Under the pieces are notes generated by a model, which saw only the letters and a program-made list of their open reading frames with translations, had not been told where the DNA came from and ran no database searches. A program made the position numbers and the translations under genes. A stretch of 63,230 nucleotides of DNA, filler included, from Octopus bimaculoides (lineage: Eukaryota), in NCBI RefSeq assembly GCF_001194135.2. It is 4 parts of 3 records of this genome, joined end to end, with 100 filler letters (N's around TTAATTAATTAA, not from the genome) between each part and the next. Parts side by side here need not be neighbours in the genome. Positions count along the whole stretch, not along the records: positions 1 to 28,845 come from NC_069004.1; 3 more parts are not named here. The stretch is one strand, 5' to 3'. This document shows, one piece after another, positions 1-63,230 of the stretch (positions are counted from its first letter, which is position 1; each line of letters starts with the position of its first letter).

Positions 1-182
1 GGTGAGAGGGATAACTCCCTTGGCAAACAGGACACAGTCGTGTGTCGATAAGCCAGCTGGAGGAGATGTCCTCCTGGGGCTAAAAGCAACAGTAACATCC
101 ACCCCTAGGGGTCAGCCACACTTAAGTGGCAATATACTACACTTTATCGTGCAGTTACTGTTAATACTTCATTTAGAGAATT

Positions 183-217
<35 letters not shown>

Positions 218-408
218 GCAGGAGTCGCTGTGTGGTAAGTAGCTTGCTTACCAACCTCATGGTTCTGGGTTCAGTCCTACTGCGTGGCACCTTGGGCAAG
301 CGTCTTCTACTATAGCCTCGGGCCGTCTAAAACCTTGTGAGCGGATGTGGTAGGCAGAAACTGAAAGAAACCCGTCGTATATGTATCTGCGTATATGTAT
401 ATGTATAT
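218..408 (+). mobile_element. tRNA-derived SINE family A, head and central part
   Basis: GCAGGAGTCGCTGTGTGGTAAGTAGCTTGC with A-box/B-box-like motifs (GGGTTCAGTCC) and ACCTTGGGCAAG; near-identical copies at 4344, 13540 (-) and 49784. Confidence 0.8.
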
Positions 409-659
409 GCTGACACTTTTGCCTGAGTACATCCTTACATCGTTCCGGGGTCGATTACTTATCGACCCCCGGAACAATGTAAGGAAAAGTTGAACACTAC
501 AAGATTTGAATTGAGAATGCAGTGAGTTCGAAAATACCTCGCTAATTTGCCAAAATGCATGTCATGAGGCATATAAAATGAACAAATGCATGACATTGGT
601 CTGCTATTAATAATATCAATAATATATTACCATATTTAAGATATTTAATACTGATTTCA

Positions 660-1045
660 GTGATCTAATATAGATTTCTTGTTTTGTTGCAGGGTCAAAT
701 GTTTCTGGAAATTGACAGTTGGTAAATTCTTTTCTGAACAAAGAATTTTAAGAGATATTTTCGAAGAAATTTATTTCTCAACTTCACCAAGTCTGTCCGC
801 CGATTTTTTCATTGAACTAATATTTCTTAAAGCTGGATCTATAGATTTCACGGTATTTTAAATATAAGGAATGGAGTAAATGGAGTAAATGGAATGACTC
901 AACCAGGAATAGGAGCTACATTGAAAGCGCCAGCATAAAGTTATACTGTGATGATGTGAAATATAATTAAACATATATAATTAAACCAAGTGAAATTCGA
1001 CATACATCTTTTCGTAACCGGTCGGTTACCACATACTTTACACGG
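660..1045 (+). promoter_or_regulatory. SLC17 upstream module copy a (orphan; putative 5'UTR exon region)
   Basis: TTTCTTGTTTTGTTGCAG acceptor-like site (AG 691-692), then TATTTCTCAACTTCACCAA, TTGAACTAATATTTC and GGAATGACTCAACC, all shared with the modules upstream of the four SLC17 CDSs. Confidence 0.55.
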
Positions 1046-1207
1046 TTACTTTCATATCTGTGATGCCTCATATTTATTGAAGAGAAACTTAGAAAGAATT
1101 CGAAGGCGGTGTTCCAGCATGGCTGCAATCAAATGAGTCAAACAAGTAAAAAAGCAAAGAAAAAAAAAAGAATATATATATGCGTTTACATGTAGAGATA
1201 TTGTTAC

Positions 1208-1255
<48 letters not shown>

Positions 1256-1861
1256 ATATGGAAGTATATATATGAGGAGATTACTTTCAAAATCGGTATA
1301 AGTGCATATTTGGTCGATATAAGGATAACCATTAAAACACAATCTGGAAGCTGTTGGCTTCACCCATGCGAAACGTTTTTCAGTCAAACTGGGATAGATG
1401 CCCCATAGACAGGAGGCGAATCTTAGTCTTCCAATCAGATATATTCAAGTTATTTTTTTTAAACAGTTACTCAAATGTCATTCCGACGCATGTATCTGGT
1501 TCTGAAAATAAGCTTTTCATATAAGACAATGGACACAGAATAAGAGCAGTAATAAGTTTGAAGTGAGGAACGAATATACAGTGCGTGTGTTTATATGGCA
1601 CACCCCGCCAATAAAAATGACCGTCCTAAAATATAACAATGGCTATTTCAACACACGATTTCACATGTAAAATGATATATGTATTTATGTGTTTGTTTGT
1701 ATGTATATGTATATGAGTGTGTGAGCGTGTATACTTCACGTGTGTATATATTGGATAGACACACACACACACACACATATATTATATAAAGAGATAAATA
1801 TAAATATATACACGCACTGTTTGAGGGCACAATATATGCTATATTGATTGCAAATTTTGGC

Positions 1862-2075
1862 ACACGGCCAGCAATTTCGGGGGTGATGTAAATATGTTAC
1901 ATCAACCCCAGTGCTCGACTGGTACTTGTTTTATCGATCTTGACAGGATGGAAGGTAAAGTCGACCTCGGCAGTATTTGAACTCAGAACGTAAAGACGGA
2001 CGAAACGCAGCTGACCATTTTCCTCGGCGCGGTAACGATTGCTCCAGGTCACTGCTTTGACGCAATATGTAAAAT
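1862..2075 (-). mobile_element. tRNA-derived SINE family B
   Basis: Reverse complement matches the copy at 23583 (GGTAAAGTCGACCTCGGC...TTTGAACTCAGAACGTAAAGACGGACGAA). Confidence 0.75.
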
Positions 2076-2699
2076 ATTGAGAAAAGTAGACATTTTTTAA
2101 CACAACGACACATCATACACATTTGCCTATGTGTACACACAAATATACATTCACGCATGCATACACATATAGGTTACAACCATAAGTTTATTGTTGACGA
2201 TGACGTAAATGAAAGTAGACACACATGAATACACACATACACTTACAGGCAAATACACACCATTCTTTACTTATGAGTCATACATATAAACCCCAAAACA
2301 CCAGACAAAAATACTGAACCAAAAGAGAACCAGCTCACCAAACAAGCCGTTCTTGGCTCCACAACAACTATAAGAAATCAGAACACTCCTGAAGTACTTT
2401 TTGATCATGTAACTGCCATCAACCAACCACATTGCTTTTTAACAAGAAGTCAATTAGTAGTGGTCTTGTGGCCAAGAGAGGCTGCGCTTCGTGTCAATTC
2501 TACTGTCTTCTTCAAGTTCCCAGGCAACATACCCATGCATGGTCTTTTTTTTGTCTGCTGAGTGCTTTCCAGAGAGAGTTCCGACTGCCATATTTACCTA
2601 AATCTGGTGTAATATTTTCGGGTCACTCTATCTTTATTCACTGACTTCATATGATACATTTTGGTCTATACCAAGGTACATTAATGTATGTGTGTAAAT

Positions 2700-2906
2700 A
2701 AACAAGGACGTACGTGTGTGATCCGTGTATTTATGCGTGGACGTGTGTATATGTGTGGGATTCTGTGAGGCTGTCTGACGTATGTGTGTGAAACAAACAG
2801 ATGTGTGTGTGTGTGGGGGGGCTGTTGGATAAAGTATGCGTGTATGAAGTCGTTATGCATGTGTATATTCAGTGTTTGAACGTATGCGTATGTGTGTAAG
2901 GGCGCT

Positions 2907-2954
<48 letters not shown>

Positions 2955-3400
2955 GCTATCTGATATATGTGTGTATTGTGTGTGTGTATGTGGTGGTGGA
3001 GGGGTCATGTATTTGGATCAACCTGTACGAAGGTACAAGTTGGAATGGGCGTGACAGGAGGTAGGGGTTGGGAGGTGTGCGTGGTGATTACACATATGCG
3101 ATGTGTGTGATTATAGTCTAGGGTGTGGGGAATGAAATGAGAGTGTGGGTAGTGGTATGCACGGAGTGGGAAGGTGTGTGTGTGTGTGTGTGTGTGTGCA
3201 CGCGCGAGTACGTGTGTGACAGTGTCTGTACATGCTGCCAGGACATAGTGGTGTGTGTGTGTGTGTGTGTGGTGTGGATGCTGAATAAAACGGTGTAGAG
3301 GAGCACGGGGGTGAGGCAGTGGAGAGGTGGAAGGTGGGAGGTGTGTGGCATGTGTAAACGTGTGTGGAGGTGGTGTTTAGGTAATAAGAGGTGATGAATT
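2700..3400. repeat. compound (GT)n/(GTAT)n microsatellite-rich tract
   Basis: Repeated GT runs are directly visible. Confidence 0.85.
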
Positions 3401-4343
3401 GAGACAATGAAGGACTGAGGAATGAAGAGAGAAAATCAATTCCTGTTTAGGATTGTGTTGTTGTTTATTTTATGTTGAGGATTATGCTTGTGTCATTGGC
3501 AAAGAGCATTAAGAAATATATGGAATCCACCCTATTTTAGACTCAACAATGCTTTTAGGCTTTTATTATTTGAACAAAGTACTTACTTTTCATCAACATT
3601 TATATTATATGACAGGATATTGACTTCGTAATTTGAGAAATTTTACTGATAATGAAATTTAAGCCGTGCTTGTGAAAATAACCTTAGCCAGAAGGAGATG
3701 CATAAATACTAGAAATTACATGAGTATGAATACATAGAAATTTAAAGAAGGCGGGGAAAAATATCACAGTTTTTCGACACACGGATTTTCAAGTTATATA
3801 ACATTTTAGAAAAAAAAAATAACAAAAAAAAAATTTACTGATTTGAACGAAATCCAAATACTAACAAACAGTTGAGCATCCGTATCTCATATTATAAAGC
3901 AGTAGATATAAGCTTGTCCATGGGGGAATTACGTATTAAATGGATATCGTCACGGAATTTATCCGTTCGTATCAATTGTACAAATGTGGACGTATTTATT
4001 TTATTCAATGCAGTTACAGAATACAAACGCCCAACTGGAACAATATTGCACTGTCACAGAGTAAGTTTGTTTTATTCTTGAATATCGTAACTCAAATTCA
4101 GTATTATATACACTATATATATATATATATATATATATAGTTGCGCATCCTATACATCAATACATATACACTCTCATGCACACTGACTATACAGCAATAC
4201 ATAATTTTCGATGTTAAATTTTACACACACACACACACACACATACTCATACACACACTCATACACACACTCATGCATACATGCTTACATATATACATAC
4301 ATACACATATATATGTATAAATGTATATATATACACATATTAC

Positions 4344-4686
4344 GCAGGAGTGGCTTTGTGATAAGTAGCTTTCTTACCAACCACATGGTCCCGGGTTCAG
4401 TCCCACTCCGTGGCACCTTGGGCGAGTGTCTTCTTACTATAGCCTTGGGCCGACCAAAGCCTTGTGAGTGGATTTGGTAGACGGAAACTGGAAGAAGCCC
4501 GTCGTATATGTATATGTATGTATATGTCTGTGTATGTATATGTTTGTGTGTGTGTTTGTCCCCCCCCCAACATCGCTTGACAACCAATGCTGGTGTGTTT
4601 ACGTCCCCATAACTTAGCGATTCGGCAAAAGAGACAGATAGAATAAGTACTAGGCTTACAAAGAATAAGCTCTGGGGTCGATTTGC
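4344..4686 (+). mobile_element. SINE family A (head, internal TA/TG repeat, tail running into a gap)
   Basis: GCAGGAGTGGCTTTGTG...ACCTTGGGCGAGTG...CAACATCGCTTGACAACC...GGGGTCGATTTGC. Confidence 0.85.
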
Positions 4687-5584
4687 NNNNNNNNNNNNNN
4701 NNNNNNNNNNNNNNNNNNNNNNNNNNNNNNNNNNNNNNNNNNNNNNNNNNNNNNNNNNNNNNNNNNNNNNNNNNNNNNNNNNNNNNNNNNNNNNNNNNNN
4801 NNNNNNNNNNNNNNNNNNNNNNNNNNNNNNNNNNNNNNNNNNNNNNNNNNNNNNNNNNNNNNNNNNNNNNNNNNNNNNNNNNNNNNNNNNNNNNNNNNNN
4901 NNNNNNNNNNNNNNNNNNNNNNNNNNNNNNNNNNNNNNNNNNNNNNNNNNNNNNNNNNNNNNNNNNNNNNNNNNNNNNNNNNNNNNNNNNNNNNNNNNNN
5001 NNNNNNNNNNNNNNNNNNNNNNNNNNNNNNNNNNNNNNNNNNNNNNNNNNNNNNNNNNNNNNNNNNNNNNNNNNNNNNNNNNNNNNNNNNNNNNNNNNNN
5101 NNNNNNNNNNNNNNNNNNNNNNNNNNNNNNNNNNNNNNNNNNNNNNNNNNNNNNNNNNNNNNNNNNNNNNNNNNNNNNNNNNNNNNNNNNNNNNNNNNNN
5201 NNNNNNNNNNNNNNNNNNNNNNNNNNNNNNNNNNNNNNNNNNNNNNNNNNNNNNNNNNNNNNNNNNNNNNNNNNNNNNNNNNNNNNNNNNNNNNNNNNNN
5301 NNNNNNNNNNNNNNNNNNNNNNNNNNNNNNNNNNNNNNNNNNNNNNNNNNNNNNNNNNNNNNNCTAGTAATATCCGACAAGATGAGATTCATCATCGAAC
5401 TGGTAATATTTTCTTTATATAATTTTTAAAATCACTTTTATTAAATTACTTCTTAAATTGAAACGTCTCAGACTTACTTCTAAGGTATTACCATCTCCAT
5501 CATGTATTTATATATATATATATATATATAGTTATAAGAAGTGCTTAAGCACACACACGCATAGCACACACATATTTCCAATAA

Positions 5585-5920
5585 ACCAATATTAATTTCT
5601 TATATTGATACAGGGACATGAACTAAGAACATAAAGAGACATAAAGAAATACTCAAAGAACTTTATTTCTCAACCTCATCAATTCTGTTCACATTTGTCA
5701 CCGAACTAATATAATTCCCAGTGCTGAATTTCCTACTTCTGCGATTTTTCTTTTTTTTATACAAGGAGTAAATTATAAGGAATAACTCAACCTGGGATAG
5801 AAACTACCCTGGAAATGCCACCGTAGAAATATACTAGACTAATATAGAATATTGGTAAATACATCAGAATAACAGATAAAACTGAACACACATCTTTCAA
5901 TAACCAGTCAGTTACTACAT
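5585..5920 (+). promoter_or_regulatory. SLC17 upstream module copy b
   Basis: TTTCTTATATTGATACAG (AG 5612-5613), GAACTAAGAACATAAAGAGACATAAAG, TATTTCTCAACCTCATCAATTCTG; 600-940 bp upstream of ATG 6523. Confidence 0.6.
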
Positions 5921-6522
5921 TTTTTGCCTGATTTTCGCGATATGCAACGACTCTTATTCATTGTGGACAAAGAAAATCTGAAATTGTGTGGTAGCAATTT
6001 CTTTCCCGAACATTACTGGTAATAACACAATTCCCAAAATCCGTGTTGTTTGTAATTTACCGTTAAAACGCTTCGTTTTCACCTTATTTCTTGACTGTGT
6101 TCTTACTTTGGCAGGATTCTTTCTATTAGAAAGCAAAAGCGAGATTAAATATGTTACCAAACGATCATAGCTGATGCTTATCGACACAAACCTTTGTAGG
6201 ATTTGCGAAAGGGCGCATCTGTTTATCGATAACATAATATACCAAATTACTGAGAAGTAAATTTCTACTAACGATATCTTGATATTAACTCTTAGCGATC
6301 ACATTTGATCTAATCAAATATATACTTTACAGATCATACAAACACCATTTATTTTATGACATGAAGCTGGGAACAGGAAATAAACAGGTCGTAAATTTTT
6401 GACGACTGCCTTTTTGTGTTGATTCCATATTTAGAATCTACACCACACAACACTCAACGTACTTTCACACAAACATCAAACGAAATATTGTGAGAATCAA
6501 TGAAAATTTGATTAAAAAAAGG

Positions 6523-7362
6523 ATGTCTAAGTGTACCAGCTGGATTAAGCGCTGTTCTTCATGTCGATGGAGACTATGTTATGCCTGTGCTGGTGTTAGT
6601 CTTCTGATGCAAACATTAACAGTTGATCTGAGCATGGCTTTTGTTTGTATGTTGAAAACAACCAATCGTACAATTGAGGAAGTTAACTCTACAGCAAACA
6701 ACCAAGATTGTCCTGGTCTGGATAATTATTATTCAATAAACCCAAGTTTTGAAGGCGAATTCGAATGGGGTGACACGTTACAATCACACATGTTGGCTGG
6801 TTTCTTCTATGGATATATAGGAACTAACATTCTGGGTGGGATATTGGCAGACAAATATGGTGGGAAAAGAATTGTCGGAACGTCAGTACTTGCAGCATCA
6901 ATTTTGGCCATTCTTCACCCAAGTTTATCACGAGTTAGTGGCTACTTTACTCTTGTCCTAAGGATATTAACAGGTATGGCATCAGGATCAATATACCCGG
7001 CAATTCAGTCCTTATTTGGACGCTGGTGCCCTCCACAAGAAATTGGTTCGTTGGTTGCAATAACATTTGCTGCTCAATACCTAGGTAGTATTTTATGTCT
7101 CTCAATATCAGGTTATCTTTGTGTTTATGGATTTGATAATGGGTGGGGCCCTATATTTTACATATTTGGTGGATTATCGTTGGTGTTTAGTTTTGTGTGG
7201 TTTTATGTAGTTTACGATAATCCAGACACCCATCCCACTATCAGCGAAGAAGAATATTCTTACTTAAATAGAACTATAGTGAGTGGAAAAGTAGTTAAAA
7301 AAGTACCCTGGAAACGGCTGCTCTCTTCAAAATTCGGCAGCACACCTGAATTTCAAATATAA
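6523..7362 (+). pseudogene. SLC17A5-like: truncated intronless SLC17/sialin-like transporter (N-terminal half only)
   Basis: MFS motifs GGILADKYGGKR, FDNGWGPIFYIFG, YDNPDTHPTISEEE. Homology to the paralogs stops after VPWKRLLSS (~7329), then 10 unrelated codons and TAA. The C-terminal half is not seen (gap 7507-8072). ATG 6523 aligns with the paralog starts; the ORF-track GTG at 6490 does not. Confidence 0.8.
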
Positions 7363-7464
7363 CTAAAAGTATAGGAAAAAATTATATTCAGGTTACACTG
7401 CGGCACACCTAACATAGTCTCGTGGCACACAAGTGTGTCGTGGCATACCAGTTGCAGAGCACTC
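7330..7464. mobile_element. terminal fragment of a hAT-like DNA transposon/MITE
   Basis: GCGGCACACCTAA...CGTGGCACACAAGTGTGTCGTGGCATACCAGTTGCAGAGCACT resembles the subterminal GCGGCACAC repeats and ...GGTTGAGAAACACTG ends of hAT elements; only one end is present. Confidence 0.55.
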
Positions 7465-8177
7465 GTCTTTTTTACATTTTCATAGTTTTTCAATCTTAAA
7501 ACTATCNNNNNNNNNNNNNNNNNNNNNNNNNNNNNNNNNNNNNNNNNNNNNNNNNNNNNNNNNNNNNNNNNNNNNNNNNNNNNNNNNNNNNNNNNNNNNN
7601 NNNNNNNNNNNNNNNNNNNNNNNNNNNNNNNNNNNNNNNNNNNNNNNNNNNNNNNNNNNNNNNNNNNNNNNNNNNNNNNNNNNNNNNNNNNNNNNNNNNN
7701 NNNNNNNNNNNNNNNNNNNNNNNNNNNNNNNNNNNNNNNNNNNNNNNNNNNNNNNNNNNNNNNNNNNNNNNNNNNNNNNNNNNNNNNNNNNNNNNNNNNN
7801 NNNNNNNNNNNNNNNNNNNNNNNNNNNNNNNNNNNNNNNNNNNNNNNNNNNNNNNNNNNNNNNNNNNNNNNNNNNNNNNNNNNNNNNNNNNNNNNNNNNN
7901 NNNNNNNNNNNNNNNNNNNNNNNNNNNNNNNNNNNNNNNNNNNNNNNNNNNNNNNNNNNNNNNNNNNNNNNNNNNNNNNNNNNNNNNNNNNNNNNNNNNN
8001 NNNNNNNNNNNNNNNNNNNNNNNNNNNNNNNNNNNNNNNNNNNNNNNNNNNNNNNNNNNNNNNNNNNNNNNNATCAATGTTTATTTTGATAACATTTTTG
8101 TTTAACTTTCATTAATAAAACGATGAGACATTGTGCACTTTCGTGTTATATATACATACATTTATAAAACGATTTTG

Positions 8178-8226
<49 letters not shown>

Positions 8227-8274
8227 CACACACACACGTGTGCGTATGTGTTTATATGTATAAAAATGTAAAGA

Positions 8275-8547
8275 CCTCTTTCGATCACGAATGACCATGG
8301 GATTGCATCCAGGAAGTTCCACCCTGGAAGACCAGCGGTCGCCCATGCATACCATGTTGCCTAATAGAAAAGAAAAGCCGATACAGCTTGGCACCAATGA
8401 CGCTTCAACTAATTTTGTACAGGCAAGTGGATTGGAGCCACATGAAATAGTATTTTGCGCAAAAGCCCACAGCCTGGTCCAGGAATCGAAATCATAACCT
8501 CACGACTGGAAGCCCAACGCTTTAGACACTAAGCCAAGCGCCTTCAC
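8275..8547 (-). mobile_element. tRNA-derived SINE family C (degenerate)
   Basis: Aligns by eye with 50185-50541 (GGAAGACCAGC.GTCGCCCAT...GATACAGCT...GGAATCGAA...GCCTTCAC). Confidence 0.7.
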
Positions 8548-9852
8548 ATTGCATGTAATTATTTGTTTAAGAATTTCAATTCTTCCTAAAATATGCCTGA
8601 CTTTATCGCTTTGCTATATTTTCATTTCTTCGAAATCAATCTCCTTAATCTTAACATCTTAATCTTTCCCGCCTTCAGGAAAATGCAGGAAGGAATTGCA
8701 TCAAATTTTGTCATTGAAAGTTACAGACACCAGAAGAGGGCGGCATTGCATCGTGCCAAAAACCTCAACATTGTCATCAGGATGCAGGAGCAGATACTCC
8801 AATAACGCGAACTATTTCAAGAGCTCAGCACTTCAATATTCTTCCCCCAAAAGCTTGAGAGACGTACGTGGGGTGGATGTAGGTGACTTTAAAACAGAAC
8901 CGTGTCTTTTTCTGTCAAGAGATTTCGGATAAATCTACCTCGCGGCAGGAAACGCAGATGAGGGCAGCAACATCGAACTCCTTCATTCACCGAATGCCAC
9001 CTATCAGAGGAAATAAATTTTTCATGCTCTCATTTTTTTTGCATGAGAAATAGAATAACCAATAATTAAATTGTATATGTATAGAATATAGAATGTATCG
9101 ACTTTTCTTTTGCATAATGACAGATTTTGTGATTGACAGGTTTTCGTGTCGCAGAAATACTGTCCTTTCAAGTCGACGGATGGAGCAGTGGGCCGACCAG
9201 AGCCCGGAATAGATCATATAGAATTAAATGCATAAGATTAAAGAAAGAGAACGATCAGCGACAATTAGCGATAACATCACATACACAGACCCATATAATG
9301 ATATTCCAATGTAATAAAAGTGGGATAATGAAGATCATTGGTTGCAACGTTTACTCTTTATCACGTATATGAACAGGGTGTGAGAAGAATAAAAGTTTAG
9401 AATCAAATAAACACTAACGCCAATCTTAGCAATAATAAACATTAAGAGAGGGGAAAAAATAGCCTTGAAATATATGTAATTAATTTATATACACATTCAC
9501 AGCCATAGATAAGGATTCGGCGGAATATTCTGCGCTGTATATATATCAATGTAAAATACGTTGATGAAAACAAAGTTAAGGTTTTATGGAGATGTTAAAG
9601 ACGATTAACAATTGAATATTAGATATTTTATTATTACCTAAGCTGGAGAAGTGCATACGCTAAACGGATTCCAGCGATGATGAGGATTAGAGAATGATAC
9701 AAATTGTTCAGAATCTGTCGTAGTTCCGGCATTGCATATGAGGAGTCAGGAGCAATTTGAGAAAAATGACAAAGAAGGGGTAAGTCAAAAGAGGCATACA
9801 CGCGAATACGAATACACAGATATACAAAACATCTGGATACACAGATCGATTC

Positions 9853-9896
<44 letters not shown>

Positions 9897-10269
9897 AGAC
9901 CAAAAGTGTACGTACGCCGCTATATATAGCCCTGTTTATAATTATACCATATGTTATATATTTATTATATCTTGCTACTGTGTCGACTAAGGTCTCCGTT
10001 GATAGGCCGCTGGTATTTATAGAGTGTTAGGCACTTCCGGTATGCAAATTAGGGAAATGGCTAAAATTTGCTCTGTTTATAATTATACCATATGTTACAC
10101 ACACACACACATAAATATACATATATTTATACGTATGTATGTATGCATGCTTTGTATAATAATAATTATTATAATCTATTTATTATTTTAAAAATCCTCG
10201 TTAATTGATTTATGTCGATTCATGTTTATATATATCTTTCTCTGTATGTGTGCATAAATATGTGAAGCA

Positions 10270-10560
10270 ATCAGTTAATATTAATTTTTTTATATTGATC
10301 CAGGGCCTTCACAAGGGATCCATTCTTGCCTGAATTAAAAGCATCAAGAAGCGGAACGAATTACCCGAATCTTCGTTCTCAGCGTCACCAACTCTGTTCA
10401 ACGATATTTGTCATTGAACTAATATTTCCTACTGCGGGATCTCCGGTTTCTGAACGGGTGGATTACATGGCATCACTCAACGGGCAATAGAAACTACATC
10501 GTTAACACCAAACACACAAGTTTTGTGAACTAATATTAATTATACTTAAACGAATAAAAG
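10270..10560 (+). promoter_or_regulatory. SLC17 upstream module copy c
   Basis: TTTTTTTATATTGATCCAG (AG 10302-10303), TTCTCAGCGTCACCAACTCTGTTC, TTGAACTAATATTTCC. A second acceptor-like TTTCAG (AG 11255-11256) lies 45 nt before ATG 11302. Confidence 0.6.
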
Positions 10561-11301
10561 AAATTTGACCATATTGCAGACAGAGCTATTTTGGAATTTA
10601 CTACCGCTATCTATGACGTATGCACTGGTCTTTTACAATGAAATGTTATTATAAAACCCAAAGAACTAACTGGAATTGAATACACATTTTGTAATACTTA
10701 TTTGGATCTCACATATCCTTCAGCTGTTTCTTATGCACATGTAAAGACTCAGATTTACAGTAGATACAAAAGGATTTGGATGTGATGGTGTTTATTCCTG
10801 TCCCAAGCAGTCAAGTTATTACTTAATCCCTGAATCTGTATTCTCTGTAGCTGACTGTTACAGCTCTACACCTTTACTTATTTTATTGCATTCTCGCCTT
10901 AACTTGACATTTTCTATTCCCTAAATAAAAAAAGAAACTCAGTTAACAAAACCCATATCGTTACTTGAATTTATAGTAATTGCAAACTAAGATACATGTT
11001 TCTCGATAAAAAAAAGTGTACTAATTTACTGTGACCTATAATTCTAACTGTACTTTACAAAAGACATTTTGTTCATAATTTTGGACGAACACATTTTATT
11101 CTGTGCAAAGCACACTTGAGAAAACAAACATCTGTTATATAATTAATTAATTTCAGAGAAGACAATAACGCAACCTAATCAAAGGTATAGATTATTGAAA
11201 TACAACACTTGTTTGATAATGTATGTTAGATTTCTCATCGATTAACATAATTTCAGGTTCTAAACGTCAATCGAGTCTGCAAAACCTGAAGTTCAAGAAA
11301 A

Positions 11302-12762
11302 ATGTCGAGGTTTATCAGATGGTTTAAGCATTACACTTCATGTCGATGGAAATTATGTTACGCTTGTACTGTTTCTTTTCTTCTCATGCAAACATTAAGA
11401 GTTGATCTAAGTATGGCTTTTGTTTGTATGTTGAAACCACTCAATCGTACAACTGAGGAAGTTAACATTACTGCAAACAACCAAGAGTGTTCTGCTGCTT
11501 TAGACAATCATTCTATGAATCAAAACTATGAAGGAGAGTTCGAATGGAGCGATACTCTACAATCGAATATGTTGGCAGGGTACTTCTATGGATATATAGC
11601 AACTAATATTTTAGGTGGTGTATTGGCAGATAAATATGGTGGGAAAAGAGTTCTTGGAGGTTCACTTCTTTTAGCATCAATTTTGACCATCCTTCACCCA
11701 AGTTTATCTCGAATTAGTGGTTACTTTACACTTTTTCTAAGGATATTAACTGGTATGGCATCGTCAGCGGTGGCCCCATCAATTCAGTCCTTATTTGGAC
11801 GTTGGGGCCCTCCAAACGAAATTAGTTCTTTGATTGGGTTTTCATTTGCTGGTCAATTTATAGGTAGTATTGTAGGTCTATCAATATCTGGTTTTCTTTG
11901 TGTGTATGGATTTGATAATGGATGGGGTTCTATATTTTATATATTTGGTGGAATATCGTTGGTATTTAGCTGTGTATGGTTTTACATTGTTTATGATAAT
12001 CCAGACGTCCATCCCACTATCAGCGAAGAAGAACGTTCTTACTTAAATAGGACTATAGTAAGTGAAAACGTAGTCAAGAATTTGCCTTGGCGACGACTGA
12101 TTTTTTCACCTGCCGTATGGGCTATTAATTTTGGTATGTTTTCTTATGGCTGGACCGATATATCTTTCCAAGTATTGCTCCCTCTATATATGAAAAAAGC
12201 CTTAAACGTTAATACAACAGCGAACGGTTTATTGTCGTCTGTTCCTTCCATTGGACAAATCATTGCTCTACCGTTGTGTGGAAAATGTGCAGATTTTATA
12301 CGTTCGAAGAAATATCTGTCAACTCGTTCCGTACGAGTTTTATTCCAAACATTTTCTATGGTGGCTTCAGCATGTCTGCTGATTGCCATAGGATTCCTTA
12401 GATGTGACCAAACCATTCTAATAACACTACTTTTGTTTCTCAGTGGTATAACTATATCATTTACCAGTGGTGGTGCCCTCATCAATAACAATGACATTGC
12501 TCCAAGTTATGCTGGTATTGTATTTGGATTTGCTAACACGTTCACATCAATAGCCGGCTGCATTAGCACCGTATCTACTAACGCTCTTACACCAAACGGC
12601 ACACAAAAAGAATGGCAGATCACGTTCGCCTTGTACGCTGCTATTTGTGTATTTGGTGCAATATTTTTTGCAATATTGGCAAAAGGAGAGATCCAATATT
12701 GGACAGCTTCAGAAGTACCTGGCTCATCTGTGCATCCTAGCAATAGGAGTACAAAAGGATGA
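11302..12762 (+). CDS. SLC17A5-like: SLC17 family (sialin-like) MFS anion transporter, intronless, 486 aa
   Basis: Uninterrupted ORF with about 12 hydrophobic segments; TM1 LRVDLSMA, GGVLADKYGGKR, GWGSIFYIFG, LLPLYM, DIAPSYAG..FG.ANTF, W...F; NRT/NIT sequons in loop 1. Family call is firm; orthology to SLC17A5 is not established. Confidence 0.93.
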   Translation: MSRFIRWFKHYTSCRWKLCYACTVSFLLMQTLRVDLSMAFVCMLKPLNRTTEEVNITANNQECSAALDNHSMNQNYEGEFEWSDTLQSNMLAGYFYGYIATNILGGVLADKYGGKRVLGGSLLLASILTILHPSLSRISGYFTLFLRILTGMASSAVAPSIQSLFGRWGPPNEISSLIGFSFAGQFIGSIVGLSISGFLCVYGFDNGWGSIFYIFGGISLVFSCVWFYIVYDNPDVHPTISEEERSYLNRTIVSENVVKNLPWRRLIFSPAVWAINFGMFSYGWTDISFQVLLPLYMKKALNVNTTANGLLSSVPSIGQIIALPLCGKCADFIRSKKYLSTRSVRVLFQTFSMVASACLLIAIGFLRCDQTILITLLLFLSGITISFTSGGALINNNDIAPSYAGIVFGFANTFTSIAGCISTVSTNALTPNGTQKEWQITFALYAAICVFGAIFFAILAKGEIQYWTASEVPGSSVHPSNRSTKG

Positions 12763-12911
12763 GGTGAGTAAATTCCTTGATCGTTTTGTCTAGCTAAAAC
12801 ACCAAGATCATTCAGTAGTACATAACTGTATGCTTTATTTTTGCCTGCCTGCATTCCTGTCTGTGTCTGTGTCTGTGTCTGTGTCTCTCTGTCTCTGTCT
12901 CTGTCTCTGTC

Positions 12912-12948
<37 letters not shown>

Positions 12949-13539
12949 ATATATATGAAGAAAAAAGCTGTCATTGTTAGTAAGTCGTAAAGTTGTGTTG
13001 CACTTATAGAATGATGCAATATGCGCAAATCAATCAGGAAAAAAGATTTATGTGTGGAGGTATCTGATTGTCTCTATACTTACCCCTTCTTTGTAATATT
13101 CACTTGAATATAATGATCGGATTGCTTGATATGCAGTGACAATTGTGATCAATGGTAGCTGGGGCTGCGACAGAAATTGAATGACTTGCATCGTTTAGTA
13201 GCTCTCATCTTCATTTCAATCCACTTCTGCTGACGTAACGTCAAAAAATTCAACATTCAGGAGTAAAGACCAAACATCTTTCACATTTCCCCACAAACTC
13301 TATTCACCTCGATTTATTAACGTGTTTTGCATTGATATAAAACCCGGATATATATATATATGTGTGTGTGTGCGCGTGTGTGTATAGAAATTAAATAACA
13401 AGATAGATTTGGTATTAAACCTTATCCTGTACCACGTTCGTTTCGACCGGTCCTACTATCTCAACACAAACACAACCAATCGACTTATTTTAGTCCAAAA
13501 CATTAATCACACAGACACACAAACACACACACACACATA

Positions 13540-13713
13540 TATATACATATATACGACGGGCTTCTTTCAGTTTCCGTCTACCAAATCCACTCACAAGGCT
13601 TTGGTCGGCCCGAGGCTATAGTAGAAGACACTTGCCCAAGGTGCCACGGAGTGGGACTGAACCCGGAACCATGTGGTTGGTAAGCAAGCTACTTATCACA
13701 CAGCCACTCCTGC
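13540..13713 (-). mobile_element. SINE family A head
   Basis: Almost exact reverse complement of 4344-4510. Confidence 0.85.
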
Positions 13714-14341
13714 GCCTATAGACTCTGTTCCATTAAAGTGTTTACATTTTATGTAAAACCACAAAACATTCATAGTAAGCGTGTCTACTTTCCTGCATAC
13801 ATGCATATAAATTAATTACGTATAAATTCTATAAAAGCTCAGATGACACGTACTTAATTTTAATTCATGCTCTGGCATACCTCTTTATGCACTGGCCATG
13901 CTCTTTATTGGTACCAGAAATTTGATCTCAAATGTAATGTCATTAACTTGTGATCTGAAATGTTTTGCACTTACACTCAGTGCATATTGCACAATAAAGG
14001 TGACAGCGTGCTATTAGTCAACGTTGCTGTTTCGCGGGCAATGGGAAGCCGGATGTATTTTGTTATATATATATTTTGGGATGAAACCGCCCCAAATTCT
14101 CGACGTCACCTTGGGAGATGCAGAGTGGTTGGTACGGGACGGCCAGCGATGGAGAGCAGTGGTGGACCTGGTCGGCTCTACGCATGATGACGCCCCTGGG
14201 ACCACTAAAATGGGATGATCCCAACCACATCAAGCAAAATCATGAAACAAAGCCAGTCACTTCTTAAATTACCACAATTTATTCGGATTTGTTGTTATTT
14301 GTTGTTGGGTCATTTTTCTTTCTGCTGAGGGTGGAATCAAC

Positions 14342-14560
14342 ATTTTCTGTGTTTATTTTTGTTTCTCGGAAATTAATCAATTTTTCCGCGCGTGCCTTTT
14401 GTACCGCGTTACGAATTTTCGTGTTTATTTTTGTTTATCAGAAATTCATCAATTTTTCGGCGCGTGCCTTTTGTACCGCGTTACGAATTTTCTTGTTTAT
14501 TTTTGTTTCTCAGAAATTCATCAAATTTTCCGCGTGTGCCTTTTGTACCGCGTTACGAAT
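14342..14560. repeat. 72-bp minisatellite, 3 copies
   Basis: GTACCGCGTTACGAATTTTC recurs at 14401, 14473 and 14545 (period 72). Confidence 0.9.
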
Positions 14561-14619
14561 TTTCTTTATTTTTTCTGTTGTGCAAATACTTGACTGAGAT
14601 ATGTGTTTTATTTTTCAGG

Positions 14620-15480
14620 TTACGTCTACTAATTCAAGCCCGTCTTGCTACTACCAAATAAAAGAAAGTGACTTCCTGAAATATGTCTAAAGGAATCAAA
14701 CCGACCCCCATCCCTCACAAAAGTCCAGAAATGTCTTTTTACACTTACAAAAATATCAAGAACGATTTTCTTATTTTGGTAACTATTCCGTGCACAGAAA
14801 TAATCATAACATTGGAAAATTCACAGACTGTAATCCAGAATATGAACACATAAAACCCCCCCCACTTCTTTCAGAAAAAAAAACGACAAAAAATATCAAG
14901 AACTACAAGAACAATAATGGTGATAAAATGCCTTCTTTTATTCTTGTCATTTGGATTTTTTAAAAGCAAACATTGAAAACATTTGACATAGACATTGTGT
15001 TGGAAAGTAGAACAAAAAGGATTTATACTGTTTCTAGTGTAGTGAAAAAAAAAATGGTAATTTTTGGGACAGAGGATAATCGGTACCATCAAATTTATAA
15101 CTAGTTGGGTACTTTATTTTATCGCTCCCGAAAGGAAGAAAGGCAAATTCGAACTCAGAACATAAAATGTCGGAGAAAAGTTCACAAATAATTTTTATCG
15201 ACGCTTTAATGATTCTGCATTCCTCTCCTCGTTTTCATATGACATCGTTTTGGCTATCTCTCAAATTGTGAGGTCAGTTTCAATTTACAATTACAATACA
15301 TTTCGGAAAGCAGAGAACTATTCCGAACATGTTATACTATAAATAACTGAACATGAAGAAAATATATGAACCACGCACACACTAAATCGATAATTATATA
15401 AAAACAAAAGAATTAAAAGCAATCGTTTCAAATATGTACTAAACAAATTGGGAAACCTACATACACACACACACACACGC
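14620..15480. repeat. duplicated 3' flank block, copy 1 (downstream of the minus-strand gene at 16114)
   Basis: Colinear with 20260-21020: CTGAAATA.GTCTAAAGGAAT, TTCCGTGC, GCACAGAAATAATCA, TTGGAAAAT.CACA.ACTGTAAT.CAGAATA, GGTACTTTATTT.ATCG...CCGAAAGGAAG. Confidence 0.75.
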
Positions 15481-15689
15481 GCGCGTGGGTGGTAACATCA
15501 TAGGGAAGTTGGGCGTAAATGTTGTAAAGTCATTTTTAAACAAAATAAATATAAACAAAAAACCGATAAAGCATATTTATTTTATCGAACGAACGCAGTA
15601 AAATCAATTCTCAACTCTTTTAGAGACGGTCGTTCATTACAAACAAAAACAACTAAACATCAACAGCAATAATGGTTTCATTTTTTGGC

Positions 15690-15880
15690 ACAGCGCTTAT
15701 TTTATCGATCCTCATAATTGGATGAAAGGCAAAACCAACCTGGATAGAATTTGAACTCAGAAAGTGAAGACGGATGGAAACTGCTAAGCATTTTGCCCGT
15801 CGTGCTAACGGTTCTGCCAGCACGCTGCCTTAATAATAATAATGGTTTCAAATTTTGCCTCAAGGACAGCAATTCTGGGT
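15690..15880 (-). mobile_element. SINE family B
   Basis: TTTGAACTCAGAA...CTAAGCATTTTGCCCGTCGTGCTAACGGTTCTGCCAGC is the reverse complement of the 23583 head. Confidence 0.75.
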
Positions 15881-16113
15881 TAGAAAGTAAATAAGAAACA
15901 TCTTCTAAGTTCATATCGATTATATGTGAAAGTAAAGTTTTGATTAAATGGCAAGATTTCAAAAGAATTTTTAAAATGTCCTTGCTAGTGTTTTATATTT
16001 TAATTTTTCTAATATACTCACCTATACCGTGGAATTTCTACGGATCCCGCTAGTTTTCAAAAGATTAGTAAAATTACAGAAGATATTAATATATACATTC
16101 ATGTGTGCTATTG

Positions 16114-17577
16114 CTAAGGTATTAAGTTAACATTCACTGTTTTTGAATTTTCAGGCGAATCAGTTCCCTCTATACGTGCCCAATCTTGGATTTCTCCTCT
16201 GGCCAATATCGCAAACAATATTGCACCAACTACACATACAGAAGCAAACAAGGCTAACACGATCTGCCATTCTTCTTGTGTACCATTTGGAGTGAGAGCT
16301 TTTGCAGACACCGTACTAATACTGCCAGCTGCTGTGCCAAAAGCATTAGCTATTCCAAATACAACGCCAGCGTAATTTGGGGCAATGTCAATGTTGTTGA
16401 CGGTAACACCACCGCTGGAAAAGGATAGAGTTATACCACTAAGAAACAAGAGGATACTTATTAAAGTGTTTTCGCCACATTCGAGGAATCCTATCGCGAT
16501 TAACAGACTTGCTGAACCTAACATAGAAAAAGTGTGGAATAAAACTCGAACAGAACGAGTTGACAGATATTTCTTTGAACGTACAATATCTGCGCATTTT
16601 CCCCACACCGGTAAAGCAATTATTTGTCCAACTGCAGTGACAGACGACATTAAACCGTTGGATGTTGTATTAACGTTTAAAGCTTCTTTCACATAAAGAG
16701 GTAACAACACCTGGAAAGATAGAGTAGTCCAACAATAAGCACACCAACCAAAGATGATGGCCCAAACTGCAGATGAAGAGAACAGCCGTTTCCAGGGCAC
16801 ATTTTTAACTACTTTTTCACTCACTATAGTTCTCTTTAAGTAAGAATATTCTTCTTCGCTGATAGTGGGATGGGTGTCTGGATTATCGTAAACTACATAA
16901 AACCACACACAACTAAACACCAACGATAATCCACCAAATATATAAAATATAGAACCCCATCCATTATCAAATCCATACACACAAAGGTAACCTGATATCG
17001 AAAGACATAAAATACTACCTAAATATTGAGCAGCAAATATAATAGCAATCAATAAACTAATTTCTTGTGAAGGAGCCCAGCGTCCAAATAAGGACTGAAG
17101 TGCAGGGTAGGTCGGCCCCGATACCACACCGGTTAATATCCTTAGAACAAGAGTAAAGTAGCCACTAACTCGTGATAAACTTGGGTGGAGAATGGTCAAA
17201 ATTGATGATGAGAGAAATGAAGCTCCCAGAACTCTTTTTCCACCATATTTATCTGCCAATAATCCACCCACAATGTTAGTCCCTATATATCCATAAAAGT
17301 AACCAGCTAACATGTTTGATTGTAATTTATCACTCCATTCAAACTCTCCTTCATAATTTCGATTTAATGAATAATTATTCAAAGCAGAACAACGATGTTC
17401 ATTTGCAGTAAAGCTAACTTCCTCAGTCGTACGATTGGGTGTTTTCAACATACATACAAATGCCATGCTTAGATTAACTCTTAATGTTTGCATCAAAAGA
17501 CTAGCAGTAGCACAGGCATAACATAGTCTCCAACGACAAGAAGAATAACGCTTTATCCAGAGGGCGAATTGAGACAT
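16114..17577 (-). CDS. SLC17A5-like: SLC17 family (sialin-like) MFS anion transporter, intronless, ~487 aa
   Basis: Uninterrupted ORF; TM1 LRVNLSMA, GGLLADKYGGKR, DIAPNYAGVVFGIANAFG, EEWQIV. ATG 17577 aligns with the paralog starts (the ORF track starts at TTG 17592). Confidence 0.93.
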   Translation of the reverse strand: MSQFALWIKRYSSCRWRLCYACATASLLMQTLRVNLSMAFVCMLKTPNRTTEEVSFTANEHRCSALNNYSLNRNYEGEFEWSDKLQSNMLAGYFYGYIGTNIVGGLLADKYGGKRVLGASFLSSSILTILHPSLSRVSGYFTLVLRILTGVVSGPTYPALQSLFGRWAPSQEISLLIAIIFAAQYLGSILCLSISGYLCVYGFDNGWGSIFYIFGGLSLVFSCVWFYVVYDNPDTHPTISEEEYSYLKRTIVSEKVVKNVPWKRLFSSSAVWAIIFGWCAYCWTTLSFQVLLPLYVKEALNVNTTSNGLMSSVTAVGQIIALPVWGKCADIVRSKKYLSTRSVRVLFHTFSMLGSASLLIAIGFLECGENTLISILLFLSGITLSFSSGGVTVNNIDIAPNYAGVVFGIANAFGTAAGSISTVSAKALTPNGTQEEWQIVLALFASVCVVGAILFAILARGEIQDWARIEGTDSPENSKTVNVNLIP

Positions 17578-18139
17578 TTTTGTTAACTTCAAGTTCCAAT
17601 GATTTTCACAATGTTTATTTTTAAGAGATGTGTGATGTAATTTTTAAATATTGAATGAAACAGTAAAAGACAGTCACCAAAAATTAGCAACTTCTTACTT
17701 TCCTGTGCGCAGCTTCATTTCATAAAATTAATGATGGTTGTTTGGTCTCTAAAGTGTATATTTAACCAAATGAAATCTGATGTTCAAACATTTTGATTAA
17801 GATATCTTAATGTCAATATATTTCAGAGTAGCTTGGTACATTTCATTATCGATAAATTTAGACATGTAACCCTGTAAAGCTTAGTGTTAATATATATTAG
17901 TTATCACTGCTTTAGTAAACTATTTTGTTTATTTTTTACTATCACGTTAAGGCAAAAATACAATCAAGAAATAAGACGAATAAAAATGCAGAGTTTGACA
18001 GTAAATTATAGAGAACGCAAATTCAGGAATTGTGTTACAATCTGTAAAGTTTGGCTCTGGAATTAATACCGTCACTTCCAAATCTTCTCTGTCTGCTGTA
18101 AATCTGAAACCTGGAGATACATAAGAAACAGTCGAAAAA

Positions 18140-18530
18140 TATGTGGTAACCAACTAGTTTTTAAACGATATATGTTCAATTCCACAATTCCACAATTCCA
18201 CTTAGTTCTTTGATGTATTCAGTTATACTCTGTGTTACTTCAGTATAAGTCTGTGGGGACGTTTACAATGCAGTTCCTATTTAAGGTTGAGTCATTCCAA
18301 GTTATTCATTCCTTGTATCAAAAATACGACAGAAACTGAAGATCCAACTGTGGGAAATATTAGTTCAACGACAAATATTTTTGGGAAGAATTGGTGAAGC
18401 TGGGAAATAAAGATTGTTGAGTATTCCTTTATGTCTCTTTGTGTTCTTAGTTCTGGCAAGAATCAATTGATTGTGCATTCTCTGAAATGTGAGATCGTGT
18501 ATCAATGAAAGAAATCAATATTAGTTAATG
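18140..18530 (-). promoter_or_regulatory. SLC17 upstream module copy d
   Basis: Reverse complement contains GAACTAAGAACACAAAGAGACATAAAG, TTGAACTAATATTTCCC and GGAATGACTCAACC. The homologous acceptor reads AC, with an alternative TTTCAG 15 nt further on. Confidence 0.6.
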
Positions 18531-18542
18531 GACTTAAAAACA

Positions 18543-18620
18543 TACGAGAGGTGCTCAAAATTTCCTGGCTTTTGGTAAAAGAAAACACAGGAGGATCAGT
18601 TATGATTTTATTCAGCATAG
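18543..18620. mobile_element. possible mariner-type terminal fragment
   Basis: TACGAGAGGTGCTCAAAATTTCCTGGC resembles mariner TIRs that start TACGAGG; short and single-ended. Confidence 0.35.
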
Positions 18621-18663
18621 GCTATGAACGAGATGTGACACCCCTTTTAATTCTGATATTGCC

Positions 18664-19005
18664 ATGGGTTCAAGTGACTCCGCCCAAGTTATAGATTTGG
18701 TTGGTGCATACCTCCGTAAGTGTCTTAGTAGTGAACTCCCTGAACTGCAGGATGGTCATTACAAAGATGAAACATTATTTATTATAACTAAAGACTATCA
18801 TAGAAAGAATGAGGCAGAAAGATCAGATAATTCTTCAAAAGCTTTAACCTAGGGCTCACTTTCGAATAAGATATGAAAATAATTAACTTCTTAGATGCTA
18901 CACTAGAACTTAAATCTGGTTTGTATTATCCCTATAGAAAACCAAATGTTACAAAGTATGTGAACAAATCCTCTAATCATCTCCCAAATGTATTAAAGTC
19001 ATATA
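18664..19005 (+). mobile_element. Penelope-like element reverse transcriptase fragment (degenerate)
   Basis: MGSSDSAQVIDLVGAYL, GHYKDE (degenerate GLYRDD) and [10 protein letters not shown]...YYPYRKPN...SNH are typical PLE RT/thumb motifs; frame disrupted. Confidence 0.7.
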
Positions 19006-20259
19006 TATACATACACATATACATATACATATACATGTCTGGATTATTACGTAGATATTATATATCAATGAAGAAAAAAAAAGGTCGTTGGGATTTGAAG
19101 AAAAACTACTTATTTAGCGGTTCGGAAAAAGAGACCGACAGAATAAATCCTGCGGTCGATTTGTTCGACTAAAGACGGTGCTCGAGTATGGCCGCAGTCA
19201 AATGAATGAAACAAGTAAAAGAATGCAAGAGTAATATATATCTATTTGTGTGTGTGTGTATTTGCGTATATTTTTATAGGGTTATCTATGCATTGCATTT
19301 ATGTTTTAGTGAATAACTACGTCAATGTATGTGTGAGATTGTATGTATGTGAGTGTATTAAAACCGTGTATATACAATACTACGTATACAAAATTGTATG
19401 TCGGTAGTGAATAATGAAACGTACTTACAGCGTACTTACAGGATATCTGCGTTCTGTGGTTCCATTGGATGAAGTATATGCATCCACATTTGTACTAGTG
19501 TATACATTTAGTGATTAAGTTGTTGTTTCTTAATATGTTTATCTCCAGTGGATAATCCCATTTGTGCTAGCTACGAGATTTAAATGATCAACACTTCATT
19601 GCATCTAGAGGTCGTTCAGATGAGTTACTTCTTTCTCAAAATATTCTAAGCGGTTGGTTTCCTGGTAGATTTGTTTAAATATAAAATAAATGAATTATCA
19701 ATTATATTGTGTGAAAAAAGTGACATTTTATTTCACATTCTTAAACCTTTTTGAGTCTCATGTTCTTGACATTCATTTTGTGACTGGCCATCAGAACTGC
19801 GACTGTTAAATCTGCTTGTTCTAGATTCAGCTGTCACTAACATTTCTCATATTACGAAGTGAAGATCTTTTGATGTTATTTTATATTATTCACTTTTAAA
19901 GTTTCATTTGTTGTATTTTGTGATATTGTCTTTCATACATAGATTATAAAGTGCTTTGTACTTTCGATGAGTCAATTACAATGGTTTTGTTGGTTACACG
20001 TAGGCCATCGCATTTATGTATGGTTCGCTTTTATTTTAATATCAGTGTGTACCCCCAAAATTAGTGTCCCTTTTCTTTGTTGAAGATCAAGTCAATTTTT
20101 TCAAAGTTCAATTTTGTTTCCTAGAAATTCCTTATGTTTTTGTACGTATGTACTTGTTGCATTAGGCTATGAATTTTCGTATTCACTCTTTCTCCTGTTG
20201 AAGCCGTGAAACTTCTTCAGCAATTGCTTGGTATGGGCGTGTATTTCACTGTTTCCATG

Positions 20260-21020
20260 CTACAATTACTGACTCAAGCTATTTTCCCACTACCCTAATA
20301 AAATAGACATTCTGAAATACGTCTAAAGGAATAGAGTAAACACGTTCAGAAATATCTATTTACACAAACAAAAGTGTAAAAGCGATATTCTAAACTTTCT
20401 TTGTAATAATTCCGTGCGAAACGGCACAGAAATAATCAGGATGTTGGAAAATCCACAAACTGTAATTCAGAATAGGAATGACTTTTAGGAAAATAACAAC
20501 AACAACATCAAGAACAACGATAGTGTTATATAATGTTTCCTTTTATTATTACCATTTGGATCTTTTCAAGCATACAACAAAAACGTTTGACATAATGGCG
20601 TTATAAAGAAAAACAAAACAGATTGAAATTGTTGCTAATTCAGGTAAAAGACCTATCATTTTGAGGGGAGATGATAATGAGTACGATAGAATTTGGTACT
20701 TTATTTGATCGATACCGAAAGGAAGCAAAGCAACTTTGAATTCAGAGCATAAAAAGATAGATTTTAGCGAATCTTGAAAGGATTCTTCTCCTCCCTTTTA
20801 TATGTGAGGTTCAATTTCCATTTATAATTCTAATAAAACGCAAAATACCACGGGGCCATTCCGGAGAAGTTTTACCATGACTAACTGGAGATGGTAAAAT
20901 TATTAGTTAGAATAAACACGCTGTAAATGATTACATAATAAGGCAACCTAATTAAAACATATAAAATTATTTAAAATATATACCAAAACAGATAGAGTAA
21001 CATACGCACACAAACACATA
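20260..21020. repeat. duplicated 3' flank block, copy 2 (downstream of the pseudogene at 21686)
   Basis: Direct repeat of 14620-15480. The offset of about 5.6 kb matches the stop-to-stop distance of the two minus-strand genes (5572 bp). Confidence 0.75.
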
Positions 21021-21486
21021 GGTGGGAACCTGCCAGATCGTTTGGATCGGAATATTCCACAAATTTAGTCTCCATGACGCTATAAAACAGTTACGTATGT
21101 TTATATGTTACCTTATGTTACCGTATCTGTTCATCGATGTATATAACTACACACGCTAACATGAATTAGCATTCGCATATTCGCACGCACAAAAGTTACA
21201 GTGTTAACATTGCCCTGGCGCATACCAAATATATTATACATAGAGACGCCATTACAAATGAATACAGAAAATGTATAGATACATCCAAAGCCATACAGAC
21301 ACGCACGTATATACCACTCCCAATAATGCATAATATAAAAATTCTTAATCTCAGAAATATAGGAACCCCACGTACGAGGGGATCGCGAAAAGTCCCTGCC
21401 TTTAAGTGTATAGCGAGAGGCTTGGCTGTAGGCCTAAACTTCCGCTGCGATACTTATGATATATATATATCACAAGTATCGCAGTA

Positions 21487-21522
<36 letters not shown>

Positions 21523-21595
21523 TGTATGTATGTATGTATGTATGTATGTATGTGTGTGTGTGTGTGTGTGTGTGNNNNNNNNNNNNNNNNNNNNN

Positions 21596-21650
<55 letters not shown>

Positions 21651-21685
21651 TGTGTGTGTGTGTGTGTGTGTGTAGCAAAAGAATG

Positions 21686-23138
21686 CTAAGCAATTTTATT
21701 TGTTTGTGTGTCGCTATGATTAACGGAAGATCCAGGCTCTTCTGAACTTGCCCAATCTTGTATTTCTCCTCTGGCTAATATTGAATACAAGATTGCTCCA
21801 GATACACATATGGCAGCCAACAATGCAAACACAATCTGCCATTCTTCTTTAGTGCCGTTTGGTGTTAAGGCCTTCGTAGATAAGGGACAAATGCTGCTGG
21901 CTATTGTTCCGAAACTGTTTGCAATTCCATATACAGTACCCGCATATTTCGGAGCAATGTCTTTGTTATTCACGTGAACACCACCGCAAACAAATGACAT
22001 TGTTACACCACAGAGAAATAAGAGAAAACTTATTAGAATGGTTTGGTCACATCTGAGGAAAGTTATGGCAATTAATATGCATCCAGAAAAAATCAGAGAA
22101 AAGTCTTGGAATAAAACTCGAACACAACGAGTTGACAGAAATTTCTTGGAAAGTACGAAATCTGCCAGATTCCCACATAACGGTAGAGCAATAACTTATC
22201 CAACTGAATGGGCAGACGACATTAAACCGTTGGACGTTGTTTTAACGTTTAAGGCTTCGTTCATATATAGAGGAAGCAATACTTGTAACGATGTTTGCAT
22301 CCACTTAGAACTTAGCGAAGTTAATTGCCCAAACTGCAGGTGAAGAAAATAATTTTTTCCATGGTACATTCTTAACTGCCTTTTTGCTTGTTACGGTTGT
22401 ATTTAGATAAGAACGTTCTTCATCGCTGATAGTCGGGTGGGTGTCCGGATTATCATAAACCACATAAAACCATACACAGCTAAACAACAACGATAATCCA
22501 CCAAATACATAGAATATGGAACCCCATCCATTATCAAAGCCATAAACAGAAAGAAAACCTGATACTGAATGGCCTACGAATGTACCTAAGAATTGACCAG
22601 CAAATGAAAACCCAATCAATGAACTAATTTCCTATGTAGGTCCCCAACGTCTAAATAGGGAATGAATTGCTGGGTATATAGGTCCAGATACCATACCTGT
22701 TAAAATTCTAAGAACAAGCGTAATGTAACCACTAATTCGGGATAAACTTGGGTGAAGAACAGACAGAAGAGAGGCTAAGATTAGTGAACCCGCCACAACT
22801 CTTTTCCCACCGTATTTATCAGCCAATAAACCACCCAGAATATTAGACATAATATATCCATAAAAGTACCCGGCCAACATGTTCGATTGTAACGTGGCAC
22901 TCCATTCGAATTCTCCTTCAAAATTTTGGTTCCTTGAATAATTATCTGCACCGGAACAATGTTCGTTGTTTACAGAAATGTTAACTTCCTCACTTGTACG
23001 ATTGGGAGTTTTCGACATACAAACAAATGCCATACTTAGATCAACTTTGAATGTTTGTATCAGTATACAAACAATAAAACAGGCATAGCACAATCTCCAG
23101 GAACAACAACGCTTTGTATACTGGATAAACTTCGACAT
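21686..23138 (-). pseudogene. SLC17A5-like: SLC17/sialin-like pseudogene, full length but disrupted
   Basis: Colinear with the paralogs. In-frame TAG at 22634-22632, a ~5-nt deletion frameshift near 22300-22307 (TTC TAA G TGG vs TTT TCT TAT GGC TGG), and in-frame TAA at 22198-22196. Confidence 0.88.
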
Positions 23139-23582
23139 TATTATGTTCTATCTTCTGATTCTCACAATGTGTTACTTGAAATTGAATGTTTGTACTTATA
23201 TTAATCCACGTAACATATAAATATGTAAACAATCTCTAAAAAAAAGACTGTTGTTTAAGAAAATATTACTTTGATTGGATCAACGTACTGGTCTGCTTTA
23301 TCAGATTTGATGATGTAAATGTTTGTATATATTTATTGGAATTAATATATTTTTCCTTCAAAATTATAATCAGATGATATTTTAGTACATTGGTATATTT
23401 TAACAGTAAAAAACAAGGAAGTTGTTTATCAATCATTGGAACATTAAGAATATAATGAAAACAAGGGGAAATGTAAAATTGCAGAGGTGTGACAATAAGT
23501 TACTCAGAACACAGATTCAGAAATTCTGTTATAATCTGCAATGTTTAAGGCAAGAATTAATACCAATATTTCCAGTTACTAG

Positions 23583-23750
23583 GGCGGCGAGCTGGCAGAA
23601 ACGTTAGCACGCCGGGCGAAATTCTTAGCGGTGTTTCGTATGTCTTTACGTCCTGAGTTCAAATTCCATCAAGGTCGACTTTGCCTTTCATACGTTCAGA
23701 GTCGATAAATTAAGCAGCAGTTGCGTACTGGGGTCGATCTAATAGACTGG
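23583..23750 (+). mobile_element. SINE family B
   Basis: GGCGGCGAGCTGGCAGAAACGTTAGCACGCCGGGCGAAA...GAGTTCAAATTCC (B-box-like)...GGGGTCGATCTAAT. Confidence 0.8.
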
Positions 23751-23759
23751 TACCTTCTA

Positions 23760-24014
23760 TTTCAGGTTGCGTTATTACAGATAATCCTCTCACTCCTTGT
23801 GTTTCAATTTTGGGCAGGAATTGAAAATCCACGTGTAGGAAATATTAGCACAGTAACAAATACTGGTGGACAGAATTAGTAAAGCTGAGAATTTAAATTC
23901 TTTGAGTGTTTATTTACGCTTCTTTATGGCTCTTAGTTCTGGAAAGAATTCCTCGATTGTACATCCACGGAAATGTGTGACCTGTACGAATATAAAGAAT
24001 CAATATTAATTTAT

Positions 24015-24015
<1 letters not shown>
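23760..24015 (-). promoter_or_regulatory. SLC17 upstream module copy e
   Basis: Plus strand matches copy d (GGAAATATTAG, CTTAGTTCTGG.AAGAAT, AATCAATATTA); minus-strand acceptor-like CTTTATATTCGTACAG (AG 23983-23982). Confidence 0.6.
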
Positions 24016-24062
<47 letters not shown>

Positions 24063-25760
24063 GCGGACTGTGTTTAAAAATATTAGTTGCCAGGAAACTA
24101 AGAAGACTGCGTGGAGTTAGCCAGAATATACATAGACTCACACGTAGTTAATAATTTAGAAAGTTTACTAAACGCTGCTAGAGTCACAGTAAGACATAAG
24201 GAAACCAAAACACCAAATAAACTTAAAAACCAGAAAAAGCAACCGGAACTGAAATGTTTTCTATAAAATTATTTTAGCATTTTCTACTTTTTCCATATAT
24301 ATATATCATTTATAAATCATAGGGCAGCAAAAAAACTTTTAGAAATTTAATTTGCCACCAGTGGTCTAGCGAGAATAAAAATTAGTCAGTAGACTATATA
24401 TATATTATTCGTTAGAATACAGAGATGCCTATAATAGGACATCTAACCCGCTAGAAAGAGCAGCAAAAAACTCTATACCACAAAAATAGGGATAATTTCG
24501 AATGAGAATGAAAAATAAAAATAAAAACTAAAAATAAAAACTTGAGTTTTTATTTTTCATTCTCATTCGAAATTATCCCTATTTTTGTGGTATAGAGTTT
24601 TTTGCTGCTCTTTCTAGCGGGTTAGATGTCCTACTATAGGCATCTCTNNNNNNNNNNNNNNNNNNNNNNNNNNNNNNNNNNNNNNNNNNNNNNNNNNNNN
24701 NNNNNNNNNNNNNNNNNNNNNNNNNNNNNNNNNNNNNNNNNNNNNNNNNNNNNNNNNNNNNNNNNNNNNNNNNNNNNNNNNNNNNNNNNNNNNNNNNNNN
24801 NNNNNNNNNNNNNNNNNNNNNNNNNNNNNNNNNNNNNNNNNNNNNNNNNNNNNNNNNNNNNNNNNNNNNNNNNNNNNNNNNNNNNNNNNNNNNNNNNNNN
24901 NNNNNNNNNNNNNNNNNNNNNNNNNNNNNNNNNNNNNNNNNNNNNNNNNNNNNNNNNNNNNNNNNNNNNNNNNNNNNNNNNNNNNNNNNNNNNNNNNNNN
25001 NNNNNNNNNNNNNNNNNNNNNNNCATATATTATTATATTATATAACAAGATGTCTTTGGGAGGTTAAAAGCTTTTGCTGATATTGTAATTTAGGCCATGC
25101 ATTTTGAAGACATTCAGACAATGAAATTCAATGAGAGGAGATTGAATATAATATAAAGTGCATGAGTTCAAATACCATCATTGTTGCGATACACACCTAT
25201 CGATCATTCACCTATTTTATGCTTACCGTGATTGATCAGGTTACAGCAGCTACAGATAAATTAAAACAGAAACTGTATAATATTAACTCAGCTTCAATGG
25301 AATGAAAGGACATTCAACAACTTTAAAAAAAAGATCTCACGTTCTAAGCCAAAACAAATGTGCAGTTTCTGTGGAAATTACATATAAAAAAAGGCCTTAA
25401 TCAGAGAATTCATTCTACATCAATAGTGAAGATTTGGACGTCCAGCGAAAAACAATTATTGAAGAGAACTGTAAGTCTATTTCTTTGTGCACTATTGAAG
25501 CAAACGTTCAGTTTCCATGTACTTAATATTACACACACAAACGCACACACACACACACACACACAAATATATATACATATGTGTGTGTGTGTATGTATGT
25601 ATGTACGTATATACAACTGATTGAACTTCGGTATGGGAAACATTTATAACCTTCTACGCCTCTAAGCCACTATTATTTCGAAAAGTGGCTTTTTTATATC
25701 TTCTACTGATTGCTCGGAGCATACTAACTTCCGACAACTGGATCCTGTAATCTCATGTTT

Positions 25761-25799
<39 letters not shown>

Positions 25800-25868
25800 N
25801 NNNNNNNNNNNNNNNNNNNNNNNNNNNNNNNNNNNNNNNNNNNNNNNNNNNNNNNNNNNNNNNNNNNN

Positions 25869-25904
<36 letters not shown>

Positions 25905-26204
25905 CTTATGTATATATATATACATACATGCATGTATGTATGTATGTATAAGTTTTTAATTTAATTTAATTCTATATATAATTTTTTATATTTTTGCTTT
26001 ATTAAAATATATTTTACATTATTGAACTTGTTTTATAGATATTGATCTGCACTTGTCCTTTTCACTTCTATATTGTCCCAGGATGCTGTTTACGAGATCT
26101 ATTGTTCCACCATACCTTGATAGGCTTGCTTTTGATGTGATTTGATCTTTGCGATGTGATGTTGATTGAGAAACAAAATATATAGTAGTCTACTTCTAAC
26201 ATTG

Positions 26205-26520
26205 AAACAATGCAAGTTAACAAATGCGGAGACCCTCGATGTGGAACTTGTAAAACCATTGACGAGGGTGGAAAAAAATTCCTTTAAAAATAATGAGATT
26301 TTCAAAGTTCATGCAAACGTGAATTTCAAAACAAAAAACTTAACTTACTGTGCAACTTGCCTACAATGTAAAGAATACTACATTAGTAAAACCGGAATGG
26401 GACTATATGATAGAGCTTGGATACATAAGCAACAAATTAAAGATGCCTCTGCCAGAAACACCACTGGCAGTGAACACTTTGCATCATGCGGAAACGGAAA
26501 ATCACAATCTTCCTCTTCTT
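26205..26520 (+). mobile_element. Penelope-like GIY-YIG endonuclease fragment 1
   Basis: KCGDPRCGTCKT (Cys knuckle, shifted frame), then KTKNLTYCATCLQCKEYYISKTG...R...HKQQI. Confidence 0.75.
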
Positions 26521-26599
26521 TAAGTTATGACCGCACGACAGACATTTCCAGAAATATAAAGAGCCATGAGGAAATTTGAAACTATCATACGTAACAATA

Positions 26600-27297
26600 G
26601 GAATGGGATTTGCCCACTCTATAGGAGCAAGTCATGGAACACCATCGGAAGGACTAAGACGAGAATAGGGAAAACCACAACTCATGGTATAATAGCCACA
26701 AATACCAGAGTGTCATGTTCGTCGACACCACTCCTAGAGGCGAACTGGCATACCGCTTTAGAAGGGCCATAGACAAACTTAAGCTACGAATTAAGGTTGT
26801 AGAAAGGCCAGGTATCCTTATTAAAATTTCTAATTGGTAGAACCCACCCTTTTAGTAGAACCCACCCTTTTAGTAGAACCAACCCTTTTAGTAGAACCCC
26901 CTGTACTGATAGGAACTGTATTGTATGTAGAGTTTGCCCACAAACAAATTGTAAAGCTAGGAATGTTGTCTATAGTATAAGATGTACAGAGGGACGGTAC
27001 AGTAACAAGACAACAACGTACGTAGGGGAGACAGCACGGCGCATAGGAGAGCGGTTAAATGATCATTGGAGGGAACTTAAGGAGGAGAAGAGCTCATCGG
27101 TTCTGTACCAGCACACCGAGCAGGAACACGGGGGCTCACTCAACAACATAGAAGTTAAAATCCCGTCCACACACAGAACAGTCGCAACGCTTAGACAAAT
27201 TAAGGAAGCTATACACATAATAGAAGATAAACCTATCCTGAGTAGGAAACTAGAATGGAACACTAAACACACACCTCCAACAGACCACAACCTATGA
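26600..27297 (+). mobile_element. Penelope-like linker plus GIY-YIG endonuclease fragment 2
   Basis: PLYRSKSW, YQSVMFVDTTPRGELA, IKVVERPG; a start-less open frame 26803..27297 reads PCTDRNCIVC...NVVYSIRC...YVGETARRIGERLNDH...IKEAIHI. Confidence 0.8.
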
Positions 27298-28801
27298 CAG
27301 AATAAGATTCCCATAATATGAATATAAGACAATACACAGATAAATAAATGGAATTAAATAACTATATACATTAACAAAATAAAATATATCAAATTAAATT
27401 AATACAAAAAATAGAAAGAAAAGAAAAAGTAAGTAGATATAAACAAATGAATAAAATAAAAAAAAGTAAATTACATGAACATGTATAAATAGGGGATACT
27501 GATAATGCAGGCACATTCCCACACACACTTACTAAACATAGACACACAGGTATATACGCATGAACAAATAAAGATACATACAATAGGAATACAAAATGGC
27601 AGATCATTAGTAAGGAGAGACACACAAAACTGGCAACATGACCATCCCAAAATACAACAATATATATATATATANNNNNNNNNNNNNNNNNNNNNNNNNN
27701 NNNNNNNNNNNNNNNNNNNNNNNNNNNNNNNNNNNNNNNNNNNNNNNNNNNNNNNNNNNNNNNNNNNNNNNNNNNNNNNNNNNNNNNNNNNNNNNNNNNN
27801 NNNNNNNNNNNNNNNNNNNNNNNNNNNNNNNNNNNNNNNNNNNNNNNNNNNNNNNNNNNNNNNNNNNNNNNNNNNNNNNNNNNNNNNNNNNNNNNNNNNN
27901 NNNNNNNNNNNNNNNNNNNNNNNNNNNNNNNNNNNNNNNNNNNNNNNNNNNNNNNNNNNNNNNNNNNNNNNNNNNNNNNNNNNNNNNNNNNNNNNNNNNN
28001 NNNNNNNNNNNNNNNNNNNNNNNNNNNNNNNNNNNNNNNNNNNNNNNNNNNNNNNNNNNNNNNNNNNNNNNNNNNNNNNNNNNNNNNNNNNNNNNNNNNN
28101 NNNNNNNNNNNNNNNNNNNNNNNNNNNNNNNNNNNNNNNNNNNNNNNNNNNNNNNNNNNNNNNNNNNNNNNNNNNNNNNNNNNNNNNNNNNNNNNNNNNN
28201 NNNNNNNNNNNNNNNNNNNNNNNNNNNNNNNNNNNNNNNNNNNNNNNNNNNNTATATATATATATACACATATATATATACACATATATATATACATACA
28301 TATAAGGTAACGAACAAAGGAAACCTTATTTCAAAGGAGTGTGCAAAAAATTCAATTCACTGGTACGTTGGTTGAATACAATAGAACAATGGGTATAAGG
28401 TAAATTCGAAAAGCTAAATTAAATAGAGCGATACAAATGACAATACAATAATATAATATAATATAATATAATATAATTTAATATAATATCATATAAAATA
28501 ATATAATATAACAAACAATTATTAAAAAAACCCAAAAGAGCAAATTTTTAAAATTCAACATTATTATATAGATTAAGATAACAAAACTTAAAGATACACA
28601 CGCACGCACACACACACACACACATACACACATACACACACATATATATACATACATGTACATATATATATATATACATACATATACACACATAAGAACA
28701 TACAGACACATACACACACATATATATATTCACATATTCATATAGATATACATACACATGCATAAACCCACATATACCTACATAGGCACACATATATACT
28801 A

Positions 28802-28845
<44 letters not shown>

Positions 28846-28945
28846 NNNNNNNNNNNNNNNNNNNNNNNNNNNNNNNNNNNNNNNNNNNNTTAATTAATTA
28901 ANNNNNNNNNNNNNNNNNNNNNNNNNNNNNNNNNNNNNNNNNNNN
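28846..28945. other. 100-bp scaffold join spacer (44N-TTAATTAATTAA-44N); also 50552-50651 and 61068-61167
   Basis: Identical 44+12+44 layout three times; the 12-mer puts stops in all six frames. Confidence 0.9.
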
Positions 28946-29036
28946 CTCAAATCCGATAAAAGTAGAAATCTATATCAAATTGACCACAATATTTCAAACT
29001 CAACCGCCAACTAATATAGGAAAATTGAAATCGGTG

Positions 29037-29135
29037 TGTTTTGCTACGGACGAAGAAGCACAGGAAGCTGTACATAAATGGCTACGCAACCAGTCAAAAA
29101 CCTTCTATAAAATAAACAAGCATGTGGGCCGCTGA
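29037..29135 (+). mobile_element. mariner transposase C-terminal fragment
   Basis: FATDEEAQEAVHKWLRNQSKTFY resembles the mariner C-terminal F..DEEV...V..WL..Q...FY helix. Confidence 0.55.
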
Positions 29136-29139
29136 AACA

Positions 29140-31533
29140 AACGGAAACTAACCGAAAGTAACGGAAACTAACCGAAAGTAACGGAAACTAACCGAAAGTA
29201 ACGGGATCTAACGGAAAATAACGGCAAGGAACGGAAACTAACGGAAAGTAACGGAATTGACGGAAAATAACGGAAACTAACGGGAAGTAACGGAAACTAA
29301 CGGAAACTAACGGCAAGTAACGGAACCTAACGGAAAGTAACGGAAAGTAACGGAAAGCAACGGAAAGTAACGAAAACTAACAGAAACTAGCGGAAACTAA
29401 CGGGAACTAACGGAAAATAACGCAAACTAACGGAAGCTAACGGGAAATATCGGAAAGTAACCTAGAGTCACGGAAAGTAACGGAGACTAACGGAAAGTAA
29501 CGGAAAGTAACGGAAAGTAACGGAAACTAACGGAATCCAACGGAAAGTAGCGGAAACTAACGGTGAGTACCGAAAACTAACGGAAACTAGTCAAAAGTAA
29601 CGGAAACAAACGGAAAATTTCTGGAAACTAACGAAAAGTAACGGAAATTAACGGAAACTAACGGAAACCAACGGAAACTAACTGAAACTAACGGAAACTG
29701 ACGGAAACTAACGGGGAGTTACGGAAAGTAACGAAAACTAACAGAAACTAGCGGAAAGTAACGGGAACTAACGGAATCTAACGGGAAGTAACGGAAACTA
29801 ACGGCAAGTAACGGAGACTAACGGAAAGTAACGGGAACTAACGGAAAATAACGGCAAGTAACGGAAACTAACGGAAACTAACGGGAAGTAACGGAAAGTA
29901 ACGAAAACTAACAGAAACTAGCGGAAACTAAGGGAACTAACGGAAAGTAACGGAAACTAACGGAAAGTAACGGAAAATAACGGAAACGAATGGAAAGTAA
30001 CGGAAACTAACGGAATCTAACGGAAAGTAGCGGAAAGTAGCGGAAACTAACGGAGAGTAACGGAAACTAACGGAAACTAACGGAAACTAGCGGAAAGTAG
30101 CGGAAAATAACGGAATTAACGGAAACTAACGGAAAGTAANNNNNNNNNNNNNNNNNNNNNNNNNNNNNNNNNNNNNNNNNNNNNNNNNNNNNNNNNNNNN
30201 NNNNNNNNNNNNNNNNNNNNNNNNNNNNNNNNNNNNNNNNNNNNNNNNNNNNNNNNNNNNNNNNNNNNNNNNNNNNNNNNNNNNNNNNNNNNNNNNNNNN
30301 NNNNNNNNNNNNNNNNNNNNNNNNNNNNNNNNNNNNNNNNNNNNNNNNNNNNNNNNNNNNNNNNNNNNNNNNNNNNNNNNNNNNNNNNNNNNNNNNNNNN
30401 NNNNNNNNNNNNNNNNNNNNNNNNNNNNNNNNNNNNNNNNNNNNNNNNNNNNNNNNNNNNNNNNNNNNNNNNNNNNNNNNNNNNNNNNNNNNNNNNNNNN
30501 NNNNNNNNNNNNNNNNNNNNNNNNNNNNNNNNNNNNNNNNNNNNNNNNNNNNNNNNNNNNNNNNNNNNNNNNNNNNNNNNNNNNNNNNNNNNNNNNNNNN
30601 NNNNNNNNNNNNNNNNNNNNNNNNNNNNNNNNNNNNNNNNNNNNNNNNNNNNNNNNNNNNNNNNNNNNNNNNNNNNNNNNNNNNNNNNNNNNNNNNNNNN
30701 NNNNNNNNNNNNNNNNNNNNNNNNNNNNNNNNNNNNNNNNNNNNNNNNNNNNNNNNNNNNNNNNNNNNNNNNNNNNNNNNNNNNNNNNNNNNNNNNNNNN
30801 NNNNNNNNNNNNNNNNNNNNNNNNNNNNNNNNNNNNNNNNNNNNNNNNNNNNNNNNNNNNNNNNNNNNNNNNNNNNNNNNNNNNNNNNNNNNNNNNNNNN
30901 NNNNNNNNNNNNNNNNNNNNNNNNNNNNNNNNNNNNNNNNNNNNNNNNNNNNNNNNNNNNNNNNNAGCGGGAACGGAAAGTAACGAACACTAACAGAAAC
31001 TAGCGGAAACTAACGGGAACTAACGGAAAATAACGGAAACTAACGGGAAGTAACGGAAACTCACGGAAACTAACGAAAAGTAACGTAAACTAACGGAAGC
31101 TAACGGTAAGTAACGGAAACTTACGGAAACTAACGGAAACTAACAGAAGGTAACGGAAAGTAACGGAAAGTAATTGAAACTAACGGAAACTAACGAGAAA
31201 TAACGGGAACTAACAGAAAGTAACGGAAAGTAACGGAAAGTAACGGAAAGTGACGGAAACTAACGGAAACTGACGGAAACTAACGGAAACTAACGGAAAC
31301 TAACGGAAACTAAAGGAATCTAACGGAAAGTATTGGAAAGTAGCGGAAACTAACCGAGAGTAACGGAAACTAACGGAAACTAGTGGAAAGTAACGGAAAA
31401 TAACGGAAACTAACGGAAAGTAACGGAAACTAACGGAAACTAACGGAAAGTAACGGAAACTAACGGAAAGTAACGGAAAGTAACGGAAAATAGCGGAAAC
31501 TATCGGAAACCAACGGTGACTAACGGAAACTAA
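29140..31533. repeat. 10-bp tandem satellite (TAACGGAAA[C/G])n, interrupted by gap 30140-30965
   Basis: Directly visible period-10 array on both sides of the gap. Confidence 0.95.
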
Positions 31534-31534
31534 G

Positions 31535-31632
31535 TGTGCCATAGGACACCCCAAATGTGCCACCCAGGATGTGCCACCCTCTAACTGTGCCATAGGGCTC
31601 TCCAGATGTGCCACTCAGGATGTGCCAACCTC
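31535..31632. repeat. ~50-bp dimer, each unit with three TGTGCCA motifs
   Basis: TGTGCCATAGG...ATGTGCCAC.CAGGATGTGCCA occurs twice. Confidence 0.75.
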
Positions 31633-31640
31633 GTATATGC

Positions 31641-31659
<19 letters not shown>

Positions 31660-31674
<15 letters not shown>

Positions 31675-31840
31675 CCCTCAACATCGCTTGACAACCGATG
31701 GTGGCGTGTTTACGCCCCCGTAACTTAGCGGTTAGAATAAGTATTAGGCTTACAAAGAATAAGTCCTGAGGTCGATTTGCTCGACTAAAGGTGGTGCTCC
31801 AGCATGGCCACAGTCAAATGACTGAAACAAGTAAAAGAGT
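31660..31840 (+). mobile_element. SINE family A 3' part
   Basis: CAACATCGCTTGACAACCGATG...GTGCTCCAGCATGGCCACAGTCAAATGACTGAAACAAGTAAAAG. Shorter tail pieces also occur at ~1100-1170 and ~19113-19232. Confidence 0.8.
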
Positions 31841-32029
31841 ATACACGTTTTTTCTACAGAGCAATTTAATCCACTACATCAACTTTCCTTGCCTTGAAAA
31901 AAAAACTTAGTTCGGCAAAAAATTAAAATTTTATTAGAAAATTACGATCGCAGACTGACTTTTGACGAAAAATATAACAAGACTAATGCCAAAGATTTAA
32001 ATCTGAAATATATCTACATATCGATGTTA

Positions 32030-33500
32030 TTGCGGCCGCTTCGGAGTCTTTCTTTTTGATTGAAAATATAAAGTTTTAAGAAACTTAAAGACCACGATAA
32101 GATAAATACAATAATCTAATACTAACCTCAAATCCGATAAAAGTAGAAATCTATATCAAATTGACCATAATATTTCAAACTCAACCGCCAACTAATATAG
32201 GAAAATTGAAAAAAATATCATATATAAAATCAAGAAACAAGAAAATTGACGATAGAACTGAATATTGATGATAAAACTAAAAACCTTACAATCAATAACA
32301 CCAGCAGAAATCAACAATAGGATTCGTTAATTCCACTAAAACCAATATCGGTGAAATAGTAAAAGTATCCTTGACAGAATAGTGCCAAAAATCAAATTAG
32401 TTTCACTACTATGGAACAATAAACATGTTCTAGAATTATGGTACCATTTTATAACAAAAGAAAAACACCACGCCGATTTATGTAGTCTTGTATTCACTTA
32501 ATCAAAATGTACTTCGAAAAGCCCTAAATTTTGCACGATCAGTTACAAACATTAATGAAACGGAAATCGAAATAACAATACTTGCCAAGGAAACAAATTT
32601 AGAACATGACAATGAATTTTAGAGGGAAAATTTTGGCAATTTTTCCGACGATTGTATGTTAGCCCGTGATTTGACAAAGATCAGCGACATTGTGTGTTTA
32701 TATCTGTTAACAAATGGGAACAGTAACTATCGCGTTAGATGCCAGCCTTTGCTGAGACGATGGCGTATTAATTTTGAAGAACCTCAATGTGAACAAATAA
32801 GGACAAGTTATATTACTTATCTGATCCAGAAAGACTCAAAGTAATTACTGAACATAATATCACTCCACATGTTCTTTTCTTTTCATAAAGCATTCACTTG
32901 ATTACAGTGCTTGTCACCTCACCACAAGCATATAACAAACCACATTGTCAAAAACATGGAGCTAAGAATCAAAACTTTCTACAAACAAATATTTCATGAA
33001 AATGCACTTTACTATACCATAAAAGTGGTTATCATGAAAAATTGCGTATATTCAAGAAAACAAGAGAACCACTACAACTGCAAAAATAGGAGGCGTAATA
33101 TAGTCATATATAATACCCTTTCAACTAAACCTATCGCACCTCGAACAGCTCAATCATTTAAAAAAATGTATGCCTTTTTTCATTCACTACATAGATATTA
33201 CAAAATATTTTACAAATATGTAGTCTTCCTCAACTACTTCGCTCAAATACTTGCGTCTTCAGATATCTATAAAAGAATAAATATAAATCTATAACTTACT
33301 AAACCAACCACAAATGCAATTTCTGCCATCAAGCAAATTGCCGACTTGACTCTAAACACATAGCGGAAGAAATAATGAGGTCTTGTGATTTTTGTACTGA
33401 GGAAACATACAAAATATTATTTACAATAAATACAATAAAAATCTCTCGGAACAATTTACAACATATAAACACAAAATATGAAAAATCACTCACCTCACAG
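32030..33500 (+). mobile_element. highly degenerate Penelope-like RT region
   Basis: Scattered motifs across frames: KSDKSRNLY, LI...KTNIG...ILDRIV, KALNFA, DIVCLYLL, HIVKNMELRI, KNRRRNIVIYN. Confidence 0.55.
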
Positions 33501-34785
33501 TATATTCGAACAGAGAATATGTGTACAAAAACATATAATCTCCTCTATATTTGTTATCATTCTCACCTATACTAACCCTATAAAATTCATATCCCGTACT
33601 AGACACGCATAAATACATAACCATTCACATGTATATATATATTTTATTACATGCTGACAAAGAAATCAAAATATTGCTTTCGACTGCATTTCAGAGATTG
33701 CGAAACTAACTTGTTGAAAGCAGAATGCAGAAAGCAGAATGCAGAAAGCAGAATGCATTGTAACTATAAATTTAATTTATAGCCCTTAAACTAGTTACCC
33801 ATTCATTTTTTTTTTCATTTGGCCCTCACAACGTTTACATAATACATTTACAATCCATGTCAATATTGGTTCAAGGTCAGCAATTTCGAGTCCATTGCAC
33901 AACTAATACTTATTTTATCGACCCCGAAAGTATAAAAAGCAAAATCAACCTCAGCGAAATGTTAACTTTGAAACCCTAACAATCGACCCCGCGCGATAAA
34001 CTCTTCACATAGCAGCTAACTACCCACCCCTTGTATCATTTGCATGATTATCTATATAAAATATAATACTAGAAATCTGTTGTTCTCTCATTTTCTAATA
34101 TCGTTTTCTTATCATTTACTCTATTCAGTAGTATACATTATTTCTTGCTTTATTTACTTATTTTGCTTTCATGAGCTCTTCCTAAACATCTATTTTAGAT
34201 TAGCTGTTTCTCCAAATTATTATCGTTTACACACACGCACAGATTCTATTCATAGCTGCCCAGTTATCTTTTGAGAGTAGAGACTTTTTGTTAACATATT
34301 CTCTATAATTTTCAGTATAACAGACAGCTGTTTTAATATTAAAAACGTCAAATTGACAACAATCTCATATTCTTTTATTATTGACGCTATACTTCTAATA
34401 ATTCTGTTGTGACATTTAATCTGAAAAGGCTGGGCGTTTGTTGATTGGAATTTTTTATATTCTCTCACAATTATATCATTTTTTTAATATTCTCTTACTA
34501 ACAGATTATTTGCAAGCTATTTGTTTGTTGATAAGTTTGCTTTTATTCACTAAAATTAACTTATAGTTGACTATCGGCGGTTCGATAGATAACATATCTA
34601 GTAAAGCATTTTTTGTACTCACGGGCAATTTCAGTATTAATATATTTACTGCAGTGAGTATTAATACATGAAATTAGAAATGCTTATGCGATGAGGAAAG
34701 AAGCGTCAGCTCAATGATTATATTTTGATACTCAATTCAAAAAATGCAGGAGATAGCTCATGACATGTTTTGTATTAGTACACTT

Positions 34786-35475
34786 GGATCTATTTTAAAA
34801 CGGGGGCGCCAGTTTTCATTTATGTTTTATGTAGTGTTTTTGGTACGGAAAGACTTTCAAACTTCGTATACTTATCTATTTTGTGTTATAGAATAGAAAA
34901 ATATTTTTGTATTCGAATTTATTTCATGTAAAAAATTGTCTTATTTCGATAATTTCTACTAATCACTGACGTCTATTCAGTTGAAAACAGTTAGCGCTGT
35001 AACGGTGTATATCGTATTAATCCCCTAACCCTAACCCTAACCCTAACTAGACTGTTAACCGTAACCGTAACCCTAACCGTAACCCTAAAACTNNNNNNNN
35101 NNNNNNNNNNNNNNNNNNNNNNNNNNNNNNNNNNNNNNNNNNNNACACACATAGATACGCACAGCGTAATTCATTATATAAACAATATATGCGTATAAAT
35201 TACGATTAAACCGGATGAAATATGCCACAGGGAATAACATTTTTATGACCGCCCAGCAGTAACTCTATTGAGCTGAATAGACGTCAGTGATTGGTTGAAA
35301 TTACAGAAATACGACAACTTTAACATATAATAACTTGCGAATTCCTTTTTTTTGTTAAGAAGACTAAGAGTAAAAGATGTTTTATATGACACATTCTACT
35401 AGTGTCCCAAGTTTCAAAGTGTTTCGTTAGTGTTTCGTTAAGAAAATACTGGCGACCCCGTTTTAAAATAGATCC
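34786..35475. mobile_element. MITE with 28-bp TIRs and 8-bp TSD
   Basis: GGATCTATTTTAAAACGGGGGCGCCAGT / ACTGGCGACCCCGTTTTAAAATAGATCC; GTACACTT on both sides (34778-34785, 35476-35483); internal perfect 20-bp IR 34961-34980 / 35273-35292. Confidence 0.88.
35023..35088. repeat. interstitial telomere-like (CCCTAA)n/(CCGTAA)n repeats
   Basis: CCCTAACCCTAACCCTAACCCTAA...CCGTAACCGTAACCCTAACCGTAACCCTAA, running into gap 35093-35144. Confidence 0.85.
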
Positions 35476-35750
35476 GTACACTTTTTCAGCAAAAGTGTAG
35501 ACTTTCCTGCAATAACTAAAGTATCAATGTGTCGATAAGCAATATCTTGCGCATGTCCGAATGATTAAAGTAATATTTAACTATTGTGGGCAAACTATAA
35601 ACCCCGCCCCTTATATAATCCACATTATCACCTTTTCAACTCTATTTCTGTCTTTTCTCAACCCTGTAACTAATGCTTTCCTTCTTCTCTGTTCGTTGCC
35701 CACCAGCCTACCACTTACCATTCCATCACCGCCTTTTCTAAGTATCATCG

Positions 35751-35781
<31 letters not shown>

Positions 35782-36031
35782 CCTCCATTATAGCGTCCAG
35801 TCACGAGCCTTAGCCTTGCAAGTTGCAAGGCAATCATCAGTTGTACTGGAGTAATGCAAAAGTACCCAGTAATCTTTGTAATGTGATTGGTGTTAGGAAG
35901 GGCATCAAGCCGTATAAAGAATACTAAAAAAGATATTGATTCATCTAAACCAGACGCTGTCGAACTGTCCAACCTATGCCAGCATAGAAGCCAGGCCTTA
36001 AATGATAAGGATGTATTCAGGATGTATTCAA

Positions 36032-36082
<51 letters not shown>

Positions 36083-36231
36083 GCTTTCAGTTTCCGTCCA
36101 CCAAATCCACTAATCCTCTGACAAGGCTTTCGTTGGTCCTGGACTATAGTAGAAGACACTTGCCCAAAGTGCTGCGCAATGGGACTGAACTCAAGACCAC
36201 AGCGTTTGGATGCATGAAATAGTGCATGAAA

Positions 36232-36720
36232 TAGTGCATGAAATATACACGGAGAGAAAACCACCATGTGAATTTCTTACATGCTAGAAAGGGCAATCAA
36301 AACCCGTGCTAACCACTGGTAGTTATTTAATAATTTTTACCTTTGTTAAATATTTCAATTCTTCGACCGGATAGTATATGCTTGAATTCTTGACATATAA
36401 AGATGGAACTGAATGCGCATGTGTCTACTTTGTGTTTTCGGTACGTATTGTAGTCTCATATTCATGCATTTTGCAGCGACCTTATTGACGAGCTACAGAT
36501 GATTAATTAATCAATTAATTAACTTATTAGTTGATTTATTTGGACATTAATGGTGAGACTCATAGGTATAAGGTTAACTGAAGTTTTTATTCAGTCAAAT
36601 GTCTTGCTTGCGTACAAACAACGTGCTTCAATGTAAGAATGTGTTTTCGTGGTACGAGGTTTTGACTGCATATAAGAAATCCACATGATGGTTTTCTCTC
36701 CGTGTATATTTCATACACTA
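36232..36720. mobile_element. MITE-like element with ~55-bp imperfect TIRs
   Basis: TAGTGCATGAAATATACACGGAGAGAAAACCACCATGTGAATTTCTTA / TAAGAAATCCACATGATGGTTTTCTCTCCGTGTATATTTCATACACTA. Confidence 0.7.
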
Positions 36721-36849
36721 TTATATTTAAAAATATTTATGTCTTCCGACTTTAATTACGCACGCTAACCACCGGTATAAATTATTTCATAATTTTTTAC
36801 CCCTGTATTTATAAAGTTAAATAATATATATATACGTACACATATAAGG

Positions 36850-37110
36850 AGATGATCTTCGAGCATCTGCTTCACCTTGGTCACCAGCTCGGCATTGATG
36901 TTGCGGACAGAGCGTTGGTGTCTTTCTCAAAAGTGGCCCCGCACATAGTAATTTATGGGATTACAACTGGGGGAATTAGAATGCCAGAAATTGAGGCTGG
37001 TGAAGTCGTAGAAATTCTTCAACAACCACTTCTAACTTTTTCCGGTGCTGTGGCAAGGAGCCTAATCCTGCTGCCACACATATGGCCTTCCAGCAGCAAT
37101 TCTTTCTAGC
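36850..37110 (-). mobile_element. Tc1/mariner-superfamily transposase fragment
   Basis: Minus strand reads GRPYVWQQD*APCH...KNFYDFTSLNFWHSNSPSCNPINYYV (degenerate QQDSAPCH...WPPNSPDxNPxDY). Confidence 0.75.
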
Positions 37111-37530
37111 CAAGGTTTGATCACATTATCTAGTAGTTTCCCATAGCCGTCTGAATTGAGCCTAAGACCCTGTGAAGCGGTGTGAGGTCACTCTCACTGA
37201 AGACACACCCATAAACCATTCTGTTGCAGCTGTCCATGTCACATCTCATAGTATTTACAATGTTCACAGAGCATTGAGCATTTGTCATGACGTCAACATG
37301 CTGATACCCAGCGCAAATCATTATGATACATGTATCATAATGATTTCTTATATTCAGAGGGGTTCAAGTGCTCCATGTCAGCTAACTTTTTCTCAACTAC
37401 GTACCCCAACGCTGTTGACTATTCCCCAATACATTAAGCTCTCTGTCAAATAAAGGAGACATAAAAAATTCAAATTTAGCCCGAACACCTTGTGTGTGTA
37501 TGTATATATGTATTTATGTATATATGTATT

Positions 37531-37659
<129 letters not shown>

Positions 37660-38699
37660 ATGTGTGTGTATTTACACGTATATGTATACATACATACACA
37701 CACACACACATATTTGGTTGGCTTTCTCATAGGTTTTGTCTACCAAATCCATTAACAAGGCATTGATCGACCCTGGGCTATCGGAGAAGACACTTGCCCA
37801 AAGTGCTGCGTAGTGAGACTAAATCCGAAACCACGAGCTCTCATGCCGTGTTAAAACGGTTAAAGCATTTGATAACGTTTGTTCTATAAATTAATATTAA
37901 GATATTTCGACCTTAAGCGCAAGCATGAGAAATACAGGATTTCCTTGTAGCGTACCCTGTATTATTACGTGACGGAGAGGTTTACGTAACTGCAAGTAGA
38001 ATAAATACATGATTTCTCTACAGCCGTAATGTATATGGTTTAGGGCAGAGGAAACTTGTAAAATAAGTAAAAGTGAAAAAATAAACCAGCTATTTTAAAA
38101 CTATTAACTCAATGAAGATCTGCCGAAATTCTTTTGTCTATTCTCATCTCGGGAAACAAATTCCTCTGCAAAAGCAATTAGATTTATTTTCTTGATTTGT
38201 TATTTGTGACATGAAATTATTAGCAGCGAAATTAATCTCTCTCGTGTTATTCTCGCTTTGCAAAAGAAACAGTAGCAGTGGCGGACCAATATTTCGGAGG
38301 CCATGAAGCTTGAACTGTTATAGCTCCTTCCCTTTGCAATGAACGACAATAGGACAACATTCAACAAGGTCGGAATGGCCTTATATCCATGCAAGGACTT
38401 AAGGCCCAAAGGGTGGATAGCGGTGTGATAGGTTGAAGTCGTTTGTTAACTTCTTCATTGTGTTTGTTCCATGACGGACCACTACAAATTTTGATATAAA
38501 ATTTAAACAGTACATGGGGTGGGTAGTGGCTCAGAATTAAGCATTCTTTATATACATGCTACATACATATTATAGTGATGAAATGAAACACAGCTAAGAC
38601 CAGATTTCATATATACTCTTTCATTTCAAACACCCGTGAAGTTACGTACTTCATGAATCATATTTCACAAAATATTCTTTTTTTATAGCATCATCTTCA

Positions 38700-39560
38700 C
38701 AGTTTTGTGACTTGAGAACTTCTTTGTAATGTCATTTTCTAGAGACAATATCGACAAAGAATTTAAGCACTCTTCAGTCATGGTAAACCAAAATCTATTC
38801 TTTAAAAAGAATAGCTTGAAAAATCCCTTTCTGCTTCACAACTTGTGATAGGTATTTCCAAGTACAGCTTTTAAGTGCAACAGTACTATTGGGAACACTT
38901 CAATTGGGTGTAGTTCACAAATAAGCAGAACTTTTATGCATTGCATTTTAAATGATACGATTCCTTCAGTGTTCTGGGATTTCCTTAAATGCGAATATTC
39001 TTTAAACTGACAACATTCATTAAACTAATTTGTAATCAATATATATCCAAGTATTACTAATTTTGAGAGAAACTTAAGTTTTTCGCAATCTCCTCAGTTG
39101 GATTACCAAACAGTTATAGAGTTGATTTCGAACTTGCTCTAAATTTATTAGTTGATCTCAAAGAATCATTACTACCTGTTCCAAATGAAAACTTCTTTGT
39201 AACAATAAGTCTGAAATCATCAGAATAGTTTCTGTCGTCTGAAGTTTTTTCTGGGTTCTTTAACAAACAAACTTAAAGATAATAACATGAAGATAAGCTT
39301 CAAACACATCAAAACTGGGGTTTGGAGTTTCTCACTTGTTTTGTTAAAATGCACCAACACCATTTCCAAGACAACTGTTAAAATAGCTTATCCCAACGTG
39401 ACCAATTTACGATATAAATCCCTTGCATCTCGTTTACATTCAGGCTCTTCCCTGCCTCTTCAAAAATATTTGAGAGTTTGTAAAAAATATGTGTCTGCTT
39501 TTCATAGCCCCGACTGCTTCATAGTGCGCAGACTATCTAAATATACAGTTACAGTTATGC
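38700..39560 (-). mobile_element. hAT transposase C-terminal remnant
   Basis: IPITSCEAERDFS / KNRFWFTMTEECLNSLSILSLENDI match the hAT dimerisation domain; stops and frameshifts are present. Confidence 0.65.
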
Positions 39561-39576
39561 CATCCAGAGAAAAATT

Positions 39577-40170
39577 TATCAGACTGAGTAAAAAGTAAGC
39601 AACGTTTTGAAACATGAAATTAATTACAATATATTTCAACAATGCAGAAATTTTATTCATCAATTAAGTACCATTACAATCAACACATTTTTGCCATCAA
39701 GTTACAAGTTTGTTTATTCCGGTAACATAAAAATCTGGAGTTCTGAAGCTGATGAACTCTTTGAACGCACGTTCAGTATCGGTTTGACTTTTGAACTCCT
39801 TCTCTCACAGGAAACCATCAAGGTGCTTGAAAAAGTGGTAGTCGGTAGGAGAAAGGTCTGGGGAATAAGCTGGATGGGGAAGAGCTTTGTAGCCAAGTTC
39901 CCTCAACCTCTGGAGTGTCATTAGTGAAAGATGTGGTCGAGCATTGTCGTGAGGAATGATTGGCCCTCTTCTGCTGACCAGTCTGGGACGGAGGAGTAGC
40001 AGTTTTTCGTTTATTTTGGCAATTTCATGGCAATATGTTTCTACAGTAATGGTTTTTCTGGGTTTTAATAAGTTACAGTGGATGAGTCCAGCAACGCACC
40101 ACCTGTCCCCTTCTTTTTGAAGAGCTCGGATTTAGGGAAGGTTTTCGGAGCTTCATTTTGGTCCAACCAC
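39577..40170 (-). mobile_element. mariner (Hsmar1-like) 3' half with terminal TIR
   Basis: WLDQNEAPKTFPK, HDNARPH, LPHPAYSPDLSPTDYHFFKHLD, WQKCVDCNG; TIR-like TATCAGACTGAGTAAAAAGTAAGCAACGTTTTG at 39577. Confidence 0.88.
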
Positions 40171-42283
40171 TCAAATAGCATGTCTGTTGGCTTGATGGGA
40201 ATTCTTGGAATGAAAACCGTTTCCCCAGAGACACATTCAGTGATGATGGTAACTTCTATTACATTTTGGAGGAGTTCCAGGTGGCTCAAGAGAATTAAGG
40301 AACTCTGTTGTGTAATGGACAGCTTGACTTTTATCAAGGACTAAATCAACTGTTTTGTACTCCTTAGTGACTGTTGGAATCTTATTCATTAATTTGTGGT
40401 TAATCCTTGCTACTTCCTCATATTCTGGAGCAAGAATTGCCCTTTGACATAACCATTTATGTGAATTTTATTTATTACTGAAGTCTGGAAATACTCTGTT
40501 CTTCAATTCAGCTATGGAATTCACCATGATAGCAATATGAGCCAAATTGATATAACCAGTCCCGTCAAATGGTACTTCCCATTTCCTAATTAGAGGATCC
40601 AGGTTGAAAACTGCTCTGCACATTGGTCCCCATGTGATAAAGCCCGCACTTTAGTATTGAAGGAAATTTCTGTACCTTATTCCGTAGGTGTGAAGACTTA
40701 ATGCATGCTTTAATTTCATCAGATCTTGTTCGTCTCGGAAAGACTGGTAATATCTGTCTGAAGTCTCCTAATAAAACTAATATAACTCCTCCCATAGATT
40801 TATTGTTGCCTCTTTTGTCCTTTAAGGTCTTATCAAGAGCTGCCATTGCACCTCTATGTGACATGGTGTAGTCATCCCAAATTGTCAGGTGGCATTGACG
40901 CAACGCTTCTGCTGAACATGAAATTTTGCTTATGTTACAAATTGGACTGTAGTTTGTGATCAGGTTTAGCGGTAATTTAAAAGCAGAATGATCTGTTCGT
41001 CCTCCTTTTTCGTTATCTTACTTTAGAGAGAAGCAATGTTGTTACAAATGCTTTATTTGTTCCACCAAGAGCATTAAGAAAGAAAATTCCTCCGCTTTTT
41101 TCTCTGTCTAACGAAATAATTTTATCATATGCACAACGTTTAGGTTCATGTTCATTCACAAATGCAGCCAACTCAGTGATGTTATAATTTGTTTCTCTTG
41201 CTATGTCTCTTGAAGTTAAATCACTAATTTGACGGTTTGATTTTGGCAGTCCAAAACCAAAACTCTTGCAAATTTTTGCCTCCCATGGCCAAAACGTGAT
41301 CCTCAATTTTAATCAGTACTTGGTTAAAAATCGTTTCAGAGAACTGAATAATGATATCTGGGTTTGCCTGTTGAACTGCATAATATAAGTCCTCAGCCAT
41401 GTCCTCATGATGTTTTATCCAAAGCTGTCGGGAACTACCACGTTGACACAAGTTCAGTATAATTGCAAAAAGGTTACGGATTTTCCTTGAAGAATATGAT
41501 ACTGATGATTCAGTCAATGCAAGGTCCCAATACTCATCATTTTCTAAAAACAAAACCTTTTTGATAGCATGCTTCCCTATAAGTTTCACACACATGACCT
41601 CGAATCTTGGAATGATTTCGGACCACGTACTTCAAGCAAAAGAAACCGTAAGTAGTAGCATTCTGCTTGGCTTGGGTGAACACTATAAACTCTTGCAAGA
41701 GCGTCATCCCCAAGTTTCCTCTTGTGCCATTTGTTGTTTCTCCAGGTGTAATATTTGGGTAACTGTGGGCAAGGGAGTTCTCTTGGATCTTCACCCACTT
41801 GACAAAACTCAAAAAAGCAGTAAGGGTAGTTTCTTTTGGAAAAAGTGCTTGTTGCAAGGCTGTTTGTCTTGTAAAGATAACCCTGTGGCCATTCTCCAGA
41901 TGAACACTCAGATGAATGATGGCTGGGTGCCTCTCATGAATGGGAAAATTAAAGATGCGCCAAAAAGTCTCATTGGTACTGATGTATCTTCCTCTGTCAT
42001 ACTGTGCAACTTCATCATTTTTATTTATCTGCTGACTGCCATTCTGCATAAGAGTGTATGTTGCAGCATCTAGACCTTTATTTATATATTTGCAAACTGA
42101 GTTGCAAAAGCCAATATTGACTCTGGCTACCTGTACTCGTCTTTGCTTCGCTGTAGAATACTGATCATCTACATCTTCGGAAACTTTTTTGAAAATTAAA
42201 ATGGGGATTAAATGAAAAAATGAGTTACGTGAATATCTTCACAAGAGTGATTGAAATAAATGGCGAACGTGGGACGCCGCACG

Positions 42284-42327
<44 letters not shown>

Positions 42328-42605
42328 TACATACAGTATCAAGCATCAGATGAAATGAACGTGTGTGTGAGGGAGAGAGAGGGAGCAAGTGATGGGGTAT
42401 GTTGTCATGTATACGTACGTACATACATAAATAAATATGCATGTATCTTTTTATATGTACGTGTGCGTGTGAGAGAGAGAAGAGGGCCACTTAGACATCT
42501 CTCTCTCTCTCTCTCTCTAACACACACATACACACACACGCGCACACATACAAAAAAGATGTATGCATATGTATTTATGTATGTACCTATACATGACAAC
42601 ATACC

Positions 42606-42653
<48 letters not shown>

Positions 42654-43157
42654 CACATACATGAATGTATACACACGTACATACAAAAACACACGTGAGC
42701 ATGTATAACTGACTACAACTACATAGAGCTGAACATGGCGCGCAAAAAGTAAATAAATAATAACTTTTTACGGAAATGAACGAATTGTGCTGGCTCAAGC
42801 GAAATTTGTGAACTTAGTAAATATTTCTTTCGGTAATTTAACGTAGTTGTTTACAAATAGCGAATTAAAACTTGAAATGAAAACATTAAAATAGAGAGTG
42901 AGAGATTTAGCAAATGAAAACGGAAAATTTCGCCGTTGCTACATGAATACCGTAAGTTGACATGGAGAAACCTTTTTTAAAGAAGCGAATCATATTTATA
43001 TAAAGCAATAATATTTATTTTTAATAAAAAAATTAACTGAAGAGCTTATTATGTATCCGAGGTCAAATTAATCATGCATTCCAAGTATGGAAGCAAATCG
43101 CGCAGCCGTTTTCGCGTGAAAAGTGAAAGCACACACAGGTCTATTTTATATAAGAGA
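40171..43157 (-). mobile_element. Helitron (Rep C-terminus plus Pif1 helicase, degenerate, internally deleted)
   Basis: CKYINKG, DEVAQYDRGRYIS, FPIHERHPAIIHLSVHLENG, LPKYYTW, FFLNALGGTNK (Walker A), LLGDFRQILPV, VFIPRIP; Helitron-like 5' end A|TCTCTTATATAAAA at 43157 (minus). Confidence 0.85.
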
Positions 43158-44140
43158 TAAAACAAACTAATTACCTAAATTATTTTAAAACAGTAATATA
43201 AATACTACAGAACAAACTAACTGGCAGCTTTCTAAGGCAAAAGAACCTGCGAAAACTAGTGATATGCAAAGCAAAATTGATCGCTCTATAAAATTAACCG
43301 TCATGTTATTTATACTGACGAGGATAGTTCTTTTTCAAGGCTTCAGAGAGACTGACTTGGGCGTATTATTTTCGTTCGACTCTTACTCTTTGATGCCATT
43401 AATTTTTGGTTTTTCTCTACCCAGTTGTGGCTTTTTGGTAGAAAAGATCTGAACCTAAATTTCAGCTGTGTTAATCTTACATAAAAATGAAGACTTTGTC
43501 GTCTGTTTCTACTTGACACAACATTAAAAAAGCAGTAAAGGTTCCCATATACGCGGCCCGAGGTCGATTCCTAACATTGTAATGTTAATAATAATTAATG
43601 GTGGTGACCTAGCATCACCACAACTTCTGGCTGAAACTGCAAAATTTTGCATATTTCGTTACTCTTTACAACTAACTTCATTACTTATAAGATAACTTAC
43701 GCGGAAGTATTTCAGGCATATACGTGGTTTGCCAGTGGTGATTAGCTATCGGGGGAAAACTTGCTCTTCTACATGAAGTTAGTGCAGGATTTTAAGTTAC
43801 CAATCAGTGTAACGATTGATAGAGTACCTCTGTGTTATTTTTTACTAAAATGTTGTGAGAGTACTATAATCCTCCACTTCCTGAATCCGTAGTCCCTGGT
43901 AACAAAGAATGAACATAACTGCCACGTGAAATGATTTTGGGTTGATAAATCTCAAATTATAATTTTGACCATTGACTTCGATACATACCCACTCTTAGAT
44001 TGATAATAACATCAGTAAGCGTTCTGATAATAAGTTTTTCTCTATCTTTGACCTTAAGAGTGTATATCGCTAAATACCTATGTGAGAGTAAGATAAGAAG
44101 CTCACTCATTTTGAAGTAGATTGACGGTTTTATCTAGTTT

Positions 44141-44231
<91 letters not shown>

Positions 44232-44649
44232 CATATGAGTATGCTACGAATGGTGTTTCTTGTTTTCATATGGCTATAAATAAACCTCTCATACCTTAAC
44301 AATGTGTTAATAGATAGAATAGACAAACTTGAATATGATTGAATGTGCAAAAAAGAAACTTAGCCCAGAATGATTCCAAATTTGTTATACTGATAAGTAC
44401 TATCAACATATTTACCTATTGTATTGGGAACGATTTTGTTCAGCCTCATCCTGAGAGATTACATCTTTTACTTAAGCTGCTATTTCCATCAAAACTTGTC
44501 TCTTTGTAGAACTCTAAGCATGCGTGCTTATTATGTAAAATTGATCTATAAATTGTCAGATAAAATTAAACCTTTATCAGAAATACTGTTATATCCTTTA
44601 GTGCATTTAATACTTAGAATAAGAATCGACAGAATGTTGCCTTAATAGC

Positions 44650-45800
44650 TAATGATGAAAATCGACATTGTGTCTAATGTTGCCGTTTCAGTTATTCTAA
44701 ACCAAAGAGACAAGGTAGTTGCTTTCATATCAAAACATCTGTCTAATAGTAAATCGGCTATCAATGAAGAAGCCATTGTAATTATGGAGGCTGCTTGTAA
44801 TTGGGATCATCTTGCTGGGTGCCATTTTATTTTCATTACTGAACAACGATCAGTTGACTTTATGTTGGATTATAATTAAGTACACTAAAATTGAAAAAAA
44901 AAGAAGAAACGATACGAAATGGCATATCATGCCTGAATATTTTTTTACACATTAATTCTCGACTTGGATACGATATTGTTGTCATTCCAAGCATCTGAAA
45001 TTCAAGAAATGTACCACTCATGAATAATAACAATACTTATTTTGTGCGATCTAAAAATCTGCCCTTTTCTACTGATGTTAAAAGTGCCTGTCCTTGTTAA
45101 TTGTATGTCGAACTTAAACCTCGATTATTTGGCCCATTAGAAAGTATTCCGATCAAAGTTACTATGAAGAATTTTTGTGTCGACTTCAAAGAGCCATTTA
45201 TATCATCATTATCTTGCAAGTATCTTTTTGCGATCATTGATGAATTCCAAAATTTTACTTTTGCGATACCCTTTCCAAATATCAGTTTTGTCACTGTTAT
45301 GATATGTCTGGATAAAATCTTTATACAATGTCATCGATAGATATACTCACTCTGATAGTGGTGAAGATATATTCAGTCTGATGGCTCACAAAAGATGTAA
45401 ATGATAATTTGAATAAAGGAGTAGTTGAGACATACAAAATTACACCCATGTGGCAATAACCAAGTTGAAGAGTACAATATCATTATCAGAAAAGTAGTCA
45501 AGTAAGTCACAAAACTCATGACTTCTCTGATTTTTGAGTACTTCTAGATGTACCTAATAATGTCCAATTATATTAAGCCAACAGCACACCATCAATAGCA
45601 ACACATTACTGACCTGGCTTACACTTCCTAGTAAATTTCAATTACGCCTGTTCGCCCGGGATAGCAACAGTAGTTCATAAATCGATAAGGTAAAAGTAAC
45701 CGGAACAAATCCACTATATGAATAAGAGGGATTTCAAAGGATAGACAATCAACAGCATCGTTGCGTGGTTTTGCACAATGCTCACTAACTAATGATATTG
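44650..45800 (+). mobile_element. Ty3/Gypsy pol remnant (RNase H plus integrase)
   Basis: VVAFISKHL...EEAIVIMEA...HFIFITEQRSVDFM and VDFKEPF...KYLFAIIDEFQNFTFAIP. No LTRs recognised. Confidence 0.7.
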
Positions 45801-46845
45801 GAACGTCTACAGAATTGACAATGCAACATTCTCAGTACGAGATATTCTAGCTGCTGCTTCACCATAGCCAATACAAATGTTGCTTTCTTCTTTTCAACTG
45901 ATTATATATAAGCCGGACGAAAGAAGACCACTGAAATTCGGAAGCCAAATTGAGTATCCAGGTCTTCTGACAGATTTTTTTGTTAGTTGGTATTTTTTTC
46001 TTAAAACCTTAACACAATTCTCGGGCCAAATTAGTGTGACACAATATGTGATAAGGCTGGTCTTTGAACTACAAGTAGAATCCAACCGACGGGCTTCTAC
46101 ACAGTTTCCATCTACTCAATTTTCTTTACAAGGCTCGGATCGACACTAGGTTACACTAGAAAACATTTTCCCAAAACGTAGCACAATGAGATCGAACCCA
46201 GAACTTCTTGGCTGGTCCACATTACAGCTGAGTAGGGTAGAGCAATGTAAAATGAAGCACCTTGGTCAAGAACACATCGTGCCAACCAGTTCAGGAATTA
46301 AATCCACGGAGCTATGCTCCTGAGCCGAACATCCTAACCACTAGGGCATGCACATTCACAATGGTGAAAACCTTCCTGAGATCAGGTAACTTCCATCTGG
46401 TTTTTCAATCTGCTGAAGATAGCAGCCAAATCTCTCTAAAATCTCGTTTAGTCTTAAAAATAAAATCTCACGTAAGATATTGTAGTATCTAATTTAGAAA
46501 AACACAGGATTTGTGTTTTAATACCCTCTGGGTTTGTTGATGAAGGTGCATAAACTTTGATATTTGTTACAATTGTATATTTGGGTAGATTGACTCATGC
46601 TGTCGTAAGTCTGTCACTTGCTCCTTTACAGTCTTCTGTTAACTTTTTACAATTCATTTCTAACAAGTAAAACTTAAACCAGCATATCTCAACGATGCGT
46701 TCAGACCAAGTAAAAGATAATTTATAAGCTACAGGATTAAGCCAAGCGGAGACGTTGCATCAACTATGCAATACAAATTACAGATTTATTCTGGTTAAAT
46801 ATTTCAACAAGTATAACTCTCGTTCTGTATCATGCTTATTGCTAA

Positions 46846-46930
46846 TACATACATAACATACATACATAACATACATACATAACATACATACATAACATAC
46901 ATACATAACATACATACATAACATACATAT
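46846..46930. repeat. 13-bp tandem repeat (ATAACATACATAC)n
   Basis: About six visible units. Confidence 0.85.
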
Positions 46931-47864
46931 AGTTGTTCTTTTTGTTGTTGTTTAGCTTATATACAGAGAGAGAGGGGGAAGAGAGGGAAAATAATCGATT
47001 TTAAAATAGATTTTTCCTAATAATCAACCGTTTCCGAATATAATACTAAAAGTTTGCTTTCTAAAAAAATTACAAGTGTTTATGATATCGCTACATTTAT
47101 CTGTAGTGAATCAAAACAACTACTATTTCATCAATACCATTTATGTAACAATCAAAAGTTAAAACAGACGGAAATAAATCAGATTAATTTAGAAATGAAA
47201 GAGCGCAATTAGATTAAAAGTACGAACAAATTATTGAAAATAAATAAGAATTGTAACTGCACTTACAAATGCTAAGTATTGTATGAAAATATTACTTTGT
47301 TTTGTGATTGTGTATAACTTTTTTTAGTTTGATCTGAAGATATGGCTTGGAATTTTTTTAAACAAGACTTTAGAAAAACAAAAGACTTAATCACAAACAA
47401 CTAACGATGTAGAGAAAATGTTTGAAATGCGTTCTATTGACGTTAATGGTTATACATCAACTTGTCAATATCAAAGGAAACCAAAATGGTTGTTTACTTA
47501 CAAACTAAACTTGTTTCCACACCAGTAACTATTCTAAAGATAATACTCGTCCTTAGGAAGAGAAATATTAGTAGAAATTTTTTATGTAAGTAGTTTACTT
47601 GTAAACTTTGTGTCGCATAAGAGATGCTTAAAACAAATGATATATTCCCAGCCGGATTAAAGAAAGGGGATTTTTTACTATTCGAAATTAATTCAAGAAA
47701 TTTCCAACAAGAGAATCTTTGTTCAGTCGTTCGACCAGAACGAAAATTGGAGTCAAATCTTCTTCAAATACTAGTCTACTGTTTTTTTTTTGTTTTTTTT
47801 TTTTTGTTGTTTTTTAATGGTTCGATATAAAGGATAAACTAATATTATACATAATACAACACAA

Positions 47865-47990
47865 TGATCTAGCAGAGTCGTTAGCCCGCTGAGCGAAATG
47901 CTTAGCGGCATTTCATCCGTCTTTTCGTTCTCGGTTCCAATTCTGACCAGGTCGACTTTTCGTTTCTGTTGTGTCGACGCACCCAAGCGA
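47865..47990 (+). mobile_element. SINE family B (degenerate)
   Basis: GCGAAATGCTTAGCGGCATTTCATCCGTC...GGTCGACTTT. Confidence 0.65.
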
Positions 47991-49537
47991 AGAAGTAGGA
48001 TCGCCCAAGACATATAAATAGAGGTAGTCTAGCCGTGGCAGAGAGTTGAGTAGCTGTCGTGTAGCGGTTGAGTACAGATCATCCGAAGGTGTTAGATAGC
48101 AATAGCTTGAGACATAACAGTTTCCTCCTTTCGCAGTCGATAAAATAAGTATCAGTTGAGCACTGGATCGATGTCATCGACTCCCCTCTCCCCCACAATT
48201 GCTGGTCTTGAGGCAAAATTTGAAATCAATACTAAATATAACGCAATGGCTGGTCACGGCTGGAATACCAGCCCAAACAAGCATAAGGAACACATTTGCA
48301 CAAAATTAGCTGTAACAGCATTAGTTTCACTCGCTCCAAGCACTTTGGGTAGATACACACTATCAACAATAAGCGAGTAACAGCGACTATTGCATTCAGA
48401 GCAAGTCACCTAACCCGCCTCTGCTGTAGCCACCACCGGAATCTATCAGTGTATAAAAATAGGCAGCACAACAGAGAGAATGCAACATATTGAATGTCGC
48501 ATTGCACAGTACCCGTTATAGTATTTAGTTAGACGGAAGCATGTTATGACTGGCAAGGTGAATTTGTGGCTCGTGTCTTCTTGATTTGGACTTTTCAACG
48601 GTTACATAACAGCAACAATGACAGAAAGCATTATTTGAACCTAGGGTCTCGTGTAAGTCAAAAATATTGTAGTTCGGCTGGTTGTTTCGATGGTCATTTT
48701 CAACCAATTAATAAAGCAAATAATCAACTAAAGCTTATTTCTAGCATTCAAATGTATAATAAATTATTTAAAAGCAACAGCCAGATCCGTTATAGAATTC
48801 TCAAAAACTAAATTGTGGGAAAGCGGATGTGATAAGATGTCTAAAAACAGATATAAGCTGATCAATTTAATATGTATTTTATATTTTATGTCTACACTGA
48901 TTTAACATGTTTGTTATTACCGACAATCTGACCTTAATAAACATCAAGCTCAGAAAGAAATTTGAATGAAGGAAGAAATACTAGTGACGGAAAACGCTAA
49001 CTGAAACCAAAACACATTAATCAATTTATGTTATTCATAACAATAATATTTCTTAATGTACGATCGTTTATGAATCCCATTAATTAAATCTTTTAGCGAT
49101 ATCTTAACATTAGTTTTTCTTTAAAATACAAATAAAAACTTTACGAAATATTTCCTTGCCGCGTATTTACAAGTATATGCCTATATCTGAATCTGTATGT
49201 GCGTACGTGAATGAGCTTAAAAATATAATTGAATTCAAACCAATAAATTGTTGTGTGTTTATGAAATAAAGTCACGGAGTTTACTTCAGACACAACAGAG
49301 TAGATGAGATGCTTCATGTTATCTAGCCAATGTCTGATGGCTTTGCATGTAAATCGAGACGTATTATTTGATTTGTTTTCCATCCCTTTTTAAAAAATAA
49401 ACGTGCCAAAATTAAAATGAGATTGATTTCACGATGCATCTCGGTAGCAACCGAGAGGAAATTTCGCCTTAGCTCATACCATTTTACATTAATCCTTCAA
49501 AACATCTATTTATCAATTTTATCCCAGCAGCAGCAAC

Positions 49538-49596
<59 letters not shown>

Positions 49597-49783
49597 CAGC
49601 AGCAGCAGCAGCAGTAGTAATTTTCGTTATTGTTCAAGTTAACCCATAAGGAAGCGGGTGAAGAATTAGCGAGAGGTAAATTACTTGAAATATTGGAGTA
49701 ATCACAAAACTTTTTCTGTATACCGATGGCGTTATAGATTCTTGGTATACGATTTACCATTTCTTTGTTTCACTCAGTGGACT

Positions 49784-49942
49784 GCGGCTGTGTGATAAGT
49801 AGCTTGCTTACCAACCACATGGTTCCGGGTTCAGTCCTAGTGCGTGGCACCTTGGGCAAGTGTCTTCTACTATAGCCTCGGGCCGACCAAAGACTTGGGA
49901 GCGGATTTGGTAGACGTAAACTGAAAGAAGCCCATCGTATAC

Positions 49943-49979
<37 letters not shown>

Positions 49980-50172
49980 TGTCCCCCAACATCGCTTGAC
50001 AACCGATGTTGGTGTGTTTACTTCCCCGGAACTTAGCGGTTCGGCAAAATAGACCCATATAATAAGTACTAGGCTTACAGAGAATAAGTCTTGGGGTCGA
50101 TTTGCTCGACTAAAGGTAGTGCTCCAGCATGGCCACAGTCAAATGACTGAAACAAGTAAAAGAATAAAAGAA
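49784..50172 (+). mobile_element. SINE family A, near full length
   Basis: Head, (GT)n linker and tail ending GAAACAAGTAAAAGAATAAAAGAAT. Confidence 0.88.
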
Positions 50173-50184
50173 TATATAAACTCG

Positions 50185-50541
50185 ACTCTGTTGGTCACGA
50201 ATGATCATGGTGCACCGAAGAGGTTCCCTTCCGGAGTACAAGTCTGGGCAGAAAGTCGCCTCACCGGCGAACGTACAACCTAAGATTGTTTTTCATGGAA
50301 GACCAGCAGTCGCCCATACCGGCCTCCCCTCTCCACGCCATTGATGTTATCCAAGGCAAAGGTTAGGTTGATACAGCTCGGTCTCAGTAACGTCGCAACT
50401 CATTTCTACAGCTGAGTGGACTGGAGCAACGTGAAATAAAGTGTCTTGCTCAAGACAAGAACACAACACGCAGTCCGGTCCGGGAATCGAACTAACAACC
50501 TCACGATAGTAAGCTCGACGCTCTAACCACTGAGCCTTCAC
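50185..50541 (-). mobile_element. tRNA-derived SINE family C
   Basis: Minus strand: GGCTCAGTGGTTAGAGCG (A box), GTTCGATTCCC (B box), TCTTGAGCAAGACACTTTATTTCACGTTGCTCCAG. Confidence 0.85.
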
Positions 50542-50781
50542 AATATATACANNNNNNNNNNNNNNNNNNNNNNNNNNNNNNNNNNNNNNNNNNNNTTAAT
50601 TAATTAANNNNNNNNNNNNNNNNNNNNNNNNNNNNNNNNNNNNNNNNNNNNTGGAAGGCTGGTAGAATCGTTTCCACGTCGAGCACAGTTCTTAGTGGTA
50701 TTTCGTCCGTCTTTACTTCATTATACTTGCAGTTGAAATTATGCTGTGGTTGATTTCCATACACACACTCACTCACGCGCG

Positions 50782-50812
<31 letters not shown>

Positions 50813-53800
50813 AAACAAACACACACATACACACACACAGATATATGAGGCGTATGTCTGGCAGAATCGTTTACAGGCCAAGAACAATACTTAGTGACAT
50901 TTAGACTGTGTTTGCTTCTTTAAATTTGGAGTTGAAACTCCATCGATGCCGACTTTGCAATTAAAGTCCTGGAAATTTAAATGTTGTGATTTCAAAACTG
51001 AGAGTTCAAACAGTACATATTTCAACTGGCTGCCAATAGCTAGAAACAGACGAGTAAGTAAATTAACGGATTAAGTTCCCCAGTGTTTCCTGCAGGCATA
51101 TCTTTACATTTGAGACAGAAAGAATTATATATTTACACAATTTCTGAAGATAACTTTTCTCGGCAGAGTCCATATTGTTGGATTCTGACACCCTTTACCT
51201 CGAATACTTGTCATTCACGAAAGGGGAAAAACATTTTATAAAGTCTATCCACTAAGAAATAAATGTTTTCAACAACAATGATGTACTAGTCGTTGATAGA
51301 AGAAAAATCACTGATGCGTGTAGTATAATGCTATGGGCTCTGCACATTTAAGTGCAACAAACTCAGTGATTTGTTAATATAGCAATTAGTACTGCACTTC
51401 AAATTTTGTGAACAAATTTCCACAAAGCAAACTTCAACAACCAAATTGAAGAACAACGGAAAATAAGCAGCCTTCATATTCGTCGGATTCTAGCAGGGTT
51501 ACTGTCAACCAACAATTCAACTTAGTTTAATTTTTCTTAACAATAAGATCTGTTGAACTAATAAGGTGATCATAAATCTAAGCCAACCGATTAATTTAAT
51601 TCGAAATTTTCAGCTGCTACGAAATAATTTATCCTATGCAGCTTCTGTTTTAACCTTGTACTATTAGGTATAATCTATAGCATAAATAAATAATTTAAAT
51701 GAATAGCCATGATTCAGTGTCGCACCATAAAAAAAACAAACTTTCACTTTATTAACATTGTGTACGATAAGTGCAGAGTAAACTGATGTATCTGTGTTTC
51801 TTATATAGCAATATTATATGTTAGTGAAAATGCAAAATGACGTAGTCGTTAAGATATGTGGTCTTTGTTTCATTTTAAAACTAAATAGAATTATAAAGTA
51901 AGTGACAATCCATTCAGATACACCGCAGGATAATGGATTGCTCTAGACATAGGTTCTTGTTATATCATGAGATTAACTAGTTATTGGATAGTCAATAATA
52001 AAGTCCATTTTAACATCAACAGCCTGTTAAAACATAAGAGCCAAAACAAATATGTAAGATTTGTTTTCCAGATGCGCTAATGGCTCTACCAACTTAATTA
52101 AATTCAATTTTCCCGTCTCGCTTATCTATATACAGTAGTACTTAAAACATAGATCTTTATAGATAAATGTAATACGATAAAACAGCAAGATTTATTTGTA
52201 TTTAGGGTATTCTTTTCTAAATATCACACCTTTATAGCATTTAACGCAGGCACAATTATACCACAGTCCTACTCTAGGGCAGTGTATCCCGAATCGATTA
52301 CTAATCCATTCGGTATTAGATATATGTTCATTTTGATACTCACTGTAAAATATATCAATATAATTACAATGTTTAAAACGTAAATTCCAAAACGTTAGGA
52401 AATTAGACAGATACCTCAACAAAAAATCGTTCTTCATTAGTACAAATACACCTTAGAAAATAGAATACCTGAGATTTTATTTCCATCTGCATCTGGAACA
52501 TTGATCTCAGTAAACAAATTTGTGATGATTTCATTTTGATTGCCAGAAATGTAGATTGTGGTGAAAAGGAAAGTTGAATCAAATTATTATTATCATTAAA
52601 AGAAATGCATTAATATATGTTAAAGACAGAGTAAATTACTAATTGCTTATGTTTCAAATAATGTAGCAGTCTGCTTACATAAGATTCTATGCATAAAGAA
52701 TATTCATCGATATATGTTTTTACTATATATCGATCTAATATATACATGTTAGTGTGTAGCTATTCAATGGAGTTTTGTTTTCAGAAAAGCTAAAGTGTTA
52801 TTTTACCTATTAAATATAATATTTTGTGAGTGTGGAACAGAAGGTTTTGTCTGTAAACAATTTCTGAAGCTACGCATATCCGCAGAGAAAATTCTGCGAG
52901 GTATTACTGCTTCTCCAATTTTAATTTCCGATACATTACGTAGATCACATAAAATTCGGAAACGGTAAACGTCAATGCAAATTTCGATTCGATATTATAA
53001 CATCGATTCATTGCACCGTATATACATATACTTTCGGCTAAGTACAAAGAAGAGTCATATGAGAAAATTATATACGATTTCCTAAAGTCCATACTTACTA
53101 ATTGCTTATTTACAATAAATTGAAAGACAACAGTCCTTTCAATAGTTGTCTAGGTAAAGAAAATAGACACACATCATTATATGTTCAAACAACAAGATAT
53201 AATTATGCAAGGATGAATGGTTGCAATTTATATAATATCGCATTATCAGAAAAATACATATTTGTGCGCCCCAAAAATAAACAACTGAACAACTATTTAC
53301 GGAAAATTTAATTCCTATTTGATAATTAATTAAAGCTTTGATTAAAAATTCCTTTGTTAGCCGTTGTTTATTGAATTAAAGGTGCAAAGATTAATTGAAC
53401 AAAGTGTCTTTCAAACAATATAGTTAGTAGGAGAGATGAGGTGTTCTTTGAAATTGGACAACAAATACATGTTTTATAGTATTGCATATTTACTACAATC
53501 AAATCGATTGCTGCATCAAATAAAATTGCATTTAATTTTCACCTCATGGTGTAAAGTAGGGATATTAATGGAACATGTGTTTGTGTCATTTCAAACAGAA
53601 GCCAAAAGTCAAAATTGATACACTTAATAATCAAATGCAAAGATAGTGTAGAATAGGTTATAAGATGCATTAATGACATCTAGGATGACTAGTTAATCGA
53701 TATATTATTCCGTACGATATCCATAAAAATGAACTCGCGCGTATGAATATTGTAACTGGAAATTCATTCCAATTTCAATGTATTGTAATTATGTCTCATC

Positions 53801-56800
53801 CATTAAACTGAACACAAATGCAATTGTAAATTGTCATTAAATTCCAATTCATTCTAAATTAGAACTGCTTTTTCATTCATAAAACAGAAGTATTTACATA
53901 GTGCTATTATTTTGTTCATATCTCTAATATATACACATATACATTCATATATACACACACATGTACACGCACACACACACATACACATGCACACACACAC
54001 ACACACAGACACAAACATACACAAACATACACATACAAACATTTATTTAAAAAATAGAAAATGGATGCGTTGGGTGCTCGGTGAATTCCACATTTAATAA
54101 TTTGATAACTGTTCGTAATAGTTATCATGTTAACATTACTAGGCATCATGAGTCCATAGGTCATGCCGTTCAATTTCTGAAAACAATTTAACTTATCGAA
54201 CTTCAGATCCCGGATGGAGTTTTCTACTGAGCAGGTGTGTTGACGCAGGAATACCCAGTGTGTTGGCCTGCACTATGTTAATGGTACGGATATGTTCTCA
54301 ACGCATAACGGATAACAAGCAAAGTCACCAAAGATAATTAGCAAAATAAAAGTATAAAAGGCTCATTAAAGGTTTGTTAAGTAGGATAGCTGGGATGTAA
54401 AATTATTTGTTGTGAACGTCAAATAGAAGAAAAGTGGTCTACTATTTGGTTCTTCATATGAAATACGGTTTCCGTATTGTCCCAGAGATTTATATGCGCA
54501 TTTTCTTAATGCAATAACTCAACGTAAACGAAATTTATATGATCTAGCAATATTAAGTAAGAATGAACAGCATCATACTAAAATTCTTTCTTATTCGATT
54601 AAATAAAGTTCTTTGCTATAACACGCACTGTTTTATATCGAAAAATATTTACTATATAGAATAATCAATGCCTCATTATCTATGCGTATATATACTAGTG
54701 TGTGTGTATGCATATATATATATAAGTGTGTGTGTGTGTGTACACACTTGCATTCCATGGGAAAAGAAATCAAACTTTCTAAGAACGTGTTATATTGTGT
54801 AGTATAACCGATTAAAAGAGTACATGGAGTCGCAGTGAGGAATGGGTAATCCGGGTTCCAGACAATTTCGCTCTTCAGCGAAATTTTGAAAGGAGATATA
54901 ACGGAGTATTGCATTTTCTATGCTAAATAAAAACTGATTTCAATACATAACGAATGCAGGACCGTGTGAACTTCATACGTGGCCAAGAAGTGATAGGACA
55001 AACAGTGTATGAAGGAAGAAAAGAGTAATGGAATGAGGAATGTCACCTAAATAGACAAATGTATTACCTCAACCCTTTTGTATATATGAACTTCCACTTC
55101 TTAAACTAAGAGTTAAACGAAATCTGCCAGCTATATTTAACAATCCACGAACCTGTTCAGATGCATTTCCTTCTTTGCTCAACCTGAATTTTCCATGTCA
55201 TTTTACATTCTCAAACCCTTGATTATGCATTTTTCAGCCGCATCAAGCAAGACAATACGGTGTAACTTATGAAAATTTTATTTCTGAAAATAGTTTGACA
55301 ATGAAAAATTTGTCTCGCTGTCTCAATCTGACCGTTCATATGTTTCCCCTGTTTTGCTCCTTCATTCCTATTCTCCTCCCTTCTACTACCACCATTTTAT
55401 TTTGCTTTATCCTACTCCAATTCTGTATCTTCAGAAATATTTCCTAAAGTAATAGCATCATCAGTTTAGTATTTCGATGAAGCATTGACACTTAGAAACT
55501 ATGTGAACTTTTACTTGGTTAAGTCTGAACGGTGACAAAAGGAATGCTATTTTTGTGGTACATATGCTTACGGTCATTGTAATATGATTTACAGTCCCAG
55601 AAAGCAAAGTTTGTGCGTGGGTTTGTTTATAAATTATCAAAGCACATCAAAAATTATGTTCAGTTTTATATGATAAACCGATCTCGAAATATATATGAAA
55701 CTTTTGTGTCCTGAAATGATAATAAAGATACACTAAGGAATTAGGACAGATCTTATATCGGCGTTGAAATTGATCCTATGCTGCCTGTTGCTTAATTATA
55801 TATATTAGTATTTAATTGAATTTACTCATACATTGAAAAGAAATCGACTTCTGGACTTGGATCACCGTGGCACTATCGGTCCTTCCACATTGCTCAAAAG
55901 CTCGTGTAACTTTATTCTTAGACGGGGAAAAAAGAAACCTATATCTTCTGAAAATACGAACATTAAGCAGAACCAGTCAGAATAGAATATGGATAATTCT
56001 ATAGAAATATTAACCATAATTCGTTTAAAAACTGTATAAAAAGAAAGAGATGTAGCTATTCCTCAGGTAATTATAGGTATTATATGGCGTCAAGTAGCGA
56101 AGAATATGTCGATATGAGAGAATAAAGTCCAAATAAATTCAGTTATATAATATAATGGTGATACCAAATTCAAACTATGAAGATAAATTAATTACTATTG
56201 ATAAAAGCCTTCAGGAGAATTGTTGAAAAAAGAAATTGCTGAGCAACTTAATTTTCAGTTGAAAGTCAGCCAGAACAATTCAAAACATATTGGACAGACT
56301 TCAAGTCTGCTAACCTAGTTTCTGCTTCCTGCGTGCTATACTTTTGAAAGTTATAATATTGGAAAGATAACTATGTGTTGTTTTCATTTCTTATTCGAAA
56401 GATATCCGGGGTTCTCTAAAAAAGATCCTTAAATTCAGTGGAACCTACATTATGTAAAATGTTTTGAGTATAATACTAAAATGATCTCAGTATGAATATT
56501 TGAGAAACGAATCGTGAATTGCATTTATTCTTTTATTTATTTATACGTTTATTTTTCAAATATATTCTTTTCAAGTTATAAAATGCTTTTGGCGACAATT
56601 ACACGTAATTTATATTACAGGTGAACTTAGAAGACTTAAATACAGTCGCAGTTTTTGTTTTGCTGTTCTTTATTGAAGTGAAGAATGTATTGATTCTTTC
56701 ACCATTGTAATCGCTTTGAAAATAGTTTCAATTGTATGTAGTTTTAAACATTCTTCCTTATGTATGAAGTAAATACACATTAATAACTTCTTCCTCATTT

Positions 56801-58270
56801 CGTAGTTTACTGCTAATTCAATGTTCGTCTAAGGAAAGGAAATTACTATCATTATAAAAAACAACTCCTTGCAATTTTTGCATCCTAAGAAGACGCATTT
56901 ATTCATTTTCTTTGATGTTCTTAATTTTGTCATCAATCTTCAGGTCGACAGCAGAGAGTCTGAATTCGTTTGCTCTATTCAAATCCGGACCTAATACATG
57001 TGTTGTTTTCCACCGACACGTATTCATTTGATCTGCTAATTTATCATTTCTATGATTTATGGGGTCTTTTGAAATATCAAAATGTACACAAACAAACACC
57101 TGATATGTTTTAACAGTGGCATGGATTACATTTGAAAATAAATTAGGGAGTTAAAATGAATGCGTTCAGTCTTGACTTCGAATTAATTTCATTTATAAGA
57201 TGCTGTCATATGTATTGAATTGATTTGTTTGGGTATAACTTATAACGGTAGTAATATTAAAATATTCTCTTTAAATTCTGGTCGATGGCAGGAAATTGAC
57301 TTCTTTTTTATTTCATCTTTTAAAACATAAAAAAAGTAAATAGCTAAATATGGTATAAAATTAAACTATTTTCAAAAGAGCATAGTTGAAAAAGAAAAAG
57401 AAAATTAATTGCAAAGAATCGGCTTTAGGACAGAAATTACATTCCTTTTTAGTTAATTTATTACTCAAACATGTCCTATAGTTACTGCATTTTACAATTG
57501 CTGATGTAACTTATTATTTCATTTCCGTAAACTAATTGAAATAGATATTTGCATTTCTTCATAAACTGCATTGAAACAACAACGATTACATAAACAGATA
57601 GTGCACCGCTTCAAGATTATAGATGTCAATTAAAAAAAATATATAACGGAATAAAAAGAAGGAACAATTCATAGATAACTCCAACAGAGTAATGCATTCT
57701 TTCACTGATTACATAAGATAAGAAAAAAAAACTGGTGTGTGTATTCGTCATTAATGATTGAAAGAGGAAGGAAATGTCTGGATGAATAAATGGATATCAT
57801 TGTATATAAATATTTCATGTTTTTAAAACAAAGTATTCCATTTAATAATTCAGAGAAAGAAAAACGTCATTAATACAGTATTGTTGTTGTTGTTTATATG
57901 AAATATATGCTTAATGATTACTGCATAATGCTTATATCAAATATATGCATAATGCTTACATTATTGTTGTTCGAACCACTAGGAAGACAAAACAAACTCA
58001 CTCAAATCAAATTTACAGACTTAAAGATATAAAGAAACATTGCTGATTTTATCTATAGAAATGCAAAATGAACGGAGAGTCAAGGATGATGACAAACCAC
58101 AAAGCTGGTGAAACAAATATCTTATAGCTTAAATATTAGAAAGATTATATCTTTATGTATCCAATGCCAGGAGCACACGCATTCACACACACTCACATAC
58201 ACGCACGCATATATATGCGTATATCTACTTATCAATCTGCCTATCTATCGATCTTTATACATACATACAT

Positions 58271-58327
<57 letters not shown>

Positions 58328-58614
58328 GTACATACACATATACACGTATACATGCACTAGAGGTTTCCCGGAAACAAAAGCATACATATATTGAATGCTT
58401 GTCAAATCAGTGGTTTAAAACAAATTTCATTTTCAAAATACATAAAATATACAGATATAAGGTATTACTTGATATTCATGAACTGTGTTTTAACTGATGA
58501 CCGTTCTGGCCCAGGCAGTACTGATAATGGACTCCAAAACAATAAGAAAGATTACGTTTGTTACTTGTGTGCAGACACGTTTCATGACACGTTTAATTCG
58601 TCGACCTCTGTAAC

Positions 58615-59105
58615 GAGCAGGAAAAATTACATCAAAAAATCATCACAGAAGATATACGTCCAAAATAATATTCTATTAATAGATAGATATATAAATATAT
58701 AAAGTACGATCATTTGAAAAGTAAAAAATATCTTACGATCGTTTCATTAATATATTACCCTTCTAAATGAAATCTAAAATTTATAATCATTATTAGGTAA
58801 TATATAAACACGTCAGAGAAAAAGGGTGCGTTTCCGTGTAGTCAAACGAATGCTATCTAAAAATATATGCAAAAGATGTTGTTTAAAAAGTTACTGGCAC
58901 AGAGGTGCGTTGGTACAAACTTGAGCTAAAATGTTCGAAGAAATAATATACATTCGTGGTAAAATACTCAGTATAAAATACGCAGTAATTCGTAATGTCT
59001 CTTTCAATAATCATACTTGATATATTTATATATCTATCTATTAATACAATATTGTTTTGGACGTATATCTTCTGTGATGAGTTTTTGATAAAATTGTTCC
59101 TGCTC
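58615..59105. repeat. long inverted repeat (~105-bp arms, ~280-bp spacer), foldback/MITE-like
   Basis: CATCACAGAAGATATACGTCCAAAA.AATATT.TATTAATAGATAGATATATAAATATAT on one arm and its reverse complement on the other. Confidence 0.85.
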
Positions 59106-59233
59106 TTGCTTTATAATATATAATAGCTCTTATTAAATGTCTAAATACCTTTAAGGTCCTTAGACATTTTCCTACAAAGTGCACTTATTCGAAATTCAGT
59201 ATACTGTATTCTGATTGAATGTATCTGATTGAT

Positions 59234-59264
<31 letters not shown>

Positions 59265-59451
59265 GGTATGTACATACGTGTACGTATATATGCATATACT
59301 CACATATTATTTGTACTATTACATAATAGAACGCACGCGTCTTCTTTGCAAGTAAGTTTTAACTTTATATTTTTGACGCGACTCTATCTATCTTCGTATC
59401 TTTCTCCCCCTCTCGTTCTTCCTTCTGTTGTTCTTCGCCTCTCCCCTTCAC

Positions 59452-59491
<40 letters not shown>

Positions 59492-59749
59492 TCCTCCCTG
59501 CCTCTCGTTGCTGACCTATATTCTATCTCCCCTTTTTTCTCTCTCTACGACTCTTTCTCCTAACCCCTCGCTGGTCACGTGTCCGGCTCCTGCTTCCTTT
59601 CTTATCTTGGCCACTGCCAAGCTAGCACGAACATCTTCCCTCTTCATTTCAGTTCGTCACATCACAGCGTTCAGTATACATATATTTTTTTTTCACGTCT
59701 GGCCCTACTAGCCCTTCTTGTTTATTTTCACTGATTCGTTTTCCTGTCT

Positions 59750-60420
59750 TGTTTCTGTTCGCCACAATGTACCTCACATTACAAATTTAATTTGTTTCCG
59801 TGAGAAAACCCATTCTAACAATGCGTCATTCGAGGAGGGATCTAAATACAGCTTATAAGCTCCTAATTTGAACGCGGAATCTTTCAAGTTACTGGTCCAT
59901 CTCAAGAGATATCCAGTTGTTATATCGATGACAATTTTGGCGCAAACTCTCTCACACACGGATCTCACATTTTGAATTTCTTCGTATAATCTCTTCGTCG
60001 CTATCTTCAGTTTACATATTCCATTTCCAATAACTTTTTTCATTTACTCGACATCGTCTACACTACACTGTTCATCTGAGATTTCTACAAACCCATAGAC
60101 TCCTACTCCCATTTTGTTTACTCTTCTTTGCACTCCTCTCACATCAAACGGTCTCTTCCTTCTTTCCTCTGGTCCTGGCGCCTCTGCCATCAGTACCACG
60201 AGTTCCAGATGCATCAATAACTCATGTAAACTACATTTATTTGACGTTGTTATCCACACATTCTGATTGATTTGTGATCTTCTGCACCTTTACATTTTAT
60301 CCCACTTCAGCCCTCAAACCTGCATCCAGAATACTTCCCTTCCTCATCCAGAAAATCTTCTACTGCATCCCCGTTGTCATTTAACACCCTTCCAAAAATG
60401 TACCCTACCACATTATCTTT
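59750..60420 (-). mobile_element. non-LTR retrotransposon (RTE-like) RT remnant
   Basis: NKCSLHELLM...VVLMA and KRLYEEI...RSVCE...YLLRW resemble degenerate RTE RT/thumb regions; weak. Confidence 0.45.
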
Positions 60421-60639
60421 CACCACCCACAATATGATGGTACCATCTGTCACTTCTCGCGTTCCATTCATTTCTTTAAGCGTTCAAAAACCTGACAGCT
60501 TCCTCCTGTTTTAAACCTTAGTTCCCATTCGTACCGCATTCCTAATCTCCCTCTTTTCTCTGCTCTCAAAACTTTCTCGTTCCTGATTTCACTTGCAAGG
60601 TTTCCTTACTTTGAGCTAAGTATTCCATTCAGCTGCTCC

Positions 60640-60900
60640 TCGAGTTCGATACGCATGCAGTCTTCCAAACATATTCCCCTTCCACCATTTGCTCTCTTCA
60701 TGCGTAGGTGATCAATGTCTGCTCGTGGATGATAGACTACAGGATGAGTTGACGATCCCACTCAAAAGAACCCTGATAAAGGTTTGTTTAAGGAAGAGGA
60801 ATAAAACGCCCAAGTTTCCAGATGTCAATAATATTGAGCAGAATATTTTCAATAGCCCATATTTTATACCAAGACAAAATAATGTACATGATAACACTTG
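60640..60900 (-). mobile_element. R4/Dong-like LINE RT C-terminal fragment
   Basis: DIDHLRMKRANGGRGICLEDCMRIE resembles the D(V/I)DRLYLxRxxGGRGL motif. Confidence 0.5.
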
Positions 60901-60964
60901 CAGCCTTTAAAGATCAAAAGCCATGAGAACCACTACCTGGTACTGCATCAAGGTATTATTTTAA

Positions 60965-61030
<66 letters not shown>

Positions 61031-61167
61031 AATTTAAAGAAGAGTGCCATTTGCTATCTCGTGATAGNNNNNNNNNNNNNNNNNNNNNNNNNNNNNNNNN
61101 NNNNNNNNNNNTTAATTAATTAANNNNNNNNNNNNNNNNNNNNNNNNNNNNNNNNNNNNNNNNNNNN

Positions 61168-61211
<44 letters not shown>

Positions 61212-61604
61212 CTGGTGCTGGTGGTGATTGCAGTAATAGTAGTAGTGGTAGTAGCGGCAGTAGCAACAGCAATAACCGTAGTAGTTGTTGTTGTAGCAGC
61301 AACAGTAACAGTAGCAGCAGTAGTAGTAGTGGTAGTAGAGCTGGTGATGGTAATGAGAGTAGCATCAGCAGCAGCAGTAGTAGTAGTAGTAGTAGCAGCA
61401 GAGTAATAGTAGTAGTAGCATCAGCAGCAGCAGTAGTAGTAGTAGTAGCAGCAGCAGAGTAATAGTAGTAGAAGTAGCAGCAGCAGTAGTAGTAGTAGTA
61501 GTAATAGTAGTAGTGCCAGTAGCAGCAGTAGCAGTCGTAGCAGTAGTAGTAGTAGCAGCAGCAGCAGGGGCAGTAGCAGCAACAGTAGTAGTAGTAGTAG
61601 TAGA
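61168..61604. repeat. compound (TAG)n/(CAG)n trinucleotide tract
   Basis: Directly visible. Similar tracts at 49525-49618, and (ATT)n at 60965-61028 and 62055-62133. Confidence 0.9.
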
Positions 61605-62050
61605 CCACAAACCGCACGACATTGAAGGGTAATGAATAAATAAAAGACGTGAATTACAGCCGCAACATGTCGTCGTTATGAACTAATTTTAAAGCAGCGT
61701 CTTCTCTGGAGACTTGATGATTATAATAATTATGCCATGAATATTTAAAATAGCTTCATCTTTTTCAAAACTGAATATAAAGAATTTAATTTTATATTAT
61801 TCAAGCAAAGTATTATCGTCGGCCACCATTTTCTTCCACTCAAATTGAAATTATGCAATTAAAAATTTCTAACTTCTTCTTCTTACCCAAATTTAGTCTC
61901 TGAATTGTGACCTTTAGTAATTTTGTACATTTTGACATTCTACCAGCAGTAAGCAGAAAACTCGGCTGGAAGCTATCAGCTAAAGGAATGCTTTCCAAAA
62001 ATTTAAGATAACGAATTCTTCACATATATTTTTCCCTTTTCCTTCACAGA

Positions 62051-62135
<85 letters not shown>

Positions 62136-62689
62136 TTTCTTCAATATTTTAATTTTCTTCTTTTATTTCAGACTTGACTAATTTCTTTCGGTTCCTTCTC
62201 CAAAAATGTCATCTTGCACTCATCAACTTAACTCGTGACATTCAATTAAGTTCCTTAGACAAGGTTCTGCACTAAAGAACACGTATTAATCTCATTCTAT
62301 GGAACTGTATTTCTTTGAGACTTCCTTCCTTTATGCGAACCTTCTTCTTTCCTACTGTTTAGTAATCAACAGCTATTCAGTAAAAAAGGGGGAAAATGTT
62401 GGAAAAAATACAATTTATTATTTTTTTTTTACTTACATACACAATGTCTTTTATTTTCGTTCACTTTCACATTAGAAAGTCTTCTAAAGAGAAACAAGCA
62501 TCTAAAATGCAATAAAAACTATAGAATTCCTTACATACGTTTTTGGAATTCATCGAATATCTAAAATGTCCGTATCTTCAATATAAAATAGATTGTTTGA
62601 AATATATCTTTCATTTGCAAGAGATGACGAACCTATTACTCCAACAATTCAGACTATAGTATTTATCTGGAAAGTTGTATTTCTTACAA

Positions 62690-63014
62690 GTGGCACTCCG
62701 TCGGCTACGACGACGAGGATTCCAGTTGCTCCAATAAACAGAACAGCCTGCTTGTGAAGCTAACAGCCAAGTGGTTGAGCACTCCACAGACACACGTAAC
62801 CTTAACGTACTTCTCAGGAAGATTCAGTGTGGCACAGAGTCTGACAAGGCTGGTCCCGTTCGAATTACGGGTACGACTCATTTTTGCAAGCTGATTGGAC
62901 TGAAGCAACGTGAAATAGAGTGTCTTGCTCAAGGACACAACGCGTCGCCAGGAATCGAACTCACGACCTTACGATCATAAGCTGAGTACCCTAACCACTG
63001 AGCCACGCACCTTC
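62690..63014 (-). mobile_element. SINE family C variant (same head, different tail)
   Basis: Shares GCAACGTGAAATA.AGTGTCTTGCTCAAG.AC...GGAATCGAACT with 50185-50541, but the distal part differs. Confidence 0.75.
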
Positions 63015-63049
63015 GCTTGTATTTCTAATTATACATTCTTTTCTACTCT

Positions 63050-63200
63050 AGGCACAAGGCCCGAAATTTGTGGGGAGGGGGTTCAGTCGATTATATCAAC
63101 CCCAATACGCAACTGGTACTTAATTTATCGATCCCGAAAGGATGAAAAGCAAAGTCGACCTCGGCGGAATTTGAACTCAGAACGTAAAGACACGAAATAC
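63050..63200 (-). mobile_element. SINE family B
   Basis: GCAAAGTCGACCTCGGCGGAATTTGAACTCAGAACGTAAAGAC. Confidence 0.8.
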
Positions 63201-63230
63201 CGATTTCTTTATTACCCCAAAAAGGTTATA

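Follow-up and report, generated by a model that had tools for sequence, protein, structure and literature searches.

An expansion of sialin genes in the genome of Octopus bimaculoides has indeed been reported, as the preliminary description of this DNA had stated (Albertin et al. 2015, as cited in PMC6110919 and PMC6062618); it is often listed among the gene-family expansions possibly behind cephalopod neural complexity. In sialin, two glutamates, E171 and E175, are each required for ~95% of transport (PMC9858498); the residue roles discussed below are those given in the same study, with the substrate pocket defined by docking in human sialin. The nicotinic receptor genes of molluscs provide another related system, where retroposition was followed by tandem duplication (PMC6896357). 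The family described here is a real and fairly ordinary expansion, in part reported before, and we consider it likely that it descends from an old retrocopy founder that was multiplied by DNA duplication, has since undergone slow birth-and-death and encodes altered anion carriers.

The window, that is the whole stretch of DNA that was analysed (63,230 nucleotides, filler included), was placed by look-up of the copy A protein and of copy B at ~2.5255-2.5544 Mb of O. bimaculoides CM046624.1 (GCA_001194135.2). Tblastn of the whole window, with copy B or C as query, revealed exactly four SLC17-like loci in the order + + - -, here called copies A to D, which share 64-79% amino acid identity and match Pfam MFS_1 with E values from 1e-15 to 1e-44. 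The first reading of the locus as four paralogs, two intact and two broken, with single-exon coding sequences, was borne out by tblastn, open reading frames and lesions. A tandem array of intronless SLC17 genes, at least 116 kb long, has one of its ends in the window and reaches at least 2.643 Mb on CM046624.1; fused or partial gene models occur elsewhere in the array. Six N gaps are present in the window, all at microsatellites, and neither of the two that lie by the broken copies (7507-8072 and 21575-21595) splits a recognisable reading frame.

Copy B (11302-12762, + strand) is an uninterrupted single-exon ORF of 486 aa (MFS_1 E 4e-43), while copy C (16114-17577, - strand) encodes 487 aa on one exon (E 5e-44), as does its NCBI model; an in-frame TTG at 17592, used as start by the ORF lister, lies upstream of the start at 17577. 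Both have a syntenic O. vulgaris ortholog with 94% amino acid identity, with dS 0.145-0.148 and dN/dS of 0.17 for B and 0.20 for C, and purifying selection has preserved both. The flank 5' to copy B (10227-11301, + strand) is conserved with O. vulgaris (86% identity to L003 8563-9627) and is partly paralogous to the regions upstream of C and D, matching 18463-17942 and 24057-23835 by blastn; a putative acceptor-like motif, TTTCAG/G, kept in O. vulgaris, is found at 11251-11257, ~45 nt upstream of the ATG. Only this motif and the conserved 5' flanks hint at the UTR exons that the preliminary description supposed to have been gained, or at a recruited promoter. Copy C has a 5' flank (17578-18453, - strand) that is paralogous to the flank of copy A and, in part, to the flanks of B and D; the identity of this flank to O. 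vulgaris is 90-94%, compared with ~82-87% for most other alignable intergenic stretches.

Copy A (6523-7329, + strand; 79% to C and 72% to B by tblastn) comprises the N-terminal half only, codons 1-269 with TM1-6, and its NCBI model is a 279-aa protein with a stop at 7360-7362 (P0049, identical to copy A). At 7329 the homology breaks off within contiguous sequence, 178 nt short of the gap, and there is no GT donor; the unrelated sequence that replaces it (7330-7506, + strand) reaches the gap at 7507-8072 and yielded no repeat in ~180 kb of fetched octopus loci. No remnant of the C-terminal half was detected past the gap or elsewhere in the window, even at E<=5, and no counterpart of copy A was found within 10 kb of the syntenic place in O. 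vulgaris. The 269 retained codons contain no stop and no frameshift. As assembled, copy A is a 5' half-gene, truncated or disrupted, its actual state depending on the unsequenced gap that follows. Its 5' flank (5620-6522, + strand) is paralogous to that of copy C; by blastn, 5620-7329 aligns with 18453-16774 at 74.8% over 1740 nt, and this flank match indicates that the duplication unit took in ~900 nt upstream of the ATG, thus pointing to a DNA-level duplication.

Copy D (21686-23138, - strand) is a full-length pseudogene, as delimited by alignment with its intact O. vulgaris ortholog. It contains two nonsense codons (TAG at 22632-22634 and TAA at 22196-22198) and two deletions, one of 5 nt at 22306/22307 that shifts the frame and one of 6 nt at 23100/23101 that is in frame and takes out the Arg corresponding to sialin R39. 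None of these lesions is present in the O. vulgaris ortholog (L008 9737-11200), an intact ORF of 487 aa, and copy D is inactivated only in the O. bimaculoides lineage. Flanked by (GTAT)n and (GA)n microsatellites, the gap at 21575-21595 is located ~90 nt 3' of the stop codon (21686-21688) and outside the coding sequence.

The nearest relative of the cluster is a cephalopod "sialin" gene, P0050, on CM046603.1, with at least 10 coding exons over ~20 kb. A limpet gene (Patella, P0051) also has at least 10 exons, with ~8 junctions at the same aligned positions as in P0050, and the cuttlefish ortholog of the canonical cephalopod gene spans 116 kb. Conversely, the coding sequence is on a single exon in 13/13 clade members inspected from Octopus and Argonauta, including 10 further genes from O. 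bimaculoides, O. vulgaris and Argonauta hians, for which a coding span equal to 3 x (aa+1) was taken as evidence of the intronless state. Thus, the proposal of a retrocopied founder is supported by the intronless coding sequences and by a sister gene that is multi-exon, has ancestral intron positions and is located on another chromosome; the nearest relative, P0050, and the gastropod P0051 are not intronless. Neither a poly(A) remnant nor target-site duplications could be detected, and the 700 nt 3' of each of B, C, D and the O. vulgaris orthologs contain no A-rich tract; such marks, which only the founder would have had, should have been lost after so long a time, and the retroposition step is therefore one that we infer. 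The other half of the proposal, expansion by local DNA duplication, is shown by the shared 5' flanks and the tandem array. The mRNA of the multi-exon cephalopod 'sialin/slc-17.2-like' gene of CM046603.1 would have been reverse-transcribed and inserted as an intron-free founder, probably before the divergence of Octopus and Argonauta. From there the family grew by DNA-level tandem and inverted duplications carrying up to ~900 nt of 5' flank.

Phylogenetic analyses, performed by NJ only and with the outgroups returned by the searches, pose the paralogs in a single, octopod-only intronless clade (97% bootstrap), which joins the canonical cephalopod genes with 96% bootstrap; an exhaustive HMMER search returned no cluster closer than the canonical one, at 45% identity. 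The intronless clade falls outside the octopus-plus-cuttlefish canonical group, which means that it either arose before octopods and decapods separated, with none of its copies found in decapods, or owes this position to a rate artefact. Counted by parsimony, informative sites were split 1 vs 2 vs 2 and carried no signal on this point. Intronless members of several subclades are common to Octopus and Argonauta, suggesting that the founder is older than the split between them. In the window, paralog pairs have dS of 0.36-0.78, with omega of ~0.27-0.31; measured by dS, the age of every pair exceeds that of the species split by a factor of 2.5-5, the youngest being A and C (0.36). In O. vulgaris, D, C and B follow each other in the same order and orientations, and since the species split no births have occurred in the window, the two species differing by losses alone. 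The preliminary description had supposed a recent origin and a fast turnover, and neither is sustained, given the intronless members shared with Argonauta, the paralog dS, the 1:1 syntenic orthologs of B, C and D and the dN/dS values, which indicate purifying selection on B and C. Birth-and-death itself stands as far as pseudogenes, species-specific losses and paralogs of mixed age are concerned, but not as rapid turnover between close species. All duplications seen in the window predate the O. bimaculoides / O. vulgaris split, and the different fates of the copies, with B and C under purifying selection, D lost in one species and A reduced to a half-gene, mark a slow process of birth and death.

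At the protein level, phmmer against PDB retrieved human sialin (1.6e-92), VGLUT2 (1e-70) and VGLUT3 (2e-65). The AlphaFold model of copy B (pLDDT 83, pTM 0.83) has the 12-TM sialin/VGLUT fold, and its top Foldseek matches are sialin, VGLUT2 and DgoT, with a TM-score of 0.84 to sialin. The substrate-binding arginines equivalent to sialin R57 and R168 are R33 and R147 in copy B, and copy C has the same residues; the second is present in 29/29 clade members and the first in 28/29, the exceptions at this position being Thr in copy A and Lys in copy D and its O. vulgaris ortholog. K136, Y119 and N430 of sialin are also conserved. Conversely, T150 and S154 of copy B occupy the positions of E171 and E175, which are replaced by T in 29/29 and by S in 27/29 members, respectively. 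In the pocket, Y54 is changed to Q in 28/29 members and Y306 to L, I, V or M; the H298 position holds L, H, W or M, N302 varies and Y301 is mostly retained. Within the clade, mean entropy of the pocket sites is 1.34 vs a protein average of 0.93 (permutation P 0.003), whereas in other SLC17 proteins these sites are less variable than average. The N-terminus, as read from the sequence, has ~12 residues before the R39 equivalent and lacks [DE]xxxL[LI], the N-terminal dileucine lysosomal sorting motif of sialin. Thus, the earlier term 'sialin-like' holds for SLC17 membership, by similarity and fold, but not for the proton-coupling glutamates.

Among the other explanations considered, a recent and rapidly turning-over family, in which a recent retrocopy gave rise to young duplicates and copies are quickly gained and lost, is highly improbable. 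In its favour, half of the four copies in O. bimaculoides are broken, the lesions of D are not common to O. vulgaris, a syntenic counterpart of A is missing there within 10 kb and the array contains fused or partial models. Yet even the youngest pair, A-C, has a dS of 0.36 vs 0.145 for the orthologs, a syntenic ortholog exists for each of B, C and D, with omega of 0.17-0.20 for B and C, and several subclades are shared with Argonauta, so that for births this explanation is already contradicted. We also regard it as very unlikely that the parent gene was duplicated at the genomic level and the duplicate then lost every intron, stepwise or by cDNA recombination, without a retroposed founder. Several introns can disappear in a single recombination event with cDNA, and the missing poly(A) tract and target-site duplications would fit; however, at least nine parental introns are absent in all 13 members with no intermediates seen, and array and parent are on different chromosomes. 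The old retrocopy founder, multiplied by DNA duplication, is preferred over both.

The broken copies could also be assembly artefacts, with the 3' half of A in the 7507-8072 gap or mis-scaffolded and the lesions of D due to sequence errors; the short-read assembly is gap-rich, the lengths of its six microsatellite gaps in the window are only estimates and A has an undamaged reading frame of 269 codons. This is unlikely, as the homology of A ends within the contig, 178 nt before the gap and without splice donor, the gap (estimated 566 nt) is smaller than the ~650 nt that are missing, A has also lost the essential R57-equivalent Arg, and D has three independent disabling changes besides the in-frame deletion, all far from gaps. 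Finally, the genes could be true sialins that were multiplied, i.e. lysosomal H+/sialic-acid exporters or vesicular aspartate/glutamate carriers, in agreement with the database names 'sialin' or 'sialin-like', with human sialin as best PDB match, with the conserved R57, R168, K136, Y119 and N430 and with the sialic acids reported in cephalopods (PMC10225777). The replacement of both glutamates needed for transport (PMC9858498), together with Q at Y54 and an aliphatic residue at Y306, makes this hypothesis hardly credible. In addition, NJ groups the genes with invertebrate 'slc-17.2-like' proteins, apart from the E/E-bearing sialins of Lymnaea and vertebrates. The short N-terminus without [DE]xxxL[LI] likewise speaks against it. 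As to orthology with vertebrate SLC17A5, in the NJ tree, which has moderate support, vertebrate sialins are found with Lymnaea P0066 and the cluster with cephalopod-specific genes.

The cluster proteins are thus members of SLC17 but probably not sialic-acid/H+ symporters, given the lack of E171 and E175 and the changed pocket; this functional statement is drawn from homology. The conserved residues and the fold suggest that the intact proteins act as 12-TM anion carriers keeping both substrate-binding arginines, with a T171/S175 change that would have been inherited from the cephalopod parent gene. The lost glutamates and the altered pocket, variable between paralogs (Y54 to Q, Y306 to I/L, H298 variable), point to a mechanism unlike the H+ symport of sialin and to a specificity that may differ between paralogs, carboxylated or other organic anions being the most likely substrates. 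More tentatively, the octopod-only intronless clade could represent neofunctionalised transporters with an inherited T171/S175 core, paralog diversification at TM7 and TM11 pocket positions and a new pocket, which may consist of Y54 to Q, Y306 to an aliphatic residue and Y335 to S. If so, the octopus 'sialin expansion' would concern neither sialic acid nor classical vesicular glutamate/aspartate loading, but a repertoire of carriers for new organic anions, e.g. metabolites, xenobiotics or signalling molecules. Since the residues for sialin H+/sialic-acid symport are missing, functional speculation from the name is unsafe; the expanded genes would derive from one retrocopy ancestor and are old, being shared with Argonauta and syntenic between Octopus species, and concrete pocket positions and a conserved, selected pair (B and C) are now defined and open to test.

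Compared with human sialin (PDB 8DWI, 8U3D) and rat VGLUT2, the cluster proteins have the same 12-TM MFS/SLC17 fold at 35-36% identity, and share R57 and R168 (TM1 and TM4), K136, Y119, N430 and a glycosylatable TM1-TM2 loop. They differ from human sialin in H183, which is mostly Q, in Y54, H298, Y306 and Y335, in the T/S pair at E171/E175, in the short N-terminus without dileucine motif and in the single exon, the vertebrate genes being multi-exon. The canonical cephalopod 'sialin' (P0050, O. sinensis P0043, Sepia pharaonis SLC17A5) is the sister group, with 40-45% identity, and the T171/S175 signature that it shares with the cluster makes it the likely parent lineage; unlike the cluster, it is a single-copy gene located on a different chromosome, has 10 or more coding exons spread over 20-116 kb and retains Y54, H183, H298, Y306 and Y335. 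Nematode and gastropod 'slc-17.2-like' proteins, a name that NCBI also uses for several cluster members, form an SLC17 branch that likewise lacks E171 and E175 (I/Q, I/A, L/Q and similar), but they keep the Tyr and His pocket residues, and the sole gastropod gene examined (Patella P0051) is multi-exon. The reported expansion of Albertin et al. 2015, as far as the citing texts describe it, almost certainly concerns this same gene family and set of loci. In evolutionary terms, the cluster is a clean, unsurprising further case of mollusc retroposition followed by tandem duplication: as for the nicotinic receptors (PMC6896357), intron-rich parents and intronless daughters are grouped on the tree and tandem arrays contain some pseudogenes, but here the genes encode a transporter, not a ligand-gated channel, the expansion is smaller, with tens of copies, and the family is found in octopods only.

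The SLC17-like cluster is located on chromosome record CM046624.1 of assembly GCA_001194135.2, where position 1 of the window lies at about 2,525,530; an exact look-up of copy B returned this record with the same four gene calls, and the 279-aa product of copy A matches the window's own database protein. Exactly four SLC17-like loci are found in the window by tblastn with B or C as query: A (6523-7329, + strand), B (11302-12762, +), C (17577-16114, -) and D (23138-21686, -; stop codon 21686-21688). Their products share 64-79% amino acid identity in pairwise comparisons and all match Pfam MFS_1. As stated in the preliminary description, two copies are intact, B and C being uninterrupted ORFs of 486 and 487 aa, and two are broken, A through loss of homology and D through nonsense and frameshift lesions. 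NCBI gene models already exist for all four loci, that of D being a visibly wrong 341-aa protein. Antisense ORFs of 101-117 aa occupy matching positions within B, C and D (12144-12497, -; 16385-16696, +; 22038-22343, +); they are homologous to one another only via the sense strands, and we read them as a by-product and not as genes.

Relatives were sought by a word-indexed search and by an exhaustive HMMER search of 1.84 billion cluster representatives, and the two agree. All relatives above about 55% identity belong to Octopus, to Argonauta or to transcript contigs nesting among them. The next cluster, at 40-45% identity, is a cephalopod gene annotated as "sialin", represented by P0050 in O. 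bimaculoides, P0043 in O. sinensis and SLC17A5 in Sepia pharaonis, the last identical to P0046; other molluscs, nematodes and vertebrate sialin show 39% identity or less. In a neighbour-joining (NJ) tree the octopod sequences form one clade in 194 of 200 bootstraps, in agreement with the single lineage-specific clade expected for the paralogs, with the canonical cephalopod genes as its sister group in 192 of 200. That the intronless genes came from bacteria was also considered, and rejected because bacterial MFS proteins match at only 24-27% and the clade falls inside animal SLC17.

Introns are numerous in the canonical genes: the coding sequence of P0050 is divided into at least 10 exons over about 20 kb of a different chromosome (CM046603.1), the cuttlefish gene spans 116 kb, and the limpet gene P0051, also with at least 10 exons, has about eight junctions that coincide in the alignment with those of P0050. 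Thus, the multi-exon state is ancestral. In every octopod-clade member inspected the CDS span equals 3 x (aa+1); this holds for three gene calls of the window, already described as single-exon, and for ten further members from O. bimaculoides, O. vulgaris and Argonauta hians, distributed over several subclades. The absence of all parental introns, the monophyly of the group and its location on another chromosome are best explained by retroposition, in which the processed mRNA of a multi-exon cephalopod gene would have given rise to an intron-free founder; neither a poly(A) remnant nor a target-site duplication survives. The retrocopied founder of the preliminary description is retained in this form, but not its recent date: Argonauta sequences interleave with Octopus subclades, indicating that the founder and the first duplications predate the Octopus-Argonauta divergence, which is much deeper than the O. 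bimaculoides/O. vulgaris split. As for the octopod/decapod split, the tree places the intronless clade outside the octopus-plus-cuttlefish canonical group, a position that could reflect either an older origin or a rate artefact. Shared derived residues favour neither side (counts of 1, 2 and 2), and the searches found no decapodiform members of the clade, single-exon genes being easily missed by annotation.

Some splice-like signals flank the coding exons. The only hints of the gained UTR exons proposed in the preliminary description are a conserved acceptor-like TTTCAG/G about 45 nt upstream of the ATG of B and the 5' flank of C, which is 90-94% conserved where most of the remaining alignable intergenic DNA reaches about 82-87%. 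A consensus-like donor, GAG/GTGAGT, is found directly at the stop codon of B (12760-12770), where it is not conserved in O. vulgaris, and again in the 3' flank of C, about 95 nt 3' of the stop; these sites may belong to introns of the 3' UTR or be due to chance.

After its founding the family grew by another route. Ahead of their start codons, A and C remain alignable for about 900 nt (5620-6522 and 18453-17578), and shorter blocks are common to the 5' regions of B, C and D. Such sharing of non-coding flank shows that the family expanded through DNA duplication, partly inverted, rather than repeated retroposition, in line with the local duplication originally suggested. The array on CM046624.1 reaches at least 2.643 Mb, with further head-to-tail genes of 497, 493, 492 and 463 aa, and Argonauta has its own array on a single contig. 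In O. vulgaris (OX597837.1, 12.62-12.643 Mb) syntenic orthologs of D, C and B are present, with order and relative orientation unchanged. Nei-Gojobori estimates against these orthologs are dS 0.145 and omega 0.17 for B, 0.148 and 0.20 for C, and 0.195 and 0.27 for D, whereas among the paralogs dS is 0.36 for A and C, 0.56 for B and C, 0.63 for B and D, and 0.78 for C and D, with omega of about 0.27-0.31. By these dS values, every duplication in the window has several times the age of the species split.

D has been lost in one of these species. Its O. vulgaris ortholog is an intact ORF of 487 codons (positions 9737-11200 of L008, the O. vulgaris region containing it); the public model, P0030 (399 aa), starts 88 codons late. 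Read against this ORF, D carries two nonsense changes (CAG to TAG at 22632-22634, CAA to TAA at 22196-22198), a 5-nt deletion at 22306/22307 and an in-frame 6-nt deletion at 23100/23101 that takes out the arginine counterpart of sialin R39. O. vulgaris has none of the lesions, indicating that D was inactivated in the O. bimaculoides lineage; since only 9 polarised amino acid changes fall on the O. bimaculoides side, against 21 on the O. vulgaris side, and omega between D and its ortholog is 0.27, the inactivation looks recent. A 21-N gap at 21575-21595, about 90 nt downstream of the stop codon and flanked by (GTAT)n and (GA)n arrays, has no bearing on any reading frame.

In A, similarity to the paralogs ends abruptly after codon 269 (7329), without a GT donor. 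The break lies inside contiguous sequence, 178 nt before a 566-N gap (7507-8072) that does not cut the frame, and a search at E<=5 for the C-terminal half gave only chance-level matches in the whole window, also beyond the gap. Since homology is lost before the gap and no remnant was found, A is disrupted whatever the gap holds, although its 3' half may survive in unsequenced DNA. The sequence following the break (7330-7506), checked as a candidate transposable element, was not found a second time in about 180 kb of octopus loci. The essential substrate-binding arginine (sialin R57) is a threonine in A. Elsewhere in the array, the 695-aa NCBI "sialin" model P0001 fuses a full paralog to an orphan C-terminal half that starts in the TM6-TM7 loop (VPWKRLL), the same loop where A breaks; this half was rejected as the missing part of A, being closest to another relative, P0014 (85%), and not C-like. 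In O. vulgaris, the 10 kb ahead of the B ortholog contain no counterpart of A. Turnover is seen only as loss, D being dead in one species and A truncated and without an O. vulgaris counterpart: "birth-and-death" is a fair description of the cluster, but "recent" and "fast" are not, as the duplications predate the species split.

Other features of the region were also recorded. A 65-codon SLC17 fragment at L008 3242-3433, about 6.3 kb upstream of the D ortholog and 72% identical to B residues 325-389, is what remains of another copy. Between D and C, the spacer measures about 10.4 kb in O. vulgaris (recorded at L008 14584-20593, with an 87-aa gene model) and about 4.1 kb in O. bimaculoides, a difference implying insertion or deletion between the two. 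An interspersed repeat of about 200 bp, with 83-91% identity between copies, occurs at 184-406, 4305-4557 and 13505-13720 (inverted), with four or more copies in the orthologous stretch of O. vulgaris (including 3464-3812, 12559-12923 and 13329-13890 of L003, which contains the B ortholog); it is SINE-like in size, and ARAGORN found no tRNA-like part or other tRNA-like sequence. Between B and C, a 72-bp tandem repeat (14342-14566; 3.1 copies, 92% matches) creates a spurious 102-aa ORF (14289-14597), and the array is apparently longer in O. vulgaris (L003 16372-16919). The assembly gaps inspected adjoin microsatellites (21484-21648, with (GTAT)n, gap and (GA)n; 8170-8240; 28253-28304) and probably mark unresolved simple repeats, not missing genes. 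An ORF with a CxxC-containing stretch (26166-26579, +, 137 aa) was dropped as a Penelope-like GIY-YIG nuclease, having no Pfam match at E<=0.01.

The best solved relatives of B are human sialin (E 1.6e-92, 35-36% identity) and then VGLUT2/3. Its AlphaFold model (pLDDT 83, pTM 0.83), of low confidence only in the TM1-TM2 loop and the C-terminal tail, superposes on sialin at a TM-score of 0.84, followed by VGLUT2 and E. coli DgoT. In human sialin R57 and R168 bind the carboxylate and two glutamates couple protons, and single E-to-Q mutants of the latter lose about 95% of transport (PMC9858498). The clade retains R57, R168, K136, Y119 and N430, but both coupling glutamates are replaced, by T and S, and H183 is mostly Q. 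The T/S pair is also present in the multi-exon cephalopod parent, so it predates the retrocopy and adds a further character that unites parent and daughters. The glutamates are likewise absent from other invertebrate "slc-17.2-like" proteins. The changes at Y54 (to Q), Y306 (to aliphatic residues) and Y335 (mostly to S) are specific to the intronless clade, and positions 298, 302, 305, 306 and 411 vary among the paralogs. The pocket sites of the clade exceed the whole-protein average in variability (mean entropy 1.34 vs 0.93) but fall below it in other SLC17 proteins (1.55 vs 1.78), a contrast with a permutation P of 0.003 in a test that ignores phylogeny. Judged from homology, the clade proteins are probably functional SLC17-type organic-anion carriers with diverged specificities, rather than H+/sialic-acid symporters.

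The sialin expansion in O. bimaculoides mentioned in the preliminary description is confirmed at second hand, by two reviews that cite Albertin et al. 2015 and name it among the expanded families (PMC6110919, PMC6062618). A full-text search combining SLC17, sialin, intronless or retrogene with octopus, which did not extend to Albertin et al. 2015 itself, returned nothing on the gene structure of the cluster. What the analysis chiefly adds is that "sialin", as a name for this octopus expansion, misleads as to mechanism. For the nicotinic receptor genes of molluscs, a history of retroposition, later tandem duplication and decay of some copies has been reported (PMC6896357), and the evolutionary mechanism proposed for the octopus SLC17 cluster would be the same.

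What the first reader, a model, noticed from the sequence alone, without database searches (positions are those of the whole stretch)
11302..17577. All paralogs lack the TM4 glutamates used for proton coupling in sialin
Seen: TM4 reads LRILTGMASSAVAPSIQ (11302 gene), LRILTGVVSGPTYPALQ (16114 gene), LRILTGMASGSIYPAIQ and LRILTGMVSGPIYPAIH. Known (recalled human sialin LRALEGLGEGVTFPAMH): R168 is kept, but E171 becomes T, E175 (VGLUT2 E191 equivalent) becomes S, and H183 becomes Q in three copies; the PPLERS Arg becomes Ile. TM7 keeps the sialin-type Tyr rather than the VGLUT Arg. Inference: these are not classic H+/sialic-acid symporters or VGLUTs. They may be voltage-driven or differently coupled anion carriers with an unknown substrate. 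This is my best candidate for novel biology here.
Basis: partly seen in the sequence, partly recalled or inferred. Interest (0 to 1): 0.72.

Follow-up and report, generated by a model that had tools for sequence, protein, structure and literature searches.

The report
Octopus sialin-like transporters without TM4 glutamates
Part of the known octopus "sialin" gene expansion: two working and two broken intronless SLC17 transporter genes that lack the usual proton-coupling glutamates, a loss shared with an old, widespread and uncharacterised invertebrate subfamily.

Summary
All four SLC17 copies in the piece read LRILTG..S... in TM4. Pairwise and multiple alignments give R168 kept, E171→T, E175→S, H183→Q (His in copy D), R195→Ile, and the sialin-type Tyr301 where VGLUT2 has Arg322.

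- **Only two copies are genes.** B (11302-12762, +) and C (17577-16114, -) are intact. Against their O. vulgaris orthologues dN/dS is 0.17 and 0.20. A is a 269-codon fragment. D has two stops and a frameshift.
- **The locus is known.** It lies on Octopus bimaculoides chromosome CM046624.1, in the published octopod "sialin" expansion. The genes are annotated "slc-17.2-like".
- **The Glu loss is old.** It is shared with a multi-exon single-copy cephalopod gene and with a subfamily in bivalves, gastropods, chitons, nemerteans and annelids. Nematode, rotifer and insect relatives also lack the Glu.
- **These are not lysosomal sialic-acid/H+ symporters.** The dileucine sorting motif is absent and Neu5Ac-pocket residues are replaced or hypervariable.
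- **New here:** cephalopods later gained Asp59 (TM1) and His153 (TM3) along the proton tunnel. Most paralogs, including B, also gained Asp305 (TM7). C has neither Asp.

Whether transport is uncoupled or re-coupled is untested. Interest is moderate.

The parts
11302..12762 (+). Gene B: intact, single-exon SLC17 (sialin-like MFS) gene of 486 aa
   Evidence: ORF and translation. Pfam MFS_1, E=3.8e-43. Human sialin E=1.6e-92. AF2 model pLDDT 87.7, with TM-score 0.94 (normalised to target) to sialin 8u3f. O. vulgaris orthologue is intact, dN/dS 0.172. Annotated protein in NCBI and UniRef.
16114..17577 (-). Gene C: intact, single-exon SLC17 gene of 487 aa from the ATG at 17577. The mechanical ORF starts at a TTG at 17592. 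C is convergent (tail-to-tail) with B.
   Evidence: O. vulgaris orthologue is intact, dN/dS 0.201. 94% identical to O. sinensis XP_036355395.1.
6523..7329 (+). Copy A: 5' fragment covering only residues 1-269. The frame ends at 7362 after unrelated codons. An N gap lies at 7507-8072. TM1 Arg57 is replaced by Thr.
   Evidence: tblastn of B covers query residues 1-269 only, and no C-terminal half is found anywhere in the piece. R57→T. No orthologue within 10 kb upstream of B in O. vulgaris.
21698..23138 (-). Copy D: pseudogene. Two in-frame stops (RWGPT*EISS and SVG*VIAL) and a frameshift near 22308-22315.
   Evidence: tblastn splits it into frame -2 (23138-22308) and frame -3 (22315-21698). The translations show the stops.
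11737..11787 (+). TM4 motif of B, LRILTGMASSAVAPSIQ. R147 = sialin R168 (11740-11742), T150 = E171 (11749-11751), S154 = E175 (11761-11763), Q162 = H183 (11785-11787).
17095..17145 (-). TM4 motif of C, LRILTGVVSGPTYPALQ. R146 = R168 (17140-17142), T149 = E171 (17131-17133), S153 = E175 (17119-17121), Q161 = H183 (17095-17097).
11404..11406 (+). Asp35 of B (= sialin N59, TM1). A buried carboxylate two residues after the substrate Arg. C has Asn here (17473-17475).
   Evidence: N59, T153 and R168 line the luminal tunnel in human sialin (PMC9858498).
11695..11697 (+). His132 of B (= sialin T153, TM3). His in all four window copies (C: 17185-17187).
12157..12159 (+). Asp286 of B (= sialin F305, mid-TM7, a substrate-pocket position). 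C has Thr here.

Best explanation
**What it is.** The window is a slice of the tandem, octopod-specific expansion of intronless SLC17 ('sialin-like', NCBI 'slc-17.2-like') major-facilitator genes. It lies on Octopus bimaculoides chromosome CM046624.1. B and C are working genes under purifying selection. A is a truncated copy and D is a pseudogene.

**How it works, shown and inferred.**
- The proteins have the 12-helix SLC17 fold and keep the two cavity arginines, R57 in TM1 and R168 in TM4 (shown).
- Those arginines bind the anionic group in sialin, VGLUT and DgoT. I therefore read the octopus proteins as rocker-switch carriers of anionic or carboxylate-bearing solutes (inferred).
- They cannot use the sialin TM4 proton relay, because E171 and E175 are Thr and Ser (shown).
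- This state was inherited. An old lophotrochozoan SLC17 subfamily has a non-acidic residue at 171 and Thr or Ser at 175. That subfamily also lacks the lysosomal dileucine motif (shown).
- Loss of the motif points to non-lysosomal membranes, where a steep pH gradient is not available (inferred).
- In cephalopods the already Glu-less background then gained Asp59 (TM1) and His153 (TM3) along the luminal tunnel next to R168 (shown).
- Most expansion paralogs, including B, also gained Asp or Glu at 305 in TM7, in the pocket that holds R57. B therefore again has two buried Arg and two buried acids, at new positions (shown).

**My commitment (inferred).**
- B-type paralogs are pH-sensitive or H+-coupled through a DgoT-like TM1-Asp / TM4-Arg latch.
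- C-type paralogs have no buried acid and act as uncoupled, electrogenic anion carriers.
- Substrates are not sialic acid and differ between paralogs, because the C-domain pocket is the most variable part of the protein.
For: **Identity and locus**
- Best hits are Octopus and Argonauta 'slc-17.2-like' or 'sialin' proteins.
- Record CM046624.1 holds four called MFS genes within 21 kb.

**Fold**
- Pfam MFS_1.
- AF2 pLDDT 87.7, pTM 0.88.
- Foldseek TM-score, normalised to target: sialin 0.94, VGLUT2 0.89, DgoT 0.83-0.86.

**Function retained**
- B and C orthologues are intact in O. vulgaris. dN/dS is 0.172 and 0.201 at dS about 0.146.

**Origin**
- B and C are single-exon. The related single-copy cephalopod gene P0050 has at least 10 coding exons over about 20 kb.

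**Phylogeny**
- The expansion plus the cephalopod single-copy genes form a clade with bootstrap 94.
- That clade sits inside a Glu-less molluscan group and apart from canonical sialins.

**Site states across 316 sequences**
- 19 of 23 expansion members have D59 and 17 of 23 have H153.
- 14 of 24 paralogs have both D59 and D/E305.
- C and its orthologue have neither Asp.

**Pocket**
- Of 104 positions conserved in canonical sialins, only T178, R195, H298, N302, Y306 and T310 are hypervariable in the expansion.

**Sorting motif**
- Present in 60 of 127 Glu/Glu proteins against 7 of 138 E175-less proteins, Fisher p=3e-16.
- L22G/L23G sialin goes to the cell surface (PMC11116495).

**Role of the residues in characterised proteins**
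- E171Q and E175Q each lose about 95% of Neu5Ac transport.
- The tunnel is lined by T153, N59 and R168 (PMC9858498).
- DgoT D46-R126 and E133-R47 act as protonation-controlled latches (PMC11649914).
Against: - No transport, localisation or expression data exist for any member of this clade, or for any Glu-less relative that I could find.
- I could not measure distances in the model because no coordinates are returned. The D59-R168 and D305-R57 contacts are inferred from literature descriptions of the human structure.
- C is conserved as well as B yet has neither Asp. The new acids are therefore not essential to the clade.
- Absence of a dileucine motif does not prove a non-lysosomal location.
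- The NJ tree has weak deep nodes (bootstrap 44-58). Whether the Glu-less lineages share one loss or several is open.
- A non-transport role, such as a receptor, transceptor or anion conductance, is not excluded.
Confidence: 0.65

Rival explanations
1. Simple loss of coupling. All these paralogs, B included, are proton-independent anion uniporters, exchangers or channel-like conductances driven only by membrane potential and substrate gradients. This is essentially the first reader's reading. On this view D59, H153 and D305 are substrate-site or structural changes with no role in protonation.
For: - Both TM4 glutamates are gone in every copy.
- C and its orthologue have no buried acid at all, yet evolve under dN/dS 0.20.
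- The wider Glu-less subfamily has N59 and no His153.
- The lysosomal sorting motif is absent.
Against: - VGLUT2, a potential-driven SLC17 carrier (my knowledge), keeps the E175 equivalent E191. Loss of the Glu is therefore not the signature of voltage-driven transport.
- D59 is fixed in 19 of 23 and H153 in 17 of 23 expansion members, and both are present in the single-copy cephalopod orthologues. Both lie on the tunnel that leads to the proton site in human sialin.
Confidence: 0.3
2. The copies are decaying duplicates. The missing glutamates would then be one symptom of relaxed constraint in redundant genes with no transport function left.
For: - A is truncated and has lost Arg57.
- D has two stops and a frameshift.
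- Large tandem families usually contain many pseudogenes.
Against: - B and C are intact in two species, with dN/dS of 0.17 and 0.20.
- Thr171 is invariant and Ser175 nearly invariant across paralogs that differ at dS about 0.56.
- Both cavity Arg and most MFS signature residues are kept.
Confidence: 0.03
3. Alignment artefact. A Glu really occupies the E171 and E175 positions and the register in TM4 is shifted.
For: None found.
Against: - Two phmmer pairwise alignments and three MAFFT alignments agree, with no gaps across TM4.
- The stretch is flanked by invariant R168, G172, P180 and W189.
- There is no Glu or Asp anywhere in residues 117-172 of B.
Confidence: 0.01

Closest known systems
Human sialin (SLC17A5), lysosomal H+/sialic-acid symporter (PDB 8dwi, 8u3d)
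   Same: - Best structural and sequence match: 36% identity, TM-score 0.94, E=1e-92.
- 12-TM MFS fold.
- R57, Y119, R168, E194 and N430 are kept.
- Tyr301 is kept where VGLUT2 has Arg.
   Different: - E171→T, E175→S, H183→Q, R195→I and Y54→Q. H298, N302 and Y306 are replaced and variable.
- No N-terminal dileucine sorting motif. The N-terminus is 12-15 residues, against a median of 36 in Glu/Glu family members.
- Intronless.
- Not in the sialin clade.
E. coli DgoT, D-galactonate:2H+ symporter (PDB 6e9n, 6e9o)
   Same: - Same fold (TM-score 0.83-0.86) and the same two Arg.
- B has an Asp on TM1 close to the substrate Arg. DgoT likewise has D46 next to R47, latching R126 (= R168).
   Different: - About 18% identity.
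- DgoT keeps E133 (= E175).
- The octopus Asp sits at +2 from the Arg, whereas DgoT D46 sits at -1.
- Whether the octopus Asp is protonated is untested.
VGLUT2 (SLC17A6), membrane-potential-driven, H+/Cl- regulated glutamate carrier (PDB 8sbe, 7t3o)
   Same: - About 30% identity, TM-score 0.89.
- Already lacks a Glu at the E171 position: it has Q187.
   Different: - VGLUT2 keeps E191 (= E175) and has R322 in TM7.
- The octopus proteins have Ser and Tyr at these positions. They have Leu at the position Hu et al. equate with VGLUT2 H128, sialin L112.
Uncharacterised invertebrate 'slc-17.2-like / sialin-like' subfamily (bivalves, gastropods, chiton, nemertean, annelid), plus the single-copy cephalopod 'sialin' XP models P0050 and P0043
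   Same: - True closest relatives.
- Non-acidic residue 171 and Thr or Ser at 175.
- No dileucine motif.
- The cephalopod single-copy genes share D59, H153, T171 and S175 exactly.
   Different: - Those genes are multi-exon and keep the sialin-like pocket (Y54, H298, N302, Y306, R195).
- The octopod expansion is intronless and tandem, and its pocket is remodelled.
Insect SLC17 expansion (29 Drosophila members; MFS13 is a Na+-dependent phosphate carrier)
   Same: - Another lineage-specific invertebrate SLC17 expansion (PMC3280997).
- Insect members in my alignment also lack both Glu (P0079 Q/G, P0082 M/Q).
   Different: - Independent expansion at about 25-30% identity.
- I did not check the residues of MFS13 itself.

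Membership tests
SLC17 / anion:cation symporter family of the major facilitator superfamily | 12-TM MFS fold with significant sequence similarity to sialin, VGLUT and DgoT | tested here: met
   Pfam MFS_1, E about 1e-43. PDB phmmer: sialin 1e-92, VGLUT2 1e-70, DgoT 3e-10. Foldseek TM-score 0.83-0.94.
SLC17 / anion:cation symporter family of the major facilitator superfamily | Conserved cavity arginines in TM1 (R57; DgoT R47) and TM4 (R168; DgoT R126) | tested here: met
   Both are Arg in B and C. R168 is invariant in all paralogs. A has Thr and D has Lys at position 57.
SLC17 / anion:cation symporter family of the major facilitator superfamily | Conserved TM4 glutamate (sialin E175 = VGLUT2 E191 = DgoT E133), described as conserved across the family (PMC11649914, PMC9858498) | tested here: not met
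   Ser in all four window copies and in 21 of 23 octopod paralogs. This is a hallmark of the characterised members, not a criterion of homology.
Sialin (SLC17A5) orthologues: lysosomal H+/sialic-acid symporters | Proton-relay pair E171 + E175, with partners T146, T150 and T153 | tested here: not met
   The window copies have T171, S175, A or S at 146, and H153. All 97 canonical sequences have E, E, T, T and T/S at these positions.
Sialin (SLC17A5) orthologues: lysosomal H+/sialic-acid symporters | Neu5Ac-pocket residues Y54, H298, N302 and Y306 (PMC9858498) | tested here: not met
   B has Q, M, G and I. C has Q, W, C and L. Positions 298, 302 and 306 are hypervariable among paralogs.
Sialin (SLC17A5) orthologues: lysosomal H+/sialic-acid symporters | N-terminal [DE]xxxLL lysosomal sorting motif (human L22/L23) | tested here: not met
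   The N-termini are 14 residues with no such motif. The motif is present in canonical sialins from molluscs to vertebrates.
Sialin (SLC17A5) orthologues: lysosomal H+/sialic-acid symporters | Orthology by phylogeny | tested here: not met
   The octopod clade groups with Glu-less molluscan paralogs (bootstrap 94/77/58), not with the canonical sialin clade. This is an NJ tree only and the deep nodes are weak.
Sialin (SLC17A5) orthologues: lysosomal H+/sialic-acid symporters | H+-coupled sialic-acid transport activity | not testable with these tools
   Needs an uptake or electrophysiology assay.
Vesicular glutamate transporters (SLC17A6-8) | TM7 Arg (VGLUT2 R322), E191, and H128 (equated by Hu et al. 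with sialin L112) | tested here: not met
   Tyr aligns with R322 and Ser with E191. The L112 position is Leu.
Octopod 'sialin' gene expansion (Albertin et al. 2015, as cited in PMC6110919 and PMC6062618) | Octopus-lineage paralog clade arranged in tandem on one chromosome | tested here: met
   At least 16 O. bimaculoides models lie on the 36.17-Mb chromosome. Four called MFS genes lie within 21 kb. Clade bootstrap is 94. The primary paper was not available to read.

The most novel reading that the evidence does not exclude
Cephalopods have rebuilt the SLC17 proton-coupling network at new positions. An ancestral invertebrate lineage lost the TM4 glutamates. The cephalopod branch then acquired a TM1 Asp (D59) and a TM3 His (H153) on the luminal tunnel next to R168. 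This resembles the DgoT D46-R126 latch. Most members of the intronless octopod expansion added a TM7 Asp (D305) facing R57, while they diversified the C-domain pocket. If true, the family contains natural coupled (B-type) and uncoupled (C-type) neighbours. Some members, carrying both an Arg and an Asp in the pocket, might carry zwitterionic rather than purely anionic substrates.
Probability: 0.3. Interest if true: 0.6.

Novelty: new variant of a known kind. Interest (0 to 1): 0.4.

Why it matters
- **A challenge to the mechanistic model.** Models of SLC17 carriers (sialin, VGLUTs, DgoT) centre on the TM4 glutamate equivalent to E175, E191 or E133. Recent structural papers call it conserved across the family. 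This survey shows a large, old and wholly uncharacterised set of invertebrate SLC17 proteins that lack it.
- **A natural experiment.** Octopuses have amplified one such lineage into dozens of intronless genes. B and C are adjacent, differ in their buried acids, and are both under purifying selection. That gives a ready-made comparison for asking what the glutamate is needed for.
- **A gap in cephalopod biology.** The 'sialin' expansion is one of the few large octopus gene-family expansions that still has no proposed function. The data say it is not about lysosomal sialic-acid export.
- **Limits.** For this window itself the result is modest: known genes, a known expansion and an inherited trait.

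Tried and rejected
- **Primary paper.** Albertin et al. 2015 could not be opened by PMC id or DOI. I relied on two reviews that cite it.
- **Orthologue DNA for C.** The exact-sequence look-up of O. sinensis P0015 found nothing on record. The O. vulgaris locus L001 held orthologues of both B and C, so I used that instead.
- **First tree attempt.** The Biopython distance and bootstrap run timed out. I replaced it with a numpy Kimura-distance NJ tree with 100 bootstraps. No maximum-likelihood tree was possible.
- **Functional literature.** A search for 'slc-17.2' returned only two transcriptome papers. Searching cephalopod + SLC17 + sialin gave nothing functional. The Drosophila HisT paper only lists SLC17 genes as negatives in a screen.
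- **Other features.** Rfam found no RNA families in the piece. Tandem repeats are ordinary microsatellites plus one 72-bp array.
- **Rejected: B and C as pseudogenes**.
- **Rejected: misalignment of TM4**.
- **Rejected: 'loss of Glu is specific to this cluster'**.
- **Rejected: 'Y306 is the VGLUT Arg equivalent'.** The alignment shows it is Y301.
- **Not possible.** Residue-residue distances could not be measured because the structure tool returns no coordinates.

Full report
**What is in the window**

The piece (1-28845) is AT-rich eukaryotic DNA with several N runs. tblastn with the 11302 gene product finds four SLC17 copies.

| Copy | Position | Strand | State |
|---|---|---|---|
| A | 6523-7329 | + | Residues 1-269 only, then unrelated codons, a stop at 7362 and an N gap at 7507-8072 |
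| B | 11302-12762 | + | Intact, 486 aa |
| C | 17577-16114 | - | Intact, 487 aa |
| D | 23138-21698 | - | Two in-frame stops and a frameshift near 22308-22315 |

B and C are single uninterrupted ORFs arranged tail-to-tail.

The best database hits are Octopus and Argonauta proteins named 'uncharacterized transporter slc-17.2-like' or 'sialin'. The A fragment maps to Octopus bimaculoides assembly GCA_001194135.2, chromosome CM046624.1, at about 2.53 Mb. Four MFS genes are called there within 21 kb, and another paralog lies about 2 kb upstream of the window. B and C are already annotated proteins in NCBI and UniRef.

**Checking the observation**

- phmmer against PDB sequences aligns B (E=1.6e-92) and C (E=4.2e-87) to human sialin without gaps through TM4.
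- The result is R168=Arg, E171=Thr, E175=Ser, H183=Gln, E194=Glu and R195=Ile.
- MAFFT alignments of 90, 209 and 316 relatives give the same register.
- The VGLUT2 alignment shows that VGLUT2 R322 corresponds to sialin Y301.
- An AlphaFold2 model of B (pLDDT 87.7, pTM 0.88) superposes on sialin (TM-score 0.94, normalised to target; rmsd 2.4 Å), VGLUT2 (0.89) and DgoT (0.83-0.86).

The caveat is that two of the four 'paralogs' are dead copies.

**Are B and C real genes?**

The O. vulgaris locus L001 (OX597837.1) contains intact orthologues of both.

| Comparison | dN | dS | dN/dS |
|---|---|---|---|
| B, O. bimaculoides vs O. vulgaris | 0.025 | 0.145 | 0.172 |
| C, O. bimaculoides vs O. vulgaris | 0.030 | 0.147 | 0.201 |
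| B vs C, paralogs | 0.167 | 0.563 | 0.30 |

Intergenic DNA between the species is 82-91% identical and coding DNA is 93-94% identical. Both genes are therefore under purifying selection.

**Where the Glu-less state comes from**

Thr171 is invariant and Ser175 is present in 21 of 23 full-length octopod and Argonauta paralogs. The state is not new to them.

- A single-copy cephalopod gene (P0050 in O. bimaculoides, P0043 in O. sinensis, P0205 in Argonauta) has T171 and S175. It keeps the sialin-like pocket and R195.
- Its nearest relatives form a large subfamily in bivalves, gastropods, a chiton, a nemertean and annelids. These have Leu, Val or Met at 171 and Thr or Ser at 175.
- Nematode slc-17.2-like proteins (Ile/Gln), rotifer (Ile/His), Haliotis paralogs and insect members (Met/Gln, Gln/Gly) also lack both Glu.
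- An NJ tree (70 taxa, 478 columns, 100 bootstraps) groups the octopod expansion with the cephalopod single-copy genes (bootstrap 94). That group sits inside a Glu-less molluscan set (77, 58) and apart from canonical sialins. Deep nodes are weak.
- Canonical sialins were found from cnidarians to vertebrates and in gastropods, bivalves and a chiton. They keep Glu/Glu almost without exception.
- P0050 has at least 10 coding exons over about 20 kb. B and C have none. The expansion therefore most likely began with a retrocopy that was then duplicated in tandem (inference).

The octopus 'sialin' expansion is listed among the notable O. bimaculoides gene-family expansions of Albertin et al. 2015, as cited in PMC6110919 and PMC6062618. 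I could not read the primary paper.

**What the literature says the glutamates do**

- In human sialin, E171Q and E175Q each lose about 95% of Neu5Ac transport. A luminal tunnel lined by T153, N59 and R168 leads to E171. E175 pairs with R57 (PMC9858498).
- A second group found more than 60% loss in the double mutants (PMC11116495).
- In DgoT, D46 (TM1) latches R126 (= R168) and E133 (= E175) latches R47 (= R57). Protonation releases both latches (PMC11649914).
- Those papers call the Glu 'conserved across the SLC17 family'. My alignments show that VGLUT2 has Gln at the E171 position. Bird NPT3-like proteins have Leu there. E175 is the one kept in all the characterised members that I aligned.

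**What else changed**

I compared 22 expansion members with 136 Glu/Glu proteins.

- Ten positions are conserved in both groups but hold different residues: Y54Q, N59D, V62M, F115Y, Q123N, E171T, E175S, W240F, I266L and L309Q.
- Of 104 positions conserved in canonical sialins, only six are hypervariable in the expansion: T178, R195, H298, N302, Y306 and T310. Three of these are Neu5Ac-pocket residues. R195 is part of the cytosolic constriction.
- Asp59 (19 of 23) and His153 (17 of 23, and all four window copies) occur together only in cephalopods. They are absent from the other Glu-less lineages. They are therefore later gains on a Glu-less background.
- Position 305, in mid-TM7 and in the pocket, is Asp or Glu in 14 of 24 expansion paralogs. 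All 14 also carry D59.

Counting buried charges on the model helices gives this picture:

| Protein | Buried charged or titratable residues (sialin numbering) |
|---|---|
| B | R57, D59, H153, R168, D305 |
| C (and its orthologue) | R57, H153, R168 |

**Localisation signal**

- Canonical sialins from molluscs, echinoderms and vertebrates carry an N-terminal [DE]xxxLL motif such as ESSSLL, EREPLL or DRSPLL. Mutating L22/L23 sends human sialin to the cell surface.
- The motif is present in 60 of 127 Glu/Glu proteins and in 7 of 138 E175-less proteins, Fisher p=3e-16.
- Expansion members have N-termini of only 12-15 residues with no such motif.

**Interpretation**

Shown:
- These are functional SLC17-fold proteins that keep both substrate arginines.
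- They lack the TM4 proton relay, the sialic-acid pocket and the lysosomal sorting motif.
- The loss is ancient.

Inferred:
- They carry anionic or carboxylate-bearing solutes other than sialic acid, at non-lysosomal membranes.
- Substrate preference differs between paralogs.

Most speculative:
- In B-type paralogs, D59 with H153 beside R168, and D305 near R57, restore two Arg-acid latches at new positions. These could give pH sensitivity or H+ coupling.
- C-type paralogs, with no buried acid, would be uncoupled electrogenic carriers.

'Voltage-driven' is one possibility and does not follow from the Glu loss, because VGLUT2 keeps that Glu. Decay is excluded for B and C, and misalignment is excluded.

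**Verdict**

- The genes and the expansion are known, and the Glu-less state is inherited and widespread. As a finding about this window it is modest.
- Not described, as far as I could find: the whole Glu-less invertebrate subfamily is uncharacterised, and the cephalopod branch carries a distinctive replacement set (D59, H153, D305) with a diversified pocket.
- I rate it a new variant of a known kind, with interest 0.4.

Noticed in passing
No window coordinates; protein searches: No cephalopod protein appears among the 120 best hits to a canonical molluscan Glu/Glu sialin (Lymnaea P0066). Gastropods, bivalves, a chiton, a brachiopod, annelids, echinoderms and cnidarians all do. Octopuses may lack a canonical sialin, and the T171/S175 single-copy gene (P0050/P0043) may stand in for it. 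Only the top 120 hits are listed, so absence is not proven.
   Followed up: partly
window 6523-7362 and 7507-8072: Copy A stops being homologous after residue 269, about 180 bp before an N gap. It has Thr in place of the substrate Arg57. It is closest to C (dS 0.36). No counterpart lies within 10 kb upstream of the B orthologue in O. vulgaris. It could be a partial duplicate or a gene broken by an insertion or an assembly gap.
   Followed up: partly
window 189-409, 4315-4686, 13508-13720 (inverted); L001 3464-3812, 12559-12923, 13329-13890: A dispersed repeat of about 200-370 bp occurs at least three times in the window and at least three times in the O. vulgaris locus, at 81-96% identity. It is probably a SINE- or MITE-like element. 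One copy abuts the N run at 4687.
   Followed up: no
window 14342-14566; L001 16372-16919: A 72-bp unit is repeated 3.1 times between B and C. The same unit matches many overlapping places across about 550 bp in O. vulgaris, so the array is longer there.
   Followed up: no
P0001 (O. bimaculoides 'sialin', 695 aa): This NCBI model reads as one full paralog fused to the C-terminal half of a second one. The sequence restarts at '...VPWKRLLLSLAVWAIN...'. It is probably an annotation merge of neighbouring tandem genes.
   Followed up: no
Alignments: [quoted passage not shown] Rat VGLUT2 has Gln187 at that position. Bird 'sodium-dependent phosphate transport protein 3-like' proteins (P0304, P0309) have Leu there and also Gln at the R168 position. 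E175 is kept in both.
   Followed up: partly
L002 16-1482 (about 2 kb upstream of window position 1): A further intact 488-aa paralog lies just outside the window on the + strand. Its TM4 reads LRILTGILSGPVPPAIH and it carries D59. The local array is therefore at least five copies long.
   Followed up: partly
window 21484-21648: (GTAT)n and (GA)n microsatellites flank a 21-bp N run immediately downstream of the 3' end of pseudogene D.
   Followed up: no
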